Shown: positions 1 to 64,000 of the stretch, piece by piece
Numbering within the stretch: the stretch's first letter is position 1
How the letters are laid out: every line of letters begins with the position of its first letter
Sequence record: OX638288
From: Escherichia phage UP19
DNA length: 64,000 nt
Reading direction: 5' to 3' (one strand)
The notes under the pieces: generated by a model
Seen by the model: the letters and a program-made list of their open reading frames with translations, nothing else
Databases searched by the model: none
What the model was told of the DNA's origin: nothing
Translations under genes and position numbers: made by a program

Positions 1-204
1 ATGACAAACTTTAAAGTCAACATTGATTTGTTTGATAAAGCTGTCCATAAAGAATTCCGGCTAATCCAGAGATTTTTTGATATCAATGCAGCTGAAGATT
101 TTAAAGAACGCTTTAAAGAAATCAGATATAAAATACTTAACGACATCGCTACTAAGGAAGAGCTCCTTGAAGTGGCAGATATTTTTAAACGTAACCTGAA
201 TTGA
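1..204 (+). CDS. hypothetical small protein upstream of rIIA (rIIA.1-like position); may be 5'-truncated by window edge
   Basis: ORF track 67 aa; position only. Confidence 0.3.
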   Translation: MTNFKVNIDLFDKAVHKEFRLIQRFFDINAAEDFKERFKEIRYKILNDIATKEELLEVADIFKRNLN

Positions 205-211
205 GAAAAAT

Positions 212-2422
212 ATGATTATTGAAACCGAAAAAGAACAAATCATTGGCAACGGCTCTAAGTCCACAGGATTTACTATCCAGGCCTCGCCTAAGGTCTTTAA
301 AATTCTTTCATCAGACCTTTATAGTAATAAGGTACGTGCTGTAGTTCGTGAACTAATTACCAACATGATTGATGCTCATATTCTGAATGGTAATAAAGAA
401 CGTTGGAAAGTACAGGTTCCTGGTAAGCTCGACCCTCGCTTTGTGTGCCGTGATTTCGGACCAGGCATGAGTGATTTCCAGATTCGTGGTGATGAAAACG
501 AAACCGGTTTGTATAACTCTTATTTCGCATCATCCAAAACCGCTTCTAACGATTTCATCGGTGGCTTTGGCCTCGGTTCAAAATCTCCGTTCAGTTATAC
601 TGAAACCTTCAACATTACCTCATGGCATAATGGTGAAGTTCGTGGTTATGTAGCTTATATGGATGGTGACGGGCCGCAGATTAAACCTACATTTGTTGAA
701 CCAATGCAGCCTGGTGATAAAACAGGTATCGAAATCACGGTTCCTGTAGATGAAGAAGATTTCCGTAAGTTTGAAACTGAAGTTCGTTATATCATGCGTC
801 CATTCATTGGCCTTGGCGATGTCGATGGGGTCGAAGTTGATTATTTCCCTGAATTTGATGACTACTATGCTGTAACCGATACCGGTTACAGAGATTTTGA
901 ACGTTCAGGACTTTATGCCGTTTATGGTGGTATTGTTTATCCATTGGATTCTGCTTATATTAAAGGCACATGGATGCGTACTCGTCATGATGTGGTTTAT
1001 ATTAAGTTCCCTATGGGTTCGTTGGATATTGCTCCGTCTCGTGAAGTGTTGTCTCTTGATAAACGCACAATGGAAAATATTGTAACTCGTATTGAAGCAC
1101 TGGATGCGGTGGTCTTTAAAAACGACACACAGGAATGGGTTGAATCTGATAATCCACGTCATGTTTATCGTGACCTTTCTAACTTAGGCTATAGTGCTCG
1201 CGACTATCTTTCTAAAAGTGGTGTTACTAAAGAGTTCACAAATGAAAAATTAACATACGAGAAATTGTACCAACGTTATACACTTCAAAACGACCTTATT
1301 AATTTGGGTGTTGTTTACGAAGTTTGTATGGACCCGCGTTTGAAACGAATTAAGCCGAGTGGTAATACTTCTTCGGTAGCAGGACTTAGCAGCCTATTAG
1401 GCATTAATAATAAAGAAATCCATATTGTTTACGATGATGAAAAGGGTCGTGTGCCATTAGTTCGAGGACTTTGGGCCTTAGCAATGGATAATTCTGTTAA
1501 TGCTAAGAAAATTGTTAAAGAGCACAATATTCCTAAATCCGGAACCGACCTTATTTTTGTTGACCCGAATTCGATGTTGCAAATGCAACAACTTGAAAAG
1601 GTTAAAGCCCTTTTTAAAGGTGATACAATTCATTTTTATAAAGTCTCTGAACTGAATAAAATTGTTAAGCCGTGGATTCCGGTTACTGTTCGTTCATCCG
1701 AACCTCGTCCTAAAACACCAAGTGCTTATCGTTGGTTCATTAAAGACGGGCGTTGGCAACAAGAGACCCTGTACTTAACTGCAGCAGAAGCAGAAGAAAT
1801 TACAGGGTACGTACTGTTTGGTAGTCGTTCTGATATCATGGGAATGGACGAAGCTTATGGTATCTTTGACATCAACACCACTACTATGTGTCGTATGGCT
1901 AATTTGATTGGTGCTACCGAATTCCATATCATTCGCCCTCAGATTGCCAAAAAGATTAAAAAGTTAGGCCAATGTGAATGCTTGATGGAAACCACATTAG
2001 AAGCTTATGCTGAAGCATTAGATGCTGTAGATATTGACGACTACCTTGGTAGCAATACTCGAGCTCGGTATTACCTTGAAATCATTGCTAAGTTCCCTCA
2101 GCTTAATTTCATGACCAAGTATTTCAGTGATAAGCCGGTAACTGAAGCATATACTCGTCTGAGTAATTTCTATGATATATTCCGTTACATGAATTTCCAC
2201 GGGTATATCACTGATGACAAGCTTTCAGTTATCAAGAAAATTTGTAACACGACGTTCTATACGTTAACCGAGAATGCTTCAAGTAACAATGATAAAATGA
2301 CTGTACAGTTTGAATCTGATTACCATTTAGTTTCGGACTACATGTATCGTCGTGGAACATCCATTACCGAGGCTTCTGTAGCTCAAATCGTTAAATTCAT
2401 GAAAGCCGTGGAAGCGGCTTAA
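212..2422 (+). CDS. rIIA: rIIA membrane-associated protein (GHKL ATPase-like N-terminus)
   Basis: 736 aa, T4 rIIA-like size; directly followed by rIIB; conserved T4 synteny. Confidence 0.85.
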   Translation: MIIETEKEQIIGNGSKSTGFTIQASPKVFKILSSDLYSNKVRAVVRELITNMIDAHILNGNKERWKVQVPGKLDPRFVCRDFGPGMSDFQIRGDENETGLYNSYFASSKTASNDFIGGFGLGSKSPFSYTETFNITSWHNGEVRGYVAYMDGDGPQIKPTFVEPMQPGDKTGIEITVPVDEEDFRKFETEVRYIMRPFIGLGDVDGVEVDYFPEFDDYYAVTDTGYRDFERSGLYAVYGGIVYPLDSAYIKGTWMRTRHDVVYIKFPMGSLDIAPSREVLSLDKRTMENIVTRIEALDAVVFKNDTQEWVESDNPRHVYRDLSNLGYSARDYLSKSGVTKEFTNEKLTYEKLYQRYTLQNDLINLGVVYEVCMDPRLKRIKPSGNTSSVAGLSSLLGINNKEIHIVYDDEKGRVPLVRGLWALAMDNSVNAKKIVKEHNIPKSGTDLIFVDPNSMLQMQQLEKVKALFKGDTIHFYKVSELNKIVKPWIPVTVRSSEPRPKTPSAYRWFIKDGRWQQETLYLTAAEAEEITGYVLFGSRSDIMGMDEAYGIFDINTTTMCRMANLIGATEFHIIRPQIAKKIKKLGQCECLMETTLEAYAEALDAVDIDDYLGSNTRARYYLEIIAKFPQLNFMTKYFSDKPVTEAYTRLSNFYDIFRYMNFHGYITDDKLSVIKKICNTTFYTLTENASSNNDKMTVQFESDYHLVSDYMYRRGTSITEASVAQIVKFMKAVEAA

Positions 2423-2436
2423 TCTAAGGAAATATT

Positions 2437-3405
2437 ATGTACAATATTAAGTGTCTGTCCAAATTTGACCAAAATCAGGTTGCTTCTCTTTATGCCTCAG
2501 GTAATTATACCCAAACCGAACTAGCTGATAATTTTGGTGTTTCGGTTGATAGCATTCGTAAAGTCCTGAAAAATGCTGAAGAAGCTAAACGTTCGCAAGT
2601 GGTTATTACCGGAAATATTAAAGTAACGGTTCCTAACGAGCCGCGTGTAGTTCCTGTTGAAGCTACTATTGGCGGTTCTCGTCCGGAAATTATTTGGAAC
2701 GCGAGTTCTAAATTCGTATCCATCACTGAAGGTCGCACAGTATGGAACACTACTAATAAGAACAAACATTTTGATGCCATCGTACAGGCTCTTAAAGAAT
2801 CCCGTTTCGATGACGCGATTAAACTGATTTCCATTAAAGAAGCTGTTAAGGCTTTTGTTAAAGGTAACGTTCGTATTGAAGGTGGACGTCTGGTTTATCA
2901 AGGTATCGAATTGCGTTCAGGGTTGATTGACCGTATTATCACCTCAATGGAAAATGGCGAAGATTTTGAATTCTACCTGCCGTTCCTTGAGAATCTGTTA
3001 GAAAACCCAAGCGAAAAAGCTGTACAGCGTCTGTTCGACTTCCTGGTCGCGAACGATATCAAAATCACTGAAGACGGCCACTTTATCGCATGGAAAGTTG
3101 TTAACTCTGATTATACTGACTGCCGTACCGGTACGTTTGATAACTCACCTGGTAAGCCAGTTAAAATGCCTCGTTCGCGTGTAAATGATGACGACGAAGT
3201 AACTTGTTCAAGTGGTCTGCACGTTTGCTCTCGTAGTTATATTGGTCATTTTGGTAACTCTAACTGTAAAATAGTTTCATGCAAAGTTAACCCGCGTGAT
3301 GTTGTTAGTATCCCGGTCGATTACGGTGATGCTAAAATGCGTGTATGTTATTATGAAGTTCTGGAAGACGTCACTGAACAGTTCGCAAACGAATACAAAT
3401 ACTAA
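2437..3405 (+). CDS. rIIB: rIIB protein
   Basis: 322 aa (T4 rIIB 312 aa); adjacent to rIIA. Confidence 0.85.
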   Translation: MYNIKCLSKFDQNQVASLYASGNYTQTELADNFGVSVDSIRKVLKNAEEAKRSQVVITGNIKVTVPNEPRVVPVEATIGGSRPEIIWNASSKFVSITEGRTVWNTTNKNKHFDAIVQALKESRFDDAIKLISIKEAVKAFVKGNVRIEGGRLVYQGIELRSGLIDRIITSMENGEDFEFYLPFLENLLENPSEKAVQRLFDFLVANDIKITEDGHFIAWKVVNSDYTDCRTGTFDNSPGKPVKMPRSRVNDDDEVTCSSGLHVCSRSYIGHFGNSNCKIVSCKVNPRDVVSIPVDYGDAKMRVCYYEVLEDVTEQFANEYKY

Positions 3406-3443
3406 ATCAATAAACGGAGGCTTCGGCCTCCTAATGAGGAATT

Positions 3444-3641
3444 ATGTTAGGTTACCAAGCACGTGTAATTGAAGAATACGACCAACTGGTCTTGAAAATT
3501 AACGCTCTTGAAGAGTTTATTAAAGGTGGTATTTTTGAAACTCTTGATATCCGTCAACAAGGGTTACTGATTGCCCAACTGGATGCGATGGGTGCATATG
3601 CTCATTGTTTAGAGGTTCGTATTTCTTATTTCGGTGAGTAA
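3444..3641 (+). CDS. hypothetical protein
   Basis: 65 aa ORF preceded by UUCG hairpin plus GAGGA ribosome-binding site. Confidence 0.45.
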   Translation: MLGYQARVIEEYDQLVLKINALEEFIKGGIFETLDIRQQGLLIAQLDAMGAYAHCLEVRISYFGE

Positions 3642-3960
3642 AATGATTAATTACATGAACGTCGGCGACGAAGATATCAAAGATAGTTATCTCCAAGGTA
3701 ATCATGTGGCCGATAAGGTTTATTGTGTAGATGTAATCAAATCTGATAAAGCTACAGGCCATCTTTTTGCAACAGATGTGATTTTCGATTCAGTTGAAAA
3801 CCTTAAAAAATTAGACCACAGTAAATTGAGTGAAAACTCTCGTATCTATTTTGGTAATGTTCACGTCGAAGAATTGTATATTGGTGGTGATTATGAATCC
3901 GTCAAATCCGGGTCTAGTTCGACTGTCGAAGATGCCGACATTTACCCTGAAGACATCTGA
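3634..3960 (+). CDS. hypothetical protein
   Basis: 108 aa ORF, start overlaps upstream stop (coupled). Confidence 0.45.
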   Translation: MSKMINYMNVGDEDIKDSYLQGNHVADKVYCVDVIKSDKATGHLFATDVIFDSVENLKKLDHSKLSENSRIYFGNVHVEELYIGGDYESVKSGSSSTVEDADIYPEDI

Positions 3961-3973
3961 TTTAACGGGTGAA

Positions 3974-4450
3974 ATGAAGGTCAAGATTAAGGATACCGTA
4001 TTGTATTCCTTAAGTCAAGACCCATCCCAAGATAAGAAAGAAGTATTGACTCGGTGTGTCATTGCAACATATGCCGAGTACATGGTTGCTGATTGGTTGA
4101 AAGGATATGTTAATAGTGGTCTGGAAGACCATGACGACCCTTACACCTACGCCTGGGATGTTTTAGCTCATCCTATGTACTGTGGACTACGTGTAGAGGT
4201 CAAGACCCATCAGTCAGATTCTAAGTGGATTTCCTGCACTACAGGATACTCCGGTGACTTCCCTTATGGAACAGGGATAAACCTGGGGCCGCTCTTGAAT
4301 CATAAAGTTGCAGATTGTATAATTATATTCGACACTTCAGTAAATGAGGCAGGCGACGTCCTGTTCACTCCTAAGTTCTCCGGCGACAGAGAATCCATCA
4401 AAAAACTAGTCCGTAAGAGCAATTACAACGGCTGGTATCTCGCATTATAA
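3974..4450 (+). CDS. hypothetical protein in the T4 denB position (identity not confirmed)
   Basis: ORF 3830..4450 trimmed to first non-overlapping ATG; start uncertain (alternatives 3893, 3932). Confidence 0.4.
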   Translation: MKVKIKDTVLYSLSQDPSQDKKEVLTRCVIATYAEYMVADWLKGYVNSGLEDHDDPYTYAWDVLAHPMYCGLRVEVKTHQSDSKWISCTTGYSGDFPYGTGINLGPLLNHKVADCIIIFDTSVNEAGDVLFTPKFSGDRESIKKLVRKSNYNGWYLAL

Positions 4451-4459
4451 TTAAAAAGT

Positions 4460-4489
4460 GTTTACATACGCCATGGATGGTGTTACTAT
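4460..4489 (+). promoter_or_regulatory. T4-type early promoter (GTTTAC -35, TACTAT -10)
   Basis: GTTTAC ... 18 bp ... TACTAT upstream of ORF at 4519. Confidence 0.5.
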
Positions 4490-4518
4490 CTTCCTATCAA
4501 CTACGAGAGGAAAACAAA

Positions 4519-4779
4519 ATGGATATCAAATTATATTACGCTAAACACAAAGTTACAGGTAAAGTTGTTGCCGCCATGTACGATGCCTCAGGTGAAGATG
4601 TTATTACGGAATTATCCCTTTCTAATTGTAGATTTCTTCGTCCATTGCTAGCATCAAAAAAAGATTTACAAAAACTTATCGACGGTAAATTAGATAATGT
4701 CGATGGTATAGATATCCATTATGAACTCCGCCATGCACTGAATGATGGGTTTATGGAAATAAAAGAGGTGGTGTTTTGA
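4519..4779 (+). CDS. hypothetical protein
   Basis: ATG with GAGAGG ribosome-binding site; in frame with ORF 4477..4779. Confidence 0.5.
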   Translation: MDIKLYYAKHKVTGKVVAAMYDASGEDVITELSLSNCRFLRPLLASKKDLQKLIDGKLDNVDGIDIHYELRHALNDGFMEIKEVVF

Positions 4780-4869
4780 GTAGCAAAATGTGGTGCCTTA
4801 TTTGGATGGCCTGTATCCCTATTATTTGTGTATGTTTTAGTTTATTGTTGTGGAAATTAGCATAAATCA

Positions 4870-4898
4870 GTTTACATCTCCATTGGACATGATACTAT
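4870..4898 (+). promoter_or_regulatory. early promoter inside stem-loop cassette (PeSL-like)
   Basis: GTTTACATCTCCATTGG...TACTATAGACC...AATGGAGATG; inverted repeat flanks the -10. Confidence 0.55.
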
Positions 4899-4924
4899 AG
4901 ACCTATCAACTAATGGAGATGATT

Positions 4925-5035
4925 ATGAAAAACTTACTTAAAGCAATTTGGAACATGTTTGTATTATTGGTCGTATTGAGCATTTTCCCAATCGTTTTTA
5001 TTATTGACCATGTACGTGTATTCTTTAATTTCTGA
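4925..5035 (+). CDS. small hydrophobic peptide (36 aa, predicted single transmembrane helix)
   Basis: MKNLLKAIWNMFVLLVVLSIFPIVFIIDHVRVFFNF; GGAG 7 nt upstream; below ORF-track length cutoff. Confidence 0.45.
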   Translation: MKNLLKAIWNMFVLLVVLSIFPIVFIIDHVRVFFNF

Positions 5036-5045
5036 GGAAAATATT

Positions 5046-5270
5046 ATGAAACTTTTTAAAGATATCGCAGTTGGTGAAAAATTTGTCTTAGGTAATGGAC
5101 AACAATTGATTCGCATTTCTCCTTTAATGGATAATAGTGAGCGTCCCATTCGTACTGAAAACTGTTTGGATTATCCTTTTTATCAAAAGCGTTTTGCTAT
5201 TGAAAATAATACCGAGTGTTTCACGGTTGATGAACTGATGGAATTATCAGAAGAAGTCGACTCTGAATAA
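5046..5270 (+). CDS. hypothetical protein
   Basis: ATG with GAGGAAA ribosome-binding site; in frame with ORF 5004..5270. Confidence 0.5.
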   Translation: MKLFKDIAVGEKFVLGNGQQLIRISPLMDNSERPIRTENCLDYPFYQKRFAIENNTECFTVDELMELSEEVDSE

Positions 5271-5284
5271 TTGAGGAAATTATC

Positions 5285-5629
5285 ATGTCTAAAGTATTTT
5301 TTGGTAATGCTAAGATTATGTTCTTTGAGCAACTCAGTCTTAAAGAGGCATTGGCAGCCTTCAATCAAGAACTGGTTACTGGGTTAGATTCAAAAACTAT
5401 GGCAAGCGCGGATTTCGTTTTCGTTCAAGACCCGGATACAGGGTTTTATCGATTCATCAAATTCCGTATGAGCATGGACCCTGACTATCGTAGTGCTTAC
5501 TATGTGAGTTACGAAAATGTTATCAAAGAATTACGTGATACCTATGGACGTGCTTTGAACCCACTGAATAAGGTATATAATGCGTCCTTTTATACGAGCG
5601 GATTTATTTTAGAACAGCTACAAAAATAG
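5285..5629 (+). CDS. hypothetical protein
   Basis: 114 aa ORF with GAGGAAA ribosome-binding site. Confidence 0.5.
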   Translation: MSKVFFGNAKIMFFEQLSLKEALAAFNQELVTGLDSKTMASADFVFVQDPDTGFYRFIKFRMSMDPDYRSAYYVSYENVIKELRDTYGRALNPLNKVYNASFYTSGFILEQLQK

Positions 5630-5657
5630 TTTACAACCTCGAGAATCATGTTATAAT
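5629..5657 (+). promoter_or_regulatory. early promoter in stem-loop cassette upstream of ndd
   Basis: GTTTACAACCTCGAGAATCATGTTATAATGGTTCTCG. Confidence 0.5.
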
Positions 5658-5706
5658 GGTTCTCGTTGACTGGATAACAAAACATTAATCTACTGAGGAA
5701 ATTGAT

Positions 5707-6156
5707 ATGAATACTTATATGACTCGCGGTAACGTTCTGTCTGCTGGTGCTACTACTGTTGCTTATGTTAAGAATGGCGAATACCAAAATGGTAAGCCTT
5801 CTAAAGAAATCTCAGCTCAGCCAGGCTTCTACTTCTTTGTTAAAGGTGAAGCAGATTCTCGTGTCGTAGCCGCTCGCTTTTATGTCGGTAACCAACGTTC
5901 AGCTCAAGGTCTTGATGGTATTGTGGCTAACATCCGTAAGAAACGTTCTCAATCAGCTCGCACTATGGCAGTGAATGGTGTGGTGTATGAAGTTCTTTAT
6001 GTGCCAGCTTCTAAAATGAAACCTCTGACTACAGGCTTTGGTAAAGGTCAAATTGCAATGGCTTTCACTCGCAATCATAGTTCAGACCTTCAGACACTGG
6101 AAGAAATGAACCGTATGTTGGCCGATAACTTCAAATTCGTTCTGCAGGCTTACTAA
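5707..6156 (+). CDS. ndd: Ndd nucleoid disruption protein
   Basis: 149 aa; C-terminus ...[11 protein letters not shown]...[20 protein letters not shown] matches recalled T4 Ndd. Confidence 0.9.
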
Positions 6157-6243
6157 TGAGTAATTTCCATAACGAACATGTGATGCAATGGCACCGTCAT
6201 AATCTGAAATTAACCGGTGTCTTCGGACGCCCTTGAGGAAAAT

Positions 6244-6393
6244 ATGAATATTTTACAAGGTTTTGCTGCGGGTATTTGGACTTATCTAGGTATTTGGACT
6301 ATTACGACGGGTGAAACTTCGGTCATTTCTCAGGCCATTCCACAATTCATATTGGCATTTGTTCTGATTCTACAGGCCTTTACCAAAAAATGA
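6244..6393 (+). CDS. small hydrophobic membrane peptide (49 aa), copy 1 of tandem unit
   Basis: MNILQGFAAGIWTYLGIWTITTGETSVISQAIPQFILAFVLILQAFTKK; hairpin plus GAGGAAA ribosome-binding site. Confidence 0.5.
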   Translation: MNILQGFAAGIWTYLGIWTITTGETSVISQAIPQFILAFVLILQAFTKK

Positions 6394-6538
6394 TTAAGAA
6401 ATCTTGGGTTACTCGGTAGCCCTTTCTTCTTTATTGGTAACACTGTATTACGGAGTAATTCCCATAACGAACATGTGATGCAGTTCTATCGTAACAATCT
6501 TAAAACTAAAGGCGTCTTCGGACGCTAATGAGGAAAAT

Positions 6539-6700
6539 ATGATTATCATAGTTTTTATTGAACTTATTACGGCTATAGTCTGTTCGGTTTGCTTCTTTTT
6601 AGGTGTGTGGACCCCTGGTCAGGTATTCTTAAGTTTTCTGTTTATTGGCTGGGTTCTTTCTACTTTTGTCGGTTTACTTAAGATGATTAAAAATGATTAA
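6539..6700 (+). CDS. small hydrophobic membrane peptide (53 aa), copy 2 of tandem unit
   Basis: MIIIVFIELITAIVCSVCFFLGVWTPGQVFLSFLFIGWVLSTFVGLLKMIKND; same hairpin plus ribosome-binding-site leader as copy 1. Confidence 0.5.
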   Translation: MIIIVFIELITAIVCSVCFFLGVWTPGQVFLSFLFIGWVLSTFVGLLKMIKND

Positions 6701-6833
6701 GAAAATCTTGGGCTACTCGGTAGCCCTTGCTGCTTTATTGGTAGCACTGTATTATGGAGTAATATTCGGTCTTATCCAAGTTGTGCTTTTTATTTCCGAT
6801 GTTATTATGGTTATTCATTCACTAGTATGGTAA
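6693..6833 (+). CDS. small hydrophobic membrane peptide (46 aa)
   Basis: [46 protein letters not shown]; overlaps preceding stop; the homologous position in unit 1 (6390..6419) is frameshifted. Confidence 0.4.
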   Translation: MIKKILGYSVALAALLVALYYGVIFGLIQVVLFISDVIMVIHSLVW

Positions 6834-6837
6834 AATT

Positions 6838-8217
6838 ATGGCTGATGTAATTGATACCCTTTTTAAACAATCCTTAGATGTTTACGATGATGCTTTTACT
6901 CGTCGTGACTTAAAAAGCATTATCGACAATGAAGCGCTGGCTTACGCAATGTATACTGTCGAAAACCGCGCCATTCCAAATATGATTGACGGCTTTAAAC
7001 CAGTGCAACGTTTTGTAGTTGCTCGTTGTCTTGATATGGCTCGTGGTAATAAAGAAAAATTCCACAAACTGGCTTCTATTGCAGGTGGTGTAGCCGACCT
7101 TGGATATCACCATGGTGAAGGTTCTGCTCAGGAAGCAGGGGCTTTGATGGCTAACACATGGAACAACAACTTCCCACTGTTGGATGGACAAGGCAACTTT
7201 GGTTCTCGTTTGGTTCAAAAGGCTGCGGCCTCTCGATATATCTTTGCTCGTATTGGAAGTAACTTTGCAAAAGTTTATAAGGATACGGAATATGCTCCGG
7301 TTCATGCAGATGTTGAACACAAGCCACCGGCTTTTTATCTGCCTATTATTCCTACTGTTCTTCTTAATGGCGTTTCCGGTATTGCAACCGGTTATGCAAC
7401 TAATATTCTTCCTCATAGTTTTGATTCTGTTAAGAAAGCTGTATTGCAAGTTCTTCAGGAAAAACGAGTAACCAAGCCGAAGGTGGCTTATCCGGAATTC
7501 CGTGGTGATGTTGTTGAGATTGAACCAGGAAGTTATGAGATTCGTGGAACGTATAAGTTCACATCTCGAACCCAAATGCATATCACGGAAATCCCATACA
7601 AATACGACCGTGAAACATATGTGGCCAAGATATTAGACCCTTTAGAAGACAAAGGGTATATCACATATGACGACGACTGTGACGAGAATGGTTTCGGCTT
7701 CAAGGTAAAAATTCGTAAAGAATATGAATTACCTACTGAAGAAAATAAGAAGCACGAAAAAATCATGAAGGACTTCGGATTAATCGAACGTCGTTCACAA
7801 AACTTAACAGTTATTAATGAGAAAGGTAAGCTCAAGGTTTACGAAGATGCTGTTGAACTGATTCGTGATTTTGTTGAGGTCCGTAAGACCTTTGTACAAA
7901 AACGTATTGATGGTAAAATCATCGAAACCGAACAGGCATTTAAACTGGCACTGGCTAAAGCCACATTTATCAAAGATGTTATTGATGGTGTAGTGGTTAT
8001 CCAAGGTAAGACCCGTAAGGTTTTAACCGAAGAATTAGCCGGTAATAAAGTCTACGGCGAATACGCTGATAAACTCGTAGCAATGAATATTTTCCATATC
8101 ACGTCCGATGAAGCTAAGAAACTGGCTTTGGAAGCCAAGGCTAAGAAAGAAGAGCATCAATACTGGAAAACCACTGATGTTGTAACTGAGTATGTTAAAG
8201 ATTTGGAGGCTCTATGA
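6838..8217 (+). CDS. 52: DNA topoisomerase II medium subunit gp52 (GyrA-like)
   Basis: 459 aa (T4 gp52 442 aa); N-terminal region resembles the GyrA/ParC cleavage-religation domain. Confidence 0.9.
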   Translation: MADVIDTLFKQSLDVYDDAFTRRDLKSIIDNEALAYAMYTVENRAIPNMIDGFKPVQRFVVARCLDMARGNKEKFHKLASIAGGVADLGYHHGEGSAQEAGALMANTWNNNFPLLDGQGNFGSRLVQKAAASRYIFARIGSNFAKVYKDTEYAPVHADVEHKPPAFYLPIIPTVLLNGVSGIATGYATNILPHSFDSVKKAVLQVLQEKRVTKPKVAYPEFRGDVVEIEPGSYEIRGTYKFTSRTQMHITEIPYKYDRETYVAKILDPLEDKGYITYDDDCDENGFGFKVKIRKEYELPTEENKKHEKIMKDFGLIERRSQNLTVINEKGKLKVYEDAVELIRDFVEVRKTFVQKRIDGKIIETEQAFKLALAKATFIKDVIDGVVVIQGKTRKVLTEELAGNKVYGEYADKLVAMNIFHITSDEAKKLALEAKAKKEEHQYWKTTDVVTEYVKDLEAL

Positions 8218-8318
8218 GCCTTGGAGTCGAGTTCTTGCTACTCTGTATCTTTGCTGTTATCCTAGGCCTGGCAACAGGCTTAGCTATAGGTTTAATAGCG
8301 GCCCACTTTAAAAAGTAA
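8214..8318 (+). CDS. small hydrophobic peptide (34 aa)
   Basis: MSLGVEFLLLCIFAVILGLATGLAIGLIAAHFKK; ATGA overlap with gp52 stop; followed by terminator. Confidence 0.4.
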   Translation: MSLGVEFLLLCIFAVILGLATGLAIGLIAAHFKK

Positions 8319-8340
8319 GGAACCTTCGGGTTCCTTTTTG
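8319..8340 (+). terminator. intrinsic terminator
   Basis: GGAACC-TTCG-GGTTCC hairpin followed by TTTTT. Confidence 0.7.
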
Positions 8341-8357
8341 GGTTTAGTGCAAAAAAG

Positions 8358-8387
8358 TGTTTACATCTGCTTTAAACATGATACTAT
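8358..8387 (+). promoter_or_regulatory. early/middle promoter cassette (GTTTAC -35, MotA-box-like TGCTTTA, TACTAT -10)
   Basis: GTTTACATCTGCTTTAAACATGATACTATAGACC; 48 bp identical to the cassette at 8703. Confidence 0.55.
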
Positions 8388-8435
8388 AGACCTATCAAAT
8401 AAATGAACTGAAACAAACAACCCGGAGATACAAAA

Positions 8436-8663
8436 ATGAAATTTAAAATCGAAAACGAAATCGTTAAAGCTAAAAATGCTCTGACTGCTAACAAACTGGT
8501 TGTAGATGGTATTGAATATGATATATGTGGAGTTCGTGAAGAAAAACCCGGTGTTCTGACTTTCTTCACAATGATTTTTAAATTTAAAGGTGACACAGAA
8601 TTCAAACAGTTTGATTTTGCCACTGAAGACGAAATCGAAGTTCGTAATCTGAACATTAAGTAA
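8436..8663 (+). CDS. hypothetical protein
   Basis: 75 aa ORF downstream of promoter cassette. Confidence 0.5.
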   Translation: MKFKIENEIVKAKNALTANKLVVDGIEYDICGVREEKPGVLTFFTMIFKFKGDTEFKQFDFATEDEIEVRNLNIK

Positions 8664-8702
8664 GTACTTTATTAGAGCTCTTGAAAAAGAGCTCAAAATA
8701 AA

Positions 8703-8732
8703 GTTTACTTCTGCTTTAAACATGATACTATA
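8703..8732 (+). promoter_or_regulatory. early/middle promoter cassette, duplicate of 8358 element, upstream of motA
   Basis: GTTTACTTCTGCTTTAAACATGATACTATAGACC. Confidence 0.55.
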
Positions 8733-8768
8733 GACCTATCAAATAAATGAACTGAAACGGAGATTAAA

Positions 8769-9401
8769 ATGTCTAAAATTACTTATATCATCAAAGCTTC
8801 TGAAGACGTCCTGAATGAAAAAACGGCTTCTATCTTAGTACATATCATCAAACACAACTTCATCACTTCAGGCGAAGTCCGTGAAGCCCTGAGTGAGCAA
8901 TTTAGTGCTGCGGTAGTTAATTCTAACATCGGTGTATTGATTAAGAAAGGATTCATCGAAAAATCCGGTGATGGACTGGTGGCTACAGGTGAAGCAATGG
9001 ACCTAGTTCAAAAAGCTGCTGACCTGTTCGCTTCCGAAAATGCTCCAGAGATGTTGGAAAAACGTAAAACTCGCAGTTCACGCGGTGTTACTCCTGAAAT
9101 GGTGGTACTGGCTGATGAAGTTAAATCTTTGTTAGAAGACCGTATCGAGATTCGTGAAATCGCTGAAAACCGTAGCAATCTTGAAGTTCGATTCGCTAAA
9201 CGTACCAACGGTATTCGTCAAATCGAAGTCCGTCGTGACGGAATGATGCGTATCTTCGGTTATAATATGACCGATAAAGAAAAACAAGTGTTTACTTCTT
9301 TGAATCTTGATGTTAAGATTAAGACTGGTGGTAAGAATACTTATATTGACTTCCAAAACGTATCATCTGAAGTTATCAAAACCGTAACCAACGCAATTTA
9401 A
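8769..9401 (+). CDS. motA: MotA middle-promoter transcription activator
   Basis: 210 aa (T4 MotA 211 aa); N-terminus MSKITYIIKAS...VNSNIGVLIKKG...KSGDGL matches recalled T4 MotA. Confidence 0.9.
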   Translation: MSKITYIIKASEDVLNEKTASILVHIIKHNFITSGEVREALSEQFSAAVVNSNIGVLIKKGFIEKSGDGLVATGEAMDLVQKAADLFASENAPEMLEKRKTRSSRGVTPEMVVLADEVKSLLEDRIEIREIAENRSNLEVRFAKRTNGIRQIEVRRDGMMRIFGYNMTDKEKQVFTSLNLDVKIKTGGKNTYIDFQNVSSEVIKTVTNAI

Positions 9402-9419
9402 CTGGCTGAGGAAATTATT

Positions 9420-9749
9420 ATGAACAAGCTGAATATTGTTAATGAACTTCGTCGTTGTGCAGAACCTACTCAAGAAGGTTGGGATATTTGGTACCATGGC
9501 GCTTATCTTGGAACTATTGTTAAGATTAAAGCAGGTAAATACTTAATCATCCGTGGTGGTTCTGAAGCTTCTATGGGAATTCGTAAGAACTTTATGGCAG
9601 CCATCAGCACCTTTGTTCCGGCCGCTTATGAAGTCTATAAAGCGGACTACAAAGAATACCAGGAATCACAACCAGTTATTCGTTCAATTGGTGTTAATAA
9701 AGCTCAACAGAAAACTTTATGGCAACGTGTTAAAGGATGGTTCAAATGA
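9420..9749 (+). CDS. hypothetical protein
   Basis: 109 aa ORF. Confidence 0.5.
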   Translation: MNKLNIVNELRRCAEPTQEGWDIWYHGAYLGTIVKIKAGKYLIIRGGSEASMGIRKNFMAAISTFVPAAYEVYKADYKEYQESQPVIRSIGVNKAQQKTLWQRVKGWFK

Positions 9750-10084
9750 TTCCGATGGAACTTAACTGGGACGGCGAAGGTCATTCCCTTAAATTGATTG
9801 AAGAACAGCGTAATGATTGGGACGAACGTGTAGCTTTGGTAAATGGTATTAAGAAAATTTACCAACTCAATCTCCAGATTGACAATGTTCATCTTGAATT
9901 TGGTATGCAGTTATTGCGGTTTCTTGAGATTATTTTTATAGAAAAAGTAAACATAACTTCGCATGGCGTGGCCCAAACAGTTGATATTAAATTATCATCC
10001 TATTATAAAGGTGATTTAATTGAAACTGCCGCCAAAATTCAAGAATTTGCTAAAGATAACGGTCATAAGGTGATTTTCAAATGA
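9746..10084 (+). CDS. hypothetical protein
   Basis: ATGA-coupled start; ORF track 9737..10084. Confidence 0.5.
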
Positions 10085-10569
10085 ATCCATTAAAAGCTAA
10101 AGAATTATCTTTTAAAGCCCAAATGGCTTTATTGGATAAAGCTCTTTCTCGTGAGACGCCTAAAAGTCTTGCTGCTAAATTACAGGCCTATGGCGATTAC
10201 ACTGAATATTCGGAAGAGGATGTTTTGAATGAAGTCCCGGAAATCTGTTGGCAGATTGCGCATTGGAATAACAATGAAAAATACCAACGTCGAATTGTAT
10301 GTGCTGCCAATCGCTTTAAGTTAAAAGACGGTGGGACTCTAGTTATTCCAGGAGCTCGTCATTATTCTAAAGATATGGCAGAAGTGCTTGACCAAGTAAG
10401 TGATAAACTTGTGTCAGAGCATGTTTGCGGCGATGACCAAGGATTTATCGACCAATACTCAAATTATTGGACTCGCGAAGAAGCAATGATTATTGCAACA
10501 TATGCTAATCAAGTTCGTATTGAACGTGGTGGTAGTGAAAAAGAACTTTACTCTGAGGACCTTTACTAA
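10081..10569 (+). CDS. hypothetical protein
   Basis: 162 aa ORF, coupled to neighbours. Confidence 0.5.
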
Positions 10570-10850
10570 TGAATCTTAAACAACTCCAGATTGATGCAAT
10601 CGAAGCCCATATCAACCACATTAAACGTCTGAATGTTATGGTTGAAGACAACTGGGGAACTTATGTCAACCAGCCGGCTTGGGATGCATTAGACCATGAA
10701 TATATAAAGAATATTAGTTCTAAGACAATTCATGGGAATATGGAAGGGTTGAAGCCGTTCCTACGTGATATGTATATTGCAACTAATAAAGAAATTATCA
10801 GTTCTCTTGAATATCAATTAAGGAAATTACGTGAACAATCTTGTAGCTAA
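10569..10850 (+). CDS. hypothetical protein (T4 arn position; identity not confirmed)
   Basis: 93 aa; position between motA and asiA. Confidence 0.4.
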   Translation: MNLKQLQIDAIEAHINHIKRLNVMVEDNWGTYVNQPAWDALDHEYIKNISSKTIHGNMEGLKPFLRDMYIATNKEIISSLEYQLRKLREQSCS

Positions 10851-11153
10851 GCACGATTTCAATAAGGCTTCGGTCCATAAGGACAAGAAGAAAAATTTTA
10901 AAGAGTCCAAGCGTAAGCAGAAACATAAGGGTAAAGGGTATGAGTCATAACTTAGAGAATACCGTAACAGGTATGCGTACTCGTGAGCAGGAGTGCTTTG
11001 AGGAATTCCTAGGAGCTGATTTTAAGTTCCAGGAACCTATTGAAGAAATGTATCAGGAATATGTTAAAAAGAACGAAGAACATGTTTACAATCCATAAGG
11101 ATATGTTATTATAGCCTTATCAGATAATGTCGTACTGAATTGAAGAGAATATT

Positions 11154-11429
11154 ATGACTAAAATTGAAATCGTTTCCGAAATTGCTACTATTGCTTCCAT
11201 TTTGATTAAAACGGATTGTGAAGACATCATGCAACGCCGTGATGAGTTTATTGCCTTTTTGAATGAGTTGGGTATTCGTAATGAACATGGAAAGGAACTT
11301 AACGGCCTATCTTTTAATAAACTCTTTAAGTCTTTAACTGAAGATGAACGTGATACTCTTATTGAGCAATTTAATGAAGGGTATGAAGATATACACCGTT
11401 ATCTAATGATGTATACCTCCAATTTTTAA
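11154..11429 (+). CDS. asiA: AsiA anti-sigma-70 factor
   Basis: 91 aa; ...IASILIK...FIAFLNE...LIEQFNEGYEDIHRYLMMYT matches recalled T4 AsiA. Confidence 0.9.
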   Translation: MTKIEIVSEIATIASILIKTDCEDIMQRRDEFIAFLNELGIRNEHGKELNGLSFNKLFKSLTEDERDTLIEQFNEGYEDIHRYLMMYTSNF

Positions 11430-12079
11430 CGAGTTCGACCTAATGTCCTCCCGGCCTGACCACACATAGACGAAAGTCTAGGAAATCCTAAATCCGGTTT
11501 GATGTCATACCAGTATAATGATATCGAGCCGGCATAGATGTTATCCAAATTAAAAAACGGGCATGAAAACATATACGTGAATTGGGTTTTCTTCTTTGTA
11601 GGAAGGAACACACTTTCTGTACTTGATTCAAAATAGTTCCCGTTAACTCCAGCCATATATTCTACCGACGTTTTGTCAATCGGAAATCCTCCCGTATTTT
11701 TTGCGTCTACCGTTTCCGGTAATTTACCCTCATAAGCTACCATATCCACAAAATAATTCATGTTGGTCGGCCTAAAAGAATATATTGCTGTGAAGTCTGC
11801 GCCTGAAGAAGAATGCACTATTCGGAGCTGCTCGATAGCCGCAATTTTAAATCTATTGTCCTGGTCTTGTCTAATCATTTCAGTATAAGAGGCATAAGTT
11901 GTCTCTTTATAAAAGTTTAGAATATGCTCGCCTTTATACCAAACTAATGCCATAAAGAACAATAATATTACGACTAGGACCCGGGAAAAAACTACTTTCC
12001 CGGAAGAAGTATCTTTAAAAATTCTATCAAGAAGTCCAAAAAGTAGGTCCGATAATGAAAATCCTACTTTTGGTTCCAT
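11426..12079 (-). CDS. t: holin T
   Basis: 217 aa (T4 holin 218 aa); N-terminal TM region plus large periplasmic domain; ...NLDNIYAG...YWY... Confidence 0.9.
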   Translation of the reverse strand: MEPKVGFSLSDLLFGLLDRIFKDTSSGKVVFSRVLVVILLFFMALVWYKGEHILNFYKETTYASYTEMIRQDQDNRFKIAAIEQLRIVHSSSGADFTAIYSFRPTNMNYFVDMVAYEGKLPETVDAKNTGGFPIDKTSVEYMAGVNGNYFESSTESVFLPTKKKTQFTYMFSCPFFNLDNIYAGSISLYWYDIKPDLGFPRLSSMCGQAGRTLGRTR

Positions 12080-12097
12080 ACTTTTCTCCTTTAAAGA

Positions 12098-12105
12098 TAT
12101 TTATA
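12098..12105 (-). promoter_or_regulatory. T4-type late promoter (TATAAATA) for t
   Basis: reverse complement of TATTTATA reads TATAAATA about 20 nt upstream of the AAGGAGA ribosome-binding site and ATG. Confidence 0.6.
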
Positions 12106-12121
12106 ATTTAATACTTTCGTA

Positions 12122-12898
12122 TTATAACCAAGAGCCATAGATAGTGCCTGTCGCGCCCCATGAAGGACTATTACCACTTACAGCAGGCCCTGCAGCTCCA
12201 GGTGGAGACATGGATACACGGCGTCCATAACCCCAGCCGCCTGCAGCGCCTGCGTCACCACCCCAACCGCCACCAAACTGTCCGCCGGCATCCCCGGGAC
12301 CACCAGCCCCAGCATAACTAGCGTTACCGCCAGGTCTATAACTAGTTGCACCACCTAACCCGAATGGTCTGCCACCGCCACCGCCGCAGGTTGAGCCAGA
12401 AGGATAGCTATTTTGCAATGATGTAGCACCGCCACCACCGCCACCACCACAGATAACACCATAGTTCCATATGCGTAAACGCCCACCAATTTCATTATAA
12501 ATTGCTGTACCGCCTTGTTGGCCTCCACCGCCATTGGTTGCGCCATTACCACCGCGTCCCCACATATGAACCCCGCCATGAATATTCAAAGTAACATATT
12601 CGTTAGGGATGTCACTATTCATAAAGAACAATGGAAGGTCTCTAGTATAAGATACTAAATCGCCGGTGATATTAAACACAATAGGTGCAGCGCCGGCTTC
12701 AAAACAACGGTCTCTAAACCAATACCCATTGAAGTTGTGGTCTGCTCCAAGTGTGTGAATTATTTCAACAGACCGACCTACCATATTACTCATCCAAAAC
12801 GGAGCACCCATTCTCAATCGTTGGGCAGCGCCGCCCATCCAATTTTGTCCCGTATTAGCTAATGCAGAAGTTCCTATCCACGGTCCTGCTACTGCCAT
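12122..12898 (-). CDS. 38: gp38 long tail fibre adhesin, T2-type with glycine-rich motifs
   Basis: poly-Gly segments ([22 protein letters not shown]); N-terminus MAVAGPWIG like T2 gp38; start moved to ATG with GGAGG ribosome-binding site (ORF track 12122..12910 starts at TTG). Confidence 0.85.
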
Positions 12899-12930
12899 AT
12901 AAACCTCCAAGGGGCCGGAAGCCCCTCTTA

Positions 12931-15900
12931 TTATTTTAACAATGATTTAACTAAAGCTTTAAGTTCTTCAATCTCTGATTTCAATTCTGCTATTTCGGCA
13001 GTGTGCTCATTGATTGCAGCTGTATTTAAACCAATTACACCGTTATAGTTCAAACGAAGTAAAGCTTCACCATCAGGGTCACCTTCAACCAATTCAGGTA
13101 AAATAGCTTGAACTTCTTGAGCAATTAAACCGGCGTTAGGTTCCCATTTCTGATTACCTTCTTCATCTAGGCCTCGCTTCTGCATATAAGTGTAACCGTT
13201 AATTTTGGAAAGCTTCTCAGAAGCATTTTCAAATTTAACAAGGTCTTTTTTAACGCGAATATCAGAACGGACATAAACATCACGGACAAACGTTGAATAG
13301 TTATCATTTGCCTGAACGAGATGCCCATGAGAAACGATAGCTCTTCCAACTTCCGACCAAAAAGCCCCGGATGAATCCCAAAGCCCAGGATGAGATTGAT
13401 AGCCTGACCCCCAGCTTGCAATATGCACACCATTGGCAACCATGTTAATTCGGCCATCACCGCCATGGGTTAAACCAGTATCATTATCACCGATGGCGAT
13501 AGATGCTCCACCCCATATAGGAATTGTACCTACGCCTAGGTTTACGCTGGCACGTAAACCAGCAGGTGCAACAAAATCACCATTAGACTGAAATACAAAT
13601 ATTGCATTAGGATGGCTTGCATCGCCGCTTTCAGCAGAACCCACACGAATAACAGCAGAACCCCAGGTAGCCGCTCCACCCAATCTAATAATACCGAAGT
13701 CTGCTTTAGTAGAATATCCGTCAGTAACTAGAGTGCTTTTTCCTTTGATAATTGGCATATAACTATCTTTAGGAACGGATTCACCAAAGTCAACGAAATA
13801 AGGAGCTTCTGTTTGCCATTGATTTCCGTAACCATGACCTTGAGTATTAACCCATGCTCGACCGTTAACATACATGCGATAATAATTCATCTGCATTGCT
13901 AAGCCAGTACCGGAAAGTTCTACGTTGAAAGCCCCATCATTAGTGATGTACATACCCGAGTTGGTAGCATAACTGTAAAGAGCTATCCCGTTATCATCGC
14001 CACCTTTACCGACATACCAGTTGCTGGTACCATTTACATCGGAACGGATATGCGAGCTATTACCTGTGGTTGTTTTTAATACTAATGCATCACCAGGAGC
14101 TTCGATAGTCAGCTTACCTGTCATTGTGTCCCCGCCTTTACCAACACGAGTACTCACCGCTGCATCAAGGTTAGTAGCACCACTATACTTGTTCCAAATA
14201 GAACCTGCAATATTACCATCAGTATTCATGAAAGCTGTACCGGCATATAAGCGGTTCAGAGCTATGAAGTTACCATCTTTGGTAAAGCGCCAATATTTTA
14301 ATCCTGTAACATCGCCATCACCATGCAAATCACCTTGAGCAACAATTCGGTATTCGCTCGTAGCGCGGTCCATACCTTGAGTAACAGTTACATTCGAATC
14401 GATATTTTTCTGCTTAGTAATAGGATAAAATGCTTGGGTTGCAGCATCGAGTGCTTGATACAACGGAGCTTTAGTCGTATTCTGGTTGGCATAAGATGCG
14501 CCGTTACTATTAGGGAATTCCAATGCACCATTACCCCTAAAATAAACCTGGTCTGCTTCTAAGTTAGGGATTTTAACCCGGCCCGTGTCTAACATAATAC
14601 TTAATGGGCGTAATGGGCCTAATCCGCCACTTTCGCCGGCATTAACATTGGTTGGGATAATATGCAGCTGGTCTTCTGAATTTCGGAAAATAACACCATA
14701 TTTATCATTCCAAATACGAAGACCACTAGCAGCGCGGACTTTAATTTCATTGGAAACATACAGATTGCGTTTTAAGGATGTATCTTGACTGACAGACAAT
14801 CCTTCGACGATGTTCATCGTGCCGTTTAAATAAGATTCGACTTTACCTGCTGTGGTTCGTTGAATATAGTGCATCCAGCCTGTAGCATCAGATGTTTCCA
14901 ATACGTTTTTACGAGAACCACCTACCGTATTAAAAGTGTCACCCCAACCTTTGAGCTCTATATTATCAACTGAACTATATCCTGAGGTACTTCCTTTAAA
15001 AAGCACAGTGGAAGCGTTACCACGACCGTCAATATTAACCGAACCACCACGGACTTCAACGTTACCAGGAGTAACCAACAACCCACCATCAGTGTTAACG
15101 TTTGTTACACCTTTACCACGGAAATAATGGTGGTATTTACCACTCTGATGATAACCTAAAAGAGTCTGTCCATCACCAAAGCCGTTTTTATCATTAGTAG
15201 TATTAACAATAACTAATGGATAGTTTTGGGTTGTAGGGAGAATTAAATCAGAACCGTTGGTTGAATAACCCGCAACTAACTGTTTAAGGCTTGTAACTTC
15301 AGTAGGAGTTGTAAGTAAAGTATAAGCCCCATTATTAACTGTATGGAACTGGCCGTCTTGTCTCCATTTCAAACCTGTGTTATTGTCGCCAAGTGCGATA
15401 GCAGACGGGCCTAATGTTGAGTATCCTGAGCTATCCCCAGGTAGGCCAACGGAAAGAGAATTTGATGTTTTGACATCTCCATCTGCGTTAAATGACCAAA
15501 GATACTTAGCTGTTCCGGCTGTAGAAATAGAATGCCATGAAATACCATTTACATTATTAAGTTCACGATACCTAATTCCATCGACAGCGTGTCTACTTAT
15601 TCTAAGATAGTTAATAGATGTTGCGCTTGAACTTGCAGGATTATTATTTGCCAATGAAGATATATCATAATCAAGAGCTGATTTATTACCAGTATCAACT
15701 GTATTAGTATAAATTACTGGAGATTTCACCGATGTTCCGCTGGAAATAGACGGAGCATAAAATAAACCGTCGCCGTTGAATGCAAAAATATTAGATGTTG
15801 AATTAGTATAATCCTGGACACGAACGTTCAAGATTTGCTTGGTATTTCCTGGGCGTGATTGTGAATAAATTATGCCTCTTTCACGCGCATCAGCCAAATC

Positions 15901-16272
15901 CTGGAATCGAACGTGGGCGGTTCCTGCACCCCGTACAAGAACTTCACCATTATCTGTCATTAGGCGAGATTTTGCTGTGATATCACCATTTGCTGTTATA
16001 TTTCCGGATGCTACATAACTACCTGTTTGGGTAAAGGTACCCTTTAGGGCGTAATCGCCGGTTTGATTGTAATTACCGTTATGAATAACATTACCATCGA
16101 TATTACCACCTTTGGCAAAACCAAGGTCGATGATGGCGCCGGTGTCATCTTTAGTAAAAAGTAAGCGGTCTTTCAGGTTGATAGCCAGCTCACCTTCAGC
16201 AAGAACTGTTGGCGCCGGACGAACGCCGGCAACCTTACTTCTTTTAAATTGTATTTGTTTTAAAGTAGCCAT
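12931..16272 (-). CDS. 37: gp37 long tail fibre distal subunit with C-terminal intramolecular chaperone-like domain
   Basis: 1113 aa; position between gp36 and gp38; C-terminal ~110 aa resemble endosialidase/S74-type chaperone domain (...[15 protein letters not shown]...). Confidence 0.85.
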
Positions 16273-16280
16273 AATGCCTC

Positions 16281-16928
16281 TTAATAATAACCAAAATCTT
16301 GGATAGAATCTTTAATAACAATCTGGTCGAAACGCGGAACATGTCCTGCGTCAGAGGCCGGATTTAATGAAATGAAGTTAGGAGCAGCAAGTACCCCAGT
16401 CATTGTTTGCATATTAGTATTATTTATTTGGACCTGTTTTGCGTTATCTACTAATGACAATCCAACTTGGGCTTTAGTAGGGGTGTTGCCTGGGCTGAAT
16501 ACTCGGCCTGATTCATCATATACTTGACGGAATAATGAATCGCCCATTACGGTAAGACGTTTAGCACCAACTGTTGTATTTGGGTCAAATATCACAAACG
16601 GAGTACCATCTTCCGTTTCATATCCAAAAGCACCTTTAATACGGAAAGAAGCTGTGAACGGGGCTCCGCCGGTTCTTGCTCCTAATTTAATACCGTATCC
16701 ATTAGTATCATTAAAGGTCAAACCTTTTTCAAAATACACGTTGTTCTGATAATTACCACCGTTGGCTTTTGAAACGAAATCGTTATCAACTGCTTGAGGT
16801 TTATTGTACTCGGTGTAAACTTTATATGTTTTGTAAAGAAGGTCATTTGATACAGGCGTTAAGGGGAAATTACCTTGGTGCCATAATACCGAACCTCCTG
16901 CTGTAGAACCTAATTTTAAATCTGCCAT
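16281..16928 (-). CDS. 36: gp36 long tail fibre hinge connector
   Basis: 215 aa (T4 gp36 221 aa); synteny. Confidence 0.8.
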   Translation of the reverse strand: MADLKLGSTAGGSVLWHQGNFPLTPVSNDLLYKTYKVYTEYNKPQAVDNDFVSKANGGNYQNNVYFEKGLTFNDTNGYGIKLGARTGGAPFTASFRIKGAFGYETEDGTPFVIFDPNTTVGAKRLTVMGDSLFRQVYDESGRVFSPGNTPTKAQVGLSLVDNAKQVQINNTNMQTMTGVLAAPNFISLNPASDAGHVPRFDQIVIKDSIQDFGYY

Positions 16929-16980
16929 TTGAGTTTCCTTTGGGAGTTATAGCCTTTTATATATTTATGGCTGTAGAAAA

Positions 16981-17004
16981 CGAAAAAGGAACCCGAAGGT
17001 TCCT
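16981..17004 (-). terminator. hairpin plus U-run on minus strand after gene 35
   Basis: minus strand reads GGAACC-TTCG-GGTTCC followed by TTTTT. Confidence 0.5.
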
Positions 17005-18122
17005 TAATATTTTTCTCTAAATTCAGACACCCAAACCTGTCCCGGTTTAGTACCTGTTTTATCGTATAACTGGGCTATGGTAGTACCCATATTCTTAGTT
17101 TCGGTACCGAAATTCATACGAATACCATTTACACCAAATTCGGCCGATTTAGGTTGAGATTCCGGCTCTGATACTTCCCCAAACATCACATTACGTACAC
17201 CGCCAACTCCATCGGCCACCGTTTTTCTTGCATACAATGTAAATGTTTCCGTATTAGCAGGAACTTCAATTACCCGCTCAAAAGTCATCCAAGACCCGGC
17301 AGGGACATTAGGTGGAACTTCCATATTAACCGACCCTGTTAAAGCACCTGAGGCATTAAAAAATCTAACAGACATTTGAGAAGTCCCTAAATCTTTTAAT
17401 TCCTGGTCACACATCATTTGGAATTTAAGGTAAAAGAATTCTCCTGGCTTCATATTATAATCAGCGCAAGGAGTAGTAGGAGATTCGGTTGGGAAACGTT
17501 TTATTTCCTCTCCATCATTACTTAGATAAGTGTTTTCATCTTCCACTATTCTTATAGGATACCCGGTCCCGCCTACATCACTGATATCGTCAAAAACGAC
17601 TTCTAATGGTGTAGAAACATCTTCAACAACCACCCCATCATTATAAAGGACATGTTCCATCACTATGGTATTTCTACCAGACACGTAAAAAGCTGAATAA
17701 GAAGTATCCACTTTATCAATGAGCCATTTATCCGGAAAGGCCGCAGACCCTGCAGCTCTAAACCAATCAATTAACACTTGCGAGGCGTTTAATTTGCCAG
17801 AAGAAATAAAGCAAACAATTCTCCCAGCGGGTATAGAAGAAATATAAGTTATAAATGCTTGAGAAATAACATCATGGTCTTTGGTAAAGGCATATGATTT
17901 TGTAGCCACTATTGTGTTATTTGTTGGGTCTATTTCAACCAAATTTAGCCCGGATTTGAAATCCTGAGGACCGAAGTCCTCATCTTGAAATTTAATATAA
18001 GCCTTTTTAGTAGACTTAGTACAGCTCCCTGCTATACTAAGTTTATAACTAACGGCATTATTTTCAGATAGTACAGGAATTTGAACGTAATCTTGTCCAA
18101 ATTCAGCCATAAATCTTTCCAT
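17004..18122 (-). CDS. 35: gp35 long tail fibre hinge
   Basis: 372 aa (T4 gp35 372 aa); synteny. Confidence 0.8.
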   Translation of the reverse strand: MERFMAEFGQDYVQIPVLSENNAVSYKLSIAGSCTKSTKKAYIKFQDEDFGPQDFKSGLNLVEIDPTNNTIVATKSYAFTKDHDVISQAFITYISSIPAGRIVCFISSGKLNASQVLIDWFRAAGSAAFPDKWLIDKVDTSYSAFYVSGRNTIVMEHVLYNDGVVVEDVSTPLEVVFDDISDVGGTGYPIRIVEDENTYLSNDGEEIKRFPTESPTTPCADYNMKPGEFFYLKFQMMCDQELKDLGTSQMSVRFFNASGALTGSVNMEVPPNVPAGSWMTFERVIEVPANTETFTLYARKTVADGVGGVRNVMFGEVSEPESQPKSAEFGVNGIRMNFGTETKNMGTTIAQLYDKTGTKPGQVWVSEFREKY

Positions 18123-18130
18123 ATTACCTC

Positions 18131-21100
18131 TTATGGTGTATCAATCCATTCGAATTTAACAGAACGAGTTACTGGGTCCGGAATTATGCGAACGTTACCA
18201 ATACGTAACCAATCACGAATGGTCAAGTTACTCATTGAAGCGTTGTCAGAAGGTAGTGCACCTATATCAGACGGTTGAGGTGGGTTACCGCCATCAAATA
18301 CCTGAACAAATCCAGACCAAGCATTTTTATTTTGTTGCCAAGTACGGGTCCAGCGAGTGGTGCTTCCGTCTGCAGTATTTGGATAGGTAATCCAATCCTG
18401 GTAAAGTGAATTCAGAGTGTTACCGAACTGAGTTAACGTACCAGGCGATTTAACTTCTTCACCACGAACCAAATACGGCAACCCTGTTACTTCGTTAATT
18501 TTTTCAACCATTTTAAAATAACCTGGGAATTGGTTATATGTAGCTGAATCATTAACGTCAACAGACCAAAAGCCAGTGTTATCTGCATCAGGTTTTCTAG
18601 AATAAAGGTCTGCAGGTTTAGTACCTTGAGAACGAATTCTTGAGTTAACAGTTAAACCACCGGAGTTAATAGTAGCTCCTTTAGCAATAATTAACCCTTC
18701 ACCAATTGTAACCTGACCGGATTGATTATTAATTGTTAATGGACGTAATGCATTAAATCCACCTGTTTGCTCACCTGCATGAGACAGCACAAAAAAGGTG
18801 TCATTACCAGCATTACGAATAATGAAACCGTAATTACCGTTAATAGCTCGGAAGGCGTTTGGACTATAAGATATGATTTCACCCTGTGCGGTCACCGAAC
18901 GACCGAATGTTGCAACACCATTCACATTCATTAACCCGGAAGCATTCACATTTATCGGCATTACAGTGCCATTAATGCTAAACGCTATATTACCATCTTT
19001 ATTGCGTTGAGAATAAAAATGGTTAGACGTTTCATCACCAACTTCAAACACGGTAGAACGACTCGTATCCGAACCGCCACCATACTGGTTACCCCATACA
19101 CGGATGCTCATTGACTGAACCGGGTTTGAACCGGATGCAGGACCTTTTTCGAAAATGATACTGGTCGGTAATCCTGTATTACGGATGGTAAATGTTCTAT
19201 TAGCAGCTAAAGAACCACCAAATTCACCGGTACCGCCTGTAGCCAACTGGCCATCCACTCTAATGTTTTTACGAAGGGTTAATGTTCCTTCAACTATTTG
19301 GTCGATATCTCTCCTGACGAACTGTGAGCTATCCAGGTTGTCCAATTTATCAGAGTCAAAAGCCTTACCTTTAATCGGAAGATAGTGAGTTAACGCCGTA
19401 TTCATTTGAAGAGGGGAAATAGCAAAGCCATCGTCTTCAAATTTAGCCAGGTTAGCAACAGAACCATTAGTATCGTCACCTTCCCAAGTGGCTGTACCTG
19501 TAGTTAATTTAACATATCCTCTACGGGCAGAAGTAGCTTCCCAGGATTTTTCCTGCTGGACGATATATTTGTAATGCTTAGGACTAAACGCTTTATTACT
19601 TACCGTACCACTAATAACTTCGGTCTGAGTAGCAAGCTGGATAATACCTTCAGCATTTTCGGTGGCCTTTTTAGCTTGAAGCTTAAGCGGAGTAATGATT
19701 GTTTTATCATCGGTTCCGGTATTAACTTCGGTTTGGGTAGCTAAACGAGCCGTACCACGTTGGGTATTACTTGCTTCACGGATATCTAGTGTATAATGGT
19801 TCCATAAGGTTCCTGATTCAACCAAACCACTGGCTGCTGAGACAGAAGTTCTAGCAGTATTATCAAATCTTGTTTTAATTTTCAACGGAGTTGAAATAAC
19901 ATTATCTAATACACCTGCATCAAATTCTACTTGAGTACCAATACGAGCAATACCAGTTAAAGTCTCTGTAGCCTTCCTATCATTTAACGTCTTAGGCGTT
20001 ACCGCACGAGTATAATCAGTTCCAGCATCAGTCTCTGCTTGCGTAGCAATTTCAATTAAACCATGATTAGTATCAGTAGAACGACGAGCACCTAATGTTT
20101 CAGGTGTGACAACCGAGTTACTAAAACCAGGGTTAGTAGCACCAGCATTAACTTCGGCTTGCGTAGCAAGATATACAGCACCTTGGTTATTTTGGTCAGC
20201 TTTATACTGGTCCAAAGCTTTAGGAGAAATAACTAAAGTAGTAGTGTTCTTATTATAAACGTTGGTACCTACAGTGTCCCTAGCAGTCGCAGGAGTGGTG
20301 TCCACCGTAGAGGTATATTTTACAATACCTGAAAGACTTTCAGTGCCCTGGCGCGTCTGTAGCTTCTTAGGAGTGATAATGGTTGTATCATCAACACCTG
20401 CATCAGTTTCCTGTTGCGTAGCAATTTCAGCTACACCACGACGAGTTTCGGTAGCAGTACGTTCGTTTAATTTCTTAGGAGAAATAATCAAATCGTCCTG
20501 GAAAGCGAAAGTTGTATTCTGGTTTACCTGAGCAGTTGTAGCAATACGAGCAATACCACGACGTGATTCAGTAGCTACACGATTGGCTAAAGTCTGCGGA
20601 GTAATTGCAAGTTCTTTTTCAGGATTATTTTCATGGTCGACGTTTGCCTGGGTCTGAGACGCAAGGGCAATAACACCAAGACGAGCACGAGTTAAATCAT
20701 CCTTAGAATCCACACGTTCTACAGTAGGAACGTTCTGAGCAACAACCCAATATTTACCGCCTGTAGTAGTGTCTTCGATATAGCTAAGTTCAATAACCGG
20801 AGTATAACTTAAGTTGCCGTTGAAGGTCAATACGTCATTCAGAACCCATTCAGTATCCGGTGGATATTCCGAACGTTTAGGGAACTGGAGCAATTGAACC
20901 GAAGAAGCAATTTTATCACCTAAAGCGGCCTTAATATTTACTGTCTGTGCTTTACGAAGATAGTTCAATGCGATTTTAATAGTATCGCCTTGTGCTACGC
21001 TAGTAGGTAAAGTGATGTTAATAGTTTGTGGAGTTGTGTTATTAGGACCAAAAACAATAATACTTTCGTTAGCCAAAAGTTCTACGTCATCACGAATAAC

Positions 21101-22030
21101 ACGCAGTCGAGTTTGGCGGTCTCCGTCCCAAACATACCACATTTTTTCAACAGAGTTATAAACAAAGAACCCATCACCAGAGGTACGGAATTCCATGCTG
21201 TGCTGGCCAGGCTTACCTAATGAAGACGACGCATCAAACGTTTCAACTACTAAATGGAACTTACTTCCAAGACCATCGATATCAACGGTTTTAACCATAT
21301 CACCTTGGTTTGCATACTTAGGAAGAGTAAATTTAATTACTGCGCCTGAAGTATAACGACGTAAAACGTTATCACCTGCTTGTGATTGGAACTGTGCAGT
21401 GTTAGGCTCTACACGAATACCGCGTTCTTCATTACTGGCTTCCCAAAAATGCCAAAGACGGTTAGCAAAGATAAGCATGTTATAAGAAAAAGGTTTGGTT
21501 ATCAGAGTTTCAGAGAACTGGTTACCAAATCGAACAATTTTCTGATTACCACCACCTGGAGCGGAACTAGATTGAACCTTGATTTCATTATAACCTACAC
21601 GGCCACCGATGTCCTTGATTACAATGGTATCACCATCAGTAGGGTTAGGAGGCAGAGTAAATGTAGTAAAGCTAGCAGCAGAATCCACTGCGATATATTC
21701 ACCAGAAGCCAGCTGGCGCGTAGGAGATGCTACTGTAATCCATTTAGGGTCAGTACGGGTAGCGGCCCAATAACCAGGTACAAAAGTTCCAGCCGGTGCA
21801 ACGATATCACGTTGGGCAACCCAAATACGTTGGTCATGGATTACTGCAAACCCTTTCTTATATCCGCGCGTCTCGTCGTACGCCTGGATGGTGTTCTCAT
21901 CTATAAAGAATTCAACGTTGACGCCATCATCTAGTACATTGTAATCGGCTTTGGCAACATTGATAACTTTCTCGCCCGCAGCATCGAGTCCGGATGTAGC
22001 ACGGAATGCAGGTTTTAAAATATCAGCCAT
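18131..22030 (-). CDS. 34: gp34 long tail fibre proximal subunit
   Basis: 1299 aa (T4 gp34 1289 aa); repetitive beta-rich sequence; synteny. Confidence 0.9.
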   Translation of the reverse strand: MADILKPAFRATSGLDAAGEKVINVAKADYNVLDDGVNVEFFIDENTIQAYDETRGYKKGFAVIHDQRIWVAQRDIVAPAGTFVPGYWAATRTDPKWITVASPTRQLASGEYIAVDSAASFTTFTLPPNPTDGDTIVIKDIGGRVGYNEIKVQSSSAPGGGNQKIVRFGNQFSETLITKPFSYNMLIFANRLWHFWEASNEERGIRVEPNTAQFQSQAGDNVLRRYTSGAVIKFTLPKYANQGDMVKTVDIDGLGSKFHLVVETFDASSSLGKPGQHSMEFRTSGDGFFVYNSVEKMWYVWDGDRQTRLRVIRDDVELLANESIIVFGPNNTTPQTINITLPTSVAQGDTIKIALNYLRKAQTVNIKAALGDKIASSVQLLQFPKRSEYPPDTEWVLNDVLTFNGNLSYTPVIELSYIEDTTTGGKYWVVAQNVPTVERVDSKDDLTRARLGVIALASQTQANVDHENNPEKELAITPQTLANRVATESRRGIARIATTAQVNQNTTFAFQDDLIISPKKLNERTATETRRGVAEIATQQETDAGVDDTTIITPKKLQTRQGTESLSGIVKYTSTVDTTPATARDTVGTNVYNKNTTTLVISPKALDQYKADQNNQGAVYLATQAEVNAGATNPGFSNSVVTPETLGARRSTDTNHGLIEIATQAETDAGTDYTRAVTPKTLNDRKATETLTGIARIGTQVEFDAGVLDNVISTPLKIKTRFDNTARTSVSAASGLVESGTLWNHYTLDIREASNTQRGTARLATQTEVNTGTDDKTIITPLKLQAKKATENAEGIIQLATQTEVISGTVSNKAFSPKHYKYIVQQEKSWEATSARRGYVKLTTGTATWEGDDTNGSVANLAKFEDDGFAISPLQMNTALTHYLPIKGKAFDSDKLDNLDSSQFVRRDIDQIVEGTLTLRKNIRVDGQLATGGTGEFGGSLAANRTFTIRNTGLPTSIIFEKGPASGSNPVQSMSIRVWGNQYGGGSDTSRSTVFEVGDETSNHFYSQRNKDGNIAFSINGTVMPINVNASGLMNVNGVATFGRSVTAQGEIISYSPNAFRAINGNYGFIIRNAGNDTFFVLSHAGEQTGGFNALRPLTINNQSGQVTIGEGLIIAKGATINSGGLTVNSRIRSQGTKPADLYSRKPDADNTGFWSVDVNDSATYNQFPGYFKMVEKINEVTGLPYLVRGEEVKSPGTLTQFGNTLNSLYQDWITYPNTADGSTTRWTRTWQQNKNAWSGFVQVFDGGNPPQPSDIGALPSDNASMSNLTIRDWLRIGNVRIIPDPVTRSVKFEWIDTP

Positions 22031-22062
22031 TTTATTTCCTTTTCGTTTTCAGGGTATAGAAC

Positions 22063-22070
22063 TATTTATA
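22063..22070 (-). promoter_or_regulatory. late promoter TATAAATA for gene 34
   Basis: reverse complement TATAAATA about 33 nt upstream of gp34 ATG. Confidence 0.6.
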
Positions 22071-22077
22071 GCAAAGT

Positions 22078-22106
22078 GTTTACTTCTTCCAGGGCCATGA
22101 TATAAT
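22078..22106 (+). promoter_or_regulatory. early promoter for rnh
   Basis: GTTTAC ... TATAAT. Confidence 0.5.
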
Positions 22107-22137
22107 AACCTTCTACACTAATTGGACAGAGGTTCAT

Positions 22138-23085
22138 ATGAACGATTTAGATTTTTTACTTCCTGAAGAAGACCAACAAAAAGATGGATTTTTACTCCTG
22201 GATTTCAGCCAAATCATTATGGCGGCAGCCTTCCAAGAATTTGGTGAAAACGCTGGATTTCCTAAAGTAACCACAGCAATGCTTCGACACCTCGTGTTGA
22301 ATTCAATCAAGAAAAACATTAAAGACTTTAAAAAACAAGGTTACAACCAACTAATCATTTGTGTTGATAACTCTAAATCAGGTTATTGGCGTCGTCGATA
22401 TTCTTCTTATTATAAGAAAAACCGTGCCAAGGCCCGTGACGAATCACCATTTGATTGGGAAGGCTTATTCACTGCAATGCATATTATTGTGGATGAACTG
22501 GAACAAAATATGCCTTATATTGTTATGAATATCGATACAATCGAGGCCGATGACCATATTGCTGTGTTGACTCGTATCCTTACGGCTAAAGGCCATCCGG
22601 TTATGATTGGTTCTTCTGATGGTGACTTTACCCAACTTCATAAATTCCCTGGTGTAAAACAATGGTCTCCAATGCAGAAAAAATTCGTCAAAACAAAATC
22701 TGGTGATGCTCTGCTTGATTGTGTGACTAAGGTTATTAAAGGTGACCGCAAGGATAACGTTGCAAGTATTAAAGTTCGTGGTGATTATTGGTTGACAATG
22801 GTTGAAGGTGAACGTACTCCTAGCACTCGTGCTAAGGAACTTGAAGCAATTGCTCTGAATTATTATGACCATGATATAATTAAAACACTTCTTACTGAGG
22901 AACAATATGAACGTTTCTGTGAAAACCAAATCTTAATTGATATGGACTTTATTCCAGATGATATTGTTGCTTTAATTACTGAAAGATATAATACGTATAA
23001 CAAACCTTCGAAATCTAAAGTTTATCCTTATTTCGTTAAATCAGGTTTGTCTAAACTAACTGCTACAGTAGCTGATTTTTATTAA
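22138..23085 (+). CDS. rnh: RNase H (5'-3' exonuclease, FEN-family)
   Basis: 315 aa; ...DFSQI...YWRR..YYKKNR.KAR...DHIAVL...SSDGDFTQLHK matches recalled T4 RNase H. Confidence 0.9.
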   Translation: MNDLDFLLPEEDQQKDGFLLLDFSQIIMAAAFQEFGENAGFPKVTTAMLRHLVLNSIKKNIKDFKKQGYNQLIICVDNSKSGYWRRRYSSYYKKNRAKARDESPFDWEGLFTAMHIIVDELEQNMPYIVMNIDTIEADDHIAVLTRILTAKGHPVMIGSSDGDFTQLHKFPGVKQWSPMQKKFVKTKSGDALLDCVTKVIKGDRKDNVASIKVRGDYWLTMVEGERTPSTRAKELEAIALNYYDHDIIKTLLTEEQYERFCENQILIDMDFIPDDIVALITERYNTYNKPSKSKVYPYFVKSGLSKLTATVADFY

Positions 23086-23095
23086 GGTGAATATA

Positions 23096-23365
23096 ATGGC
23101 TAAAGAAAAAGTGAAAGTTGAATTCAATCAAGAAGAACATGGTAATACCCTAGCCCAGTTGATTAAAACGGCTTCCGATACTAAATTAAAAATGGAAGCA
23201 TATGGTGACGAAATTAAAGATATCAAAGACCGTGCTAAGACTGAACTTGGTGTAGACGGTAAAATGTTTAACCAGTTGTTCTCCCTGTATCATAAAGGCA
23301 CTCGTGAACGTTTCGAAGACGAAAAAACTGAAGTGGTAGAACTGTATGACACAATCTTTGAATGA
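23096..23365 (+). CDS. dsbA: DsbA-like dsDNA-binding late transcription enhancer (assignment by size and position)
   Basis: 89 aa from ATG 23096 (T4 DsbA 89 aa); ORF track starts at GTG 23087. Confidence 0.55.
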   Translation: MAKEKVKVEFNQEEHGNTLAQLIKTASDTKLKMEAYGDEIKDIKDRAKTELGVDGKMFNQLFSLYHKGTRERFEDEKTEVVELYDTIFE

Positions 23366-23648
23366 TTTTGATGGAGCGGTTAATACCGCTTCTGAACCTG
23401 TCCATGTATTGGTAAATAAACAACAGAATGGCCTTGATATTGAGGCCTTTGTTGAGGCTGAAGGGTGTAGTTACCTCGAAGCGGCTACTGCATGGTTAGA
23501 AGAGAACAGCATCCCTGAAGGTAACTTTGCTCGTTATTTGCCTGCAGGAATTATTGATAAAATTATGAACGAGGCCATTGATGATAACTTGCTTCGTCCT
23601 TCAATGGCACGAACGCAAAAAACTAATACCTTGGATTTCTTGTTATGA
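23346..23648 (+). CDS. 33: gp33 late transcription co-activator
   Basis: 100 aa; C-terminal ...SYLEAATAWLEENSIPEG...LLRPS...TNTLDFLL resembles recalled T4 gp33. Confidence 0.7.
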   Translation: MTQSLNDFDGAVNTASEPVHVLVNKQQNGLDIEAFVEAEGCSYLEAATAWLEENSIPEGNFARYLPAGIIDKIMNEAIDDNLLRPSMARTQKTNTLDFLL

Positions 23649-24298
23649 TTAAGATTCGCATGCCACCAAACAATAATCGTATGGTGAATGGTAAGAGCGT
23701 ATATTCACTATACTTAATGCTCAAACATCACTTCAATGCCAAATACGACGTTATCAAATACAACTGGGTCATGCGAATCTCTGATACGGCTTACCAAAAA
23801 CGTCGTGACAAATATTTCTTCGAGAAATTGAGTGATAAATACACTTTGAAAGAGCTTGCTCTTATCTTCATGAGTAACTTGGTGGCTAACCAAGACGCAT
23901 GGATTGGCGACATCAGTGATGCTGACGCCTTAGTCTTTTACCGAGAATACATTGGTAGACTTAAAAGAATAAAACAAGTTTTTGAGGATGATATCAAAAA
24001 CATCTATTATTTCAGTAAGAAAGTGGAAGTTCAAGCGCTTTCTGAAATTTTTGATTATAATAAAAAAGTTAACTCAAGCTATATTTTTAAGCTCCTTCAA
24101 TCGAATGTTATTTCGTTCGAAACGTTTATTTTGCTTGATTCATTTATGGATATAATAAATAAACATGATGAACAGACCAACGATTTAGTGTGGTCTAAGT
24201 ATTCGACTAAATTAAATGCTTATAAGAAAATTCTTATAATCGATAATTTAGAAGCTCGTAAATTGTTCATTGAAACTATCAAATCTTGTAAGTTTTAA
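23645..24298 (+). CDS. 59: gp59 helicase loader
   Basis: 217 aa (same as T4 gp59); ...LVANQDAWIGDISDADALVFYREYIGRLK... matches recalled T4 gp59. Confidence 0.9.
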   Translation: MIKIRMPPNNNRMVNGKSVYSLYLMLKHHFNAKYDVIKYNWVMRISDTAYQKRRDKYFFEKLSDKYTLKELALIFMSNLVANQDAWIGDISDADALVFYREYIGRLKRIKQVFEDDIKNIYYFSKKVEVQALSEIFDYNKKVNSSYIFKLLQSNVISFETFILLDSFMDIINKHDEQTNDLVWSKYSTKLNAYKKILIIDNLEARKLFIETIKSCKF

Positions 24299-24299
24299 T

Positions 24300-24388
24300 G
24301 CTTCATATCAAATGTGTTAATATACTAACTCAATCTGTTAAAAACTGTTAATAAAATACAACTGCTAAAATCTGCTAAGGTAAATAAT
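24300..24388 (+). promoter_or_regulatory. gene 32 mRNA leader / putative translational operator
   Basis: AT-rich leader with repeated CTGTTAA/CTGCTAA motifs before the ribosome-binding site; by analogy to T4 gene 32 autoregulation. Confidence 0.4.
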
Positions 24389-25294
24389 ATGTTCAAACGT
24401 AAAGACCCTTCCCAACTGGCTGCTCAACTGTCTGCAATGAAAGGTGGTTCTTCTTTCTCTTCCGATGATAAAGCTGAATGGAAATTGAAAGATGACAATG
24501 GTGTTGGTACTGCGGTAATTCGTTTCCTACCTTCGAAAAACGAAGAAAATCCATCTCCATTCATTAAGCTCGTTAACCACGGCTTTAAGAAAAATGGTCA
24601 ATGGTACATTGAAAACTGTACGTCTACTCACGGCGATTTCGATTCATGTCCTGTATGTAAATACATGAACCAGAACGATACGTTTAATACAAACAACGCT
24701 GAATACAAACTGATGAAACGTAAAACTTCCTTCTGGGCTAACATCCTTGTTATTAAGGATAGTGCAGTGCCTGCTAACGAAGGTAAAGTGTTTAAATTCC
24801 GTTTCGGTCAGAAAATTATGGATAAAATCAACCAGATGGTTGAAGTTGATACTGATATTGGTGAAGTGCCGGTTGATGTAACATGTCCGTTTGATGGTGC
24901 TAACTTCGTACTGAAATCTAAGAAAGTTGGCGACTTCAAAAACTACGACGATTCCAAATTCATGGGTCAGTCTGAAATTCCTAACATCAATGATGAAGCT
25001 TACCAAGCTAAATTGATGGAAGAAATGCACGACCTTTCTAAACTGCTCGAGTTCAAATCGTTTGAAACTAATGAAGCCAAGTTTAAGAAAGTTGTTGGTA
25101 CTGCTGCCCTTGGTGGTGCTGCCGCTAAAGCTTCTGCAGCTGCTGATAAGATTGGTGATGACCTGGACGCATTCAGTGCAGACCTCGATGCATACGACTC
25201 TAAACCATCTACGCCAGCTCGTTCCACCACTCCTGAACCATCAGTAAGTCCTTCTGATGATGACGGCCTGGACGACCTGTTAGCTGGTCTATAA
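24389..25294 (+). CDS. 32: gp32 single-stranded DNA-binding protein
   Basis: 301 aa; zinc-binding Cys/His region (..[14 protein letters not shown]..) and acidic C-terminus. Confidence 0.95.
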
Positions 25295-25310
25295 GTTATT
25301 GATTTATAAT

Positions 25311-25336
25311 GGGAAGACTTCGGTCTTCCCTTTTTG
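25311..25336 (+). terminator. intrinsic terminator after gene 32
   Basis: GGGAAGAC-TTCG-GTCTTCCC followed by TTTTT. Confidence 0.75.
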
Positions 25337-25346
25337 GCATTTAATG

Positions 25347-25375
25347 GTTTACAAAGCCTTTAAACGTGATACTAT
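25347..25375 (+). promoter_or_regulatory. early promoter (GTTTAC / TACTAT)
   Basis: GTTTACAAAGCCTTTAAACGTGATACTATAGAC. Confidence 0.5.
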
Positions 25376-25404
25376 AGACATATCAACTACATGAGGAAAT
25401 AAAA

Positions 25405-25773
25405 ATGGAAATCGGTAAAATTTACGTATTAGACCAATCTTCTAAAAAACGTTTCATCTCTGAGCACCCAGATGGTAATGCTCTTATGGTTAAGCGGATG
25501 GCAGAGTGTGGTGACACCTTCAAAGTCCTGGATATGTGCTTTGTTGAAGGCGATTATTTTGTTGAAAAAGTTGAAATGAAAGATGGCACCATCCTTAATA
25601 GTCAGGATGACGGTGATGATTACTTTGAACTCTCTGAATGGGAATTCAGATACTTCTTGGAAGTGGATGAAGCTCCGGCTCCTGATGTTGACACGCAAAC
25701 CATTCATGTGCAAGTTAATCACAAAAATGCGGCGGAAGTCATTGCCTTGATTAAAGCTACCTTTGGAATTTAA
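25405..25773 (+). CDS. hypothetical protein (frd.x-type early ORF)
   Basis: 122 aa ORF. Confidence 0.5.
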   Translation: MEIGKIYVLDQSSKKRFISEHPDGNALMVKRMAECGDTFKVLDMCFVEGDYFVEKVEMKDGTILNSQDDGDDYFELSEWEFRYFLEVDEAPAPDVDTQTIHVQVNHKNAAEVIALIKATFGI

Positions 25774-26029
25774 TATGACTAAAGATGATTTCCTGGATGC
25801 GGTAGAAAAAGCCAGTGAGAAATTTGAAGTGATGGGTGTACGAGTCCATAAAGACCGAAATTACGGGCTCGATATTCAAACGTATTCGTTATGGCTTGTA
25901 GGCGAGCATAGTCTTGCAACCACTTTAGTTATGGGTGTAGATACTTATCCTTTATTGGTCAAGTTCAGAAGTATGGAAAAGGCTACTAAAGAAATGATTA
26001 AGCTTGGTAAGTGGCCCGATAAAATTTAA
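25763..26029 (+). CDS. hypothetical protein
   Basis: 88 aa ORF. Confidence 0.45.
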   Translation: MEFNMTKDDFLDAVEKASEKFEVMGVRVHKDRNYGLDIQTYSLWLVGEHSLATTLVMGVDTYPLLVKFRSMEKATKEMIKLGKWPDKI

Positions 26030-26036
26030 AAAAGTT

Positions 26037-26066
26037 GTTTACAACGGTCTATGGTTGAGATACTAT
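26037..26066 (+). promoter_or_regulatory. early promoter in stem-loop cassette (PeSL-like)
   Basis: GTTTACAACGGTCTATGG...TACTATAGACC; GGTCTAT/ATAGACC inverted repeat. Confidence 0.55.
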
Positions 26067-26094
26067 AGACCTATCAACTAATGAGGAAATTAAA

Positions 26095-26322
26095 ATGGCT
26101 AAGGTTAATATTGATATCGTTGATTTTGAATACACTTACGAAGTTATCCGCAATCGTTATCCTTCTTTGTGTATGACTTACATTAAAGATACCCAATTCT
26201 GTAGTATGCAAATTGAAGTTCAAGGTCCTCTTGAAGACCTTACCCGTTTTATGGCTGATGAATATTGTGATGGTATGCACCCTGAAGACACCAAATTTTA
26301 TATGGGCTTAATTCAAAAATAA
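26095..26322 (+). CDS. hypothetical protein
   Basis: 75 aa ORF. Confidence 0.5.
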
Positions 26323-26324
26323 TT

Positions 26325-26354
26325 GTTTACAACAGGCTATGGTAGTGATACTAT
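26325..26354 (+). promoter_or_regulatory. early promoter in stem-loop cassette (PeSL-like)
   Basis: GTTTACAACAGGCTATGG...TACTATAGCC. Confidence 0.55.
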
Positions 26355-26382
26355 AGCCCCTTATCAACTTGAGGAGAATAAA

Positions 26383-26622
26383 ATGAAATTACAACGCGAA
26401 TCAATTAAAGATTCTGAAGTTAAAGGCAAATGGTACTTCACAATCCAAGGTAACAATCCGGAAGCTCTGGAAAAAGCCGAACAAGCTTTGTGTGAAATGG
26501 GCTGGAAAGATGAGTGTGATGGTTGTCCTCTTTATGAAGATGGTAGCTCATCCGGTTTCTGGATTCATCACTCTGACGTCGACCAATTTAAAGCCGACTG
26601 GAAAGTTGCTAAGAAAGCGTGA
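26383..26622 (+). CDS. hypothetical protein
   Basis: start moved to ATG after GAGGAGA ribosome-binding site (ORF track 26323..26622). Confidence 0.5.
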   Translation: MKLQRESIKDSEVKGKWYFTIQGNNPEALEKAEQALCEMGWKDECDGCPLYEDGSSSGFWIHHSDVDQFKADWKVAKKA

Positions 26623-26632
26623 GGAAAATATA

Positions 26633-27754
<1,122 letters not shown>

Positions 27755-27755
<1 letters not shown>

Positions 27756-28615
27756 TGAAACAATACCAATTTTTAATTAAAGATATCCTGGAAAATGGCT
27801 ACGAAACCGACGACCGTACCGGCACCGGTACAATTGCACTGTTCGGTACTAAATTACGTTTTGATTTAACTAAAGGCTTTCCTGCAGTAACAACTAAAAA
27901 ATTAGCATGGAAAGCCTGCATTGCTGAGCTCCTTTGGTTCCTTTCGGGTTCAACAAACGTTAACGACCTTCGTTTACGTACTCACGGTTCATTAATTGGT
28001 GGTAAAACTATTTGGGACGAGAATTATGAAAATCAGGCCAAAGATTTAGGTTATCATAGCGGTGAACTCGGTCCTGTATATGGGAAACAATGGCGAGATT
28101 TTGGTGGTGTCGACCAGGTTGTAGAAATCATCGACCGTATTAAAAAGATGCCTAATGACCGACGTCAAATCGTATCTGCATGGAACCCGGCTGAAATCAA
28201 CCAGATGGCTCTTCCACCATGTCATTGTTTTTATCAGTTCAACGTTCGTAACGGCCATCTTGACCTCCAGTGGTACCAACGTTCTGTTGACGTGTTCTTA
28301 GGATTACCATTTAATATCGCCTCTTACGCCGCTCTTGTGCATATTGTAGCTAAGATGTGTAATCTTATTCCTGGCGATTTAGTGTTCTCAGGCGGCAATA
28401 CGCACATCTATTCTAACCACGTTGAACAATGCCAGGAAGTTCTTCGTCGTGAACCTAAAGAACTGTGTGAACTGGAAATTAATTGGCCTGAAGGATTCTC
28501 TGATTGGAGCACGACATTACAGCTTCATTGGGTAACAGAGCATATGGTCCATGAAGATTTTAAACTCATTGGTTACGAATCACACCCTACCATTAAGGCT
28601 AAAATGGCTGTATGA
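27755..28615 (+). CDS. td: thymidylate synthase, uninterrupted (no intron)
   Basis: 286 aa from MKQYQ...; ThyA active-site region ..ALPPCH.FYQF..; single continuous ORF (ORF track starts at TTG 27743). Confidence 0.9.
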
Positions 28616-28676
28616 AAATTCAAATAATCTGTACTCTGTTTTTGGTTATTATGGTCGGACTGAATTTGGTGCTATA

Positions 28677-28970
28677 ATGAGAGTCTGTAGAGTTGTTAAC
28701 AAGTATAAAGAAGATTTTGATGTCAATATCCAGCGTGGAACCATGTGGGGTAATCCATTTAAAGATGGTACCCGCGAGGAAAACATCAAGAACTTTAAAG
28801 AATACTTTATTGCTAAAATAAAATCGGGTGAAATTAAAAGAGAACACCTTGAAACCCTTAGAGGTATGCGAATAGCGTGTACCTGTAAACCTAAGGACTG
28901 TCATGGGGATGTGATAGCCCTGGTTGTTAACAAACTTTTCAAAGATACGTTCTCATTAGAAGACCTATAA
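28677..28970 (+). CDS. DUF4326-like small protein
   Basis: ...WGNPF...C.C.P..CHGDV... motif pattern; start uncertain (ORF 28551 overlaps td). Confidence 0.5.
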   Translation: MRVCRVVNKYKEDFDVNIQRGTMWGNPFKDGTREENIKNFKEYFIAKIKSGEIKREHLETLRGMRIACTCKPKDCHGDVIALVVNKLFKDTFSLEDL

Positions 28971-29036
28971 ATATCAGTCCATGCTTAACAGGTTCTATGT
29001 TATTATAGATGTAGAACCTAACATATTGAGGAAATT

Positions 29037-31292
29037 ATGCAAGTACAAAAGAGTAGTGGTGTATCCCAAGATTTTGACGCACAAAAAATTATTAAAGTTC
29101 TGACTTGGGGCTGTGAAGGAACCCAAATCGACCCCTATGAATTATACGAAGAAATCAAAACCCACCTTCGTGATGGTATGACTACCAAAGATATCCAAAA
29201 TCTGACTGTTAAGGTAGCGGCCAACCTTATCTCGGTTGAAGAGCCTGACTATCAGTATGTTGCTGCAAAGCAATTGATGTTTGCACTGCGTAAAGAAGTT
29301 TACGGTCAGTTTGAACCACGTAGTTTTATCGACCATATTTCCTATTGTGTTAACGAAGGTAAATATGACCCTGAGTTGTTATCTCGTTACTCTGCAGAAG
29401 AAATTACTTTCTTAGAATCCCATATTAAGCATGAACGTGATTTCGAATTGACCTATGCAGGTGCGATGCAGCTTAAAGAGAAATATCTGGTTAAAGATAA
29501 AACCACCGGTAAAATCTATGAAACTCCTCAGTTCGCTATCATGTGTATTGGTATGGCCTTACACCAAGATGAGCCAGGTAACCGTTTAGCACATATTATT
29601 CGTTTTTATGACGCTGTAAGTACTCGACAGGTTTCGTTGCCTACTCCTATTATGGCTGGAGCACGTACACCGACTCGTCAATTTAGTTCTTGTGTGGTTA
29701 TTGAAGCTGGCGACTCACTGAAATCTATTAACAAAACTGCGAACTCGATAATTGAATACATTTCTAAACGTGCAGGTATTGGTATCAACGTTGGTATGAT
29801 TCGTGCTGAAGGTTCTCGTATTGGCATGGGTGAAGTCAAACATACCGGTGTTATTCCATTCTGGAAGCATTTCCAGACTGCTGTTAAATCATGTTCACAA
29901 GGTGGAATCCGTGGCGGCGCTGCTACTGCTTATTATCCTATTTGGCATTTGGAAGTTGAAAATCTGCTCGTTCTGAAAAACAACAAGGGTGTCGATGAAA
30001 ACCGTATCCGTCATATGGACTACGGAATCCAGTTGAATGACCTTATGATGGAACGTTTCGGTAAGAATGATTACATCACGCTGTTCAGTCCTCATGAAAT
30101 GGGCGGTGAGCTTTATTATTCTTATTTCGAAGACCAAGAACGTTTCCGTGAATTGTATGAAGCTGCTGAAAAAGACCCTAGTATTCGTAAGAAACGTATT
30201 AAAGCACGCGACCTCTTCGAATTGTTTATGACCGAACGTTCAGGCACTGCACGAATTTATCCACAGTTCGTTGATAACACCAACAACTTTACGCCATTTA
30301 TTCGTGAGAAAGCTCCTATTCGTCAGAGCAACTTGTGTTGTGAAATTGCTATCCCAACTACCGATGTTAACAGTCCGGACGCTGAAATTGGGTTGTGTAC
30401 GCTGTCTGCATTCGTGTTGGATAACTTTGATTGGCAAGACCAAGACAAAATCAATGAGCTGGCTGAAGTACAGGTACGTGCACTTGATAACCTGTTAGAT
30501 TATCAAAGCTATCCTGTTCCTGAAGCTCTGAAGGCTAAAAAGCGTCGTAACTTGGGTGTCGGCGTTACTAACTACGCAGCATGGCTGGCAAGCAACTTTG
30601 CTTCTTATGAAGATGCTAACGATTTAACTCATGAACTGTTTGAGAGATTACAATATGGACTTATCCGAGCATCAATCAAATTGGCCGAAGAAAAAGGACC
30701 TTGCGAGTATTATTCAGACACTAAGTGGTCTCGAGGCGAATTACCTATCGACTGGTACAATAAAAAGATTGACCAAATCGCGGCCCCAAACTATGTTTGT
30801 GACTGGTCGGCGTTGCGGGAAGACTTGTCTAAACATGGCATCCGTAATAGCACATTATCAGCACTTATGCCATGCGAGTCAAGCAGCCAAGTTTCCAACT
30901 CTACCAACGGTATCGAACCTCCGCGCGGCCCGGTAAGTATTAAAGAATCTAAAGAAGGTAACTTCCGACAGGTAGTTCCTAATGTAGAACATAACCAAGG
31001 CCTTTATGATTACGCTTGGAGCCTCGCTAAGAAAGGTAATAAACCTTATCTTACCCAAGTAGCAATTATGTTGAAATGGGTTTGCCAATCAGCATCAGCG
31101 AATACGTATTACGACCCTCAGAACTATGAGAAAGGAAAAGTTCCTATGTCAGTAATGCTTGATGACCTGTTATATTTCTGGTACTTTGGTGGTAAGAACC
31201 TTTACTATCATAACACCCGTGACGGCTCTGGTACCGACGATTATGAAATCGAAACTCCTAAAGCCGATGATTGTGCAGCTTGTAAGCTTTAA
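29037..31292 (+). CDS. nrdA: ribonucleotide reductase class Ia alpha subunit
   Basis: 751 aa; N-terminal ATP-cone, catalytic cysteines, C-terminal CxxC tail. Confidence 0.95.
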   Translation: MQVQKSSGVSQDFDAQKIIKVLTWGCEGTQIDPYELYEEIKTHLRDGMTTKDIQNLTVKVAANLISVEEPDYQYVAAKQLMFALRKEVYGQFEPRSFIDHISYCVNEGKYDPELLSRYSAEEITFLESHIKHERDFELTYAGAMQLKEKYLVKDKTTGKIYETPQFAIMCIGMALHQDEPGNRLAHIIRFYDAVSTRQVSLPTPIMAGARTPTRQFSSCVVIEAGDSLKSINKTANSIIEYISKRAGIGINVGMIRAEGSRIGMGEVKHTGVIPFWKHFQTAVKSCSQGGIRGGAATAYYPIWHLEVENLLVLKNNKGVDENRIRHMDYGIQLNDLMMERFGKNDYITLFSPHEMGGELYYSYFEDQERFRELYEAAEKDPSIRKKRIKARDLFELFMTERSGTARIYPQFVDNTNNFTPFIREKAPIRQSNLCCEIAIPTTDVNSPDAEIGLCTLSAFVLDNFDWQDQDKINELAEVQVRALDNLLDYQSYPVPEALKAKKRRNLGVGVTNYAAWLASNFASYEDANDLTHELFERLQYGLIRASIKLAEEKGPCEYYSDTKWSRGELPIDWYNKKIDQIAAPNYVCDWSALREDLSKHGIRNSTLSALMPCESSSQVSNSTNGIEPPRGPVSIKESKEGNFRQVVPNVEHNQGLYDYAWSLAKKGNKPYLTQVAIMLKWVCQSASANTYYDPQNYEKGKVPMSVMLDDLLYFWYFGGKNLYYHNTRDGSGTDDYEIETPKADDCAACKL

Positions 31293-31345
31293 TAAAATCT
31301 GATTATAATTGACTCATGGATGAGTCACTAACAAATGAGAATAAT

Positions 31346-32527
31346 ATGTCTACAGTTTTTAATACTACCCCAGTTGATGTTTTAGCCGAACCGATGTTCT
31401 TTGGTTCAGGTTTGGGTATTGCTCGTTACGATATCCAACGCCATAAAGTATTCGAAGAGCTTTGTGAAAAGCAGTTGAGTTTCTTCTGGCGTCCAGAGGA
31501 AGTTAACTTGATGATGGATGCAGCCCAGTTTAATAAGCTTCCACAATTCCAGCAAAATATTTTTACCAATAACCTGAAGTATCAATCACTTCTGGATAGT
31601 ATCCAGGGACGTGCTCCTTCTGCTGCACTCCAAGCCTTGATTTCAGACCCTAGCCTTGATACATGGGTTGCCACATGGACCTTTAGTGAGACCATTCACT
31701 CTCGTTCTTATACCCATATCATGCGTAACCTCTATACAGACCCATCTAAGGTATTTGATGAAATTCTGTTAGATGATGCAATTATGAAACGCGCTGAATC
31801 TATTGGTCGTTATTACGATGACGTTATTGAGAAAACCCGTATTTGGCAAACTTCTGTAGCAGAAATGGAAAAATTGGAAGAGGAAGCTAAAGTAGAATCT
31901 TTTGCTCTTGTTGGGCTGGATATGCGTATTGCTAAAGAGAAACGCGAACTAATGCGTTCTCTTTACCTCTGCCTCCATGTAATCAACGCATTGGAAGCTA
32001 TTCGTTTTTATGTATCTTTTGCATGTACCTTTAACTTCCACAAGAATATGGAAATCATGGAAGGCAATGCTAAGATTATGAAGTTCATTGCACGTGATGA
32101 ACAGCTTCACCTCAAGGGCACTCAGTACATTATTCGTCAACTTCAACTTGGCACTGATGGCGATGAATGGGTTAAAATTGCTCAAGAGTGTGAACAAGAA
32201 GCAGTTGATATTTTCATGGAAGTTAACCGTCAAGAAAAAGAATGGGCTGCCCACCTATTCAAAGATGGTACTTGCCCTGGATTAAATACTCAGAACATGG
32301 GTGCTTTTGTCGATTACCTGACAGTTTCTCGTATGAAGCAATGTGGCTTACCATGTCCTATTACTGATGCCCCTACTCGCCATCCATATCCTTGGATTCG
32401 CGAATACCTGAACTCTGATGCCGTACAGGCTGCTCCTCAGGAAGTGGAAATCAGTTCTTACCTTGTAGCACAAATTGATAATGATGTCGATGAAAAAGTA
32501 ATGGCATCATACAAGAAATATTTTTAA
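31346..32527 (+). CDS. nrdB: ribonucleotide reductase beta subunit, uninterrupted
   Basis: ferritin-like di-iron motifs; start set at MSTVFN (ORF track 31316); no intron. Confidence 0.9.
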   Translation: MSTVFNTTPVDVLAEPMFFGSGLGIARYDIQRHKVFEELCEKQLSFFWRPEEVNLMMDAAQFNKLPQFQQNIFTNNLKYQSLLDSIQGRAPSAALQALISDPSLDTWVATWTFSETIHSRSYTHIMRNLYTDPSKVFDEILLDDAIMKRAESIGRYYDDVIEKTRIWQTSVAEMEKLEEEAKVESFALVGLDMRIAKEKRELMRSLYLCLHVINALEAIRFYVSFACTFNFHKNMEIMEGNAKIMKFIARDEQLHLKGTQYIIRQLQLGTDGDEWVKIAQECEQEAVDIFMEVNRQEKEWAAHLFKDGTCPGLNTQNMGAFVDYLTVSRMKQCGLPCPITDAPTRHPYPWIREYLNSDAVQAAPQEVEISSYLVAQIDNDVDEKVMASYKKYF

Positions 32528-32554
32528 GGAACGGGGCTTCGGCCCCTTATTGCT

Positions 32555-32968
32555 ATGAAAGAAATCGCAGATGAATTTAGCTTTATCAAGTACGTTACAC
32601 TGGAGCTCCAAACAGATGCTACTATAGCCCCTATCACAGTTCCAAATAAACAAAATGTCATATATGCTATAGCGGTTGATGATATACTAGTCTACATCGG
32701 GAAGACTAAAAATCTTCGTAAGCGCATCAACTACTACCGAACAGCTATTAATCGTAAGGACCAAACGTCGGATTCGACCAAGTCCATTCTGATTCATGAA
32801 GCATTAATGGCAGGTAAAAAGGTAGAGTTCTATGCTAGACAGTGCTTTAATCTGTCGATGACCAACGAACTTGGAACTATGTCAGTTGAGACCATGTCTC
32901 TTGAAGAGCCAATGTTCATAAAGAAATTTAATCCACCTTGGAATACCCAACATAGGATAAAGCAATGA
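32555..32968 (+). CDS. denA: endonuclease II (GIY-YIG family)
   Basis: 137 aa (T4 EndoII 136 aa); GIY-YIG-like ..VIYAIAVDDILVYIGKTKNLRKRINYY..; position after nrdB. Confidence 0.75.
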   Translation: MKEIADEFSFIKYVTLELQTDATIAPITVPNKQNVIYAIAVDDILVYIGKTKNLRKRINYYRTAINRKDQTSDSTKSILIHEALMAGKKVEFYARQCFNLSMTNELGTMSVETMSLEEPMFIKKFNPPWNTQHRIKQ

Positions 32969-34113
32969 TTGAATTATATGATAACTTAATGGGCCTGGTT
33001 AAAAACTCGACTAAATCTAAGTTCTTCTTTAAAGACTTTCAGAGTGCGCTAGGAGTCAACTATCGCATCTTTAGTTATAACTATGCATCGTACAGTGATT
33101 GGTTGGAAGACGGCGCACTAGAGTGCCGAGGCATTATGTTTGAAATGGACGAGAACGGTCCGGTACGTATTGCTGCTCGTCCTATGCAAAAGTTCTTTAA
33201 CCTCGACGAAAACCCGTTGACCATTGGTTTGGATTTATCACAAGGAAATATCGACCTCGTAATGGCTAAGGAAGATGGTTCCTTGATTTCTACCTTCATG
33301 GACCGACAATATCTTTCTGTTAAATCTAAAGGCTCTATCCATTCATCAATGGTGCATGATTCTTTACGTTTCCTTCGACTCCCTGAAAACGAGGCCTTCG
33401 CTGCTCGTTTAGAAGAAATTACTAAAGCAGGCTATACATGTAACCTCGAGTATGTTTCGCCTACTAACCGTATTGTGCTGGCTTACCAAGAAACAAACCT
33501 TATCTTACTTAACGTTCGTAATAACGAAACGGGTGAATATATCCCTTACGCTGAACTGTTTAAAGATGGCGCTCTGCGTAAGCATTTGGTTAAAAGCTAT
33601 GAACTCTCTGAAGGTGATTTTGTTGACAATATCCGTAAACAAGAGGGTATTGAAGGCTTTATCTTTGTACTTAAAGATGGCACGTTCTTTAAACTCAAAA
33701 CCGCTTGGTATAGCGCACTGCATCATACCAAAGATTCCATTAATAATAACGAACGTTTATTTGAAGTTGTAGTGGCTGGTGGAACTGATGACCTCCGAGG
33801 TTTGTTCAGTACGGATTCGTTTGCTATTGAGAAAATCAATACATTTGAACGTATCCATTTAGACTACTTAGAACAGTCCTTGGCTTTGTTAGAAGCAGCA
33901 TATTCTCAGCTCAAGGGCCGCGACCGTAAGGACTACGCTGTTACCGGTCAGTTAATCCTCAAAGACTTCCCAGGGCTGTTCTCTATTCTTATGCAGGCGT
34001 ACGTAGGCGGTATTAATTATGATACGGTCGTAGACCAGATTAACTCTGTGTTCTTGAAAAATCATAAGGCCCAAATCCCTGAAAAATATTTGAAAGAAAT
34101 TGTTATAGAGTAG
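32965..34113 (+). CDS. rnlA: RNA ligase 1 / tail fibre attachment catalyst (gp63)
   Basis: 382 aa; ...YRIFSYNYASYSDWL...ECRGIMFEM...PVRIA.RPM.KFFNL.ENP... matches recalled T4 Rnl1. Confidence 0.9.
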   Translation: MIELYDNLMGLVKNSTKSKFFFKDFQSALGVNYRIFSYNYASYSDWLEDGALECRGIMFEMDENGPVRIAARPMQKFFNLDENPLTIGLDLSQGNIDLVMAKEDGSLISTFMDRQYLSVKSKGSIHSSMVHDSLRFLRLPENEAFAARLEEITKAGYTCNLEYVSPTNRIVLAYQETNLILLNVRNNETGEYIPYAELFKDGALRKHLVKSYELSEGDFVDNIRKQEGIEGFIFVLKDGTFFKLKTAWYSALHHTKDSINNNERLFEVVVAGGTDDLRGLFSTDSFAIEKINTFERIHLDYLEQSLALLEAAYSQLKGRDRKDYAVTGQLILKDFPGLFSILMQAYVGGINYDTVVDQINSVFLKNHKAQIPEKYLKEIVIE

Positions 34114-34141
34114 TTTACATCTCCTCATGATGTGTTAGTAT
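34113..34141 (+). promoter_or_regulatory. early promoter in stem-loop cassette (PeSL-like)
   Basis: GTTTACATCTCCTCATGATG...TAGTATAGACC...AATGAGGAG. Confidence 0.5.
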
Positions 34142-34171
34142 AGACCTACCAACTAATGAGGAGAAAACAAA

Positions 34172-34672
34172 ATGAATATGCAAATGATTACTAACGAAAT
34201 GGTTGTTAAAGCTTTTGGTGATTCTACTGACGGTATCCAAGTTTTTAAAGGTTCTCGTGCGGTAGGTTACCTAACCGATCTTCGTGTTACTTTAGCCAAA
34301 AATGCTAAAAAGAAAATCAAGCAAAAAGAATATTCTACCCGTTATGCAGAAGAAAAGCGTGAAGCCATGCCTGAAGCTGTTAACTCTATGGTTGAGTTTC
34401 TCCAAAACAACCTTTCTAAGTATGATGCTGAGGTATTCATTAATATCAGTCAGCCTAATGTTAAAATCGCAGGAATCACATTCTATTTGATTTGCGACCC
34501 ATTAAGTGACAAGTTTAATCGCCTTGGCATTTCCAGCCCTTACCATACTGCTGAAGAATTGTGTGTGATGTTTGAAACATACAAAATTCAGTGTGAAAAT
34601 CCTAAAACGGTTCTTATCAACTCCCTGTCACGTGATGACATCATCGAGATTATTACCAAATGTCTAAATTAA
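34172..34672 (+). CDS. hypothetical protein (possible Alc by size and position only)
   Basis: 166 aa (T4 Alc 167 aa); no sequence-level confirmation. Confidence 0.4.
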   Translation: MNMQMITNEMVVKAFGDSTDGIQVFKGSRAVGYLTDLRVTLAKNAKKKIKQKEYSTRYAEEKREAMPEAVNSMVEFLQNNLSKYDAEVFINISQPNVKIAGITFYLICDPLSDKFNRLGISSPYHTAEELCVMFETYKIQCENPKTVLINSLSRDDIIEIITKCLN

Positions 34673-35013
34673 GTATTTACCTTTTAGCTGGAGCCATTGT
34701 AGTAGGTGCTTACAGTCTTATTTCGTATCAATCAAGCCGTATTGATACCCTTACTGAAGAACTGAAAACAACCCAGCAAACAGCTAAACAGAACGCTGAA
34801 GCTGTTGATGACCTTCGTGGTCAATACTCTGATATTGAATTCCGTACTACTGAAATGAATGCCCGAATGGATAAAATTAAGGCAGAAAATGAAAAGCTCC
34901 GTAAAGATTCGAAGAAGGCGCACGTGGTGGCAAGTAAGCCAGGATTGGTCGAAAAACAAATCAACAAGTCCTTCGATTCCTTTACAGAAGACTTCAGGAG
35001 CATCACAGAATGA
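34660..35013 (+). CDS. i-spanin (Rz-like; T4 pseT.3 equivalent)
   Basis: N-terminal TM helix, coiled-coil-rich periplasmic region; immediately followed by lipoprotein gene. Confidence 0.7.
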   Translation: MSKLSIYLLAGAIVVGAYSLISYQSSRIDTLTEELKTTQQTAKQNAEAVDDLRGQYSDIEFRTTEMNARMDKIKAENEKLRKDSKKAHVVASKPGLVEKQINKSFDSFTEDFRSITE

Positions 35014-35300
35014 TTAAATTGGCTGCTGTAATGTTATCTATTGGCTTGTTAGTTGGATGTGCCCAGGACATCCCTGTAGCGCCTAAGCAACAACTCCACC
35101 CTTCATGGCCACAACCTATTGCCGAACATAATGTTAAATGGCAGGTTAAGGTAATCGACGGTAAGGCTTGGGTTGGTATGCCATTTGAAGACTCGCAAGA
35201 ACACAGAATTTGGTTGAACGACGTAAAAAGATATGTACAAGACCAGAAATCTATGTTATGTTATTATCGTTCCGGACTAAAAGAGGAGAAGTGCAAATGA
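35010..35300 (+). CDS. o-spanin (Rz1-like outer-membrane lipoprotein; T4 pseT.2 equivalent)
   Basis: signal peptide with lipobox LLVGC; ATGA-coupled to i-spanin. Confidence 0.7.
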   Translation: MIKLAAVMLSIGLLVGCAQDIPVAPKQQLHPSWPQPIAEHNVKWQVKVIDGKAWVGMPFEDSQEHRIWLNDVKRYVQDQKSMLCYYRSGLKEEKCK

Positions 35301-35404
35301 TTGAAGCCTGTATCGATGGGTGGGACGTTTTTAAATTCGGTGCTGCATGTTTTTGCTTTGGTATCGTGTTCAGCCTGTGTATGAATGGTATTTTTGGGAA
35401 GTAG
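35297..35404 (+). CDS. small hydrophobic peptide (35 aa)
   Basis: MIEACIDGWDVFKFGAACFCFGIVFSLCMNGIFGK; strong AAGAGGAGAA ribosome-binding site; in frame with ORF track 35210..35404. Confidence 0.5.
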   Translation: MIEACIDGWDVFKFGAACFCFGIVFSLCMNGIFGK

Positions 35405-35433
35405 TTTACAAACTCTTGGGAGCAGAGTATAAT
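35404..35433 (+). promoter_or_regulatory. early promoter (GTTTAC / TATAAT) in hairpin
   Basis: GTTTACAAACTCTTGGGAGCAGAGTATAATGCTCC. Confidence 0.5.
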
Positions 35434-35467
35434 GCTCCTACGGATTATAAAAATTGAGGAAATTATT

Positions 35468-35946
35468 ATGACATTACGTGATAACAGTTTTGTGGCTAAG
35501 CCTGAATACATTTCAAGTATTAAATCTCCTGTATTACAAAAGCTCCTTAAACTAGGGTCCTGTGCAAGCACTCCTATTGAAAAGAAGGCAACTTTCGATT
35601 TTGCTTGGGCTATTGTGGACGGTATTGATGTAGTAAGACAGGTAACTTTTTATGCTCCAGGGTCTATTGAGCCTTCACAGATTATTAATTTGAACGGAAG
35701 TAATTATATTACCATCCAACAGTGGTATCGTATGATGCGACCTGTTTGGGAATACCCTGAATTCATTGAAGAGTACAATGAAAAAGAACGTATTCGTGAG
35801 CTAGTAAAAAGTTTTGAATACGCAGCTAAACGCCACGGCCAGATGCAGCAAGCTGTGGCTTTAGGTGATGTTGATGAAAAATCAGCATATGAAAGTGGTA
35901 AACTTCTGAAAACCTGTCGCGAAGAACTTTATAAGGAGCTTGGTGT

Positions 35947-35950
<4 letters not shown>
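35468..35950 (+). CDS. hypothetical protein
   Basis: start at ATG after TTGAGGAAA ribosome-binding site (ORF track 35432 begins inside the promoter). Confidence 0.5.
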
Positions 35951-37168
<1,218 letters not shown>

Positions 37169-37169
<1 letters not shown>

Positions 37170-37366
37170 TGAATAATATCGAAAAGATTTTTCGTACAAT
37201 CGAAGAAATTGAAAAACGTAAATGCTTTTTCTTCGGCGTATGGCCTTTAACTGATGGACGTATTGGCCTGGATGTTATGGACTATAAAGATGAGGACAAG
37301 GTCGATGGTGGTATTTTTAAATCCGCTCCTGAACTCCTTGCCTTCTTGGAAGAACATTATGTATAA
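37169..37366 (+). CDS. hypothetical protein
   Basis: 65 aa ORF. Confidence 0.45.
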
Positions 37367-37574
37367 CAAACACCATGAAGTTGAAGAAGAAGCTTATAAA
37401 GAGCTTCAGAAACTGGTAGGTCAGAATATGTCTCCTACCCTCATTAACTCACTAGCGGCTCTCCGTAACGATTTGAATGAACGTTATAAAGGCGAGTACT
37501 ATGTTGAGTTCGTTCCTCTGACTGAAGTCGTTGACCGGTTTATTGTTAACGTGAAGGTCCATACAGTACACTGA
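37359..37574 (+). CDS. hypothetical protein
   Basis: in frame with ORF 37254..37574; start at ATG overlapping upstream stop. Confidence 0.45.
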   Translation: MYNKHHEVEEEAYKELQKLVGQNMSPTLINSLAALRNDLNERYKGEYYVEFVPLTEVVDRFIVNVKVHTVH

Positions 37575-37581
37575 GGTAATT

Positions 37582-37860
37582 ATGTTCCCTACTTATTCCG
37601 AAATTGTTAAAGTAGTTTTTAGTCAGATTGTATCTGATTACCTATACGAACCCGTCGACACCTCGATTGAACTAAAAGTTCACGGACGTTTGTCTGCTAT
37701 TCTGGAAATCATGTTCCCGGATGCAGTTGATGCGATCACTGTCCAACTCACGTCTGGCGCAGCATTTGCAATTGTTCCATTTAAAATTGATAACCACATT
37801 TTGGCTATTTCATGCAAAATGGACTTCCAGAAACAAACGGTAGTTGTCGAAGCAATTTAA
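37582..37860 (+). CDS. hypothetical protein
   Basis: 92 aa ORF. Confidence 0.5.
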   Translation: MFPTYSEIVKVVFSQIVSDYLYEPVDTSIELKVHGRLSAILEIMFPDAVDAITVQLTSGAAFAIVPFKIDNHILAISCKMDFQKQTVVVEAI

Positions 37861-37862
37861 GT

Positions 37863-37892
37863 GTTTACATCATGGTAGGACTGTGGTATAGT
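37863..37892 (+). promoter_or_regulatory. early promoter in stem-loop cassette (PeSL-like)
   Basis: GTTTACATCATGGTAGGACTGTGGTATAGTAGTCCTACC. Confidence 0.5.
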
Positions 37893-37922
37893 AGTCCTAC
37901 CGAAACAAATGAGGAAATCGAA

Positions 37923-38474
37923 ATGGGTAAGTTCTTTGAAGAGCGTAAGTTTTATAAGTTCATTAGCGAATACACTAAAAACAAATTCACTAATAACGGT
38001 GCTTATGCCCTCAATACAGCTTTTGCCAAGTATGTAGGTATGAATCCGTTTGAAGTTGAAATTGATTACCATAATGGGTGTGAACGTGTAAGCCGAATTC
38101 GTGTATATGACGAGATGATGTTTGTCGACCCTAGCAAAATCACCGGTAATCCTGATGATGCAAATACTGTTCTTTTTAATTCAACAGGCCTTTTTGGCCA
38201 TGAATTCGAATACTTCATTGAAGTAGTACGTCCACTGGCCTCGGTGAGTATTCCTGAAAATGGACCTAAACCAGTAAAAGCCACTGCTGATTGGAAAGTG
38301 CTTATTGTTAAAAATGGTAAGATTGAAGTCCATTCTCGCCATAACACAAAGGAACAAGCCGACCGTCAAGCCGAAGAGCTTTTGACCAGTTCGTTCCAAC
38401 AAGTGTGTTATATTGTTAAGGGCGACGTTACCCAAGCTACCACTACCAAACAACTTAAGTTGGAGACCATCTAA
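37923..38474 (+). CDS. hypothetical protein
   Basis: ATG after AATGAGGAAA ribosome-binding site; in frame with ORF 37812..38474. Confidence 0.5.
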   Translation: MGKFFEERKFYKFISEYTKNKFTNNGAYALNTAFAKYVGMNPFEVEIDYHNGCERVSRIRVYDEMMFVDPSKITGNPDDANTVLFNSTGLFGHEFEYFIEVVRPLASVSIPENGPKPVKATADWKVLIVKNGKIEVHSRHNTKEQADRQAEELLTSSFQQVCYIVKGDVTQATTTKQLKLETI

Positions 38475-38707
38475 TGCTGAGCGAACAACCTATTACTGTA
38501 GAGCAGTTCCAAGTTAAAGTTAAAGAATTTGCTCAGGCTCTGATTAATAAGGTTTCTGTACGTTTTCCTGATGCAACTCTGCGAGTAATTCAGGAATCAC
38601 CGCGTGCAGTATTGGTTATCGTTAATCCTAAAGATGGCGACCAGATTACCCAGTTGAAACTCGGTTCTGATGGTCTGGTCGAAGCACAGCGAGTGTATGT
38701 AGAATGA
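38474..38707 (+). CDS. hypothetical protein
   Basis: 77 aa ORF. Confidence 0.45.
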   Translation: MLSEQPITVEQFQVKVKEFAQALINKVSVRFPDATLRVIQESPRAVLVIVNPKDGDQITQLKLGSDGLVEAQRVYVE

Positions 38708-39249
38708 AAGCAAGCACATATCTTCAGATTGCATATCTTATTTCTCAGGAATCAAAATGTTGTTCATGGAAAGTGGGCGCGGTTATTGAAAAGAATGGCC
38801 GCATTATTTCTACAGGGTATAATGGTTCGCCGTCTGGTGGTGTTAACTGTTGTGACCATGCAGTGGAACAGGACTGGACTCGTGTTGTGTATGACACGGC
38901 CCGAATGTCCCATAAATCGATTCTTCTTAAAGAACATCGTATGGCTCATGCTGCATGGTCATCCAAAAATGAAATCCATGCTGAACTGAATGCTATCCTG
39001 TTTGCAGCTCGTACAGGAAGTTCTATTGACGGTGCTACGATGTATGTGACACTGTCCCCATGTGCAGATTGTGCTAAGTCTATTGCGCAGTCCGGAATTA
39101 AAACGCTGGTTTATGCTGAACTCTATGACCGAAATCCTGAAGGATGGGATGATATCCTCCGTGAATCGGGCATCGAAGTTATCCAGTATAACCGTACCGG
39201 TCTCCGTTCTCTGAACTGGGAATCAATTCAAAACTATTGTGGTGAATAA
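38704..39249 (+). CDS. cd: dCMP deaminase
   Basis: cytidine/dCMP deaminase zinc motifs HAELNA and PCxxC. Confidence 0.9.
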   Translation: MKASTYLQIAYLISQESKCCSWKVGAVIEKNGRIISTGYNGSPSGGVNCCDHAVEQDWTRVVYDTARMSHKSILLKEHRMAHAAWSSKNEIHAELNAILFAARTGSSIDGATMYVTLSPCADCAKSIAQSGIKTLVYAELYDRNPEGWDDILRESGIEVIQYNRTGLRSLNWESIQNYCGE

Positions 39250-39482
39250 TGAAATTTCGTCTAGTTAAGTTTTCAGGTCTGAATTCAAAAGGTGAAAGCT
39301 TAGTAGCCTATTCAGTAGAATACAAAAAGTACTTTTTCTCTCGATGGAAATCGTACTATAAATCTGAGTGGGTTTATGCCAACATGAAATACAAAACGGT
39401 GCCTATTCTTGATAATTGCCATAGCCTATTAAGAGCTCTAAAAGAGCGTAATGCAACCACTATTAAAACTATTCTGGAATAA
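39249..39482 (+). CDS. hypothetical protein
   Basis: 77 aa ORF. Confidence 0.45.
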   Translation: MKFRLVKFSGLNSKGESLVAYSVEYKKYFFSRWKSYYKSEWVYANMKYKTVPILDNCHSLLRALKERNATTIKTILE

Positions 39483-39484
39483 TT

Positions 39485-39784
39485 ATGATTTTAACTGAAC
39501 AAGAAACTATTCGACTCCGTGAAAAAGCCAAGACTATTCTGTCTGTAGGTACTCACGAAGTTCTGTTTGAAAAGGCGGATGGTAGTGTTCGTCGTATGAC
39601 TTGTACTCGCGACCTGGACCTCCTCCCGTATAAAGAAATTCAAGCCCCGGGCCCAGAAGCTAATAAAGAACCGGTTAATTATATTCGTGTATTTGATACC
39701 AAGGTTAATGACTGGCGCTCGTTCCGTTTCGATAAACTGATTTCTATTAATGGGCTTCAGACTGAAACTCTGCTTGTCCTGTAA
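39485..39784 (+). CDS. hypothetical protein
   Basis: 99 aa ORF. Confidence 0.45.
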   Translation: MILTEQETIRLREKAKTILSVGTHEVLFEKADGSVRRMTCTRDLDLLPYKEIQAPGPEANKEPVNYIRVFDTKVNDWRSFRFDKLISINGLQTETLLVL

Positions 39785-39842
39785 TATGCTTTAAGAATAG
39801 CGTGTTATTATTAACCTATCAACAAAACAACATGGATTAAAT

Positions 39843-40166
39843 ATGGAACTTCCTATTAAAGCGGTCGGAGAATATGTTATTCTCGTTTCCGAACCAAAAC
39901 AAGCTGGTGATGAAGAAACTACTGCATCTGGTATCGTTATTGGCAAACTTCATCAAGGTGAAATCCCTGAACTTTGTGAAATTTATTCTGTAGGACCTGA
40001 TGTCCCTGAAGGTTTTTGTGAAGTAGGTGATTTGACTCCACTTCCTGTTGGTAAGATTGCTAACGTGCCCCATCCGTTGGTTGCATTGGGTATTAAACAG
40101 CCTAAAGAAATTAAACAGAAATTCGTTACCTGTCACTATAAAGCTATTCCGTGTCTTTATAAGTGA
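39843..40166 (+). CDS. 31: gp31 co-chaperonin (GroES-like)
   Basis: 107 aa; ...[20 protein letters not shown]...PELC...[21 protein letters not shown]...[31 protein letters not shown] matches recalled T4 gp31. Confidence 0.9.
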
Positions 40167-40312
40167 TATAAATAATAATATGGATTGGCTGCCGGACTAG
40201 TTAGTTAACCGGAGAATCCTAAGCGGTGGACTACAACTGAGAGACTTGCCGAAAGGAAGTGAAATTCAGAAGAACGTGTCCACCAATCTTTATCTCGAAT
40301 CGAGAATTTAAA

Positions 40313-40561
40313 ATGAACAAACATCTGAATCACGCTCTTGAACTGCAACGCAACGCTTGGAACAACGGTCACGAAAACTACGGCGCATCTATTGATGTTG
40401 AAGCCGAAGCACTGGAAATCCTGCGTTATTTCAAACATCTTAATCCGGCTCAGGCTACTCTGGCTGCTGAACTGGAAGCAAAAGATGAACTGAAATATGC
40501 TAAGCCTTTGGCTTCAGCAGCTCGTAAAGCAGTACGTCATTTTATTATTACCCTGAAGTAA
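40313..40561 (+). CDS. rIII: rIII lysis-inhibition accessory protein
   Basis: 82 aa from MNKH...; ALELQRNAW...LNPAQ.TLAAELEAKDELKYAKPLAS.AR.AVRHFII.LK matches recalled T4 rIII; ORF track starts at GTG 40259. Confidence 0.8.
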   Translation: MNKHLNHALELQRNAWNNGHENYGASIDVEAEALEILRYFKHLNPAQATLAAELEAKDELKYAKPLASAARKAVRHFIITLK

Positions 40562-40913
40562 AATCGAGGAGCCGTCGAACTGTCTGATTAATGATTTGCG
40601 AATCATTATAGTTTTAAGACCCCAGCAGTTTTACGGTGTACCTCTTGAATGTATTTTATAGCGGCAAGTGCATGCTACCCCGAGGTGATGGCCAATCGGG
40701 AGTACGCCTCAAGGCCTATATATCCATCAGTATATATCTTATCCTCGAGAAATCGAACCCGGAACCTTTAAGCTAACGGTGTGCAACAGATAAGAGCTAT
40801 GATGACGAGGTTTACGGTTATCCTGTCGTTAAATATCTAAAACCTATGTTCCCCTTGAGGGCTTGCGCAGGCAATGTCAATAAGTCCTGCATCCTAATTT
40901 AAGAGATTTAAAA

Positions 40914-41075
40914 ATGGCTAAGAAAGAAGTTAAAGTAGTTGACGGAACCTCTAAACGCGCTGGTTACAAGCGTGCGTCTAACAAGCGTATCAATCAGGTA
41001 GTTGATAAGCTTCAAGCTCGTGCTCGTGCAGTATTGCGTGCAGATGCTGCTTGCTTCGGTAAAGTTATTGCATAA
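40914..41075 (+). CDS. small basic protein (53 aa), hypothetical
   Basis: MAKKEVKVVDGTSKRAGYKRASNKRINQVVDKLQARARAVLRADAACFGKVIA; weak ribosome-binding site; followed by terminator. Confidence 0.3.
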   Translation: MAKKEVKVVDGTSKRAGYKRASNKRINQVVDKLQARARAVLRADAACFGKVIA

Positions 41076-41080
41076 GTTAT

Positions 41081-41106
41081 GGGACTCTTCGGAGTCCCAT
41101 TTTTGT
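41081..41106 (+). terminator. intrinsic terminator
   Basis: GGGACTC-TTCG-GAGTCCC followed by T-rich run. Confidence 0.7.
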
Positions 41107-41129
41107 TTCTAAATCTTTAAAAAAAAAGG

Positions 41130-41158
41130 GTATACATCTCCGGTAGGCATGATACTAT
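41130..41158 (+). promoter_or_regulatory. early promoter cassette with shared leader
   Basis: GTATACATCTCCGGTAGGCATGATACTATAGAC then leader CCAAATAATACGAAAACAAACTGGAGAATAAAATG. Confidence 0.45.
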
Positions 41159-41199
41159 AGACATGTACCAAATAATACGAAAACAAACTGGAGAATAAA

Positions 41200-41532
41200 A
41201 TGAAAACTGTAAACCTGAATGCATCTGTTAAAGCTAAATGTTTCAACGGTGAATATCAAGAAACCATGTGGGTCCTGACTGCAGTTGAAGGTGATATCAT
41301 CGAAGTTGAAACAACTGAAGGTATGGGTACTGATTTCACATTTACCATCGAGCTTCACAACTTCTTTACAGGTTGGATTTATGAACTGAAAACTGTAATT
41401 ACTGGTCGTATCGAAGAAAACAAAATTGGTGAATTCTATTACGTTAATGCCCGTACACGTGCTGAACGTCTGATTGCTCAGATGAAAAAAGTTGGTAAAC
41501 TTGATATGAAAAATTGGAATGTTGTGAAATAA
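41200..41532 (+). CDS. hypothetical protein
   Basis: 110 aa ORF. Confidence 0.5.
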   Translation: MKTVNLNASVKAKCFNGEYQETMWVLTAVEGDIIEVETTEGMGTDFTFTIELHNFFTGWIYELKTVITGRIEENKIGEFYYVNARTRAERLIAQMKKVGKLDMKNWNVVK

Positions 41533-41535
41533 ATG

Positions 41536-41565
41536 TTTTACTTTGGTACAGGTTGTGTTATTATA
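41536..41565 (+). promoter_or_regulatory. early promoter cassette with leader identical to the 41165..41202 leader
   Basis: GTTTTACTTTGGTACAGGTTGTGTTATTATAGACCTGTACC. Confidence 0.45.
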
Positions 41566-41605
41566 GACCTGTACCAAATAATACGAAAACAAACTGGAGA
41601 ATAAA

Positions 41606-41971
41606 ATGAACTACATCAACTTCGAACGTAAATATGTTTCTAACGGTAACGCTGGTTCTTCTGAAGTTATTTGTCTGTGGAAACACAACAACGGCACAGT
41701 GTGCGAAATCGAACAGTGCATGACTCCTAACTACGTTTATATGCGCTTTGAAAATGGTATCACGGTTTCAATCACTATGGAAGGTTCTACTTTTAAAATC
41801 GCTTTGGATGATGATTTCCGTCAACGTGATTTAGGCACCCATCCTTGCTGGAACGGTGATAATCGTAAGCTTCTGGTTAAAACCTGGATTCGTCACATCC
41901 TGAGCAACCGTGCTAAACCTGAACACCTGGAAGCAATCTTTGTTGTAGTTCTGAATGAATTTGATATCTAA
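41606..41971 (+). CDS. hypothetical protein
   Basis: 121 aa ORF. Confidence 0.5.
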   Translation: MNYINFERKYVSNGNAGSSEVICLWKHNNGTVCEIEQCMTPNYVYMRFENGITVSITMEGSTFKIALDDDFRQRDLGTHPCWNGDNRKLLVKTWIRHILSNRAKPEHLEAIFVVVLNEFDI

Positions 41972-42012
41972 TCTTAAAAATGGAGGCTTCGGCCTCCTTT
42001 GAGGAAAATATT

Positions 42013-42300
42013 ATGTTTATGACCACTTATTTCGATACTCGTAAAAATTTCTGTGAAGTTGTTTTCTCTAAGGCAGGTAAAGATGTTCCTGCTGACAAAC
42101 AGCCTACTCGTGAATCCATTAAGGCCTATGCTGATGTGGTTTGTCCAGTAGAATTCCGTACAGTCAATGGTCGTGACACCCTAGCAATCACTAAGCTCAA
42201 CCGCGATATTAACATCGACCCAAGTGTCGCCCGCGAAGTCAATACTTCTGACATCTACGGCGGTAATGTTAAATCACATGGATTTCAGATGAGGTTCTAA
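42013..42300 (+). CDS. hypothetical protein
   Basis: ATG after hairpin GGAGGC-TTCG-GCCTCC plus GAGGAAA ribosome-binding site; ORF track 41980. Confidence 0.5.
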   Translation: MFMTTYFDTRKNFCEVVFSKAGKDVPADKQPTRESIKAYADVVCPVEFRTVNGRDTLAITKLNRDINIDPSVAREVNTSDIYGGNVKSHGFQMRF

Positions 42301-42494
42301 TGCAACTATTCTTATCACAAACCGTTCAGTTAAAAGGTATAGGTATTCCTGGTATGATTTCAAAGGTTCTACCTGCTTTTAAAATTAACGGTAAAGTAAT
42401 TAAAGAAGCCTATGCAGTCCTGTGGGTCGACGGAACTGAAGACGTGCGCATGGGTTCTGAATTGTCTGTAATCAAATGTTTGAAGCGAGGATAA
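42300..42494 (+). CDS. hypothetical protein
   Basis: 64 aa ORF. Confidence 0.4.
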   Translation: MQLFLSQTVQLKGIGIPGMISKVLPAFKINGKVIKEAYAVLWVDGTEDVRMGSELSVIKCLKRG

Positions 42495-42495
42495 T

Positions 42496-42711
42496 ATGGT
42501 CAAGAAACTGATTCAGAAATTGTTAGGTACGGAAATGGTTGAAGTGACTTATCGTGTGACTGATGTTTCTCCTCATACGGCGGACCATTTAGAACCTTAT
42601 ATCATGACAATTAAAATGCCTAAACATGACGGTGGTTTATCCATTGAAGACCGACTGCCTGGTTATGGTTATTGGGCTGATGTCGAAATTATAAGTGTCA
42701 AAGATGTCTGA
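42496..42711 (+). CDS. hypothetical protein
   Basis: 71 aa ORF. Confidence 0.45.
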   Translation: MVKKLIQKLLGTEMVEVTYRVTDVSPHTADHLEPYIMTIKMPKHDGGLSIEDRLPGYGYWADVEIISVKDV

Positions 42712-43162
42712 GTTAGAAATTAGAAGTAACTTTCCGTGGCCATCATGCGCATTAAGTAACTTTGCTAAATGGCCATTCGTTATGGATGGTATCCAATTTG
42801 GTGGACTCGAAGGATTCCTCCAAGGGTGTAAGGTGAAAAATGTTGAACAACAAAGACGTATATTTAGGATGTCCGGGTTAGACGCGCAAAAAGCTGGACG
42901 AGCTTATGCTAGGGCTCAGGACCGTGGCACGTTGTTCTGGCTTGGGACCCCGTTTTCAAGATATTCCGAAGCATGGAAAGAGCTTTACGAAAGTGCGTAT
43001 TTTGAAGCAGCACTCCAGAACAAAGGATTCCGAGAAGCTTTACAAGCCACTAAAGGTAAGGTTTTAAAGCATTCAATGGCAAGCCACCTCAAAGAATGTG
43101 ATACAATACTAACTGAAAAAGAGTTTATCGACATCCTAAACAAATTGAGAGATTTATTATGA
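42704..43162 (+). CDS. NADAR / YbiA-like (DUF1768) domain protein
   Basis: ..LSNFAKWPFVMDGIQF..LEGFLQGCKV.. resembles E. coli YbiA ..FSNFAAWPIKVDGKTW..SEHYFQAQKF..; start ATG overlapping upstream stop (ORF track GTG 42695). Confidence 0.55.
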   Translation: MSELEIRSNFPWPSCALSNFAKWPFVMDGIQFGGLEGFLQGCKVKNVEQQRRIFRMSGLDAQKAGRAYARAQDRGTLFWLGTPFSRYSEAWKELYESAYFEAALQNKGFREALQATKGKVLKHSMASHLKECDTILTEKEFIDILNKLRDLL

Positions 43163-43797
43163 AACCAGTTATCTTAACAGATATCGATGGAGTATGTTTA
43201 AGTTGGCAGTCCGGCTTGCCTTATTTCGCACAGAAATATAATTTGCCTTTAGAACATATTTTGAATATGATTCAGGACGAACGTTTCTTATCTCCAGGCG
43301 AACTGTTTAATTGTGACGACGAATTAGGCGCACGTTTAATCGAGAAATATAACCAGTCAGATTTTATTCGTTATCTGTCACCTTACATGGACGCATTAAA
43401 ACACATCAACAAGCTCAAAAAAGACTTCGATTTTGTAGCTGTGACTGCGCTAGGTGACTCAATCGATGCTCTGCTGAATAGACAATTCAATTTGAATGCT
43501 TTGTTCCCTGGCGCATTCAAGGAGATTCTGATGTGTGGTCATTCAGAATCAAAAGAAGACCTGTTCATAAGAGCTAAAAATACGTACGGCAAACGCATTA
43601 AGTTTTATGTTGATGATTTGGCCCACCACTGTGATGCCGCATCTAATATTCTCATGGATATCCAAGTCTATTGGTTAGCCCGTGGTGAACGCGACTTTAA
43701 ACCTAATTTAGCTGTAAAGGTTAATTCATGGGACGATATTGCAGCTATAGAATCCCTTCGTAATAATGCGGCCGTTGAATGGATTGCACGAGGTTAA
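43159..43797 (+). CDS. HAD-superfamily hydrolase (phosphatase / nucleotidase-like)
   Basis: N-terminal DxDGV motif (ILTDIDGV); 212 aa. Confidence 0.55.
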   Translation: MKPVILTDIDGVCLSWQSGLPYFAQKYNLPLEHILNMIQDERFLSPGELFNCDDELGARLIEKYNQSDFIRYLSPYMDALKHINKLKKDFDFVAVTALGDSIDALLNRQFNLNALFPGAFKEILMCGHSESKEDLFIRAKNTYGKRIKFYVDDLAHHCDAASNILMDIQVYWLARGERDFKPNLAVKVNSWDDIAAIESLRNNAAVEWIARG

Positions 43798-43798
43798 T

Positions 43799-44062
43799 AT
43801 GTTTGTTGTTCATACAATTACTGACGGAACCCCTAAATCCCATGATTACGGAAACGTTAGACAATTCCTTCGATTGAACCCTGTATATTTCCAAGCCAAA
43901 GATGAAGATATCTTTATCCAATGTGTTCGGCGTGGATTTATGTATGTTACTGAATATGATATTAAAGATAAGCGTATTATTTCGTATCACAAAACTTTAA
44001 ATGAGCTTTTAGATGAAGTAGCTTATAATAGAAGTACACAAACTGTAAGGACGGTAAAATGA
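43799..44062 (+). CDS. hypothetical protein
   Basis: ATG after GAGG; in frame with ORF 43766..44062. Confidence 0.45.
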   Translation: MFVVHTITDGTPKSHDYGNVRQFLRLNPVYFQAKDEDIFIQCVRRGFMYVTEYDIKDKRIISYHKTLNELLDEVAYNRSTQTVRTVK

Positions 44063-45582
44063 TTTTAGATATTTTGAACGAAATTGCGGCTATCGATTCT
44101 ACTAAAGCTAAAGAAGCTATTATTGCTCGTGAAAAGGATAACGAGCTTCTGAAACGTGTTTATCGTATGGCTTATACTCGTCGTCTGAACTACGGTATTA
44201 AAAAGTGGCCAGAACCTGGATTTACGTCTCAATCCTTTGGTATGATTACACTTGAAGACCTTCTTGATTTCGCTGAGTTCACACTAGCCACCCGTAAGAT
44301 TACAGGTAATGCGGCTATTGAAGAACTTGCCCAAATTATTGCAGATGCTAAGGGTCCAGACGCTGAGGTACTACGTCGTGTAATGATGCGCGACCTTGAA
44401 TGTGGCGCATCGATTTCTATTGCTAACAAGGTTTGGAAAGGTTTAATCCCTGAACAACCTCAAATGTTGGCTAGTTCTTATGACGAAGCTTTGATTAAGA
44501 AAAATATTAAATGGCCTGCGTTCGCCCAATTAAAAGCTGACGGTGCCCGTTGTTTTGCTGAAGTTCGTAACGATGGCGTAACATTCCTTACTCGTGGTGG
44601 TAATGAATACCAAGGGCTTAATCTTTTGGCTGCTGAATTAATGGCTATGACCGAAGAAGCTAGACAGCGCCATCCTAATGGTGTTATGATTGACGGCGAA
44701 TTAGTTTACCACACTCCTAAAGTAGAACCTAAAGCGTCTAATGATTTGTTTAGTATGTTTGATGAGGAACTTCCTGAATTAAGTAAAGCCAAGGAATTCC
44801 AAACTGTCGCCGATCGTTCTACTTCAAACGGGCTAGCTAACAAGGCTCTTCAAGGAACTATTACTCCAACCGAAGCCGCAGGTATGGTATTACAGGCGTG
44901 GGATTATGTCCCATTGGATGTCGTATATTCCGAAGGTAAAATTAAAGGCGATAAGTATGATGTACGCTTTGCAGCCTTAGAACTTATGGTTGCTCATAAT
45001 GTCGTATTGCATGGTACAACTCGTGTTGAAGCTATCGAAAACCAGTGGGTTAATAATCTTGACGAAGCTAAAGTCGTTTATAAGAAATATGTCGACCAAG
45101 GCCTGGAAGGTATTATCCTTAAGAACATGGACTCCTACTGGGAAAACCGCCGTTCTAAGAATCTTATCAAGTTCAAAGAAGTAATCGATATCGCTTTAGA
45201 AGTGGTAGGTTATTATGAACACTCTAAAGACCCAAACAAACTTGGTGGTGTCGAGCTAGTATCGCGGTGTCGTCGAATTACATCTGATTGTGGTTCAGGC
45301 TTTAAAGATACCACCCATAAGAAAGATAAATCAGGTAAAAAGGTATTGATTCCATTAGAAGACCGCCCTGATTTAGACCGTGAACTTCTTATGAAACAAG
45401 CTCGTGAAGGTAAGTTGATTGGACGTATTGCTGACTGTGAATGTAATGGTTGGGTTCATTCTAAAGGACGTACTGATACTGTAGGTATTTTCCTTCCAAT
45501 TATTAAAGGTTGGCGTTTCGATAAAACTGAAGCTGATACATTTGAAGATGTATTTAGTGATTGGTCTCAAACTGGACTATAA
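44059..45582 (+). CDS. 30: ATP-dependent DNA ligase gp30
   Basis: 507 aa (T4 ligase 487 aa); adenylation motif I KADGAR. Confidence 0.9.
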   Translation: MILDILNEIAAIDSTKAKEAIIAREKDNELLKRVYRMAYTRRLNYGIKKWPEPGFTSQSFGMITLEDLLDFAEFTLATRKITGNAAIEELAQIIADAKGPDAEVLRRVMMRDLECGASISIANKVWKGLIPEQPQMLASSYDEALIKKNIKWPAFAQLKADGARCFAEVRNDGVTFLTRGGNEYQGLNLLAAELMAMTEEARQRHPNGVMIDGELVYHTPKVEPKASNDLFSMFDEELPELSKAKEFQTVADRSTSNGLANKALQGTITPTEAAGMVLQAWDYVPLDVVYSEGKIKGDKYDVRFAALELMVAHNVVLHGTTRVEAIENQWVNNLDEAKVVYKKYVDQGLEGIILKNMDSYWENRRSKNLIKFKEVIDIALEVVGYYEHSKDPNKLGGVELVSRCRRITSDCGSGFKDTTHKKDKSGKKVLIPLEDRPDLDRELLMKQAREGKLIGRIADCECNGWVHSKGRTDTVGIFLPIIKGWRFDKTEADTFEDVFSDWSQTGL

Positions 45583-45583
45583 T

Positions 45584-45754
45584 ATGAAAGCTTATTTAGA
45601 AACAATTGTTGTAACAAACACAAATAACACTGCGGCCTCTCAAATCATCCTAGAGTTTGAGGATGAAATAGCTTTTGCCGATTTTAAAGACGTGTTTGAC
45701 GGCTATGAAAAAGGCCCGACATTCGAAGTATATCGTACGTTGCTACCACTTTAA
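45584..45754 (+). CDS. hypothetical small protein
   Basis: 56 aa; weak ribosome-binding site. Confidence 0.3.
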   Translation: MKAYLETIVVTNTNNTAASQIILEFEDEIAFADFKDVFDGYEKGPTFEVYRTLLPL

Positions 45755-45771
45755 GGCCTTCGGGCCTTTTA
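45754..45771 (+). terminator. hairpin plus short T-run
   Basis: AGGCC-TTCG-GGCCT TTTT. Confidence 0.45.
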
Positions 45772-45804
45772 TGGCATAAATACGGTTATTAAAGAGGAAT
45801 TATT

Positions 45805-47892
45805 ATGACCGAACAATTGAATGAGGTGTTTGAGTCCGAAGGCACCCTGCCTACTGTAAACTTAAACCCAAAACTTAAAGTACCCCAGATTTGGAAGATT
45901 GGCGACGCCGAATCCCAATTAGTTGCTCGTATGGTATCTTATGCCTCTGAAGGCGATGCTATTAAACAGGTTAAATTAGGTGATAAATATGCCCACGTTA
46001 TTTTGATGAGTTTATCAGCTAAAGGTACTCCAGCCGAACTTAAAGGTGGATTAGGCCTTACTCCTATTGATGCTATTAATACCATTTTCGACGTAGTATT
46101 CGAACAAGTTAAAAAGCTTCGTATGGATGCTGTGATGTTCCGTTTTCCAACCAAGAAAATGAAAGGACAAGGACCTATTGTCCAACGGATTATCCAACGT
46201 TTGGTAGCACAGAAAACCGGTGGACGTTTTAAAGTAGTTCCAGCCATGTACCAATTTACCGGTAAACATACTTATATCCTAGTAGTGCGTAAACAAGCTG
46301 ATATCGAAGATATCAAAGGTATGCCTGGAATTAATGCCGAATTATATACTAAGGTAGATTCTGATGTTGGTGAAGTTTATATTTCTAAAAAAGAAGGCGC
46401 TCAGGTTACTAAAGAAACCGCTATTGCCGGCAGTATTGCTAAAGTTGAAGAACGTCGCACTGATAAAATGGTTATAACCAAGACTAAGATTTCTCGTCGT
46501 GCGATTGCGGCAAGCCAGTCATTAGAAGCAGACCGTAATGAAGGTGAATTATTTCAGAAATATGAACAAACTGCCAATGAGTTCAGTGCGCCTGCTACGG
46601 CGGAATTAATTCCACAAGCAGTCGAAGTTGAATTATCATTATCATCCGAAACAGCTAAGGATAAGCTGGCTACGGCTATTGATTTTAAAATTTATAATAC
46701 TATGGATGATTCATTTAAATTTGCGGATGAAGTTTCTTACGGTGATAAAATTAACTCTTCTTTAGAAAAATTTGTCAAAAAAATTAAAAATGAAAAAACC
46801 ACGTCAGTTAAAGCTTTAGCCGCCTTTGTTGAAGCTGCTAATGAAATCGCAGAATCTATTAAAAGTGATTGGTTTGAAGATTATAGAAAAGACAATTTCC
46901 ATTTGGAAAAAGAGATATTGAATGAAAACAGTGAAAGAGTATGGAAACAACGTAAGTCTTCATTCTTGTCTAAGATAATGTATACATACGCTATAGAATC
47001 AACTAGAGAAATTCTTAATATAACAACATCTCGAGACCCTAAACAATATACACTTGCAGAAAAACGAGCTATCAGAGAATACGCCTCTTCAGCTTATATT
47101 GATATTAACAATGTCCTTCTTGGCCGTTATAAACCGGGCTTTTATGAAGTTTTGGACGAAAGCGAAGTTAAACGTGCTATTGATGGAATGGATTCTGCCT
47201 TTAAAAATGGTGACCGTTTACCTGAAGGAATAATGGTTTATAGAGCACAATCTTTGCGCGCGCCTATCTACGAAGCATTAGTTAAAAATAAGGTATTCTA
47301 TTTTAGAAACTATGTTTCAACCTCATTGGCCCCAATCATTTTTGGTGGCTTTAAAGAGAATGCGGCTATTGGTCTTGCTTCCGATGATGTTCGAAAAGAA
47401 TTAAACATTGATAATAATGACGAAGGCGTTACCATCTCGGCTAGTCAAGTGCGTACACATATGTATGCGCCGGATCAAATCCGTGTTGATGTTGGCTGGG
47501 CTATTAGTGGCGCTCATAAGGTTAACGTGATTTATCCTGGCCAATTAAGCATGCATGCCAACGAAAAGGAAATAATTTTACCACGCGGGCTACTTGTAAA
47601 AATAGATAAAATCGTGGATGCATCAGCCAATACTGGTTCTGGGGCGGTGTCTAACAATAAATTTATTCAAGCTGAAGTTATGACATCAGATGAGCTTCAA
47701 GAATCTGTAGTGTATGATGGTGACGTACTAATGGAAACCGGCGAGTTGGTTGTGTATCAAGATGATTTCGATACTTCCGAAAGCCCTGTATCTTTTGATT
47801 CATTTGTTAAATCTACACGGTTTGATGTACTGCCTCTTTTGGCTTCATGCATAGACCTCTATGGCATCCCAGAAAAATTCATCCAAGGGTAA
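45805..47892 (+). CDS. alt: Alt-like ADP-ribosyltransferase (head-packaged), paralog 1
   Basis: 695 aa (T4 Alt 682 aa); ...ELYTKVDSDVGEVYISKK.GAQVTKE.AIAGSIA... and ...FYFRNYVSTSLAPIIFGG... match recalled T4 Alt; R / S-T-S / E-x-E catalytic motif pattern. Confidence 0.85.
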   Translation: MTEQLNEVFESEGTLPTVNLNPKLKVPQIWKIGDAESQLVARMVSYASEGDAIKQVKLGDKYAHVILMSLSAKGTPAELKGGLGLTPIDAINTIFDVVFEQVKKLRMDAVMFRFPTKKMKGQGPIVQRIIQRLVAQKTGGRFKVVPAMYQFTGKHTYILVVRKQADIEDIKGMPGINAELYTKVDSDVGEVYISKKEGAQVTKETAIAGSIAKVEERRTDKMVITKTKISRRAIAASQSLEADRNEGELFQKYEQTANEFSAPATAELIPQAVEVELSLSSETAKDKLATAIDFKIYNTMDDSFKFADEVSYGDKINSSLEKFVKKIKNEKTTSVKALAAFVEAANEIAESIKSDWFEDYRKDNFHLEKEILNENSERVWKQRKSSFLSKIMYTYAIESTREILNITTSRDPKQYTLAEKRAIREYASSAYIDINNVLLGRYKPGFYEVLDESEVKRAIDGMDSAFKNGDRLPEGIMVYRAQSLRAPIYEALVKNKVFYFRNYVSTSLAPIIFGGFKENAAIGLASDDVRKELNIDNNDEGVTISASQVRTHMYAPDQIRVDVGWAISGAHKVNVIYPGQLSMHANEKEIILPRGLLVKIDKIVDASANTGSGAVSNNKFIQAEVMTSDELQESVVYDGDVLMETGELVVYQDDFDTSESPVSFDSFVKSTRFDVLPLLASCIDLYGIPEKFIQG

Positions 47893-47895
47893 ATA

Positions 47896-50019
47896 ATGGA
47901 AAATTTAAACGAGGTTTTTGATAGTGATTCCGCTAAAAACTATCCAGTAACAAATCTTAAACCAGGTTCCGGTATTCCACAGATTTTCTCTATCCAAGCA
48001 CCAGGTAATGATAATCTGGTTGCTCGTATGGTATCTTATGCGTCTCAAGGAGACGCTATTAAAATGGTTAAGCCTGGCGACAAATACGTTCATGTTATTT
48101 TGATGAGTTTGTCTAGCAAGGGTGCTCCGGCTGAACTCAAAGGTGGCCTTGGTTCTGACCCACTTGGTACACTGAATACTATTTTCGATACTGTATACGA
48201 ACAAGTAAACAAACTTAAAATGGATGCAGTTTTGTTCCGTTTCCCTACCAAGAAAATGAAAGGTAAGGGTCCTACCGTTCAGCGTGTATTAGCTCGTTTG
48301 GTGATGGCACGTACCGGTGGTAAGTTTAAAGTTGTCGATGATATGTTCCAGTTTAGTGGTAAACATACATACGTTCTTTTAGTACGTCGTGGTTCTAATA
48401 TCGAAGATATCAAGGGTATGCCTGAAATTGATGCCGATCTTTATACCAAGGTTGAGTCTAAAGTTGGCGAAGTTTATGTTTCTAAGAAAACAGGCCAGGC
48501 CGTAAGTAAGGTCGAAGCCGTAGCGGCATCTATCGCCCAGGTTGAAGAAAAACGTACCGATAAGGCTGTCATCTCTCGTACTAAGATTTCCCGTCGTATG
48601 GCTGCAGCAGCGCAGTATTCTACTTCCGAACCTGAAACTTTATCCCCTAAAGAATTGCAGGTTTATAATGAGTTTGAAGCTTCTGTACCTGTTCATTCGG
48701 CTGAAGGTCCTGAGAACGAAGGTATTGAACAGATTAGCCAGAACTTTAAAAAAGGTGCTATTACTAAAATGCGTCAGGCCTCTCAGTTTAAATCTAAGAG
48801 TGAGGACCTTGCCAACTTTAGATACACCATTGCTCTCACGCACGCTTTAATGACTGATAGTAAATTTAAACTAAATTATGCTAATAGAGATAAACAAGGG
48901 TTTGAAATTTACTCTAATAATATGGCATTTTTTAATACAGAAGTCGATAGACTTTTAAGTGGCCTTTCTCAAATCAATACTACCAATAGTCTGGATATTA
49001 TTAAGAGAATTGTTAATAACCTGAGCGCCCGTTTTCAGGGATCTCCTTCAGAGAAAGCATCCCGAATTGCTTTCGCTATGGAAGCCGTTTATAAACTGAT
49101 TAACGATTCTATTGGCGATGCGTATGCTTATTCAGGTGAGCTCATTAAACCTAAGGGCTTGACTAAAGACGAAAGCAATGCTATTATTGAATATTGCGCA
49201 GCTGAATATGCTCCTATGAACTTATTCCTTTTAGGTAAACCTGAATCCGAAAACAATACAACGGCTATTAAATTGATTAAGGATTTAGACTCAGCATTTA
49301 CTAAGGGTATTAAACTCCCTAAGGGTACTATTTTGTATCGTGGTCAGGATTTGCCATACAAAATTCTGCGTCATAATATCGATAACAAAACATTTTACTT
49401 TAAGAACTTTGTGTCAGCCTCATTAAAGCCTAACATCTTTGGTGAATTCGGTAAAAATTATATGGCCCTCGACAACCAAGCCGTTTTTGTTGGTGGTGAA
49501 GGTTCTTTATCCTCCGCTGATGAGTTGTTTAAATTGGCTAGTGGTAGTTCATCTGATGTGGGTGAAGTCGATGACGAAGAGGTAGAATGGGAAGAAGACG
49601 AGTTTGGTAATCCAATTGCACCTGAAGGCCCTGCAGACAGGATTGCTGAAATCGGTATGGTTATTCGAGGTGCTGAAGCAGTTAAAGTTATCGCTCCTGG
49701 CGACCTTACAGAATATGCTGAAGAAGCAGAAATTATCCTTCCGCGTGGATTATTGATGAAGGTTGATAAAGTAGCGGCTTTTGCTATGAATGATAGGGTA
49801 TCTCACAAATACCTTATGGAAGCTACAGTGACGTCTCCTTCAGAACTCAGTGAATCCGTTTACGATGGCGACCATCTGATGGAAACTGGCGAAGTTAAAT
49901 TGATGAATGGGTTTAAAGAATTCCTAGTTTCAGAATCTGTTTCAGAAAGTAATGAGGCTATGGAAATCCTTGCTGCATCTTTGGACATCTCTTCTTTATC
50001 AAATAAATTCAAAATGTAG
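47896..50019 (+). CDS. Alt-like ADP-ribosyltransferase, paralog 2 (divergent)
   Basis: 707 aa; N-terminal ~230 aa similar to paralog 1; C-terminal ...FYFKNFVSASLKPNIFGEF... and ...EEAEIILPRG...; divergent middle. Confidence 0.8.
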   Translation: MENLNEVFDSDSAKNYPVTNLKPGSGIPQIFSIQAPGNDNLVARMVSYASQGDAIKMVKPGDKYVHVILMSLSSKGAPAELKGGLGSDPLGTLNTIFDTVYEQVNKLKMDAVLFRFPTKKMKGKGPTVQRVLARLVMARTGGKFKVVDDMFQFSGKHTYVLLVRRGSNIEDIKGMPEIDADLYTKVESKVGEVYVSKKTGQAVSKVEAVAASIAQVEEKRTDKAVISRTKISRRMAAAAQYSTSEPETLSPKELQVYNEFEASVPVHSAEGPENEGIEQISQNFKKGAITKMRQASQFKSKSEDLANFRYTIALTHALMTDSKFKLNYANRDKQGFEIYSNNMAFFNTEVDRLLSGLSQINTTNSLDIIKRIVNNLSARFQGSPSEKASRIAFAMEAVYKLINDSIGDAYAYSGELIKPKGLTKDESNAIIEYCAAEYAPMNLFLLGKPESENNTTAIKLIKDLDSAFTKGIKLPKGTILYRGQDLPYKILRHNIDNKTFYFKNFVSASLKPNIFGEFGKNYMALDNQAVFVGGEGSLSSADELFKLASGSSSDVGEVDDEEVEWEEDEFGNPIAPEGPADRIAEIGMVIRGAEAVKVIAPGDLTEYAEEAEIILPRGLLMKVDKVAAFAMNDRVSHKYLMEATVTSPSELSESVYDGDHLMETGEVKLMNGFKEFLVSESVSESNEAMEILAASLDISSLSNKFKM

Positions 50020-50048
50020 TTTACAACACCACAAGGATGTGGTACTAT
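50019..50048 (+). promoter_or_regulatory. early-type promoter in hairpin
   Basis: GTTTACAACACCACAAGGATGTGGTACTATTA. Confidence 0.45.
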
Positions 50049-50076
50049 TACCTTACACAAACATGAGGAGAACATT

Positions 50077-50367
50077 ATGAAATCTGCATTCCGTTTTAAT
50101 GGTCAGGAACTGGTAGTTGAAAACGTTATCCCTGCTTCTGAAGAGTTCGACAGTGCAGTCGGTAATGAATTACGTCGAGTTTTCGGCGAAGACAAACAGT
50201 TCGACTTACGTCCGGTTGAAAATTTTTCACAACCTGAGCAAACCGAAAATATCTTTAATGGCGTAGTAACCGGTCAGCTTGAATCTGAAGCTCCTATTTC
50301 TATCACAGTCTTTGTTAAAAAGCAACCACTAATGACCGCAGCAGGTTTTATCTCGTTCCGTAAATAA
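50077..50367 (+). CDS. hypothetical protein
   Basis: 96 aa ORF with GAGGAGAA ribosome-binding site. Confidence 0.5.
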   Translation: MKSAFRFNGQELVVENVIPASEEFDSAVGNELRRVFGEDKQFDLRPVENFSQPEQTENIFNGVVTGQLESEAPISITVFVKKQPLMTAAGFISFRK

Positions 50368-50373
50368 ACCCCT

Positions 50374-50402
50374 AAAGGAGAGCGTAAGCTCTCCTTTTTT
50401 TG
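50374..50402 (+). terminator. intrinsic terminator
   Basis: GGAGAGC-GTAA-GCTCTCC followed by TTTTTTT. Confidence 0.8.
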
Positions 50403-51356
50403 TTATAACAACCTGGATATTCCATTATTAATAGCACGCCCACCAAACGTATTAACCAATCCGGTCAATCCACTAGAAGCTCCTGAAAGTCTACTTAATT
50501 TAGCTACAGAAGAACTTAATGAGTTACTCTCACTTATGCCTGCTACGCCTTTAAGGACTTTATCTTCCAGCCATTCATAAGCAGCTTGTTTACCAACTGC
50601 ACCCGTCTGTACACTTCTATAAGCAAATGTAACATCAAACGAAGCAATCTGGTTATCGCCATCATAAGATAATTCCGGCGATGAAACACCTACAGGAACA
50701 CATCCATTAAGCATTACTACTGTATGTGGCAATCCATTACGAGAATGAAGGTTGACTTGGATGTCAGCTTCAACATCTTCAGGCAATGCTCTTAATTGTG
50801 TAATAGGGTCTTGGACACTATTGACCCAATCATTAAAAGCACGGTAGTTGGCAGCTTCAGAATCCATGCGGAAGCTTAATACCAATGGAGAATATTCTCT
50901 TCCGGTAATTTTGATATTAGGCGAGTTGTGGTTCAAATCCATTTCATAGTTCAAAGTATTATCCGGAATTTTAACGGCATGGACTAAAAGACCCGCCGTA
51001 GGATAAGCCATATTGAAAAAATCCATCAGATATGTACCTACTTCAAACTCACCTAGTAAGCTCTGCACAACCCTGGATGACATAGCTCCAATCAGATATT
51101 TACTTATACCTGACTTACGAATCAACTTCTGAGTGCCCGCTGTCACTAATGTCGTAACACCTTGGGTTAAATCTCCTTGGGTAATTCCAAACAAATCGGT
51201 ATTCAACGGGATATTGTTAAATAAAGCTCCACCGAACTGGTCGAGGAGCGCTTGGGATTTAGAAGAAGGAACTGTAGCAAATACTACACTAAACAGGTTA
51301 TTCCTTTGTAGGTCAATATTAATTGCCTGGTTTTGAAATTCTTGTAAAGTATACAT
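50403..51356 (-). CDS. 54: gp54 baseplate tail-tube initiator
   Basis: 317 aa (T4 gp54 320 aa); synteny 51-27-28-29-48-54. Confidence 0.8.
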   Translation of the reverse strand: MYTLQEFQNQAINIDLQRNNLFSVVFATVPSSKSQALLDQFGGALFNNIPLNTDLFGITQGDLTQGVTTLVTAGTQKLIRKSGISKYLIGAMSSRVVQSLLGEFEVGTYLMDFFNMAYPTAGLLVHAVKIPDNTLNYEMDLNHNSPNIKITGREYSPLVLSFRMDSEAANYRAFNDWVNSVQDPITQLRALPEDVEADIQVNLHSRNGLPHTVVMLNGCVPVGVSSPELSYDGDNQIASFDVTFAYRSVQTGAVGKQAAYEWLEDKVLKGVAGISESNSLSSSVAKLSRLSGASSGLTGLVNTFGGRAINNGISRLL

Positions 51357-52450
51357 TAGAATCCTTCCGTATAAAGTGAGCCACGGTTCAAAGTAATGAT
51401 TTCACGGAAAGTAACTTCTAAACTAAACGTGGATGGTAAGTTAGGAGCAATAGCCAAACCATTAAAATGTCCATCAGGAGTTTTATCAAATCGTATACTT
51501 TGGATTTGGCACGGTCCAAAAATATCTTCACGTCCGTCATATGAACTTGTATTACCAAAGTTTCGAATATACCAAATAGTTGGGTTACTTACCACAATAA
51601 CATTAGAAAGGAAACTTGTGATACCTTCTCCTAATAGCTTACCATCAAAGTTATCAATAGCTTCTTTTTTAAACGTGGAACGGTACCATGTATCAATCTT
51701 CTCTTTTAATTCGCCGGCGAAGGCAGAGTTGCCTGTTTCACCATAAGAATAGTAATTAAAGATTTCATATATTTTAATAATCTGAATAAGGTCTTGGGCG
51801 TTTCTAGGGGTCATTTCCCAAGTGAATACCTTAGTACGGTTATCTGGCCCTGCATACATACTACGTGCGGTTGTGTATATTTGCTCACCAGAATCGGCCA
51901 TTACACCGTTAGTTACAGATTCCAATGCACCAAATACAGCAGTACTGGCAACGTTACTCAAAATACCCGTAGCAGTACCACCACCTTTAGTGATTAATGA
52001 TTCGCCTACATCATTAAATTTATGCGTAACCGAATCAACATCAGATTTAGAACGTGGGAGCAAAATATTGGCTAAAGCCTGGCTATCAAATTTAACTCCT
52101 TTAGAGTTGTTACTAAACAGGTTTTTAACAGCACTGAACCCACCGGTATTACCGGTAAGTTTACCTGCAGCTTTTGAAAACTTTTTAGTCATTTGGCTCG
52201 AGCGGTCGTTACGTAAATCAGGTGATACGCGAGAGCTAAAATTATATGCCGTAAAAAGTAATCCATTTTTATATAAATCGTTTAACACCATATCTGTAGA
52301 GGTATCATTGCCCGAGGCCCTTTCGGCTGGATACTGGGCAGTTACCGTAGTTTGGGCCGGTTTAGCTTTAGATTGGCCTGCGGAGGTTTTTGAACCTCCT
52401 TTAAATAAGGAGGCTACGTCAATGTCAATTTCTTTTACTTTCATTATCAA
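51356..52450 (-). CDS. 48: gp48 baseplate tail-tube junction protein
   Basis: 364 aa (T4 gp48 364 aa); synteny. Confidence 0.8.
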   Translation of the reverse strand: MIMKVKEIDIDVASLFKGGSKTSAGQSKAKPAQTTVTAQYPAERASGNDTSTDMVLNDLYKNGLLFTAYNFSSRVSPDLRNDRSSQMTKKFSKAAGKLTGNTGGFSAVKNLFSNNSKGVKFDSQALANILLPRSKSDVDSVTHKFNDVGESLITKGGGTATGILSNVASTAVFGALESVTNGVMADSGEQIYTTARSMYAGPDNRTKVFTWEMTPRNAQDLIQIIKIYEIFNYYSYGETGNSAFAGELKEKIDTWYRSTFKKEAIDNFDGKLLGEGITSFLSNVIVVSNPTIWYIRNFGNTSSYDGREDIFGPCQIQSIRFDKTPDGHFNGLAIAPNLPSTFSLEVTFREIITLNRGSLYTEGF

Positions 52451-52452
52451 TC

Positions 52453-54189
52453 CTAATTAACTTTAGTAGCTTGACGCATACCAGGAGCAGGAGTGGAAGA
52501 CTGAGGCGGCAAATTATAACTAGTCTTACTCGTTTTCTTGATATTCGTTTGCTGATTTATTTGAGTTGGAGCTTGCTGACTATATTTAGCATTTTCCTTT
52601 GCTCTCATTTGCTCGTCAACCTTTTTAACCTGGGTATTTTCAGGAGATTCCGCTACAGAAGCAGGTTTAGGCTTTTCAGCTTCGTTAAATTTCTCTAAAG
52701 ATTTATTCATCTTATCAAGTAATTGCTGGATATTAAGGTCTTTCGGTGCTCCACCTTTAGCCATAATAGGGTCAGCTAATTGTTTCTCGATATCCGCTTT
52801 AAATGCCTTAGCATTTTCGATATCTTTAGAATCGGGCTTCATTATATTATCGGCGGTTTGGGTTAAACGGATAATATCAGCCTGAGCTTTATCACGTTTC
52901 TTAAAATACTCTAAACGTTCTTCTTCAGGGAGGTCACGGAAGCTTGTGTCAATTCCGCCAGCGCGTAATTGGTCGGCTTGTTCTTTAGTAAGGTTACCGT
53001 ATTTCTCTGCCTGGTTTATAAGCTCAGGTTTACCCTTATACTTCTTATTCATTTTCTCGGCTGTTTCTAAAGCCTCAGCTGAACGTCTATCATGGTACTT
53101 GGCTACTTTAGTTTGGTCTTCGTCATCTAAAGTGGCTCCGGTATTTTGTTGATACGACATTAAAGCGGATGCCTCTACGTTTTCAGCCAAATCACCCATA
53201 CCAGGTATTTTACTTAAAATAGCAGAAATCAATTTAGAAATACCGAGCATTAACAGTTGTGCCATATTTTTGGTAAGATTAACCATACCGCGAATAATAG
53301 CTTCTGCCAGACCTAGCCAATTTCTTTCGCTAAACATAGCTTCAGCATTCTTGGCCCAGGTCATTAAGCCTTCAAGTACGGGTCCCCACTCTTTAAACTT
53401 ATCGTTAAATTTTTTCCATCCTTCATTAAATTGGTCCATGAAATATTGGAAGTATACACGAATAGCATCTATACCAAATATTAAAAGGGCTAGGCCTGCA
53501 GCCAGTTTAGCGGCTTCTGCAGCAGCAGTAATAGTATACTTAAAAAGCATACCTGAAATTCTATCAGCCACGCCCACAGAGGCTTTAAATCCTTTTTCGG
53601 TTATTTTTGTAAGGGCTTCGATTTTATCAGAAAGAGAAGACTTGTCACCTTCTTTACCTTCATTTGAATTTTTAGGAGGTTCTGGTACAAATTCAGCGTC
53701 AGGTTTATTATCTTCAGGCGGAAGAATATCTTCAATAACAGCAGGAACTTTAGGAGTTTCAGCCTTAGGTTCTTCAGGAATAGAGTCTTCAATAACCTTT
53801 AACGAGCTCCCTTCCGGCGGAATAGAAATACCAGAGAATTTAGCCTCCAACATATTAGAAAGCTTATTAATCTTTTCGTTTAATGCATCCGAAAGAGCTT
53901 TAGATTGTTGGGTTTGTTCTGATATAGCTTCGGCCGTTAATTCTGTTCCGGCGACAACATCTTGAACACTTTTATCTACTCGGTCTATAGAATTAATAAT
54001 CTGATTAGACTTTGTTTCAACAACTTCAGAGAGCAATTCAGACGCCGCCTGGGTTTCTGATAAAGCTTCTGTTATATTTCCTAATTCGTCGTTCTGGGTT
54101 TGGGCTAGCGCCTCAGCACGACGCTGAGGAGCCATTTCTTCAATCAGTTTATTGCGACGAAAACTATTCTGATTAGATTCATTCTTCAT
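52453..54189 (-). CDS. 29: gp29 tail length tape-measure / baseplate hub protein
   Basis: 578 aa (T4 gp29 590 aa); long coiled-coil-rich sequence; synteny. Confidence 0.8.
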   Translation of the reverse strand: MKNESNQNSFRRNKLIEEMAPQRRAEALAQTQNDELGNITEALSETQAASELLSEVVETKSNQIINSIDRVDKSVQDVVAGTELTAEAISEQTQQSKALSDALNEKINKLSNMLEAKFSGISIPPEGSSLKVIEDSIPEEPKAETPKVPAVIEDILPPEDNKPDAEFVPEPPKNSNEGKEGDKSSLSDKIEALTKITEKGFKASVGVADRISGMLFKYTITAAAEAAKLAAGLALLIFGIDAIRVYFQYFMDQFNEGWKKFNDKFKEWGPVLEGLMTWAKNAEAMFSERNWLGLAEAIIRGMVNLTKNMAQLLMLGISKLISAILSKIPGMGDLAENVEASALMSYQQNTGATLDDEDQTKVAKYHDRRSAEALETAEKMNKKYKGKPELINQAEKYGNLTKEQADQLRAGGIDTSFRDLPEEERLEYFKKRDKAQADIIRLTQTADNIMKPDSKDIENAKAFKADIEKQLADPIMAKGGAPKDLNIQQLLDKMNKSLEKFNEAEKPKPASVAESPENTQVKKVDEQMRAKENAKYSQQAPTQINQQTNIKKTSKTSYNLPPQSSTPAPGMRQATKVN

Positions 54190-54700
54190 TTAAGATATCC
54201 ATGATTTTAAGCAATCCTTTAATAGGACCATTAGGACCAGGGATAGCTACAGTAGAAGTTATATCGTCGGCCCATGTAGCAACAAAGGCAGGCATATCCA
54301 GAAAATCTGGTACATCGTCCCCAAGGTAAAGGGATTGTAGTACACTATCAACAGGACCAAATGTTTGGAACGGTTCATGTGATTTAAATTTAAATGTTTT
54401 ACCTTGGAATTGGAATTCAAGACGTTGGCAGATATAAAGGTCATTTAGGTTATACGTAAACCCGTCCTTAGTTACCTTTTCTTTCAACCGTCCGTTGAAT
54501 TCTAAAAGATGAAGAGCAGCGAAATCGGTTTCGGCTGCAGTTAAACCCTTATAAATGGAACTCATTAATATATGAAGAGCTTTATAAGGGTCTTTTTCAT
54601 CTTTGACCAATTTTTGGTGTTTAAGACCCAATTTAGGAATGGAAATCTCTTTATCACCCAGCGTTATTTTCTTGATCGGGAGTATCAGTTTTAAGTTCAT
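54179..54700 (-). CDS. 28: gp28 baseplate hub distal subunit
   Basis: 173 aa from internal ATG (T4 gp28 177 aa); overlaps 3' end of gene 27 out of frame; ORF track 54179..54742. Confidence 0.65.
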
Positions 54701-55823
54701 TTTTAACCTTCGGTGGCTCTTCAATCTTAATAGGCTTACCATTAGTAAACATATAAAGGTTTGTAATTGATGTATTGTTACTCACTTCATGAATAACTTC
54801 GTCTACATAAAAATCGTATTGGAATTGGTTTTTAGGGTCATAAAAATTAATCTTATCACCCGGAGTTAATTCAAAGTTCCCGTATACCTTGCAATGAGCG
54901 TACCCATCATACTGGGCCATTGTAACTAATCTATCAGCTTCTTCAAATCCATTTCGGTAGGTATAATCGGAATAACCACCAGAGCGAGAAACCAGTATAC
55001 TGTTTTGCCCATCACCAAAAGTAATTCGTGTGGCGTTTTTATCTAGGAACGAATGGGCGTATACTGTAGCATTTTCGTAAGGTTTTCGGGTATGTTGGTT
55101 AGCTTTAGTTAACCACTCAAAATCAAATGCAATAGGAGTATCCATATCTTGGACATATTGGCCTATTAAACGAGGCTCACCAACCACAAAATTGATAGGC
55201 TCCTGATTAACCATAAATTCGTAGTCCATAATAGAAATACCATCTATATCTTCCCAGACAAATACAAATTTATCGGATTCAACAGCCATACCAACTTCTC
55301 GTACAAATTCCATATATCTGTCCATAGAATCACACCACGGAACATTAGGAACATAAACGTTTATCCCGTTCAATGGAGGTGCAAGGAGTGGTCGGTCCTG
55401 GTAAATAACACCAATCATTTCTGTTAATGTTTCTTGAACACTAGGGAAGAACATACGTCCGAATTTAAGATTTTCTAAAAAGTGGATAGGGGCGAGTTGT
55501 ATTGTTATGATATTGTCGCCCTTAGAATCCACCCCTACTGCAAAGTGCTTACTTCCGTAAATTCTTGATTGGGTACGTTCCGAGTTGGCATTCTTAACAG
55601 AAACTTGGATAATTTGTTCACCATCCATTTTAGTATGAAGGTTTTTTGCATCATAAAACTGGAGCAATCCTTCATTATTACCATAAAGACCATCTCGCAT
55701 TGTTAGGGTAGTAAATGTTGCGCCTAGTTCAACAAAACGATGCTCTAACCAGGCGTCATAATCTTCGTAAAGGCGTATACTAATATTAGGAAAGCCTTCA
55801 CGCTGCATAGTTTTTGAACTCAT
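54654..55823 (-). CDS. 27: gp27 baseplate hub subunit
   Basis: 389 aa (T4 gp27 391 aa); synteny. Confidence 0.85.
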
Positions 55824-56572
55824 TTCTTAAGGTCCTTTTCAACCAAAGACAAAGCAATACCGCGTTCGATTGGAATCATCTGCATAATGCTTTCTAATGA
55901 ATAATTGTTCTTTACCAGTAAATGGTTTATTTGGTAAAATAAAAATATCTCATCCGGATTGACTATAAGTTTAAACACTTCTAAAATGTCAGTGTATGTA
56001 ATTGTTCTACGATTACAGCATCCATATTTGAGCTCGAAATGAATAGGGCTTGTTTGTTTGACTATATCCTCTAAAGTAGATAAGTCTATAGCATCTATTA
56101 CGGCTAACTGGTCTTCTTCAGAAAGGTCTGTCCAGTTATAAACCCCATTTTCATCTTCTACTGACTGGATGGTATTCAAAATCAATTCAGATTTATCATG
56201 ATATTCTATTTCAGGGAATTTGAATGTCAATTTCAAGCCAGCCACTTCAATTGTAGGGTTATCTAACTTGGTCTGCTTCAAATTGAATAAAACTTGTCTA
56301 TCCTTTTCACACTTACTGCAAGTGTATCGGATAGGAATTTTGGTCTTGCCGAGAGATGACGTATACAATTCAATAAACATGTATGGACGCCATGACACAG
56401 GGTACTCACCAAAGTATTCTTCCAGTAACTCATCTAAAATTTGTTTTTGCTCTTCAGGTGATTTATTATTCATATCATTTCGAATCAAAATAAAATCACG
56501 ATAATCAGCTACTGTAAAAGGTTTAAATCGGTGGACTCCATCAGGCATTTCGCAACGTACTATATTAGCCAT
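55820..56572 (-). CDS. 51: gp51 baseplate hub assembly catalyst
   Basis: 250 aa from ATG 56572 with AGAGGA ribosome-binding site and upstream TATAAATA (T4 gp51 249 aa); ORF track starts at TTG 56623. Confidence 0.7.
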
Positions 56573-56592
56573 AAGGTATCCTCTTATTGATG

Positions 56593-56604
56593 TATTTATA
56601 AATA
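56593..56604. promoter_or_regulatory. overlapping divergent late promoters (TATAAATA on both strands) for genes 51 and 26
   Basis: forward TATTTATAAATA: TATAAATA at 56597..56604 (+) and reverse complement of 56593..56600 (-). Confidence 0.6.
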
Positions 56605-56622
56605 AGCTTAAAGGAGAAGACA

Positions 56623-57246
56623 ATGAATTATACTTTTGACGTAAAAATTAAAAACAAGACCATAAAATGCAGAGCATTTACCCTCAGAGAGTATAAGGAC
56701 TTGCTCCAAGCTAAATTAGAAGACAGAATAGAGCCCTTTATCAATGAACTCATTTTGAATTGCACAGATGCTCGTGGTTTAAACAAGCAAGAATCTGAGC
56801 TTCTGGTGATAAACCTGTGGGCTCATTCATTAGCTGAAGTGAATATAGAACGTGAGTGGGTTTGTAGTTGCGGTCGCTCACAGGTGGTCCCTATGACGTT
56901 AACTCGCGCTACATTAGGTAAAGAGCCTGATATTATTAAGGACTTCGGCAACTTTAAAATAGTGTTCAGATATCCTAAGCTCTTTGAAGACAAAAATAGG
57001 GCTATGATGGTTGCAGGATGTATCGATTATATTTTAACTTCTGCAGGCGAAAAGCTTCTTCTTTCTGATTTAAGTGATGCGGAACTAGACGACCTTTATT
57101 CTGTGATAACAGAAAAAGATGTAAAAGAAGTTTATGATGCTCTAGTCGCCCCTAAGCCTATTTTGGCCATACCTATTTCTTGTGAATGTGGTGAGCATAC
57201 CGTCCACGTTATTGAGGGACTTAAAGAGTTCTTTAAGGTGATGTAA
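56623..57246 (+). CDS. 26: gp26 baseplate hub subunit
   Basis: 207 aa (T4 gp26 208 aa); AAGGAGAAGA ribosome-binding site; synteny. Confidence 0.75.
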   Translation: MNYTFDVKIKNKTIKCRAFTLREYKDLLQAKLEDRIEPFINELILNCTDARGLNKQESELLVINLWAHSLAEVNIEREWVCSCGRSQVVPMTLTRATLGKEPDIIKDFGNFKIVFRYPKLFEDKNRAMMVAGCIDYILTSAGEKLLLSDLSDAELDDLYSVITEKDVKEVYDALVAPKPILAIPISCECGEHTVHVIEGLKEFFKVM

Positions 57247-57635
57247 TGAATATCGATAAAATGTATTCAGATTTGGACCCTGAAATGAGGACGTCTTGGA
57301 ATAGAGACGTCGCTAAAGCTACAGGGGCCCGTGCAGTAAAAAATAGTTTGTTAGGCATTATTACTACTCGTAAGGGTTCTCGCCCTTTTATGCCTGAATT
57401 TGGTTGTGATATCAGTAATCAACTATTTGAAAATATTACCCCATTAATCACGGATACCATTAAGCGTAATATAGTTTCCGCCGTGCGGAACTTCGAACCC
57501 AGAATTTCTGCTCTTGCCGTAGGAGTTACCCCTGTTTATGATGACAACTCTATTATAGTAACCGTCCAGTTTAGTATTGTTGATGACCCGGATACATTAG
57601 AGCAAATTAGAATCCAGCTCTCACAGAGTGGTTAA
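57246..57635 (+). CDS. 25: gp25 baseplate wedge subunit (gpW / lysozyme-like fold)
   Basis: 129 aa; ...LLGIITTRKGSRPF.PEFGCD...QLFEN..PL..DT..RNI.SAVRN.EPRI... matches recalled T4 gp25. Confidence 0.9.
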   Translation: MNIDKMYSDLDPEMRTSWNRDVAKATGARAVKNSLLGIITTRKGSRPFMPEFGCDISNQLFENITPLITDTIKRNIVSAVRNFEPRISALAVGVTPVYDDNSIIVTVQFSIVDDPDTLEQIRIQLSQSG

Positions 57636-57693
57636 TTGCTGTTCAAATGAATAGTGTATAATGGTCCTATGGTTATTACACAGGAAACATGCG

Positions 57694-58131
57694 ATGAGTA
57701 AAGAGATTGAATATAAATTGGAATCATTCCAAGATGCATTGGATGAAGATTTAAAGATTGATGGGACTCGTTTACAGTATGAAGTACAGAACAACGTTTT
57801 GCTGCACAGCAAATGGCTAAGGCTGTATACGAATTGTAAGAAAGAGATAATGCGATTAGAAATCCAGAAAAAGACCTCTCTTAAGAAGCGTTTAGATTTC
57901 TACACGGGACGTGGAGAGCCTGGTGATGAGGTTTGTATGGACCAATACGAGAAGTCAGAATTAAAGACCGTAATGGCCGCAGATTCTAGCGTGATTAAAA
58001 TAGATACATCAATCCAGTATTGGGCTTTATTACAGGACTTTTGTAGTTCAGCACTGGATGCAGTCAAAGCTAGAGGGTTCTCGTTAAAGAATATGTTGGA
58101 GCTCAGGAAATTTGAAGCAGGTGAAAAATGA
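57694..58131 (+). CDS. uvsY: UvsY recombination mediator
   Basis: ...KLQYE...WL.....KKE.LR.E.QKK..LK.RLD.Y.GRG...MD.YEKSE.KTV..AD..V.K.DTS.QYW..L.DFCS.ALDA.K.RGF matches recalled T4 UvsY; start at internal ATG of ORF 57661. Confidence 0.9.
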   Translation: MSKEIEYKLESFQDALDEDLKIDGTRLQYEVQNNVLLHSKWLRLYTNCKKEIMRLEIQKKTSLKKRLDFYTGRGEPGDEVCMDQYEKSELKTVMAADSSVIKIDTSIQYWALLQDFCSSALDAVKARGFSLKNMLELRKFEAGEK

Positions 58132-58226
58132 GACGTACTAAAAATACCAAACCCATTAAAGTAGATGCCGATAAGATGAAACTTCTCCAAGAATTCATTA
58201 ATGCCGCTTTAGCAAGTAATAAATAG
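58128..58226 (+). CDS. small ORF (32 aa) in the uvsY.-1 position
   Basis: ATGA-coupled to uvsY stop; MRRTKNTKPIKVDADKMKLLQEFINAALASNK. Confidence 0.35.
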   Translation: MRRTKNTKPIKVDADKMKLLQEFINAALASNK

Positions 58227-58254
58227 ATATGTAAGTTAAACTAAGGAGACAATC

Positions 58255-58422
58255 ATGTCAGATAAGATTTGCGTTGTCTGTAAAACTCCAATCGATGCTG
58301 CATTGGTTGTTGAAACAGAAAAAGGTCCGGTTCATCCGGGTTCATGTTATAATTACGTTCAAAGCCTGCCTGTTACGGAAAACACTGAAGAACAGCTGAA
58401 CGAAACCCAATTACTACTTTAG
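58255..58422 (+). CDS. small Cys-containing protein (55 aa) in the uvsY.-2 position
   Basis: strong AAGGAGA ribosome-binding site; MSDKICVVCKTPIDAALVVETEKGPVHPGSCYNY...; followed by terminator. Confidence 0.5.
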   Translation: MSDKICVVCKTPIDAALVVETEKGPVHPGSCYNYVQSLPVTENTEEQLNETQLLL

Positions 58423-58452
58423 TCTAGTGTGTATAGCCATTTTATGGTTATT

Positions 58453-58481
58453 GGCCCTTCCGAAAGGTTGGGCCTTTTTTG
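58453..58481 (+). terminator. intrinsic terminator
   Basis: GGCCCTTCC-GAAA-GGTTGGGCC followed by TTTTTT. Confidence 0.7.
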
Positions 58482-58483
58482 TT

Positions 58484-58711
58484 TTAGAACTCTTCTTGCT
58501 CTTCGTCATCCATAGATTCCAATTCAGCTCGTTTACCTGCTAAGGCATCACGAACACTGATATCGTCCGAATCTCGAAGTTCAGCTTCTTTACTACGAGT
58601 TTTGTAATACTTTTCCAATTCCTTCAAACCGTCCATGGTTTGACAAGAACTAATTTTAGACATGAAGCTCTCGATAGAGGCTTCATAGATAACTTCTTTA
58701 AAGGACTTCAT
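58484..58711 (-). CDS. hypothetical protein with acidic C-terminus
   Basis: 75 aa ORF downstream of HNH gene on minus strand. Confidence 0.45.
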   Translation of the reverse strand: MKSFKEVIYEASIESFMSKISSCQTMDGLKELEKYYKTRSKEAELRDSDDISVRDALAGKRAELESMDDEEQEEF

Positions 58712-59403
58712 AAATCCACCTGTTTCATTAAATTTCTGATTTTGTGACGAGAAAGACCCGTGGCTTCGGAAGCTTGTTTCATCGAGCCATATTCAACACC
58801 ATTTATAGTAACCTTTTTAGCTGCTGGGTTTTTAGATGGGTCTTTATATCTTTCTTTAGCTTTATCTGAAATTTTCTTAGAAGCTTCTGGCGTATGATTT
58901 TTACCATACATGCCGTTGCCAGCACCGGAATTTCTTTCAGATATAGCTTGACATTGTTCTTGCATGTATTTATAAGGATTCGCTTTTTTAGTTGCGGATA
59001 TTTTATCGCCCCATAAAATAGGCCTACCTTTAAATAAATTGCTCATGTATTCTTTATGGGCTTCAGTGTGGTGCTTACCATAAAATGGATTTCCTTCGCC
59101 AGTCTGAAGAATTGCCAATTGTCTACGTTCCCACCCGTATGATTTACTAAATTGTCTTTTATGGGTCCTGGAACTCATACCCATAGAAATAACAGCTTTT
59201 ATGAGACCGTAGTTATTTGGATAAATTTTAGCCAGTAATTTATGAGCTATAAAATGTTCTTCTGGGGTAAGGCGTACTCTATTTTCCCGAGTATCGGGCC
59301 CGCCCATACAAGTCGGGATTATATGATGGGACTCGGTGTACCCGAGAGGTTTAGAAGCCTTTCGGCTTCTAATTAAATTGTCATAAATCTTTTGATAATT
59401 CAA
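58708..59403 (-). CDS. HNH homing endonuclease with NUMOD3-like repeats and C-terminal DNA-binding region
   Basis: 231 aa; HNH core ...ESHHIIP...GGPD...N...LT.EEH...H; two ...GxxNPFYGKHHTEAHK.../...GNGMYGKNHTPEASKK... NUMOD3-like repeats; C-terminal HTH-like ...ASEATGLSRHKIRNLMKQ. Confidence 0.8.
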   Translation of the reverse strand: MNYQKIYDNLIRSRKASKPLGYTESHHIIPTCMGGPDTRENRVRLTPEEHFIAHKLLAKIYPNNYGLIKAVISMGMSSRTHKRQFSKSYGWERRQLAILQTGEGNPFYGKHHTEAHKEYMSNLFKGRPILWGDKISATKKANPYKYMQEQCQAISERNSGAGNGMYGKNHTPEASKKISDKAKERYKDPSKNPAAKKVTINGVEYGSMKQASEATGLSRHKIRNLMKQVDL

Positions 59404-60896
59404 ATTTGGACCTCTTTCATTACGTAATTAAAACGTTCATCTGCGTAACGTTGAATACGTTCAAGACCATGTTTAAGAGCGTAGTTTAAATGAACATATT
59501 TCTTTTTAGCCATAGATGATTTAGGTTTCACACCCATATCATCAATAATATCAAATACCTGGGCTGTTGATTTGGAAGCATGCTTACGTAGTACACGACC
59601 TATGGTCTGAAGTACAATAATTTTTGATTTTACCGGATGAGCAAATACAACATGGTGAAGGTTCTTAACGGAAATACCAGTAGAGAACACACCGTAACTT
59701 GCCACAACAATAATACCCTTACCATTTTCCGCCATTACTTTCAGAGCATTACGCGTTTCGGTATTAACTTCACCTGATACGTAATAAACTTCTTTATGTT
59801 GCTCTTTAACCATTTCAAAAAGAGTTTTACCGTGTTCGATGTTTTTAAACATCAGGAATACATTCTCTTCTTTCTTAGCGAGTTTAACAGCTAAATTAGC
59901 AACCCATTTATTACGACGAGTAGCCTTAGTAATGACCTTTATTTCTGATTGATAATCTTTACCTTTCATCTTAACAGTGAATTCATCCGGATAACGAAGG
60001 AAAATACTGTTGATTTTAAGGTCTGTAACCTGTCCTTCTTCCATTAACTGCGAAGTGGATACCGGCTTAAACACATCACCAAACAAACCCATATATTGCA
60101 TTAAATTAGCTTTACCGTCTTTTAAAGAACCGGACAAACCGAATTTAAACATACAGTTGGTTAGGCCTTCGATGATGGTAGAAATTGATTTACCTGTCGC
60201 CAAATGGCATTCGTCATTCATAAACATACCAAACTGAGCAAACCATTCTTTAGGTTGTTTAATAGCCGTTTGATAAGTTGAAACATAAATCATTGCATCG
60301 GAATCACGTGCAGTACCTGAACGAATACCAAGCATAGCAGCTTTAGGGAACAAACGATAATCGATGAAGTCATTAATCATCTGGTCAACAAGGGCAGTAG
60401 TAGGAACTAAAATAAGGATTTTACCTTCATAGTTCTCAACATAATATCGACTCAGGAGCGCCTGAATCAATGATTTACCTGCGGATGTAGGTAAATTCAG
60501 AATTGCGCGACGTTTTGTCAGACCGTTGTATACGGCTTCATTCTGATACCAATGTGGCTCAATCTTGGTAGAACCCGAATAAATCTCTTGTGAGGCTACC
60601 CATGAGTCAAAATCTTCGCGAGAAATATCTTCCTGTTCAAGAATACGTGGGTCAATCCACAGAGAGTATTCAAACTGGTCAGCGAATTTTTTAATTTGTG
60701 GGACTAGACCATACGGAAGTTTACGGTTATAATCTAGAAGACGAATTCTCCCGTCCCATTGCCCGTACCGGTATTTAGGGTTAAATTTATATCCATCAGC
60801 TTCAAAGCTGAAATAGTCTCTGAGTTCGTAGAAGGTGGATTCATCACACTCAATACGAACATGACTAAAATTATCAAAATGTACTTGAATTTGCAT
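59400..60896 (-). CDS. uvsW: UvsW SF2 DNA helicase
   Basis: 498 aa (T4 UvsW 502 aa); helicase motifs LPTSAGKS, MNDECH; high similarity along recalled T4 UvsW. Confidence 0.95.
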   Translation of the reverse strand: MQIQVHFDNFSHVRIECDESTFYELRDYFSFEADGYKFNPKYRYGQWDGRIRLLDYNRKLPYGLVPQIKKFADQFEYSLWIDPRILEQEDISREDFDSWVASQEIYSGSTKIEPHWYQNEAVYNGLTKRRAILNLPTSAGKSLIQALLSRYYVENYEGKILILVPTTALVDQMINDFIDYRLFPKAAMLGIRSGTARDSDAMIYVSTYQTAIKQPKEWFAQFGMFMNDECHLATGKSISTIIEGLTNCMFKFGLSGSLKDGKANLMQYMGLFGDVFKPVSTSQLMEEGQVTDLKINSIFLRYPDEFTVKMKGKDYQSEIKVITKATRRNKWVANLAVKLAKKEENVFLMFKNIEHGKTLFEMVKEQHKEVYYVSGEVNTETRNALKVMAENGKGIIVVASYGVFSTGISVKNLHHVVFAHPVKSKIIVLQTIGRVLRKHASKSTAQVFDIIDDMGVKPKSSMAKKKYVHLNYALKHGLERIQRYADERFNYVMKEVQI

Positions 60897-60910
60897 GTCT
60901 AATTCTCAGT

Positions 60911-60932
60911 TATAAATATAACTATATTTATA
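60911..60932. promoter_or_regulatory. divergent late promoters (TATAAATA on both strands) for uvsW (-) and downstream + strand gene
   Basis: forward TATAAATA 60911..60918; reverse complement of 60925..60932 is TATAAATA. Confidence 0.55.
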
Positions 60933-60951
60933 CACCAACAAGAGACTAATT

Positions 60952-61623
60952 ATGGATACTCAATATATTGAAGAGCTTCGTGCACTCGAAGATAAAAAAG
61001 AAGCTAAAGCTAAGTTAATCGAATACGGCGAACAGTTCGGTTTAAAACTTAAGAAAACCCGTTCGTTTGATAATTTGGTTATCGATATCTCTGAAGGCCT
61101 TAAAGCCTTGGCTGATGAACCACATCCAGAAACCGAAGGTTTGTCTATTTCTGATTTGATTGATGCTGCCGACGAACTAACAGGCGCTAAAGAATTTGTT
61201 GATGGTGCTGAACCTGCCAAAGAAGAGGCTACCCTATTATTTGATGCCCCTGAAGCGGTAGTTGAAGTTATTGAGGTAGCCGAACTCCCTAAGGTAGAGA
61301 TTATTGAAGAAGATGTTCCTTTTGTCGAAGAGAAATTCAAAGAGGCTGTAGCCGAGGTTATTGAATCTGAAAAACCTGTATTCTCTTTGCCTGAAAACTT
61401 TAGTCCTAATCTTTTGCTTATTGGTAAAAACCCTGGTTACTGTACTGTTCCTTGGTGGATTTATCAATGGATTTCTGAAACCCCTGATTGGAAAGAACGT
61501 CCTAAAGATTTCCAACACCCTTCTGCCCACCAAACATTATTCAGTCTGATTTATTACATCAATCGTAATGGCTCAGTATTAGTACGTGAAACACGTAATT
61601 CATCTTTTGTAACTTTAAAATAA
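60952..61623 (+). CDS. hypothetical protein in the T4 inh position (possible prohead protease inhibitor; identity not confirmed)
   Basis: 223 aa; acidic central region; position between uvsW and hoc. Confidence 0.4.
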   Translation: MDTQYIEELRALEDKKEAKAKLIEYGEQFGLKLKKTRSFDNLVIDISEGLKALADEPHPETEGLSISDLIDAADELTGAKEFVDGAEPAKEEATLLFDAPEAVVEVIEVAELPKVEIIEEDVPFVEEKFKEAVAEVIESEKPVFSLPENFSPNLLLIGKNPGYCTVPWWIYQWISETPDWKERPKDFQHPSAHQTLFSLIYYINRNGSVLVRETRNSSFVTLK

Positions 61624-61632
61624 GGGTAAACT

Positions 61633-62760
61633 ATGGCTTTTACTGTAAGTATAGCCGGCACAGCGTCTATTAAAATAGGCGAAAGTGCTAACTACACTGC
61701 TACCGCAACAGGTGCAGCTGTAGAAGGAACCATTACATATGTATGGTCTATTGATGGTGCTTCTAATCCAGAAGCAACCAATGTTTTGAAATATACAGGT
61801 GCTTCACCTGCAGGTAAGAAAGTTTTAAAAGTAGTAGCAACTTCTACTCCAGCTGAAGGCGAACCTGAGGTAGCTGAAGATACTTTTGAAGTTACCGTAG
61901 CTAATAAGACCATGTCTATTTCTTTGGCTTTGGACCCTATTTCTGTTTCTAAAGAAGTTGGCCAATCTCAAGTTGTTACTGCTAACGTGACGGGTGCACC
62001 TGCAGGTGCAACAATCGCTTATGTTTGGAAACGTAACACTAGCGTAATATCAGGTCAAACCGGTAAAACTATTACCATAACCGAAGCGGCGGAAGCAAAT
62101 TACACTTTGAACTGTGAAGTTACTGTTACCGCCCCTGAATATGACCCGGCTACCGCTACCAAAGGTGTTGCGGTAACTTTTGTTAAGAAAACTATGTCAG
62201 GTGTTTCTGTTACTTTAACGCCAACCTCTATTAATGTTCCTGAAGGAACTCCGGCTTCTTTTAAAGCTACCGTAGTCGGCGCACCTGCTGGTGCTACTTT
62301 TGCTTATTCTTGGAAGAAAGACGGTTCATCAGTCGCAGGTGCCACAGATACTTTAGTGGTTGATACTAGTGCTGAAGGTTCGCAGGTTATTGAAGTTTCT
62401 GTTGTTGTTTCGGCTACCAACTATAATCCTGTGACCGTCACAAAATCCGGTAATGTAACAATTACGGCTAAAGTCGCTCCTGAACCGGAAGGTGAACTAC
62501 CTTATGTACACCCACTTCCTGTTCGTAATTCAGCGTATATTTGGGCCGGCTGGTGGGTTATGGATGAAATCCAGAAAATGACCCTTGAAGGTAAAGACTG
62601 GAAAACTGATGACCCTGATAGCGATTATTATCTCCATCGCTATACTCTTCAAAAAATGGTTGCCGATTATCCAGAGGTTGATGTACAAGAATCACGTAAT
62701 GGAAGAATTATCCATCGCACCGCTTTAGAAGCTGGTATTATATACGATTACGTTTATTAA
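61633..62760 (+). CDS. hoc: Hoc highly immunogenic outer capsid protein
   Basis: 375 aa (T4 Hoc 376 aa); three Ig-like repeats then C-terminal capsid-binding domain. Confidence 0.85.
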   Translation: MAFTVSIAGTASIKIGESANYTATATGAAVEGTITYVWSIDGASNPEATNVLKYTGASPAGKKVLKVVATSTPAEGEPEVAEDTFEVTVANKTMSISLALDPISVSKEVGQSQVVTANVTGAPAGATIAYVWKRNTSVISGQTGKTITITEAAEANYTLNCEVTVTAPEYDPATATKGVAVTFVKKTMSGVSVTLTPTSINVPEGTPASFKATVVGAPAGATFAYSWKKDGSSVAGATDTLVVDTSAEGSQVIEVSVVVSATNYNPVTVTKSGNVTITAKVAPEPEGELPYVHPLPVRNSAYIWAGWWVMDEIQKMTLEGKDWKTDDPDSDYYLHRYTLQKMVADYPEVDVQESRNGRIIHRTALEAGIIYDYVY

Positions 62761-62763
62761 TTA

Positions 62764-62784
62764 AGGGCCGCAAGGCCCATTTTG
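62764..62784 (+). terminator. hairpin plus T-run after hoc
   Basis: GGGCC-GCAA-GGCCC ATTTTG. Confidence 0.45.
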
Positions 62785-62863
62785 CATTAAAGTACAAAAT
62801 TCCTGTTTACAAGTTAAAAATTCTATGTTAAGATGGATTTACCAACTCAACTAGAGAATTGTT

Positions 62864-63073
62864 ATGGATAAGATTAAAGTACATTTTTTACACGAATCCG
62901 GGTTGAATTTTATAGAAATTGCTAAAAAAATGGGCGGGACCGCTAAAGACATGGCCAAAACATGGGTTGATGTGGAACAAGCCAAAGAGAAATTTAAAAC
63001 AAAAGAGAAAGTGGTATATCGTAAACGTCTAATCAATAAGGTTCGGCGCAAAGCGCGTTCTAGTTCAAAGTAA
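62864..63073 (+). CDS. hypothetical small basic protein
   Basis: 69 aa ORF, lysine/arginine-rich C-terminus. Confidence 0.45.
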   Translation: MDKIKVHFLHESGLNFIEIAKKMGGTAKDMAKTWVDVEQAKEKFKTKEKVVYRKRLINKVRRKARSSSK

Positions 63074-63188
63074 TATGCTTTAAATTTACGTGTGTTATAA
63101 TGGGTCTAGGTCCTTCCGTTAAACCATTTGGCTTGGTGACAGAAGATTACTAGCTCTTCTATTTAATTATATTTATTATGGTGATTTA

Positions 63189-64000
63189 TGTTCAAGAAAT
63201 ATAGCAGTCTCGAAAACCACTACAACAATAAGTTTATCGAAAAACTCCGTACCAATGGTTTGACTGGCGGTGAATGGGTAGCACGTGAGAAGATTCATGG
63301 AACCAACTTTAGTTTAATCATAGAACGTGACGCAGTCACATGCGCCAAGCGCACTGGCCCAATTCTCCCAGCCGAAGATTTCTTTGGTTATGAAATTGTT
63401 TTAAAGAATTATGCTGATTCCATTAAAGCAGTACAAGATATCATGGAAACTTCAGCTGCTGTATCTTATCAAGTTTTTGGTGAACTAGCCGGGCCTGGCA
63501 TTCAGAAGAATGTTGATTATGGTGATAAAGATTTTTATGTATTTGACATTATTGTTACCACAGAAAGTGGCGATGTGACTTATGTCGATGATTATATGTT
63601 GGAATCATTCTGTAAGACATTTCGATTTAAAGTTGCCCCACTTTTAGGCCGTGGTAAATTTGAAGACCTTATTAAATTGCCAAATGATTTAGATTCTGTC
63701 GTCCAAGATTATAATTTTATGGTAGATAATGTTGGGCTAATCGAAGCTAACGCTCATGTGTGGAATGCCGAAGCAAAAGGCGAAGTATTTACCGCTGAAG
63801 GGTACGTATTAAAACCCTGTTATCCACTCTGGCTCCCTAATGGAAATCGTGTAGCGATTAAATGTAAGAACTCTAAATTCAGTGAGAAGAAAAAATCTGA
63901 TAAGCCTATTAAAGTTGCAGTGGTTTTATCCCAAGATGATATGGATTTGATGTGGCAATTCACTGATTATGTGACTGTTAACCGTATTAACAACGTTATC
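63189..64000 (+). CDS. rnlB: RNA ligase 2 (Rnl2, gp24.1), 3'-truncated by window end
   Basis: [19 protein letters not shown]...[64 protein letters not shown] matches recalled T4 Rnl2; ORF runs off window end. Confidence 0.9.

Follow-up and report, generated by a model that had tools for sequence, protein, structure and literature searches.

That T-even-like phages vary in whether they carry the td intron, the nrdB intron and mobE has been on record since the late 1980s. In T4, the td gene is interrupted by an intron of 1017 bp with I-TevI and the nrdB gene by an intron of 598 bp with a defective I-TevIII, while the slot between nrdA and nrdB is filled with 697 bp comprising mobE and nrdB.1. 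T4 has been described as an outlier for these elements (PMC2988022), and a review from 2010 lists the homing endonuclease genes of JS98 and JS10 as 'None' (PMC2993671, Table 5). For the mobE-bearing phages, an intrinsic terminator in the nrdA-nrdB slot has been reported in all cases; T-even phages such as T2, which lack both mobE and the nrdB intron, have a short, terminator-free spacer, and in mobE-less phages the middle promoter of nrdB is located either in the spacer itself or at the nrdA 3' end (PMC2790892).

We analysed a stretch of 64 kb from Escherichia phage UP19 (OX638288; hereafter the window). Positions 27755-32527 form a conserved deoxynucleotide-precursor module with the gene order (frd)-ORF68-td-nrdA.1-nrdA-nrdB-(denA) (Table 1). 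JS98, JS10 and EcWhh-1 share this order (frd, the 68-aa ORF, td, nrdA.1, nrdA, a spacer of about 53 bp, nrdB, denA and rnlA), are also devoid of introns and endonuclease genes at the locus, and show 95-96.5% nucleotide identity to it (96.5% for the Dhakavirus EcWhh-1 and 95.6% for JS98 and JS10). Only one residue in Td, six in NrdA and one in NrdB differ between EcWhh-1 and the window. Judged from the identity of 93-96.5% over 5.2 kb, from the synteny with JS98-type genomes and from the JS98 alignment, which covers most of the window, the DNA is assigned to a JS98-like (Dhakavirus) T4-type coliphage. The T4 genes are orthologous and arranged in the same order, with amino acid identities of 82-88%, but T4 also has nrdA.2. 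Td and NrdB have the lengths of the spliced T4 proteins, to which they are 82% and 84% identical, and the nrdA gene aligns with that of T4 as one colinear HSP (88% amino acid identity). Td is a thymidylate synthase with a full-length PF00303 domain, the PPCH motif of the catalytic cysteine and QRSVD in its translation. The domain architecture, with full-length matches to the Pfam NrdA and NrdB domains and the C-terminal CAAC pair in NrdA, is at the sequence level that of a class Ia ribonucleotide reductase (RNR).

Table 1 Features of the td-nrdB locus and its surroundings in the window
Feature	Position	Strand	Details
frd (dihydrofolate reductase), 193 aa	26971-27552	+	Pfam DHFR_1, E 1.5e-19; 82% aa identity to T4 Frd
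68-aa ORF between frd and td	27549-27755	+	phrog_9550 (function not known)
td (thymidylate synthase), 286 aa, uninterrupted	27755-28615	+	Pfam PF00303, 1-266/266, E 2e-98, 329 bits
Equivalent of the 38-bp I-TevI homing site	28277-28314	+	CAACG cleavage motif at 28277-28281
nrdA.1 homologue (DUF4326), 97 aa, between td and nrdA	28677-28970	+	Pfam DUF4326, E 8e-22; 63% identity to T4 NrdA.1
nrdA (class Ia RNR large subunit), 751 aa, uninterrupted	29037-31292	+	Pfam ATP-cone, Ribonuc_red_lgN and lgC
Candidate MotA-box-like middle promoter, GCTTTA-N12-TATAAT	31286-31309	+	Motif match; overlaps nrdA stop codon
nrdA-nrdB spacer, 53 bp	31293-31345	+	nrdA stop ends at 31292
nrdB (class Ia RNR small subunit), 393 aa, uninterrupted	31346-32527	+	Pfam PF00268 (Ribonuc_red_sm), E 2e-36
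Equivalent of the MobE nicking region, nrdB nt 114-131	31459-31476	+	Codon 42 AAG (Lys, 31469-31471), then FFWRPEE block
Hypervariable nrdB segment, codons ~160-205	31823-31960	+	At least 4 allelic forms among relatives
Flanks (±30 bp) of the empty nrdB intron insertion point, 32024|32025	31995-32054	+	3/60 mismatches to T4 exon junction
Terminator-like hairpin GGGGC-TTCG-GCCCC, UUCG tetraloop, between nrdB and denA	32533-32546	+	
denA (endonuclease II), GIY-YIG fold	32555-32968	+	Pfam GIY-YIG, E 9e-5; phrog_1111, E 1e-63

The three 'parasite slots' known from T4 are unoccupied in the window. The td and nrdB genes are colinear with the spliced T4 genes and are translated directly, no splicing being needed, and the separation of nrdA and nrdB, estimated at about 53 bp in the first-pass annotation, is exactly that. 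The alignment with T4 is interrupted only at the T4 elements: blastn breaks occur at window positions 28302/28305, 32022/32025 and 31296/31351, which correspond to the td intron, the nrdB intron and the segment with mobE and nrdB.1, respectively. Thus, the contrast with T4 drawn in that annotation is borne out by blastn, Pfam and the Rfam group I intron model RF00028, and no insertion disrupts td or nrdB; its statement that mobE lies between nrdA and nrdB in T4 is correct, to be supplemented by nrdB.1. The view of an endonuclease-free state, however, holds for the td-nrdB locus and not for the window; a Mob-type HNH endonuclease gene is located at 58708-59403. With RF00028, 26900-33000 gave no match at E<=10, nor did the window as a whole at E<=1. 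The window was also free of matches at the Rfam gathering threshold, yet so were the loci of T4, Bp7 and fDHCT2, and we therefore relied on the E-value threshold with T4 as positive control, in which both introns were found (E 9e-8 and 2e-6). The low power of a naive covariance-model search, which overlooks even the genuine T4 and Bp7 introns, is the one point in favour of the idea that a spacer or ORF still harbours an intron or endonuclease remnant, hidden or degenerate. Such a remnant is extremely improbable, because the search that recovers both T4 introns found nothing in the window, the protein lengths leave no insertion to be accounted for, and the spacer, conserved in mobE-less and intron-less relatives, has no room for a coding sequence. 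Furthermore, the ORF listing shows neither an ORF nor an HNH/NUMOD endonuclease gene in the spacer.

The slots are filled in only 3 of the 47 Dhakavirus-level records, and the intron-free state is thus the norm of the genus. It is also the majority state among T4-like phages generally, T4 being the outlier; among all phage records the locus is present in 872, with matches to the td intron in 260, to the nrdB intron in 129 and to mobE/nrdB.1 in 143. The three exceptions, Bp7, LHE83 and fDHCT2, share the backbone of the window with 91-95% nucleotide identity. Bp7 has an nrdB intron of 1088 bp with a full-length I-TevIII at exactly the point that is empty in the window, in LHE83 the nrdA-nrdB slot holds a full-length MobE (213 aa), and in fDHCT2 it is occupied by a dam-like methylase. 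The genes in the nrdA-nrdB slot of T4 and LHE83 are 426-642 bp long. In phage 04086, extra length that could be taken for a td or nrdA insertion is made up of tandemly duplicated stretches of the locus and is probably an assembly artefact.

The empty state is most probably the ancestral, never-invaded or long-uninvaded condition of the lineage and not a special adaptation. Of the 10 informative sites between -52 and +23 about the insertion point in Bp7, 9 are of the T4 type, and almost all of the remaining gene is of the Dhakavirus type; the location of the intron within a short T4-type exon tract indicates that it was acquired secondarily. Sequence alone cannot separate 'never invaded' from 'invaded and precisely cleaned'. 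Secondary loss, by recombination with an intron-less allele or by a homing cycle of gain, degeneration and loss, would mean that the nrdB intron and perhaps mobE were once carried and precisely lost, leaving a cleaned rather than a naive site. The third-codon-position identity to Tequatrovirus nrdB is indeed raised in codons ~210-300, a patch that spans the insertion point at codon 227. In comparison with phage fPS-65, it amounts to 0.82 in the patch against 0.57 elsewhere, a value reached in 5 of 5000 permutations (65 of 5000 for T4). This is the expected appearance of an old intergeneric conversion tract, and Bp7 demonstrates that transfers into Dhakavirus do occur. However, a comparable patch (0.80-0.85) lies in nrdA codons ~559-630, where no insertion site is known, and the nrdB patch coincides with 100% amino acid identity, which makes codon-level constraint an alternative. 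Moreover, the nrdB patch is common to all intron-less Dhakaviruses, there is no patch at the td insertion point, where the synonymous identity is 0.28-0.47, and no intron remnant was found in the RF00028 search. Loss of formerly resident elements is therefore an unlikely explanation of the empty slots. It is likewise rather doubtful that the patch is an old gene-conversion footprint centred on the insertion point and that the lineage has already undergone one round of gaining and precisely losing the intron.

Another explanation for a persistently empty locus would be immunity, i.e. synonymous changes in the targets that confer resistance to I-TevI, I-TevIII or MobE. The empty td insertion point lies between 28303 and 28304, and the surrounding I-TevI site differs from that of T4 at 9 of 38 positions, all of them synonymous, which speaks for immunity. 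So do the changes in the MobE target region of element-bearing phages such as T4 and LHE83. However, with 76% identity the td site does not deviate from the gene as a whole (77.6%), and the substitutions are not enriched in it. CAACG is retained at -27 to -23 and with it C1 and G5, both of which I-TevI needs (PMC5009752), and around the nrdB insertion point the identity to T4 reaches 95%. The nicks of MobE fall at nt 122-126, and at codon 42 T4 has CGG where every mobE-less phage has AAG (PMC2790892); the window has the AAG of the nicked-type alleles. Finally, Bp7 and LHE83 are evidence that phages with a Dhakavirus backbone are open to invasion. On these grounds, resistance of the target sites is very unlikely to keep the slots empty. 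The target sites of I-TevI, I-TevIII and MobE instead look intact and of the sensitive type, and the locus should therefore be able to receive homing elements from a phage that bears them when both infect the same cell.

The short spacer resembles that of the T2-type phages, which the window matches in the absence of a terminator, in the position of the putative middle promoter and in nrdB codon 42 (PMC2790892). These phages differ in belonging to another genus with about 80% nucleotide identity, and fPS-65 served as the mobE-less Tequatrovirus for comparison. The GCTTTA-N12-TATAAT-type motif is conserved in Dhakavirus spacers; in the window, 12 such motifs occur against 3.4 expected. Downstream of it, the spacer contains a hairpin, TGACTCAT-GG-ATGAGTCA, at 31310-31327 and a GAG Shine-Dalgarno sequence at 31337-31339. 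The terminator scan found no intrinsic terminator in the spacer, and the hairpin was dismissed as one since it lacks a T-run, was missed by the scan and has an unexceptional fold energy (z = -0.94). From these motif matches, we infer that a MotA-type middle promoter over the nrdA stop codon, followed by the short conserved hairpin and the GAG ribosome-binding site, may serve nrdB. An alternative nrdB start at the in-frame ATG at 31316 (403 aa) was rejected because it lies inside the hairpin, is not preceded by a Shine-Dalgarno sequence and is not used by the homologues, which begin at MSTVFNT as does T4 NrdB. The radical-transfer tryptophan motif FFWRPEE occupies codons 46-52. In the hypervariable segment of nrdB, JS98 has another allele, which is 14 aa shorter than that of the window. 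At the place equivalent to the hairpin between nrdB and denA, a terminator is annotated in the fPS-65 record. The GIY-YIG domain of DenA might suggest a homing endonuclease; however, the protein is a conserved EndoII orthologue, a host-DNA nuclease, and is 70% identical to T4 DenA.

Upstream of td, the locus differs from T4 by the 68-aa ORF. It shares bases with both neighbours, with the stop codon of frd at its start (ATGA) and with the start codon of td at its end (TAATG), whereas in T4 frd and td overlap directly by ATGA. The td gene starts with ATG; the listed version of 290 aa begins at an upstream TTG. The ORF is absent from T4, Bp7, fDHCT2 and LHE83, and in the JS98 record it is unannotated although the DNA is present. 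It is 97.6% identical at the nucleotide level to Tequatrovirus fPS-65, where the flanks reach only 66-86%. A protein search yielded 18 close clusters, but phrog_9550 was the sole match in the family searches, as Pfam, PADLOC and PDB sequence searches gave none. The AlphaFold model with three helices is weak (pLDDT 65) and has no significant match among PDB folds. The nrdA.1 homologue is annotated as NrdA.1 in EcWhh-1, Bp7 and JS98.

Altogether, we are confident that the locus represents a Dhakavirus module with three empty T4 slots in an ancestral, uninvaded state, with target sites that look to be of the sensitive type and an nrdB gene probably served by a MotA-type promoter. Its intron-free state is ordinary and already known, JS98-type genomes having been described in print as lacking homing endonuclease genes. 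As an 'empty site' allele, the locus can serve as a clean reference. Set against it, Bp7, LHE83 and fDHCT2 illustrate how the three slots are being filled independently inside one genus. The comparison also shows that sequence exchange between Tequatrovirus and Dhakavirus at this locus runs in both directions, an intron having moved in and the 68-aa ORF having moved out.

When positions 26900-33000 were aligned with the T4 locus (NC_000866) by blastn, the two regions turned out to be colinear, with exactly three breaks, all of which face insertions of T4. The break at 28302/28305 faces the td intron (1017 bp), the break at 31296/31351 faces mobE plus nrdB.1 (697 bp) and the break at 32022/32025 faces the nrdB intron (598 bp). 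By using the reconstructed spliced T4 genes, the empty insertion points could be placed between 28303 and 28304 in td and between 32024 and 32025, at codon 227, in nrdB. The first-pass annotation had described uninterrupted td and nrdB genes of 286 and about 393 amino acids and an nrdA-nrdB distance of about 53 bp, and the ORF map, the translations and the Pfam searches revealed that these values are correct. Full-length Pfam matches back the gene assignments at the locus. The in-frame ATG at 31316 was rejected as the nrdB start codon because it lies within a hairpin and lacks a ribosome-binding site, and because all homologues start with MSTVFNT.

Features of the td/nrdA/nrdB region and the distant endonuclease gene in the window
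Feature	Coordinates	Strand	Length	Basis or remark
frd	26971-27552	+	193 aa	ORF map and translation
68-aa ORF	27549-27755	+	68 aa	ORF map and translation
td	27755-28615	+	286 aa	Pfam Thymidylat_synt 1-266/266
nrdA.1 homologue	28677-28970	+	97 aa	DUF4326
nrdA	29037-31292	+	751 aa	Pfam ATP-cone, lgN, lgC
MotA-box-like motif	31286-31309			GCTTTA-N12-TATAAT; overlaps nrdA stop codon
nrdA-nrdB spacer	31293-31345		53 bp	
Spacer hairpin	31310-31327			8-bp arms
nrdB	31346-32527	+	393 aa	Pfam Ribonuc_red_sm
Tetraloop hairpin	32533-32546			GGGGC-UUCG-GCCCC; between nrdB and denA
denA	32555-32968	+	137 aa	Pfam GIY-YIG
rnlA	32965-34113	+	382 aa	Pfam T4 Rnl1 domains
Mob-type homing endonuclease gene	58708-59403	-	231 aa	HNH/NUMOD3

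At the Rfam gathering threshold, no match was found in the window. However, the loci of T4, Bp7 and fDHCT2 were likewise blank, and this threshold is therefore powerless for ORF-bearing introns. The gathering threshold of the group I intron model RF00028 is 50 bits, and it misses the classic td and nrdB introns of T4 as well as the Bp7 intron. Thus, default covariance-model scans under-report ORF-bearing phage introns. With an E-value threshold, RF00028 recovered both T4 introns (td, 40.3 bits, E 9e-8; nrdB, 35.7 bits, E 2e-6), while no group I signal was detected in 26900-33000 at E<=10 or in the whole 64-kb window at E<=1. Since the same search finds the control introns, the absence of group I introns is real.

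The proposal of an intron- and endonuclease-free state thus stands for the locus according to blastn and RF00028, but it does not extend to the window, which contains a Mob-type gene wedged exactly between uvsW (59400-60896) and uvsW.1 (58484-58711). The gene starts with a TTG codon overlapping the uvsW stop codon, and the first 72 residues of its product are 59% identical to T4 MobE. The gene is absent from JS98, JS10, EcWhh-1 and the majority of other Dhakaviruses; of 56 phage records with a match, only 6 contain it.

The locus is 96.5% identical to that of Escherichia phage EcWhh-1 and 95.6% identical to those of JS98 and JS10, the founding members of the genus Dhakavirus, and all three phages share its gene order. 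The T4 proteins show amino-acid identities of 82% (Td), 88% (NrdA) and 84% (NrdB). Among 47 Dhakavirus-level records (at least 90% identity; insertions read from the match span), slot insertions occur in only three phages, Bp7, LHE83 and fDHCT2, and none of the 47 records carries a td intron. The extra length of phage 04086 was rejected as an insertion, the locus sequence being tandemly duplicated. In the whole phage collection, the locus is present in 872 records; the td intron is matched by 260 records, the nrdB intron by 129 and mobE/nrdB.1 by 143, of which only 20 are full length. Moreover, homing endonuclease genes are listed as 'None' for JS98 and JS10 in Table 5 of Petrov et al. (PMC2993671), and both phages were among the mobE-less phages compared by Wilson & Edgell (PMC2790892). 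The empty state was thus already known for this phage type. Since most members of this established genus share the arrangement, which has been described before, the locus is of low interest in itself.

Two of the three occupied relatives carry their insertion between nrdA and nrdB, so that this slot has been filled repeatedly within Dhakavirus. In LHE83 it holds a full-length MobE of 213 aa (3846-4487 of its record L009; 61% identity to T4 MobE), and the C-terminus of this protein corresponds to the 'nrdB.1' of T4, which suggests that mobE and nrdB.1 of T4 are one gene split in two. In fDHCT2, a dam-like methylase gene (4631-5434 of its record L005) directly follows the conserved spacer hairpin. 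NrdB codons ~160-205 (31823-31960) are hypervariable, with at least four allelic forms differing in length. EcWhh-1 has the same form as the window, whereas JS98 and fDHCT2 share another one that is 14 aa shorter. The form of LHE83 is that of the Tequatrovirus fPS-65, which is consistent with MobE-linked co-conversion.

The sequence of the unoccupied spacer is near-invariant across Dhakaviruses and also holds a GAG Shine-Dalgarno sequence. The motif GCTTTA-N11-13-TANNNT occurs 12 times in the window (3.4 expected; 12 reached by 0 of 100 shuffles), for instance at 110, 6732, 22969, 31286, 39788, 45193 and 63077. This excess is in keeping with MotA-dependent middle promoters of the T4 type. In 31293-31345, no terminator was predicted, and the stability of the spacer hairpin is unremarkable (z = -0.94). 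The middle promoter and the missing terminator described for mobE-less phages agree with this spacer (PMC2790892). At the position of the nrdB-denA hairpin, a terminator is annotated in fPS-65.

In T4, Bp7, fDHCT2 and LHE83, frd and td overlap by 4 bp, whereas the window has a 68-aa ORF at this junction. The ORF matches phrog_9550, and a homologue is likewise located directly upstream of td in a Klebsiella T4-like phage; its weak AlphaFold model (three helices, pLDDT 65) gave no fold match. It shares 97.6% nucleotide identity with the copy of fPS-65, while the flanking genes reach 66-86%. Moreover, the first 50 nt of the fPS-65 td gene are those of the window and of Bp7, with T4 only 84% identical. 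Both observations point to a recent export of the ORF from a Dhakavirus-type donor. Elsewhere, the 64-kb window can for the most part be aligned to JS98; the segments 8441-8656, 35462-35779 and 61656-62184, as well as 13135-14818 and 18476-19618 in tail-fibre genes, gave no match to this phage in blastn. The 172-aa ORF at 35432-35950 had no Pfam match, and 61633-62760 encodes a divergent Hoc-like repeat protein.

The equivalent of the 38-bp I-TevI homing site in td (28277-28314) has nine mismatches to T4, all of which are synonymous, and its divergence does not exceed the gene-wide level. The native CAACG cleavage motif, in which C1 and G5 are the critical positions (PMC5009752), is retained, with its native spacing from the insertion point. 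For I-TevIII, there are three differences from T4 in the 60 bp around the nrdB insertion point. MobE nicks nrdB at nt 122-126, and codon 42 reads CGG in T4, whereas every mobE-less phage has AAG (PMC2790892); in the window it is AAG, followed by the FFWRPEE block. Sequence comparison thus gave no sign of immunising substitutions at the td I-TevI, nrdB I-TevIII and nrdB MobE sites, and all three would be susceptible to homing endonucleases.

An empty nrdB site could also have been cleaned of a former intron. Third-position synonymous identity to Tequatrovirus is raised in nrdB codons ~210-300 (31970-32245), which include codon 227, and an earlier conversion event may have left this trace. In the comparison with fPS-65, the identity is 0.82 in this patch (reached by 5 of 5000 permutations) and 0.57 elsewhere, and the value against T4 was reached by 65 of 5000 permutations. 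However, a comparable patch exists in nrdA codons ~559-630 (30711-30926), identity in the two patches being 0.8-0.95 against a background of ~0.55, the nrdB patch coincides with 100% protein identity, and the td insertion site has no such patch (0.28-0.47). We consider a cleaned site improbable; the intron-less nrdB allele of the window is the genus background. In Bp7, by contrast, nrdB contains an intron of 1088 bp, which carries full-length I-TevIII and is 99% identical to that of RB3. At informative sites, those that distinguish T4 from the Dhakavirus consensus, Bp7 is of the T4 type at 9 of 10 from -52 to +23 of the insertion point (5764-5816 and 6905-6927 of its record L003, flanking the intron), while the remaining ~160 in nrdB are nearly all of the Dhakavirus type. 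This is a classic co-conversion tract, and the intron came from a Tequatrovirus-type donor. A review from 2010 held the crossing of this intron from Tequatrovirus to Dhakavirus to be undocumented (PMC2993671); Bp7 provides direct evidence that the nrdB intron has made this crossing.

Follow-up and report, generated by a model that had tools for sequence, protein, structure and literature searches.

Between the td and nrdA genes, the stretch of Escherichia phage UP19 DNA analysed here (64,000 nucleotides; sequence record OX638288; hereafter referred to as the window) contains a small open reading frame, which raises the questions at which codon its translation starts, whether the gene has been inserted at this site, and what its product might do. 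A 701-bp query comprising the locus shared 99% identity with Escherichia phage dhaeg and 90-98% with other Dhakavirus members, and by this similarity the window is assigned to a T4-like coliphage of the genus Dhakavirus (Straboviridae, Tevenvirinae). The order of the genes frd, a 68-aa ORF, td, nrdA.1, nrdA, and nrdB (Table 1) is the same in dhaeg, JS98, and fHoEco02. In addition, the dhaeg record contains an annotated CDS at coordinates identical to 28677..28970, the nrdA.1 CDSs of Dhakavirus genomes are 99-100% identical to the window copy, and the gene name nrdA.1 is used in the annotations of Bp7, JS98, and JS10. In fHoEco02, a Tequatrovirus, the CDS in the slot between td and nrdA is annotated as 'NrdA.1, member of DUF4326 superfamily'. 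Likewise, NrdA.1 of T4, described as an 'uncharacterized 12.4 kDa protein in the nrdA-td intergenic region', and its orthologues in the Tevenvirinae belong to the same DUF4326 family and occupy the same position between td and nrdA. The Tequatrovirus copies are 67-68% identical to the window NrdA.1 over 99% of its length; however, their loop reads WGNYV instead of WGNPF, their annotated N-terminus is slightly longer, and, unlike in the window, the gene nrdA.2 is also present upstream. As the Dhakavirus orthologue of T4 nrdA.1, the window ORF lies within the frd-td-nrdA-nrdB deoxynucleotide-synthesis block.

Table 1. Genes and sequence elements at the td-nrdA locus of the window.
Feature	Position	Strand	Basis or remark
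frd	26971..27552	+	
68-aa ORF	27549..27755	+	
td	27755..28615	+	
Upstream in-frame extension of the long ORF, overlapping the 3′-end of td, non-coding	28551..28676	+	homologues without extension; codon-position pattern
GGTG, Shine-Dalgarno-like element 5 nt before the ATG	28668..28671	+	read from sequence
TGCTATAAT, extended -10-like string overlapping the start codon, probably a chance occurrence	28670..28678	+	motif counts; promoter scan
CTATAA direct repeat, left copy	28672..28677	+	alignment with C6, MX01, AnYang, IME08, ABTNLsp5, VR5
nrdA.1 CDS, 97 aa, stand-alone DUF4326 domain	28677..28970	+	Pfam and phrog matches; dhaeg annotation
Codons R20...G25-N26-P27, first conserved loop (after strand 2)	28734..28757	+	conservation over 267 domains
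Codons C68-T-C70-K-P72-K-D-C75-H76-G77-D78, invariant Cys/His loop, strand 3 to last helix	28878..28910	+	conservation; AF2 secondary structure
CTATAA direct repeat, right copy, including the TAA stop codon	28965..28970	+	alignment with C6, MX01, AnYang, IME08, ABTNLsp5, VR5
MotA-box-like TGCTTAA followed by TATTAT 12 nt later, candidate nrdA middle promoter	28982..29006	+	pattern count
nrdA	29037..31292	+	nrdB next in order

The initial annotation had considered the start of the ORF ambiguous and had pointed to a long ORF, 28551..28970, that overlaps the 3′-end of td in another frame. This ORF is present, its frame is open from position 28551 onwards, and the long form is annotated in JS98 as well as in a 139-aa UniProt/BFVD entry. 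However, the N-termini of virtually all 52 aligned homologues are located within a few residues of the sequence M-x-x-C-x-V-V-N-K-Y, and the upstream extension is missing from the homologues. Moreover, between the td stop codon and position 28676 the differences between the window and JS98 are distributed 6/4/1 over the three codon positions of the long frame, which is the opposite of the pattern of coding sequences and argues that the upstream extension is not coding-like. Together with the Shine-Dalgarno-like GGTG 5 nt ahead of it, this sequence evidence settles on the ATG at position 28677 as the predicted translation start; the ambiguity is thereby removed, and the 139-aa long ORF is an artefact.

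Likewise, the extended -10-like element that had been noted at the first plausible ATG exists as a string, TGCTATAAT being a perfect extended -10 sequence, but it is no commoner than expected by chance: the window holds 7 copies of the pattern TGNTATAAT, with 4.8 expected, and 23 of 100 shuffled sequences reach 7. No -35 element accompanies TGCTATAAT, and the promoter scan of the + strand returned no site at 28670-28678. The counterpart of the string reads TGTTATAAT in dhaeg and TTCTATAAA at the empty sites described below. A transcript initiated from TGCTATAAT would begin within the ORF. With respect to both sequence context and above-chance occurrence, the string at 28670-28678 does not qualify as a sigma-70 extended -10 promoter. 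In addition, scanning the + strand of the spacer between td and nrdA.1 revealed neither promoter-like nor terminator-like sites, and the corresponding RNA has no match in Rfam and shows nothing unusual in its folding (z = -0.18). In view of these data, it is very improbable that the real product is the 139-aa ORF starting at 28551 or that TGCTATAAT represents a functional promoter with a transcript that starts inside the ORF. Judged from the sequence, nrdA.1 is probably a pre-replicative gene that shares a transcript with td. The MotA-box-like element and its associated TATTAT are located downstream of nrdA.1 and do not belong to the expression signals of this gene; the TGCTTAA-TATTAT pattern is enriched in the window (14 observed against 5.5 expected), and the element is retained in filled and empty alleles.

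The ORF had originally been attributed to the DUF4326 family owing to a WGNPF...CxCxPxxCHGD signature, an attribution that was to be abandoned if a profile hit was missing or if the ORF was not conserved. The HMM search yielded a strong match to Pfam PF14216 (DUF4326; E = 7.9e-22; score 78.2 bits, with the cut-off at 25), which covers positions 1-81 of the 82 profile positions, and a match to phrog_464 with E = 5.7e-45. The 97-aa translation includes the stretches MRVCRVVNKYKEDFDVNIQRGTMWGNPF and RIACTCKPKDCHGDVIALVVNKLF. In an alignment of 52 homologues with 35-88% identity the residues R20, G25, N26, C68, C70, P72, C75, H76, and G77 are invariant. Across 267 DUF4326 domains, R20, N26, C68, C70, P72, C75, H76, and G77, all of which are found in the window protein, are 97-99.6% conserved; the individual values amount to 98% for R20, 96% for G25, 98.5% for N26, and 88% for P27, and to at least 98.5% for each of C68, C70, P72, C75, and H76, and R33 and D78 are likewise 90-98% conserved. 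The window protein contains every residue of the DUF4326 signature (R20, G25, N26, P27, C68, C70, P72, C75, H76, G77, and D78). Both the family assignment and the signature are thus borne out, with a profile match found and the ORF conserved.

When compared with the T4-type orthologue, the nucleotide differences in nrdA.1 are distributed 29/18/59 over the three codon positions, and 40 codon changes are synonymous and 30 non-synonymous. This concentration at third codon positions indicates that the gene is under purifying selection. The identity profile between the window and JS98 is a mosaic, with 99.3% identity in nrdA.1 and 99% in the adjoining start of nrdA, and reveals no unusual conservation of the spacer or of nrdA.1. 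Beyond the T4-like phages, homologues were detected in 2119 of 50,697 phage records, and a profile search of a 50%-identity library of 1.84 billion representatives yielded 20,305 clusters at E <= 1e-3.

The comparison with related phages proposed in the initial annotation was carried out as well. The gene is conserved in T4-like genera and is absent from 19 of the 48 Dhakavirus records (~40%), all of which contain an identical empty junction of 43 nt. Removal of GenBank/RefSeq duplicates reduces these 19 records to 14 distinct phages; the remaining 29 records matched only the right half of the junction query, which is common to the filled allele. The filled allele reads ...GAATTT-GGTG-CTATAA-TG...GAC-CTATAA-ATATC..., and the empty allele, present in C6 and others, reads ...GAATTT-CATT-CTATAA-ATATC..., with GGTG replaced by CATT. 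The single junction common to all empty sites points to one originating event. Moreover, variants flanking the site on both sides occur with the filled and the empty allele in all four combinations, which, together with the mosaic identity to JS98, suggests that both alleles circulate by recombination. Since the td-nrdA.1-nrdA slot is common to Tequatrovirus and other T4-like genera, the parsimonious reading of the polymorphism is a deletion between the CTATAA repeats and not an insertion. On the basis of these alignments, nrdA.1 is best read as ancestral and the polymorphism as a loss in some Dhakaviruses, and the earlier description of the gene as 'inserted' between td and nrdA was misleading. 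The existence of many close relatives without nrdA.1 further implies that these phages can grow without the gene, at least on their isolation hosts, so that it is dispensable there. At the empty sites the upstream open frame persists as an ORF of 55 aa, which is labelled nrdA.1 in IME08; this label on a leftover ORF is an annotation artefact.

We then asked what the predicted structure indicates about the protein. The AF2 model, calculated with an alignment of 53 sequences, has a pLDDT of 94.4 and a pTM of 0.86 and comprises strands at residues 5-8, 16-17, and 65-68 and helices at residues 33-50, 55-59, and 76-87, which suggests that NrdA.1 is a minimal three-strand alpha/beta (Rossmann-like) module. 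In this model the conserved segments are located in the loops following strand 2 and strand 3, the second of which enters the N-terminus of a helix. A Foldseek search against BFVD yielded 25 matches at E <= 1e-3, and nearly all described top matches are DUF4326 proteins; they derive from phages, haloarchaeal viruses, and giant viruses and reach TM-scores of up to 0.85 for non-identical proteins. Structure prediction, which had been named as a check of the family assignment, is thus in agreement with it. The Foldseek search of the PDB with the NrdA.1 model returned nothing at E < 1, and the sequence search of the PDB with both the protein and the family profile returned only noise, consisting of the ComFB loop and TPR designs, and no solved relative.

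A more distant relationship is suggested by the profiles of the DUF488 families. The DUF4326/DUF488/RapZ-C clade has reportedly been placed in the rhodanese-phosphatase superfamily in the 2023 classification of Burroughs and Aravind. In our analysis, 18 of 53 DUF4326 proteins gave sub-threshold matches to PF22751 ('active DUF488-N3 subclade', DUF488-N3a), the best with E = 2.7e-5 and 24.9 bits (cut-off 27), and in the ten divergent DUF4326 members examined every such match was collinear and located in the C-terminal half of the profile. The similarity to DUF488 (E. coli YeaO; PF04343, PF22751), a family of similar domain size, extends collinearly over helix 1, strand 3, the Cys/His loop, and the last helix; however, YeaO lacks the cysteine residues of the DUF4326 loop. 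The window NrdA.1 itself did not match the DUF488 profiles of Pfam, and hhalign comparisons of the DUF4326 profile were not significant, either with a shallow YeaO profile built from sequences of at least 70% identity (probability 0.4%) or with a single RapZ C-terminal sequence. The collinear PF22751 matches lend modest, independent support from sequence comparison to the published placement alongside DUF488 and RapZ-C, and DUF4326 appears to be distantly related to DUF488 and to the C-terminal domain of RapZ (PDB 5o5s). The family has also been assigned to the rhodanese-phosphatase superfamily in a published analysis (PMC9503650).

The proposed membership in this superfamily draws attention to the loop C70-K-P-K-D-C75-H76, which has the spacing of a C-X5-R motif but carries a histidine in place of arginine at position +6 and a proline within. 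The classical cysteine phosphatases of the rhodanese/PTP superfamily (PTP, DUSP, Cdc25) possess C-X5-R, whereas NrdA.1 lacks the arginine and contains two additional invariant cysteines, and the structural similarity between cysteine-based phosphatases and NrdA.1 is marginal. An identity as a canonical Cys-phosphatase/PTP was rejected, as the loop lacks the arginine at +6 and contains the proline.

The longer members of the family and the genes surrounding DUF4326 genes provide a further line of evidence. Among 42 longer members, 11 carry an N-terminal SLOG domain (YAcAr in six, mSLOG in three, and DprA-like in two), single cases contain NADAR (one NADAR and one NADAR-DarT1 match), RNase H, Dam, or an RNA-polymerase fragment, and several consist of tandem DUF4326 copies. 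The SLOG and NADAR fusions reported by Iyer et al. (PMC7824862, PMC9503650) are thereby reproduced in the present set; in contrast to the fused forms described by these authors, the window protein consists of the DUF4326 domain alone. In the neighbourhoods, of which we sampled ~20 contexts, an RNase HII gene lies immediately upstream of the DUF4326 gene in one case, an RNase H gene two genes upstream in another, and DNA polymerase A adjoins it elsewhere. In Kuttervirus the DUF4326 gene follows SbcCD, and in phage N4 it is part of the early region. One metagenomic phage contig harbors the cluster NUDIX-NAMPT-...-DUF4326-...-YAcAr-...-PRPP-synthetase-like, which we take to resemble the phage NAD-reconstitution gene sets. 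The theme shared by these neighbourhoods is early-expressed nucleotide, NAD, and replication metabolism, and there is no single fixed partner. YAcAr domains were found in 1175 phage records by tblastn; neither the matches listed nor the host summaries of this search included a YAcAr-type SLOG partner in T4-like phages. Among defence-related resources, the PADLOC models gave no match to NrdA.1 at E <= 1, and in the EVADES preprint the family comes up solely with amoeba-virus homologues of the anti-Avs protein ORF83, which carry DUF4326 at their C-terminus.

We tentatively favor the reading, to which we give somewhat less than an even chance, that NrdA.1 is a small enzyme-like module whose target is a ribose-linked phosphate, which it would bind and probably also hydrolyse or transfer. 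Candidate ligands are small molecules derived from nucleotides or from NAD/ADP-ribose, as well as RNA or DNA termini. C70, or else C68, would be a putative nucleophile within a P-loop-like C-X5-H loop. In the phage the protein would serve as an accessory factor, in nucleotide-pool housekeeping or against host defence, and not as a core enzyme. This reading accords with where the conserved residues lie, with weak links to DUF488, RapZ-C, and phosphatases, and with the partner domains. The conserved loops lie at the C-terminal ends of the strands, the usual place of phosphate-binding and active sites, and thus fit a ribose-phosphate ligand. The partners fit as well, because SLOG/LOG-like and NADAR domains make or release ribose-phosphate products and RNase H leaves ribonucleotide-containing ends. 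In line with this proposal, Iyer et al. (2021, PMC7824862; 2022, PMC9503650) predicted DUF4326 to act on ADP-ribose, or on products of its breakdown, by processing the terminal phosphates of the ribose; the literature searched contained no experimental studies among the papers mentioning the family. Several observations speak against it: the loop contains a proline and not the arginine of C-X5-R, three invariant cysteines together with a histidine are seen more typically in metal sites than in Cys-phosphatases, the window protein matches neither DUF488 nor any PADLOC model, and no YAcAr partner was listed for T4-like phages.

The alternative that fares best builds on this set of residues. According to it, NrdA.1 would be a non-catalytic binding module stabilised by zinc, with C68, C70, C75, and H76 forming a predicted short structural zinc loop. 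It would only bind a nucleotide-derived ligand or nucleic acid and act, without any chemistry, as a sensor, sponge, or adaptor, comparable to RapZ-C, which binds a sugar phosphate and an sRNA. The four soft ligands of the CxCx4CH stretch, each at least 99% conserved over the 267 domains, resemble a short zinc loop no less than a catalytic one, and the protein is small and lacks the classical C-X5-R motif. Moreover, weak alignments with ComFB cover exactly this stretch (ACTC..C..DV.AL..NK), with E = 0.9 for PDB 4wai and a sub-threshold E = 0.005 for the NCBIfam ComFB model. The crystal structure of ComFB shows zinc held by C25, C27, and C30 of the CTCxxC loop, with a distant cysteine or, depending on the homologue, histidine as the fourth ligand (PMC4381287). 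However, the ComFB matches are not significant and lie far below any threshold, and despite the local likeness of the loop the overall fold of ComFB differs, being all-helical. In addition, the 90-98% conservation of R20, N26, R33, and D78 suggests that, in addition to any structural metal, there is a polar site for binding or catalysis, and the repeated fusions to the enzymatic partners NADAR, RNase H, Dam, and LOG-like SLOG suit an enzyme at least equally well. A zinc site and catalysis are furthermore not mutually exclusive; a structural zinc is compatible with the enzyme-like module as well as with the non-catalytic explanation. We regard a purely binding function as possible but less likely than the enzyme-like reading.

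Considerably less probable is a function as an accessory factor of ribonucleotide reductase, in which the three cysteines and the histidine would bind a redox metal or an Fe-S cluster, or act as a dithiol relay, by analogy to the YfaE ferredoxin, NrdH, and NrdI, which serve cellular reductases. The CxC...P..C..H ligand set recalls the 3Cys-1His 2Fe-2S sites of CDGSH proteins. Moreover, the gene adjoins reductase genes in three non-equivalent arrangements, namely td-X-nrdA upstream of nrdA in the Tevenvirinae including the window, nrdA-nrdB-X downstream of nrdB in Slopekvirus, and nrdD-X-nrdG between nrdD and the activase gene in the unrelated jumbo Asteriusvirus BF17. The E. coli nrdA-nrdB-yfaE genes have the same layout as those of Slopekvirus. 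However, the adjacency in T4-like phages is largely inherited synteny, no reductase is located nearby in PAK_P1, Kuttervirus, and ten metagenomic phage contexts, and none is annotated in the 5-kb stretch of phage N4 examined (gp3-gp16). The 19 Dhakavirus records with the empty junction keep nrdA and nrdB in the absence of nrdA.1, and the fusions of the family comprise nucleic-acid- and nucleotide-processing domains but never a reductase or redoxin. A universal link to ribonucleotide reductase was rejected as the main explanation, as most contexts outside the T4-like phages lack a reductase.

At the level of the gene, this analysis reveals nothing new: nrdA.1 is annotated in dozens of near-identical genomes, its Pfam family is named, and a computational prediction of function has been published. 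What is added are a settled start codon, the unremarkable nature of the -10-like string, a deletion allele with a single junction in ~40% of the Dhakavirus records, and the sub-threshold DUF488 matches. It is rather improbable that NrdA.1 represents a new small metallo- or thiol-enzyme acting on a ribose-phosphate compound, or a 3Cys-1His redox cofactor of phage reductases. If the former were true, the substrate would be an immune signal derived from ADP-ribose, an NAD breakdown product generated by host defence NADases, or a ribonucleotide or RNA-primer terminus, and a counter-defence or pool-sanitising activity would be present in ~4% of the phage genome records searched. On such a reading, the filled and empty Dhakavirus alleles would mark differences in host range. 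NrdA.1 lends itself to the study of a domain that is very common in viruses, and the Dhakaviruses offer a clean natural experiment, in which close relatives differ by the precise, single-junction presence or absence of one gene while its flanks otherwise recombine. Thus, a phenotype, such as host range on defence-carrying E. coli or tolerance to nucleotide stress, could be sought with little engineering.

The gene nrdA.1 is absent from 19 of the 48 Dhakavirus records, where exactly this gene is missing between td and nrdA (compared phage loci L002 and L004-L008). All of these nrdA.1-less records share one junction, which is located at a CTATAA direct repeat. At these empty sites, CATT stands in place of the GGTG Shine-Dalgarno sequence. 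When the filled and empty alleles were compared with the sequence variants of the flanks, all four combinations were observed, and therefore we conclude that the alleles move by recombination. Moreover, the divergence between the window and the Dhakavirus relative JS98 across the frd–nrdA region is mosaic. The final 150 bp of td (28471..28620) are only 68% identical to JS98 and a part of frd (27121..27420) shows 73-77% identity, whereas identity rises to 95-99% in the adjoining segments, among them nrdA.1 and the beginning of nrdA.

Features of the frd–nrdA region in the window
Feature	Position	Strand	Remark
68-aa ORF	27549..27755	+	between frd and td; overlaps frd by its start and td by its stop
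td	27755..28615	+	uninterrupted
CTATAA direct repeat copies	28672..28677 and 28965..28970		bound nrdA.1 presence/absence
TATAAATA, T4 late-promoter consensus	28966..28973	+	spans the nrdA.1 stop codon
MotA-box-like TGCTTAA, then TATTAT 12 nt on	28982..29006	+	just upstream of nrdA

Two promoter-like strings are located close to the nrdA.1 stop codon and the nrdA start. The upstream one, TATAAATA, is retained at the empty-site junction, and it could easily have arisen by chance in AT-rich DNA. The pattern of TGCTTAA and TATTAT separated by 12 nt is enriched, with 14 occurrences in the window versus 5.5 expected. Upstream of nrdA, the -10 alleles found among Dhakaviruses, TATTAT or TAGAAT, are placed at the same spacing from the MotA-box-like element.

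The Tequatrovirus fHoEco02 carries a group I intron encoding the I-TevI homing endonuclease inside td, whereas td of the window lacks any interruption. The 68-aa ORF that precedes td gave a full-length match to phrog_9550 (E = 1.3e-43) and no match in Pfam. It is annotated in the Dhakavirus dhaeg as well as in fHoEco02, and missing from the annotations of JS98 and C6, despite JS98 DNA being 98.6% identical at this ORF.

Annotation noise around nrdA.1 was met at L006 393..560, L009 373..768, phrog_24867 and the search hits H28, H82 and H85. JS98 and UniProt annotate long forms of 132/139 aa, and in IME08 the label 'nrdA.1' denotes a 55-aa leftover ORF at the empty site. Furthermore, DUF4326 genes or their neighbours are labelled 'ribonucleotide reductase NrdA-like' or 'thioredoxin', which look like transfers from the gene name nrdA.1.

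Unusual architectures within the DUF4326 family were drawn from the collected proteins P0110, P0111, P0119, P0158, P0172 and P0179. They comprise tandem repeats, with a maximum of three matched stretches in P0110, fusions to RNase H or to a single-subunit RNA polymerase fragment, and a 1411-aa protein in which YAcAr and DUF4326 units each occur twice.

In the jumbo Asteriusvirus BF17, the DUF4326 gene is flanked by nrdD and an nrdG-like gene (L016 2483..2815), and in Slopekvirus it lies immediately 3′ of nrdB (L017 2477..2797). The gene thus neighbours ribonucleotide reductase genes in two additional arrangements that are not equivalent. On a metagenomic phage contig (L020 2303..7647), NUDIX, NAMPT and a small ORF, in this order, precede DUF4326, and YAcAr (SLOG) follows it after two ORFs, with one small ORF separating YAcAr from a PRPP-synthetase-like gene; here, DUF4326 is embedded in a cluster of the NAD-salvage or NAD-reconstitution type.

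Follow-up and report, generated by a model that had tools for sequence, protein, structure and literature searches.

A small, exchangeable gene, very probably encoding a single-helix membrane microprotein, behind the spanin genes of a T4-like Escherichia phage

One described system close to the locus treated here is the end of the spanin gene pair of phage T4. The T4 spanins, encoded by pseT.3 and pseT.2, suffice to complement the lambda pair Rz/Rz1, and the T4 o-spanin relies on two cysteines and on disulfide isomerisation (PMC6139136). In T4 and the other Tequatroviruses, the place directly after pseT.2 is taken by pseT.1, which overlaps the o-spanin gene in the sequence ATGA and whose Shine-Dalgarno element is embedded in that gene. 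Its product, PseT.1 (75 aa, PHROG 2347), is a soluble, uncharacterised protein.

The DNA analysed here, called the window below, is a stretch of 64,000 nucleotides from Escherichia phage UP19 (record OX638288). The region around 35297-35404 is 99.9% identical to that of Escherichia phage EcWhh-1 and 90-94% identical to that of other JS98-like Dhakaviruses; by its sequence, the source phage is itself a JS98-like Dhakavirus. The features of the neighbourhood are collected in Table 1.

Table 1. Features in and around the spanin genes of the window, with the basis of each assignment
Feature	Position	Strand	Basis
rnlA	32965-34113	+	gene-order listing
alc	34172-34672	+	gene-order listing
pseT.3-type i-spanin gene, 117 aa	34660-35013	+	PHROG 739, E 2e-36; relatives' annotations
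pseT.2-type o-spanin gene, 96 aa, the cistron upstream of the 35-aa frame	35010-35300	+	PHROG 812 'Rz-like spanin', E 1.7e-43; named so in relatives
Shine-Dalgarno AAGAGGAGAA, inside the o-spanin K-E-E-K codons	35281-35290	+	sequence; T4 has an identical element before pseT.1
start/stop overlap ATGA, the junction for translational coupling to the o-spanin gene	35297-35300	+	sequence; variant junctions keep both frames
35-aa gene, very probably for a single-helix membrane microprotein	35297-35404	+	PHROG 23289, translation, frame-specific pN/pS, AF2 helix, 86 full-length copies
sigma-70/T4-early-type promoter TTTACA-17-TATAAT	35405-35433	+	11/12 consensus match
hairpin GGGAGCA-GAGTATAA-TGCTCCT	35418-35439	+	fold, z -1.87 (not significant alone); compensatory change in two loci
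160-aa gene of unknown function, PHROG 4482 (context, outside the cassette)	35468-35950	+	PHROG match
106-aa gene	35947-36267	+	gene-order listing
pseT polynucleotide kinase	36264-37169	+	gene-order listing

Immediately behind the o-spanin gene lies an open reading frame of 35 codons. Direct translation gives MIEACIDGWDVFKFGAACFCFGIVFSLCMNGIFGK*, which reproduces exactly the peptide reported in the initial annotation of this DNA. That annotation had also described a strong ribosome-binding site, an ATG overlapping the o-spanin stop codon, and an in-frame upstream extension lacking a ribosome-binding site, and all three are found in the DNA. The GGAG of AAGAGGAGAA ends 8 nt before the ATG (35297-35299), start and stop overlap in ATGA, and the TTG at 35210 that would begin the extension is not preceded by any purine run resembling a Shine-Dalgarno sequence. 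The Shine-Dalgarno sequence itself is, of course, real. It is not independent evidence for the 35-codon frame, however, because it is embedded in the conserved o-spanin codons L-K-E-E-K-C-K and is present in T4 as well, where it serves pseT.1.

The frame had been called unannotated. This holds for the list of reading frames from which it was then read, but not for the databases. The peptide matches PHROG 23289, a family of uncharacterised phage microproteins, from end to end (hmmscan E 1.7e-19, 70.5 bits, with residues 1-35 aligned to all 35 positions of the profile), and this full-length match, together with coding conservation across the members, places it in that family. The same frame is an annotated CDS ('hypothetical protein') in the records of EcWhh-1, MN04, UGJNEcP3, MX01, ABTNLsp5, PSD2002 and fDHCT2. 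Here, entries such as EcWhh1_45, MN04_00235 and MX01 ORF221 represent the identical gene, at the same position after pseT.2, with no recorded function. The records of JS98, VR25, SP18, AnYang, KIT01 and Bp7 leave it uncalled. A small correction to annotation follows, since some records of Dhakavirus and Gaprivervirus call the gene and others skip it, among them the record of JS98, the type phage, and a number of RefSeq entries.

Searches of wider collections returned few relatives. The 64-aa in-frame extension, used as a protein homology query, found 2 clusters only; an exhaustive HMMER search of 1.84 billion representatives found one true relative and two spurious repeats; and a degenerate-motif scan of metagenomes found two true copies only, both in T4-like contexts, together with one spurious match. 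Evidently, the frame is dropped by most gene callers. The 35-aa peptide had no match in Pfam at E<=1 (small-toxin families included), in NCBIfam at E<=10, or in a sequence search of the PDB, and no copy was found in complete E. coli genomes, in PLSDB plasmids, or among 185,579 species of bacteria and archaea represented by a single genome apiece. Across these collections, the family is confined to phages. In the literature on pseT.1, pseT.2 and pseT.3 and on small membrane proteins near o-spanins, no report of the frame was found.

Conservation of an unbroken frame in syntenic phages was what the initial annotation had staked its proposal on, and the frame is indeed conserved there and never disrupted. 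By tblastn, 86 phage records carry the peptide, all 86 at full length, with 57-100% amino-acid identity. For the analysis of coding, 38 loci were collected; they comprise 27 alleles that differ in nucleotide sequence and encode 20 distinct peptides. Across the 27 alleles, the proposed frame contains no stop codon, against 4-63 in the five other frames, and its pN/pS ratio is 0.31 (pS 0.52, pN 0.16). The two other sense frames have ratios of 1.10 and 1.03, with 43 and 63 stops. The antisense frames range from 0.48 to 1.61, the low value belonging, as expected, to the codon-aligned antisense frame; thus, the ratio is about 1.0-1.6 in four of the five alternatives.

The alleles are 102 or 105 nt long and of no other length, the sole indels being whole codons (3 nt). 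When an equal number of substitutions is placed at random, all alleles stay open in about 2.5e-4 of simulations, the 238 substitutions used being the minimum, on a minimum spanning tree, and an approximate count owing to recombination. Residues that are invariant in the peptide use several synonymous codons, four each at G8 and G22. The stretch 35297-35404 is thereby shown to be a genuine protein-coding gene.

The strongest single piece of evidence that the frame is a gene comes from another kind of phage. Kuravirus NJ01 and its close relative 172-1, 77-kb podoviruses of an unrelated group, carry a 34-aa homolog, MNEVCTGWDLIRFAAACFCFGIIFSMCMHGIFGK. Relative to sister kuraviruses without the gene, the difference is an insertion of 117 nt that consists of the reading frame and a duplicated TTGAGGTTAA (the local ribosome-binding sequence); the homolog has its own GAGG Shine-Dalgarno. 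Between the alleles of the 35-codon frame and this copy, pS is 0.79, with synonymous sites saturated, and pN is 0.18. The C-terminal G-I-F-G-K is kept by way of synonymous changes, in wholly different flanking DNA. This, in turn, means that neither the neighbouring promoter nor RNA structure can be the sole source of the conservation of the peptide.

[quoted passage not shown] In phiEco32-like phages, the early cluster at the right end consists of diverse, functionally uncharacterised genes that are thought to act in host takeover (PMC8948821). By synteny, the NJ01 copy would be expressed early. The comparison shows that two Kuraviruses have received the gene in their early-gene arm, as a precise unit the size of the ORF. 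It is very probable, then, that the frame is a real, already catalogued and as yet uncharacterised gene for a single-helix membrane microprotein.

Within the T4-like phages, the frame fills exactly the gap that runs from the o-spanin stop codon to the next early-type promoter, at its -35 hexamer. The initial annotation had recommended a comparison with the pseT.1-pseT.3 region of T4, where this gap, or slot, turns out to hold no homolog of the peptide. The pseT.1 gene has an identical ATGA junction, but its product is twice as long as the 35-aa peptide and shares no sequence relationship with it, each protein matching its own PHROG only (2347 for PseT.1, 23289 for the peptide). PseT.1 is hydrophilic, with a maximum 17-residue Kyte-Doolittle mean of 0.39, against about 2.0-2.4 in the scored alleles of the peptide. 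Homology of the peptide to the N-terminus of PseT.1 was considered and rejected, the first two residues (M-I) alone being in common. A metagenomic contig carries a PseT.1-type gene in the slot, with the promoter of the window behind it. The slot behind the o-spanin gene thus holds alternative cassettes, because PseT.1 sits there in the Tequatroviruses and in this contig, and the 35-aa gene elsewhere; in Dhakavirus and Gaprivervirus, it is shown to be the 35-aa gene that occupies it.

The 35-aa cassette has, in addition, a history of its own. Across Dhakavirus and Gaprivervirus, nucleotide diversity (pi) is about 0.3 in the interior of the frame, against 0.05-0.15 in the 3' half of the o-spanin gene and about 0.04 in the promoter, which is nearly invariant in relatives. 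An identical peptide allele is paired with both Dhaka-type and Gapriver-type o-spanins, and the correlation of pairwise divergences is 0.14. Among the Dhaka-type phages, the o-spanin gene shows pS of 0.26 and pN of 0.025, the 35-codon frame pS of 0.53 and pN of 0.15; the divergence of the frame within this group is as large as the values between genera. Covariation of the peptide alleles with the transmembrane domain (TMD) of the i-spanin or with o-spanin clade was sought, and none was seen; five different peptide alleles pair with one i-spanin TMD sequence.

The allele of AnYang is an intragenic mosaic, with a VR5-type 5' half and a JS98-type 3' half. In VR25 and at two further loci, a 1-nt change that rewrites the o-spanin C-terminus has produced a junction with an 8-nt overlap, and both frames are intact. 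Phage vB_EcoM_005 has an o-spanin truncated to 63 aa and an intact peptide gene. The allele pairings, the divergences and the mosaic show that alleles of the gene have been exchanged, and have recombined internally, independently of the spanin backbone that flanks them. With alleles that cross genus boundaries and an ORF-sized copy in an unrelated podovirus, the gene offers a clean example of an exchangeable microprotein cassette.

The promoter begins directly after the TAG of the frame and marks the 3' boundary of the cassette. It is the top match in a 3.5-kb scan, and it drives the 160-aa gene, homologs of which lie downstream in most of the T4-like lineages examined. Its -10 hexamer falls mostly within the loop of the hairpin. 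A compensatory change (G:C to C:G at 35422/35435) occurs in the hairpin at two loci, the whole hairpin is inverted in TH41, and Karamvirus phages have a hairpin with a UUCG loop at the equivalent position. The hairpin may be a 3' structure in the RNA transcribed from upstream. Its reading as an intrinsic terminator was rejected, since it lacks a U-tract and was not among the calls of the terminator scan.

In T4, early and middle promoters serve the corresponding strand and region. In the window, the late-promoter motif TATAAATA does not occur on the + strand between 28966 and 40167, and no late promoter for the spanin operon is found within 6 kb upstream on that strand. The 35-aa frame would then be the last cistron of an alc-pseT.3-pseT.2 early/middle transcription unit. 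Its translation would proceed by termination and reinitiation at the ATGA, using the Shine-Dalgarno in the C-terminal codons of the o-spanin gene; the coupling that had been suggested earlier agrees with this arrangement of the two genes. The peptide would be inserted into the inner membrane after translation.

The peptide has one hydrophobic stretch, at about residues 11-33, and AlphaFold2, given a four-sequence alignment, predicts a single helix over residues 3-33 (mean pLDDT 77.6). With the frame kept open as described, this bears out the earlier suggestion of a gene for a peptide with one transmembrane segment. The tail that precedes the hydrophobic stretch (residues 1-10) is acidic and contains a cysteine, Cys5, that is invariant. 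Conserved residues fall into three groups: M-x-E-x-C-x-x-G-W-D at the N-terminus, F-C-F-G-I in the center, and G-(I/L)-F-G-K at the C-terminus, where F-G-K is invariant. Variable residues are found at positions 4, 6, 7, 11-13, 16-17, 24-25, 27, 29 and 30. The only basic residues are K/R13 and K35, and since this puts one on each side of the helix, charge cannot decide the topology; the acidic tail may slightly favour an orientation with the N-terminus outside. A helix face of the small-xxx-small or glycine type was considered as an interaction surface and rejected, the conservation moment not being significant (permutation p about 0.75). With no clustering of the conserved positions on any single side of the helix, the data define no interaction surface.

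These features set the peptide apart from the spanins. An i-spanin has an N-terminal TMD and a periplasmic, largely coiled-coil domain of about 100 residues; the peptide, with 35 residues in total, has no extramembrane domain. An o-spanin or u-spanin has a lipoprotein signal peptide with a lipobox cysteine; the peptide has no basic n-region, and G-A-A-C18, the one string in it that resembles a lipobox, is not kept, several alleles having Phe at position 18. Holins and antiholins have one or more TMDs and a charged C-terminal domain in the cytoplasm, affect the timing of lysis, and are usually encoded next to the endolysin gene. The peptide has one TMD and a C-terminus of only G-K, Pfam yields no holin match at E<=1, and no endolysin gene adjoins the frame.

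Other small hydrophobic frames occur in the slot. If the peptide of the window is called family A, then families B and C are micro-TM frames unrelated to it at the same place. Family B (MRK(F/M)TLGAKLFC..., 32 aa, PHROG 26334) is found in 37 Karamvirus-type records, where it is annotated as, for example, CC31p227 and PG7_241; with a pS of 0.65-0.89 against a pN of 0.20-0.28, it is conserved as a coding sequence. Family C (MNTIIFIAILVF..., 23-25 aa) is found in Tegunavirus. One further lineage has families B and C in tandem, each coupled by ATGA. Both resemble family A in their slot, in their coupling to the o-spanin gene, in having one hydrophobic helix, and in a length class of 23-35 aa. They have, however, no detectable homology to the peptide of the window. 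In family B, the N-terminus is basic (MRK...) and the C-terminus is not polar; in family C, the C-terminal half is basic. Because the distribution of charge differs, their topology likely differs from that of the window peptide as well.

How surprising this recurrence is can be estimated from the window itself, where about 7 of the 38 small ATG frames outside frames of at least 80 aa are hydrophobic. Three independent micro-TM families in one slot would then arise by chance with P of about 0.03, a rough estimate that is suggestive and not conclusive. In several T4-like lineages, represented by ten loci, the slot is empty save for a hairpin or the next gene.

The DNA of the o-spanin gene offers a simple reason why small frames might collect here. 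The conserved C-terminus LKE[E/D]KCK-stop fixes a Shine-Dalgarno and one or two ATGs (AAATGY, AAATGA) in the nucleotide sequence. Because this hard-wired Shine-Dalgarno and ATG get whatever lies downstream translated, the slot is a natural site for the birth or capture of small open reading frames. Thus, the end of a T4-type o-spanin gene is a built-in translation start, and unrelated hydrophobic microproteins are found at it in several genera.

What might the peptide of the window do? The reading preferred here, which is probable if only modestly so, is that the gene encodes an autonomous accessory microprotein of the inner membrane, an exchangeable element for host takeover or for conflict. 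The peptide would act on its own in the membrane, which is the least certain part of the proposal; its helix and its short, acidic, cysteine-bearing tail would bind a membrane component of the host or of a competing phage. The role would be an accessory one in taking over the host or in conflict between phage and host, with exclusion, anti-defence and the modulation of a membrane protein as examples, and the peptide would not be a dedicated subunit of the spanin complex. The suggestion of a partner in the host, or of conflict, comes solely from the shuffling of alleles, from their deep ages, and from the Kuravirus context. Relaxed constraint on lipid-facing residues, combined with recombination between conserved flanks, could yield much of the same diversity. 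Further, the recurrence of micro-TM frames behind the spanin genes of Karamvirus, Tegunavirus and the lineage with the tandem pair counts against the accessory reading and favours a role linked to the spanins or the envelope.

The main rival, which builds on the lysis-related or membrane-regulatory role suggested in the initial annotation, takes up exactly this point. Here, the peptide would be made in step with the o-spanin and would modulate, from the inner membrane, the spanin complex, disulfide isomerisation, or the timing or inhibition of lysis. The ATGA coupling to the o-spanin gene is kept in all T4-like copies, three mutually unrelated micro-TM families sit in exactly one slot in different genera of the Tevenvirinae, and the invariant Cys5 recalls the two cysteines and the disulfide isomerisation on which the T4 o-spanin depends (PMC6139136). 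Yet the T4 pair complements lambda Rz/Rz1 with no third component (PMC6139136), the slot of T4 is given to a soluble protein, and several T4-like lineages have nothing there at all. The Kuravirus copy lies in an early arm away from any annotated spanin or lysis gene, the peptide shows no covariation with the o-spanin or with the i-spanin TMD, and vB_EcoM_005 keeps the peptide gene despite its shortened o-spanin. The recurrence of frames could, moreover, be explained by the Shine-Dalgarno and ATG built into the o-spanin codons alone. A regulator linked to lysis or to the spanins is a tentative possibility, on the unlikely side.

A broader version would unite the three families as a third membrane component of the spanin operon that has so far gone unnoticed. 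Its members would tune envelope disruption or lysis inhibition, and would have arisen or been acquired time and again at a translation "landing pad". This is doubtful, and rather unlikely as a whole. If the slot peptides were to affect lysis or superinfection, they would represent a new component of a well-studied pathway. If they do not, they offer a useful natural case of how tiny membrane proteins of phages arise and spread.

Quite improbable is a peptide that depolarises the membrane in the manner of a toxin or holin, to shut down the host or to help trigger lysis, as in the type I toxins TisB, Ldr and Ibs. A length of 35 aa, a single hydrophobic helix, and several small or glycine residues are reminiscent of small pore-forming or depolarising peptides, and families B and C are even more like Ibs and ShoB in composition. 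However, the profiles of Pfam (E<=1, small toxins included) and NCBIfam (E<=10) give no match that would place the peptide with Hok, Ldr, TisB, Ibs or ShoB, and with K/R13 and K35 as its only basic residues it is not cationic and amphipathic in the way that many such toxins are. Its gene is placed among early or middle genes in both types of phage, and a phage in need of an energised membrane would suffer if that membrane were depolarised early. The remaining alternative, a chance frame or a translated spacer that keeps ribosomes on the mRNA up to the hairpin and promoter while constraint on DNA or RNA does the conserving, would fit a start imposed by o-spanin coding that gets anything downstream translated, last codons that adjoin the upstream region of the promoter and could be constrained as DNA, and inconsistent annotation among records, but it is very improbable and already strongly disfavoured by purifying selection specific to the frame, by synonymous variation at invariant residues, by the small chance of all alleles staying open, by the G-I-F-G-K that the Kuravirus copy keeps through synonymous changes between different flanks and behind its own ribosome-binding site, and by the fact that the interior of the frame is the most variable DNA of the region, not the most conserved.

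The preferred reading of an accessory membrane microprotein can, last, be set beside the small membrane proteins that are already known. TisB, Ldr and Ibs are type I toxins of bacteria, and AcrZ and MgrB are small membrane regulators. The 35-aa peptide falls in their length class and has, like them, a single hydrophobic helix. It differs in having no homology to them, no copy in the bacterial genomes and plasmids searched, and no apparent antisense-RNA arrangement. Another comparison is with T4 Imm (83 aa), HK97 gp15 and P22 SieA, small membrane proteins that act on superinfection or on membrane proteins of the host. Genes of this type are small, non-essential and early, their products are embedded in the membrane, and they are often variable and horizontally exchanged. 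The peptide is much smaller than these proteins, with its single helix, and the Pfam scan (E<=1) returned no homology to them or to superinfection-exclusion proteins generally. The likeness is instead one of behaviour: the 35-aa gene is, as such genes often are, variable and exchanged among phages.

The gene for the 35-aa single-helix peptide is also found outside the Tevenvirinae, as an insertion. In the Kuravirus podoviruses NJ01 and 172-1, 117 nt holding the peptide ORF and a duplicated TTGAGGTTAA ribosome-binding sequence lie between two small genes of the early arm. These two are the only Kuravirus records that match the peptide gene, and neither annotates it; a direct check of two sister kuraviruses, pEC-N1203-2Af.1 and MN05, showed that both lack the insertion.

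In one contig (L044 4109-4260) the small ORF is kept, but the promoter-like sequence (TTGACT...TATAAT) and the downstream gene that come directly past its stop are both different. A recombination breakpoint therefore coincides with the 3' end of the small ORF.

At the other end of the gene, vB_EcoM_005 (NC_055783; compared as L016, L021 and L072) carries an in-frame deletion of about 99 nt that cuts the o-spanin gene to 63 aa and re-forms the ATGA junction with the small ORF, itself intact. By homology with T4 PseT.2, the deleted part includes the two cysteines essential for o-spanin function. The phage may truly be spanin-defective, or the truncation may be an artefact of assembly; the record is only 155 kb long.

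In other Tevenvirinae, the slot that follows the o-spanin gene holds single-helix micro-ORFs unrelated to the window peptide. The Karamvirus family (32 aa, PHROG 26334, 37 records) is coding as judged by pS/pN, and the Tegunavirus family has 23-25 aa; a 175-kb phage (L078) carries micro-ORFs of both types in tandem. Here, conserved K-C or K-stop codons of the o-spanin gene supply the micro-ORF start codons.

Within the window, five more small ATG ORFs (25-49 aa, strongly hydrophobic) lie between longer ORFs of at least 80 aa. These may be further uncalled membrane microproteins, or chance frames.

Coordinates of the features (L-numbers are handles of compared loci)
Feature	Location	Strand	Remark
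Hydrophobic small ORF	window 4788-4865	+	
Hydrophobic small ORF	window 6244-6393	+	
Hydrophobic small ORF	window 6693-6833	+	
Hydrophobic small ORF	window 8214-8318	+	MSLGVEFLLLCIFAVILGLATGLAIGLIAAHFKK
Hydrophobic small ORF	window 26081-26176	+	
Post-o-spanin micro-ORF	L068/L069 1479-1577		
Post-o-spanin micro-ORF	L083 489-587		
Post-o-spanin micro-ORF	L084 492-590		
Post-o-spanin micro-ORF	L074 1485-1556		
Post-o-spanin micro-ORF	L086 495-572		
Post-o-spanin micro-ORFs	L078 1493-1655		
Peptide gene, NJ01	L035 2490-2616 (NJ01 73485-73586)		L047 and L048 as comparison
T4 14-bp stretch	L017 1801-1814 (T4 133300-133313)		RefSeq record note

In the hairpin that bears the -10 hexamer (window 35418-35439), two metagenomic contigs (L045 and L046) share a compensatory change of a G:C pair to C:G. 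Phage TH41 (L039) has the entire hairpin inverted, with loss of TATAAT from the plus strand, and the corresponding site in Karamvirus is occupied by a hairpin with a UUCG loop. Taken together, these sequence patterns suggest that the stem itself is under selection, at the level of RNA or DNA. Between cd.2 and cd.3 of T4, an early promoter includes 14 bp that a note in the RefSeq record describes as the "inverted complement of previously reported sequence," which recalls the inversion of the hairpin loop in TH41.

What the first reader, a model, noticed from the sequence alone, without database searches (positions are those of the whole stretch)
42704..43797. NADAR/YbiA-like protein and HAD hydrolase pair upstream of DNA ligase, near the ADP-ribosyltransferase genes
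The 152-aa ORF has the SNFA.WP..(V/M)DG core typical of NADAR (DUF1768) proteins, a family implicated in ADP-ribose and related NAD-derived metabolism. It is ATGA-coupled to a HAD-family phosphatase (DIDGV motif). An ADP-ribose-processing enzyme beside phage ADP-ribosyltransferases could act as a reversal or self-protection function, or in nucleotide salvage. The link is inference only.
Basis: partly seen in the sequence, partly recalled or inferred. Interest (0 to 1): 0.5.

Follow-up and report, generated by a model that had tools for sequence, protein, structure and literature searches.

The report
Known anti-DarT NADAR gene plus ligase-linked phosphatase
The 152-aa gene is the ortholog, in a JS98-like T4-type phage, of T4 gene 30.3 (AdfN), an already characterised enzyme that strips ADP-ribose from guanines in phage DNA to defeat the bacterial DarTG1 defence; the HAD phosphatase next to it (gp30.2) is an uncharacterised gene that tracks with DNA ligase rather than with the NADAR gene.

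Summary
Both genes exist exactly as described. The window is a JS98-like Dhakavirus, 97% identical in DNA.

**ORF 42704-43162 is gp30.3.**
- It matches Pfam PF08010 at E 2e-65 and is 85% identical to T4 gp30.3 over 152/152 residues without gaps.
- T4 gp30.3 is published as AdfN, a NADAR-family guanine-ADP-ribose DNA glycohydrolase that is necessary and sufficient to counter DarTG1.
- The catalytic E36 and K43, the phage-type H123 and the C-terminal helix are all present.
- An AlphaFold model (pLDDT 94.6) matches only the three solved NADAR structures.

**The proposed links are not supported.**
- T4 transposon data show 30.2 is dispensable against DarTG1 (log2FC -0.12, against -7.25 for 30.3).
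- Alt-like genes flank the NADAR gene in only 16 of 80 loci.
- The ATGA overlap is typical of the whole gene run.

**gp30.2 tracks with DNA ligase instead.** It is the ligase's most constant neighbour (68 of 70 loci) and stays adjacent even where the gene order is swapped.

Verdict: an already known gene, with a modest side-lead.

The parts
42704..43162 (+). gene 30.3 = adfN ortholog: 152-aa phage-type NADAR, a guanine-ADP-ribose glycohydrolase. Catalytic codons: E36 at 42809-42811, K43 at 42830-42832, H123 at 43070-43072. The C-terminal helix (residues 138-151) is intact.
   Evidence: PF08010 E 2.1e-65. 85% identity to T4 gp30.3 over 152/152 residues with no gaps. E36, K43 and H123 are invariant in 49 homologs. 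AF2 pLDDT 94.6. The Foldseek top 3 hits are YbiA 2b3w, PnNADAR 8bau and G. lovleyi NADAR 8bat. 16 of 48 family members also hit Pfam NADAR PF08719. The function of the T4 ortholog is shown in PMC11825919.
43159..43797 (+). gene 30.2: 212-aa C1-capped HAD-superfamily phosphatase of unknown substrate. Motif I is D8/D10 (43180-43188), motif II is T96 (43444-43446), motif III is K132 (43552-43554) and motif IV is D152-D153 (43612-43617).
42496..42711 (+). gene 30.4 (71 aa, unknown function). Its stop codon overlaps the 30.3 start by 8 nt.
   Evidence: phrog_2042 E 6.3e-35; ORF coordinates. The T4 ortholog shows a partial DarTG1-dependent loss of insertions (log2FC -1.79, adjusted p 0.014), most simply explained as polarity on 30.3.
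43799..44062 (+). gene 30.1 (87 aa, DUF3045), lying between the HAD gene and the ligase gene. Its stop overlaps the ligase start (ATGA).
   Evidence: PF11243 E 2.4e-20; JS98 annotation.
44059..45582 (+). gene 30: ATP-dependent DNA ligase, the conserved partner of gene 30.2.
   Evidence: PF01068 E 1.6e-23 and phrog_114 E 5e-156. The HAD gene is adjacent in 72 of 75 ligase loci and in 68 of 70 in the controlled count.
45805..50019 (+). Two tandem Alt-type ADP-ribosyltransferase genes (45805-47892 and 47896-50019), 41% identical to each other. These are context only, not part of the NADAR function.
   Evidence: PF03496 E 1.3e-28 and phrog_802 E 1e-256; ORFs; paralog identity. T4 alt is neutral on a DarTG1 host (log2FC -0.01).
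41079..41100 (+). Terminator-like hairpin after gene 30.9. It marks the likely upstream limit of the tightly packed gene run from 30.8 to 30.
   Evidence: 9-bp stem with 5 GC pairs followed by a T-run. This is a consensus match only.

Best explanation
The pair is two separate genes from the conserved early-gene run upstream of DNA ligase in T4-type phages.

Gene 30.3 is the ortholog of T4 adfN. It is a minimal, core-only NADAR enzyme. It hydrolyses the N-glycosidic bond between ADP-ribose and the N2 amino group of guanine, the mark the host toxin DarT1 (of the DarTG1 toxin-antitoxin defence) places on phage DNA to block replication. Made early in infection, it cleans the phage DNA and lets replication proceed. 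It acts as an orphan antitoxin mimic. It does not bind the toxin and it does not act on thymine-ADP-ribose (DarT2).

Gene 30.2 is an independent HAD phosphatase with a helical C1 cap. The cap type suggests a small-molecule substrate. A nucleotide monophosphate is the most likely one, because the closest relatives are NT5C-type 5'(3')-deoxyribonucleotidases. Its conserved partner is DNA ligase, not the NADAR gene.

What is shown here: identity, orthology, fold, catalytic residues and gene-neighbourhood statistics. What is shown in the literature for T4: enzymatic activity, the anti-DarTG1 phenotype, and the dispensability of 30.2. What is inferred: that this phage's protein behaves like T4's, and the substrate class of gp30.2.
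For: gp30.3:
- PF08010 E 2.1e-65; 85% identity to T4 gp30.3 over 152/152 residues without gaps, in the same gene order 30.4-30.3-30.2-30.1-30-alt.
- E36, K43 and H123 are invariant across 49 homologs. E36 and K43 are the residues mutated in T4 AdfN. His at the third catalytic position is the stated hallmark of phage NADARs (PMC11825919, PMC11125620, PMC11543638).
- The protein is full length, unlike the inactive RB69 allele, which lacks the last 15 residues. The model has the terminal helix 138-151.
- The only significant PDB fold matches are the three NADAR structures.
- 16 of 48 family members also match Pfam NADAR, best E 1.5e-7.
- In T4, the adfN deletion abolishes plaquing on DarTG1 cells, ectopic adfN rescues RB69, and purified protein removes ADP-ribose from DarT1-modified DNA.
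- An independent transposon screen gives 30.3 log2FC -7.25, adjusted p 0.

gp30.2:
- All four HAD motifs are invariant or near-invariant.
- The model has pLDDT 94.8, with five helices inserted between strands 1 and 2, which is a C1 cap.
- DGVxxxWxSGL aligns with DGVLADFESGL of cytosolic 5'(3')-deoxyribonucleotidase.
- Of 44 distant relatives reached by the family profile, 5 match NT5C (best E 1.5e-9).
- The HAD gene lies next to ligase in 68 of 68, 72 of 75 and 68 of 70 loci in three counts.
Against: - No experiment exists for this phage or any Dhakavirus. Activity is extrapolated from an 85%-identical ortholog.
- T4 AdfN works fully only during T-even infection, for unknown reasons, so the mechanism is incomplete.
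- The query protein itself does not reach Pfam NADAR or TIGR02464 thresholds. Membership rests on fold, family bridging and catalytic residues.
- T4 30.2 shows no fitness phenotype in LB, in M9 or on DarTG1 cells.
Confidence: 0.88

Rival explanations
1. One reading: the NADAR enzyme reverses or buffers ADP-ribosylation made by the phage's own Alt, ModA or ModB transferases, as self-protection or timing control. That would explain its position near alt.
For: The two alt genes lie 2.6 kb downstream on the same strand. [quoted passage not shown]
Against: An Alt-like ORF lies within 6 kb of a gp30.3-family gene in only 16 of 80 loci, all close T-even relatives. Alt/Mod enzymes are annotated as protein (RNA polymerase) ADP-ribosyltransferases. 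The substrates reported for the T4 NADAR are guanine-ADP-ribose in DNA and RNA; it was inactive on thymine-ADP-ribose. The only phenotype of 30.3 loss in T4 depends on DarTG1, and the gene is non-essential otherwise. I found no test of the enzyme on arginine-ADP-ribosylated protein, so this idea is unsupported rather than disproved.
Confidence: 0.04
2. NADAR and HAD form a two-enzyme module. The HAD would process the released ADP-ribose or a phosphorylated derivative, or would be the unidentified T-even factor that AdfN needs in vivo.
For: The ATGA overlap is conserved in T4 and its close relatives. AdfN of T4 is fully active only in T-even infections, and the authors suggest an additional phage protein. 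RB69, in which ectopic AdfN works, also carries 30.2. A 30%-identical HAD homolog still sits in a NADAR-HAD-ligase cluster.
Against: In the T4 transposon screen on DarTG1 cells, 30.2 has log2FC -0.12 and p 0.61 over 71 sites, against -7.25 for 30.3. The HAD gene is absent within 6 kb of most NADAR loci (about 56 of 80). In at least seven complete T4-like genomes the two genes are about 60 kb apart while the HAD gene stays beside ligase. The overlap is typical of the whole gene run.
Confidence: 0.05
3. gp30.3 additionally, or instead, degrades soluble ADP-ribose-derived immune signals or other nucleobase-ADP-ribose adducts (for example on RNA), giving it a wider counter-defence range than DarTG1.
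For: This was proposed from comparative genomics for phage NADARs (PMC9503650). All four NADAR families, including the T4 protein, also remove guanine-ADP-ribose from RNA in vitro. gp30.3-family genes are widespread in large phages whose hosts may lack DarTG1.
Against: No soluble substrate has been shown for any phage NADAR. The T4 enzyme is listed only for guanine adducts, not for cytidine or thymine adducts. In the parts of the DarTG1 and LB/M9 tables I read, the only phenotype of 30.3 is DarTG1-dependent.
Confidence: 0.1
4. gp30.3 is a YbiA-type N-glycosidase acting on riboflavin-pathway intermediates, or takes part in nucleotide salvage together with the HAD.
For: There is a weak match to TIGR02464 'riboflavin biosynthesis intermediates N-glycosidase' (E 0.036, 14.3 bits). 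YbiA is the best fold and sequence match.
Against: The score is far below the curated cut-off (73.7 bits). The YbiA-defining glutamate in the last strand is replaced by an invariant histidine (H123) (PMC11125620). No riboflavin genes lie nearby. DNA de-ADP-ribosylation is demonstrated for the T4 ortholog.
Confidence: 0.02

Closest known systems
T4 AdfN (gp30.3), anti-DarT factor NADAR (Johannesman et al., Nat Commun 2025, PMC11825919)
   Same: Same length (152 aa), 85% identity without gaps, same genomic slot between 30.4 and 30.2, same catalytic E36 and K43, the same phage-type histidine, and an intact C-terminal helix.
   Different: There are 23 substitutions, several of them in the last 30 residues. 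It comes from a Dhakavirus rather than a Tequatrovirus. It has not been tested experimentally.
DarG1 / DarT1-associated NADAR antitoxins (Schuller et al., Mol Cell 2023, PMC11543638; PDB 8bat)
   Same: Same fold and the same Glu/Lys catalytic pair. Same reaction: hydrolysis of guanine-N2-ADP-ribose in DNA.
   Different: DarG1 has an aspartate where the phage protein has a histidine. DarG1 also carries extra N-terminal elements that form a DNA channel, whereas the phage protein is the bare core. The fold match is weaker (Foldseek E 0.16, TM 0.59). T4 AdfN cannot replace DarG1 in uninfected cells. The phage gene is an orphan, with no linked toxin.
E. coli YbiA (PDB 2b3w; Pfam NADAR PF08719)
   Same: It is the best structural match (Foldseek E 1.6e-4, TM 0.67) and shares the SNFA-WP-DG motif.
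   Different: 19% identity. YbiA has a glutamate in the last strand and is linked to riboflavin-intermediate hydrolysis and swarming, not to counter-defence.
NT5C-type 5'(3')-deoxyribonucleotidases (cdN/mdN, PDB 2jao, 4mum; Pfam PF06941), compared with gp30.2
   Different: Only 14-18% identity. The Pfam score is below threshold. The gp30.2 family has its own invariant residues (R108, N111, R175, Y64-N65, D78). No nucleotidase activity has been shown.
T4 Pnkp 3'-phosphatase domain (PDB 1ltq, 5uj0), the known HAD end-healing enzyme that works with a ligase
   Different: Pnkp has no C1 cap and acts on polynucleotide ends. Only the core of 125-129 residues aligns. gp30.2 has a large cap that would normally exclude a macromolecular substrate.

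Membership tests
NADAR superfamily | [quoted passage not shown] | tested here: met
   The AF2 model has pLDDT 94.6 and pTM 0.90. The only PDB matches with probability >=0.9 are the three NADAR structures 2b3w, 8bau and 8bat, and the next hit has E 3.2.
NADAR superfamily | Conserved catalytic Glu and Lys that hold the ADP-ribose (PnNADAR E43/K50; T4 E36/K43) | tested here: met
   E36 and K43 are present and invariant in 49 homologs. The equivalence to the PnNADAR residues is taken from PMC11825919 and PMC11543638.
NADAR superfamily | Sequence-profile match to Pfam NADAR (PF08719) | tested here: inconclusive
   The query itself gives no PF08719 hit at E<=1. However, 16 of 48 members of its family do (best E 1.5e-7), and the family profile hits YbiA at E 0.022.
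Phage NADAR / gp30.3 family (PF08010) | Profile match above the curated cut-off, and histidine in the last strand in place of Glu (YbiA) or Asp (DarG1) | tested here: met
   219 bits against a cut-off of 36. H123 is invariant. The hallmark is stated in PMC11125620 and PMC11543638.
AdfN (functional anti-DarTG1 factor) | Orthology to T4 30.3, with the full-length C-terminal helix that the inactive RB69 allele lacks | tested here: met
   85% identity over 152/152 residues with conserved synteny. Helix 138-151 is present in the model.
AdfN (functional anti-DarTG1 factor) | Removes guanine-ADP-ribose from DNA and rescues phage on DarTG1-carrying hosts | not testable with these tools
   Shown only for T4 and T2. 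It needs biochemistry and plaque assays for this phage.
HAD superfamily phosphatases | Four catalytic motifs: I DxDx(T/V), II S/T, III K/R, IV DD or ExD | tested here: met
   D8-I-D10-G-V12, T96, K132 and D152-D153. All are invariant or present in at least 90% of 49-50 homologs, and D8, D10, K132 and D153 are still invariant in 44 distant relatives.
HAD superfamily phosphatases | Rossmannoid core fold with a cap inserted after strand 1 (C1 type) | tested here: met
NT5C 5'(3')-deoxyribonucleotidase family (PF06941) | Profile match above Pfam's gathering score | tested here: not met
   12.9 bits against a cut-off of 24.8, E 0.1. 7 of 49 close relatives match at E<=0.1 and 5 of 44 distant relatives at E<=0.001. 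It resembles the family but is not a demonstrated member.
Polynucleotide 3'-phosphatase (Pnkp-type HAD) | Capless (C0) HAD core with the active site open to nucleic-acid ends | tested here: not met

The most novel reading that the evidence does not exclude
gp30.2 is a dedicated partner of the phage ATP-dependent DNA ligase. It would be a small-molecule or nick-end phosphatase whose activity supports ligation. Possible roles are hydrolysing pyrophosphate or AMP-type products, clearing a nucleotide that poisons ligation, or healing 3'-phosphate nicks. Its adjacency to ligase is kept in 68 of 70 Straboviridae loci, well above background synteny, where the next-best family is in 45 of 70. The adjacency survives an inversion of gene order in the most divergent genomes. 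No function has been assigned to this family.
Probability: 0.25. Interest if true: 0.45.

Novelty: already known. Interest (0 to 1): 0.2.

Why it matters
The main gene is a textbook-in-the-making example of a phage borrowing an antitoxin-type enzyme to undo a host DNA modification. Recognising it here allows correct annotation: public JS98-like records still call it 'hypothetical protein'. It also predicts that this phage resists DarTG1.

The finding adds nothing new about that mechanism. The only forward-looking element is the strong and apparently undiscussed linkage between the gp30.2 HAD phosphatase and DNA ligase across T4-type phages. This gives a testable handle on a widespread gene of unknown function. 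The T4 screen conditions whose 30.2 rows I read (LB, M9, DarTG1) show no phenotype for it.

Tried and rejected
1. Direct Pfam and NCBIfam NADAR matches for the query: none above threshold. I resolved this through fold search and family bridging.
2. HAD as an AdfN cofactor: rejected on T4 transposon data and weak co-occurrence.
3. NADAR-Alt functional link by neighbourhood: rejected, 16 of 80 loci.
4. gp30.4 to gp30.8 as conserved NADAR partners: found only in 14 of 80 loci, all close relatives. The DarTG1-dependent dip of T4 30.4 is most simply polarity.
5. Domain fusions of gp30.2 homologs (proteins of 258-660 aa) as functional clues: no informative Pfam domain.
6. Contexts of very distant gp30.2 relatives: the contigs were too short or unrelated. 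One relative at 30% identity kept the NADAR-HAD-ligase order.
7. A locus scan with the distant-homolog alignment failed because there was no conserved stretch to search with.
8. A literature search for a HAD-ligase link in T4-like phages returned nothing, and the only paper mentioning gene 30.2 does so in a figure legend.
9. PDB sequence searches for gp30.2 gave only marginal hits, with cdN at E 0.19-0.33.
10. The promoter scan found fewer sigma-70-like sites than in shuffled sequence and was not informative.

Full report
**What is there**

The window is a T4-type phage of the JS98 group (Dhakavirus). Region 42300-44100 is 97.1% identical in DNA to Escherichia phage JS98 over its whole length. 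The encoded gp30.3 and gp30.2 proteins are 100% identical to those of a 170,523-bp IMG/VR contig that has the length of JS98.

They correspond to T4 genes 30.3 and 30.2. The local order is 30.4-30.3-30.2-30.1-30 (DNA ligase)-alt.1-alt-alt, as in JS98, and apart from the second alt copy as in T4.

The whole run from 30.6 to 30 is packed with overlaps or gaps of 1 to 8 nt. The overlap is therefore not a special mark of this pair.

**The NADAR gene**

- The protein matches Pfam PF08010 (Phage_30_3) at E 2.1e-65.
- It is 85% identical to T4 gp30.3 over all 152 residues without a gap.
- The query does not itself reach Pfam NADAR. Its only PDB sequence hit is E. coli YbiA, across the SNFA-WP-DG motif (E 0.77; with a 49-sequence profile E 0.022).
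- 16 of 48 family members match Pfam NADAR directly, best E 1.5e-7.
- An AlphaFold model is confident (pLDDT 94.6).
- Its only meaningful PDB fold matches are the three solved NADAR structures: YbiA 2b3w, Phytophthora NADAR 8bau and Geobacter lovleyi DarG1-type NADAR 8bat.
- E36, K43 and H123 are invariant in the family alignment.

**What it does is already known**

Johannesman et al. [quoted passage not shown] They reported the following:
- Deleting it from T4 or T2 abolishes plaquing on DarTG1 cells.
- Expressing it rescues RB69, whose own allele is frameshifted and lacks the last 15 residues.
- E36A and K43A weaken the rescue.
- Purified protein removes ADP-ribose from DarT1-modified DNA.
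- It does not bind DarT1 and does not counter DarTG2.

Two biochemical papers show the T4 protein hydrolyses guanine-ADP-ribose but not thymine-ADP-ribose. They name histidine at the third catalytic position as the hallmark of phage NADARs (PMC11125620; PMC12945103; PMC11543638). An independent T4 transposon screen found 30.3 insertions lost on DarTG1 cells (log2FC -7.25, adjusted p 0; preprint 10.1101/2025.11.20.689424).

The protein in this window has all three catalytic residues and the full C-terminal helix. I therefore expect it to work the same way. That last step is inference from 85% identity, not a measurement.

**The HAD gene**

gp30.2 matches only PHROG 420, 'unknown function'. It is 75% identical to the first 191 residues of T4 gp30.2, which carries an extra C-terminal tail of about 85 residues.

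- All four HAD motifs are conserved: D8-x-D10-G-V, T96, K132 and D152-D153. D8, D10, K132 and D153 remain invariant in relatives down to 21% identity.
- The AlphaFold model (pLDDT 94.8) has five helices inserted after the first strand, which is a C1 cap.

The nearest specific family is NT5C, the 5'(3')-deoxyribonucleotidases.
- Motif I and the following W-x-SGL align with the cdN sequence.
- A deoxyribonucleotidase-like structure aligns over 164 of its 168 residues.
- A minority of relatives match the NT5C profile.

The query is below Pfam's threshold, and the structural hits are nearly tied. I therefore call it a HAD phosphatase that is probably nucleotide-directed, not an NT5C member. An exhaustive profile search shows the family is large: 483 cluster representatives at E<=1e-10.

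**Are the two genes a functional pair?**

The evidence says no.
- Among 80 viral loci carrying a gp30.3-family gene, the HAD lies within 6 kb in about 24. It is directly adjacent only in close T-even relatives.
- In at least seven complete T4-like genomes, the NADAR gene sits about 60 kb from the HAD gene (the same contigs appear).
- In T4, insertions in 30.2 are neutral on DarTG1 cells (log2FC -0.12, p 0.61, 71 sites). The gene is also non-essential in LB (72 of 72 sites hit) and neutral in M9.

I identified the DarTG1 sheet by the 30.3 signal and by the position of the labelled Data S8 sheet that follows it.

This matters because the AdfN authors suspect an extra T-even protein is needed for full activity. 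On these data, gp30.2 is not it. In the roughly two thirds of the table I read, the only other significant gene is 30.4 (log2FC -1.79, adjusted p 0.014). Its stop codon overlaps the 30.3 start, so polarity is the simplest reading. Homologs of 30.4 accompany the NADAR gene only in close relatives.

**Is the NADAR gene linked to the phage's own ADP-ribosyltransferases?**

Two Alt paralogs (41% identical to each other) do follow the ligase gene here. However, an Alt-like ORF lies within 6 kb of a gp30.3-family gene in only 16 of 80 loci. T4 alt, modA and modB are neutral in the DarTG1 screen. I found no report that the enzyme was tested on arginine-ADP-ribosylated protein. The idea is therefore unsupported rather than excluded.

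**What the HAD gene does track with**

- In all 68 viral loci found with the gp30.2 profile, an ATP-dependent DNA ligase follows on the same strand. In most loci at most one small gene lies between them; the gap reaches about 1.2 kb in one locus.
- Starting instead from the ligase (32-99% identity), 72 of 75 loci have the HAD within 5 kb.
- In three of the most divergent loci (ligase 34-36% identical) the HAD lies just downstream of the ligase instead of upstream, so the order is swapped but adjacency is kept. The only three loci without the HAD have still more divergent ligases, 32-33% identical.
- As a control I clustered all same-strand ORFs around the ligase. The HAD is present in 68 of 70 loci. 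The next most constant families are in 45 of 70, Alt-like genes in 42 and the NADAR gene in 33.

Two caveats apply. The loci are related phages, not independent samples. BLAST clustering also under-detects short, fast-evolving genes.

Fusion proteins and very distant contexts gave no functional clue. I found no paper discussing this linkage. It is the one part of the finding that is not already explained.

**Verdict**

The fold assignments are right. The proposed biology is mostly wrong or already superseded by experiments on the T4 ortholog. The gene is an already known anti-DarTG1 factor, and the neighbouring HAD is an uncharacterised phosphatase associated with ligase. Interest is low for the finding as posed, with a modest lead in the HAD-ligase association.

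Noticed in passing
window 43159-45582; loci L083-L229: The gp30.2 HAD phosphatase is the most constant neighbour of the T4-type ATP-dependent DNA ligase. It is present in 68 of 70 loci, against 45 of 70 for the next-best ORF family. In three divergent genomes (L220, L221, L223) the order is inverted but the two genes stay adjacent.
   Followed up: partly
window 42496-42711 (gene 30.4): In the published T4 transposon screen, 30.4 is the only gene besides 30.3 that is significantly depleted on DarTG1 cells in the parts of the table I read (log2FC -1.79, adjusted p 0.014). Its stop codon overlaps the 30.3 start by 8 nt, so this is probably polarity. A helper role is not excluded.
   Followed up: partly
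window 45805-47892 and 47896-50019: There are two tandem Alt-type ADP-ribosyltransferase genes, only 41% identical to each other, as in JS98. T4 has one alt gene plus remnants of a duplication (alt.-1, alt.-2).
   Followed up: no
window 43159-43797 compared with T4 (L001:6478-7311): T4 gp30.2 has an extra C-terminal tail of about 85 residues that is absent here (278 aa against 212 aa). Homolog lengths range from about 196 to 347 aa. One metagenomic protein (P0132, 302 aa) looks like a gp30.2-gp30.1 (DUF3045) fusion.
   Followed up: no
window 42906-43067 (+): A 53-aa ORF lies in another frame inside gene 30.3 and ends at the same relative position as T4's annotated internal gene 30.3'. Its start codon is not conserved, so it is probably not a real gene.
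   Followed up: no
window 41079-41100 (+): A strong terminator-like hairpin (9-bp stem followed by a T-run) lies right after gene 30.9. It suggests that the tightly packed run from 30.8 to 30 is a separate transcription unit.
   Followed up: no
public records matched (e.g. NC_010105 JS98, MW679410, MT129654): Public annotations of this gene in JS98-like phages still read 'hypothetical protein', although the T4 ortholog was named adfN in 2025. JGI's automatic name for some homologs, 'NAD-dependent protein-ADP-ribosyltransferase YbiA', describes the opposite activity.
   Followed up: no
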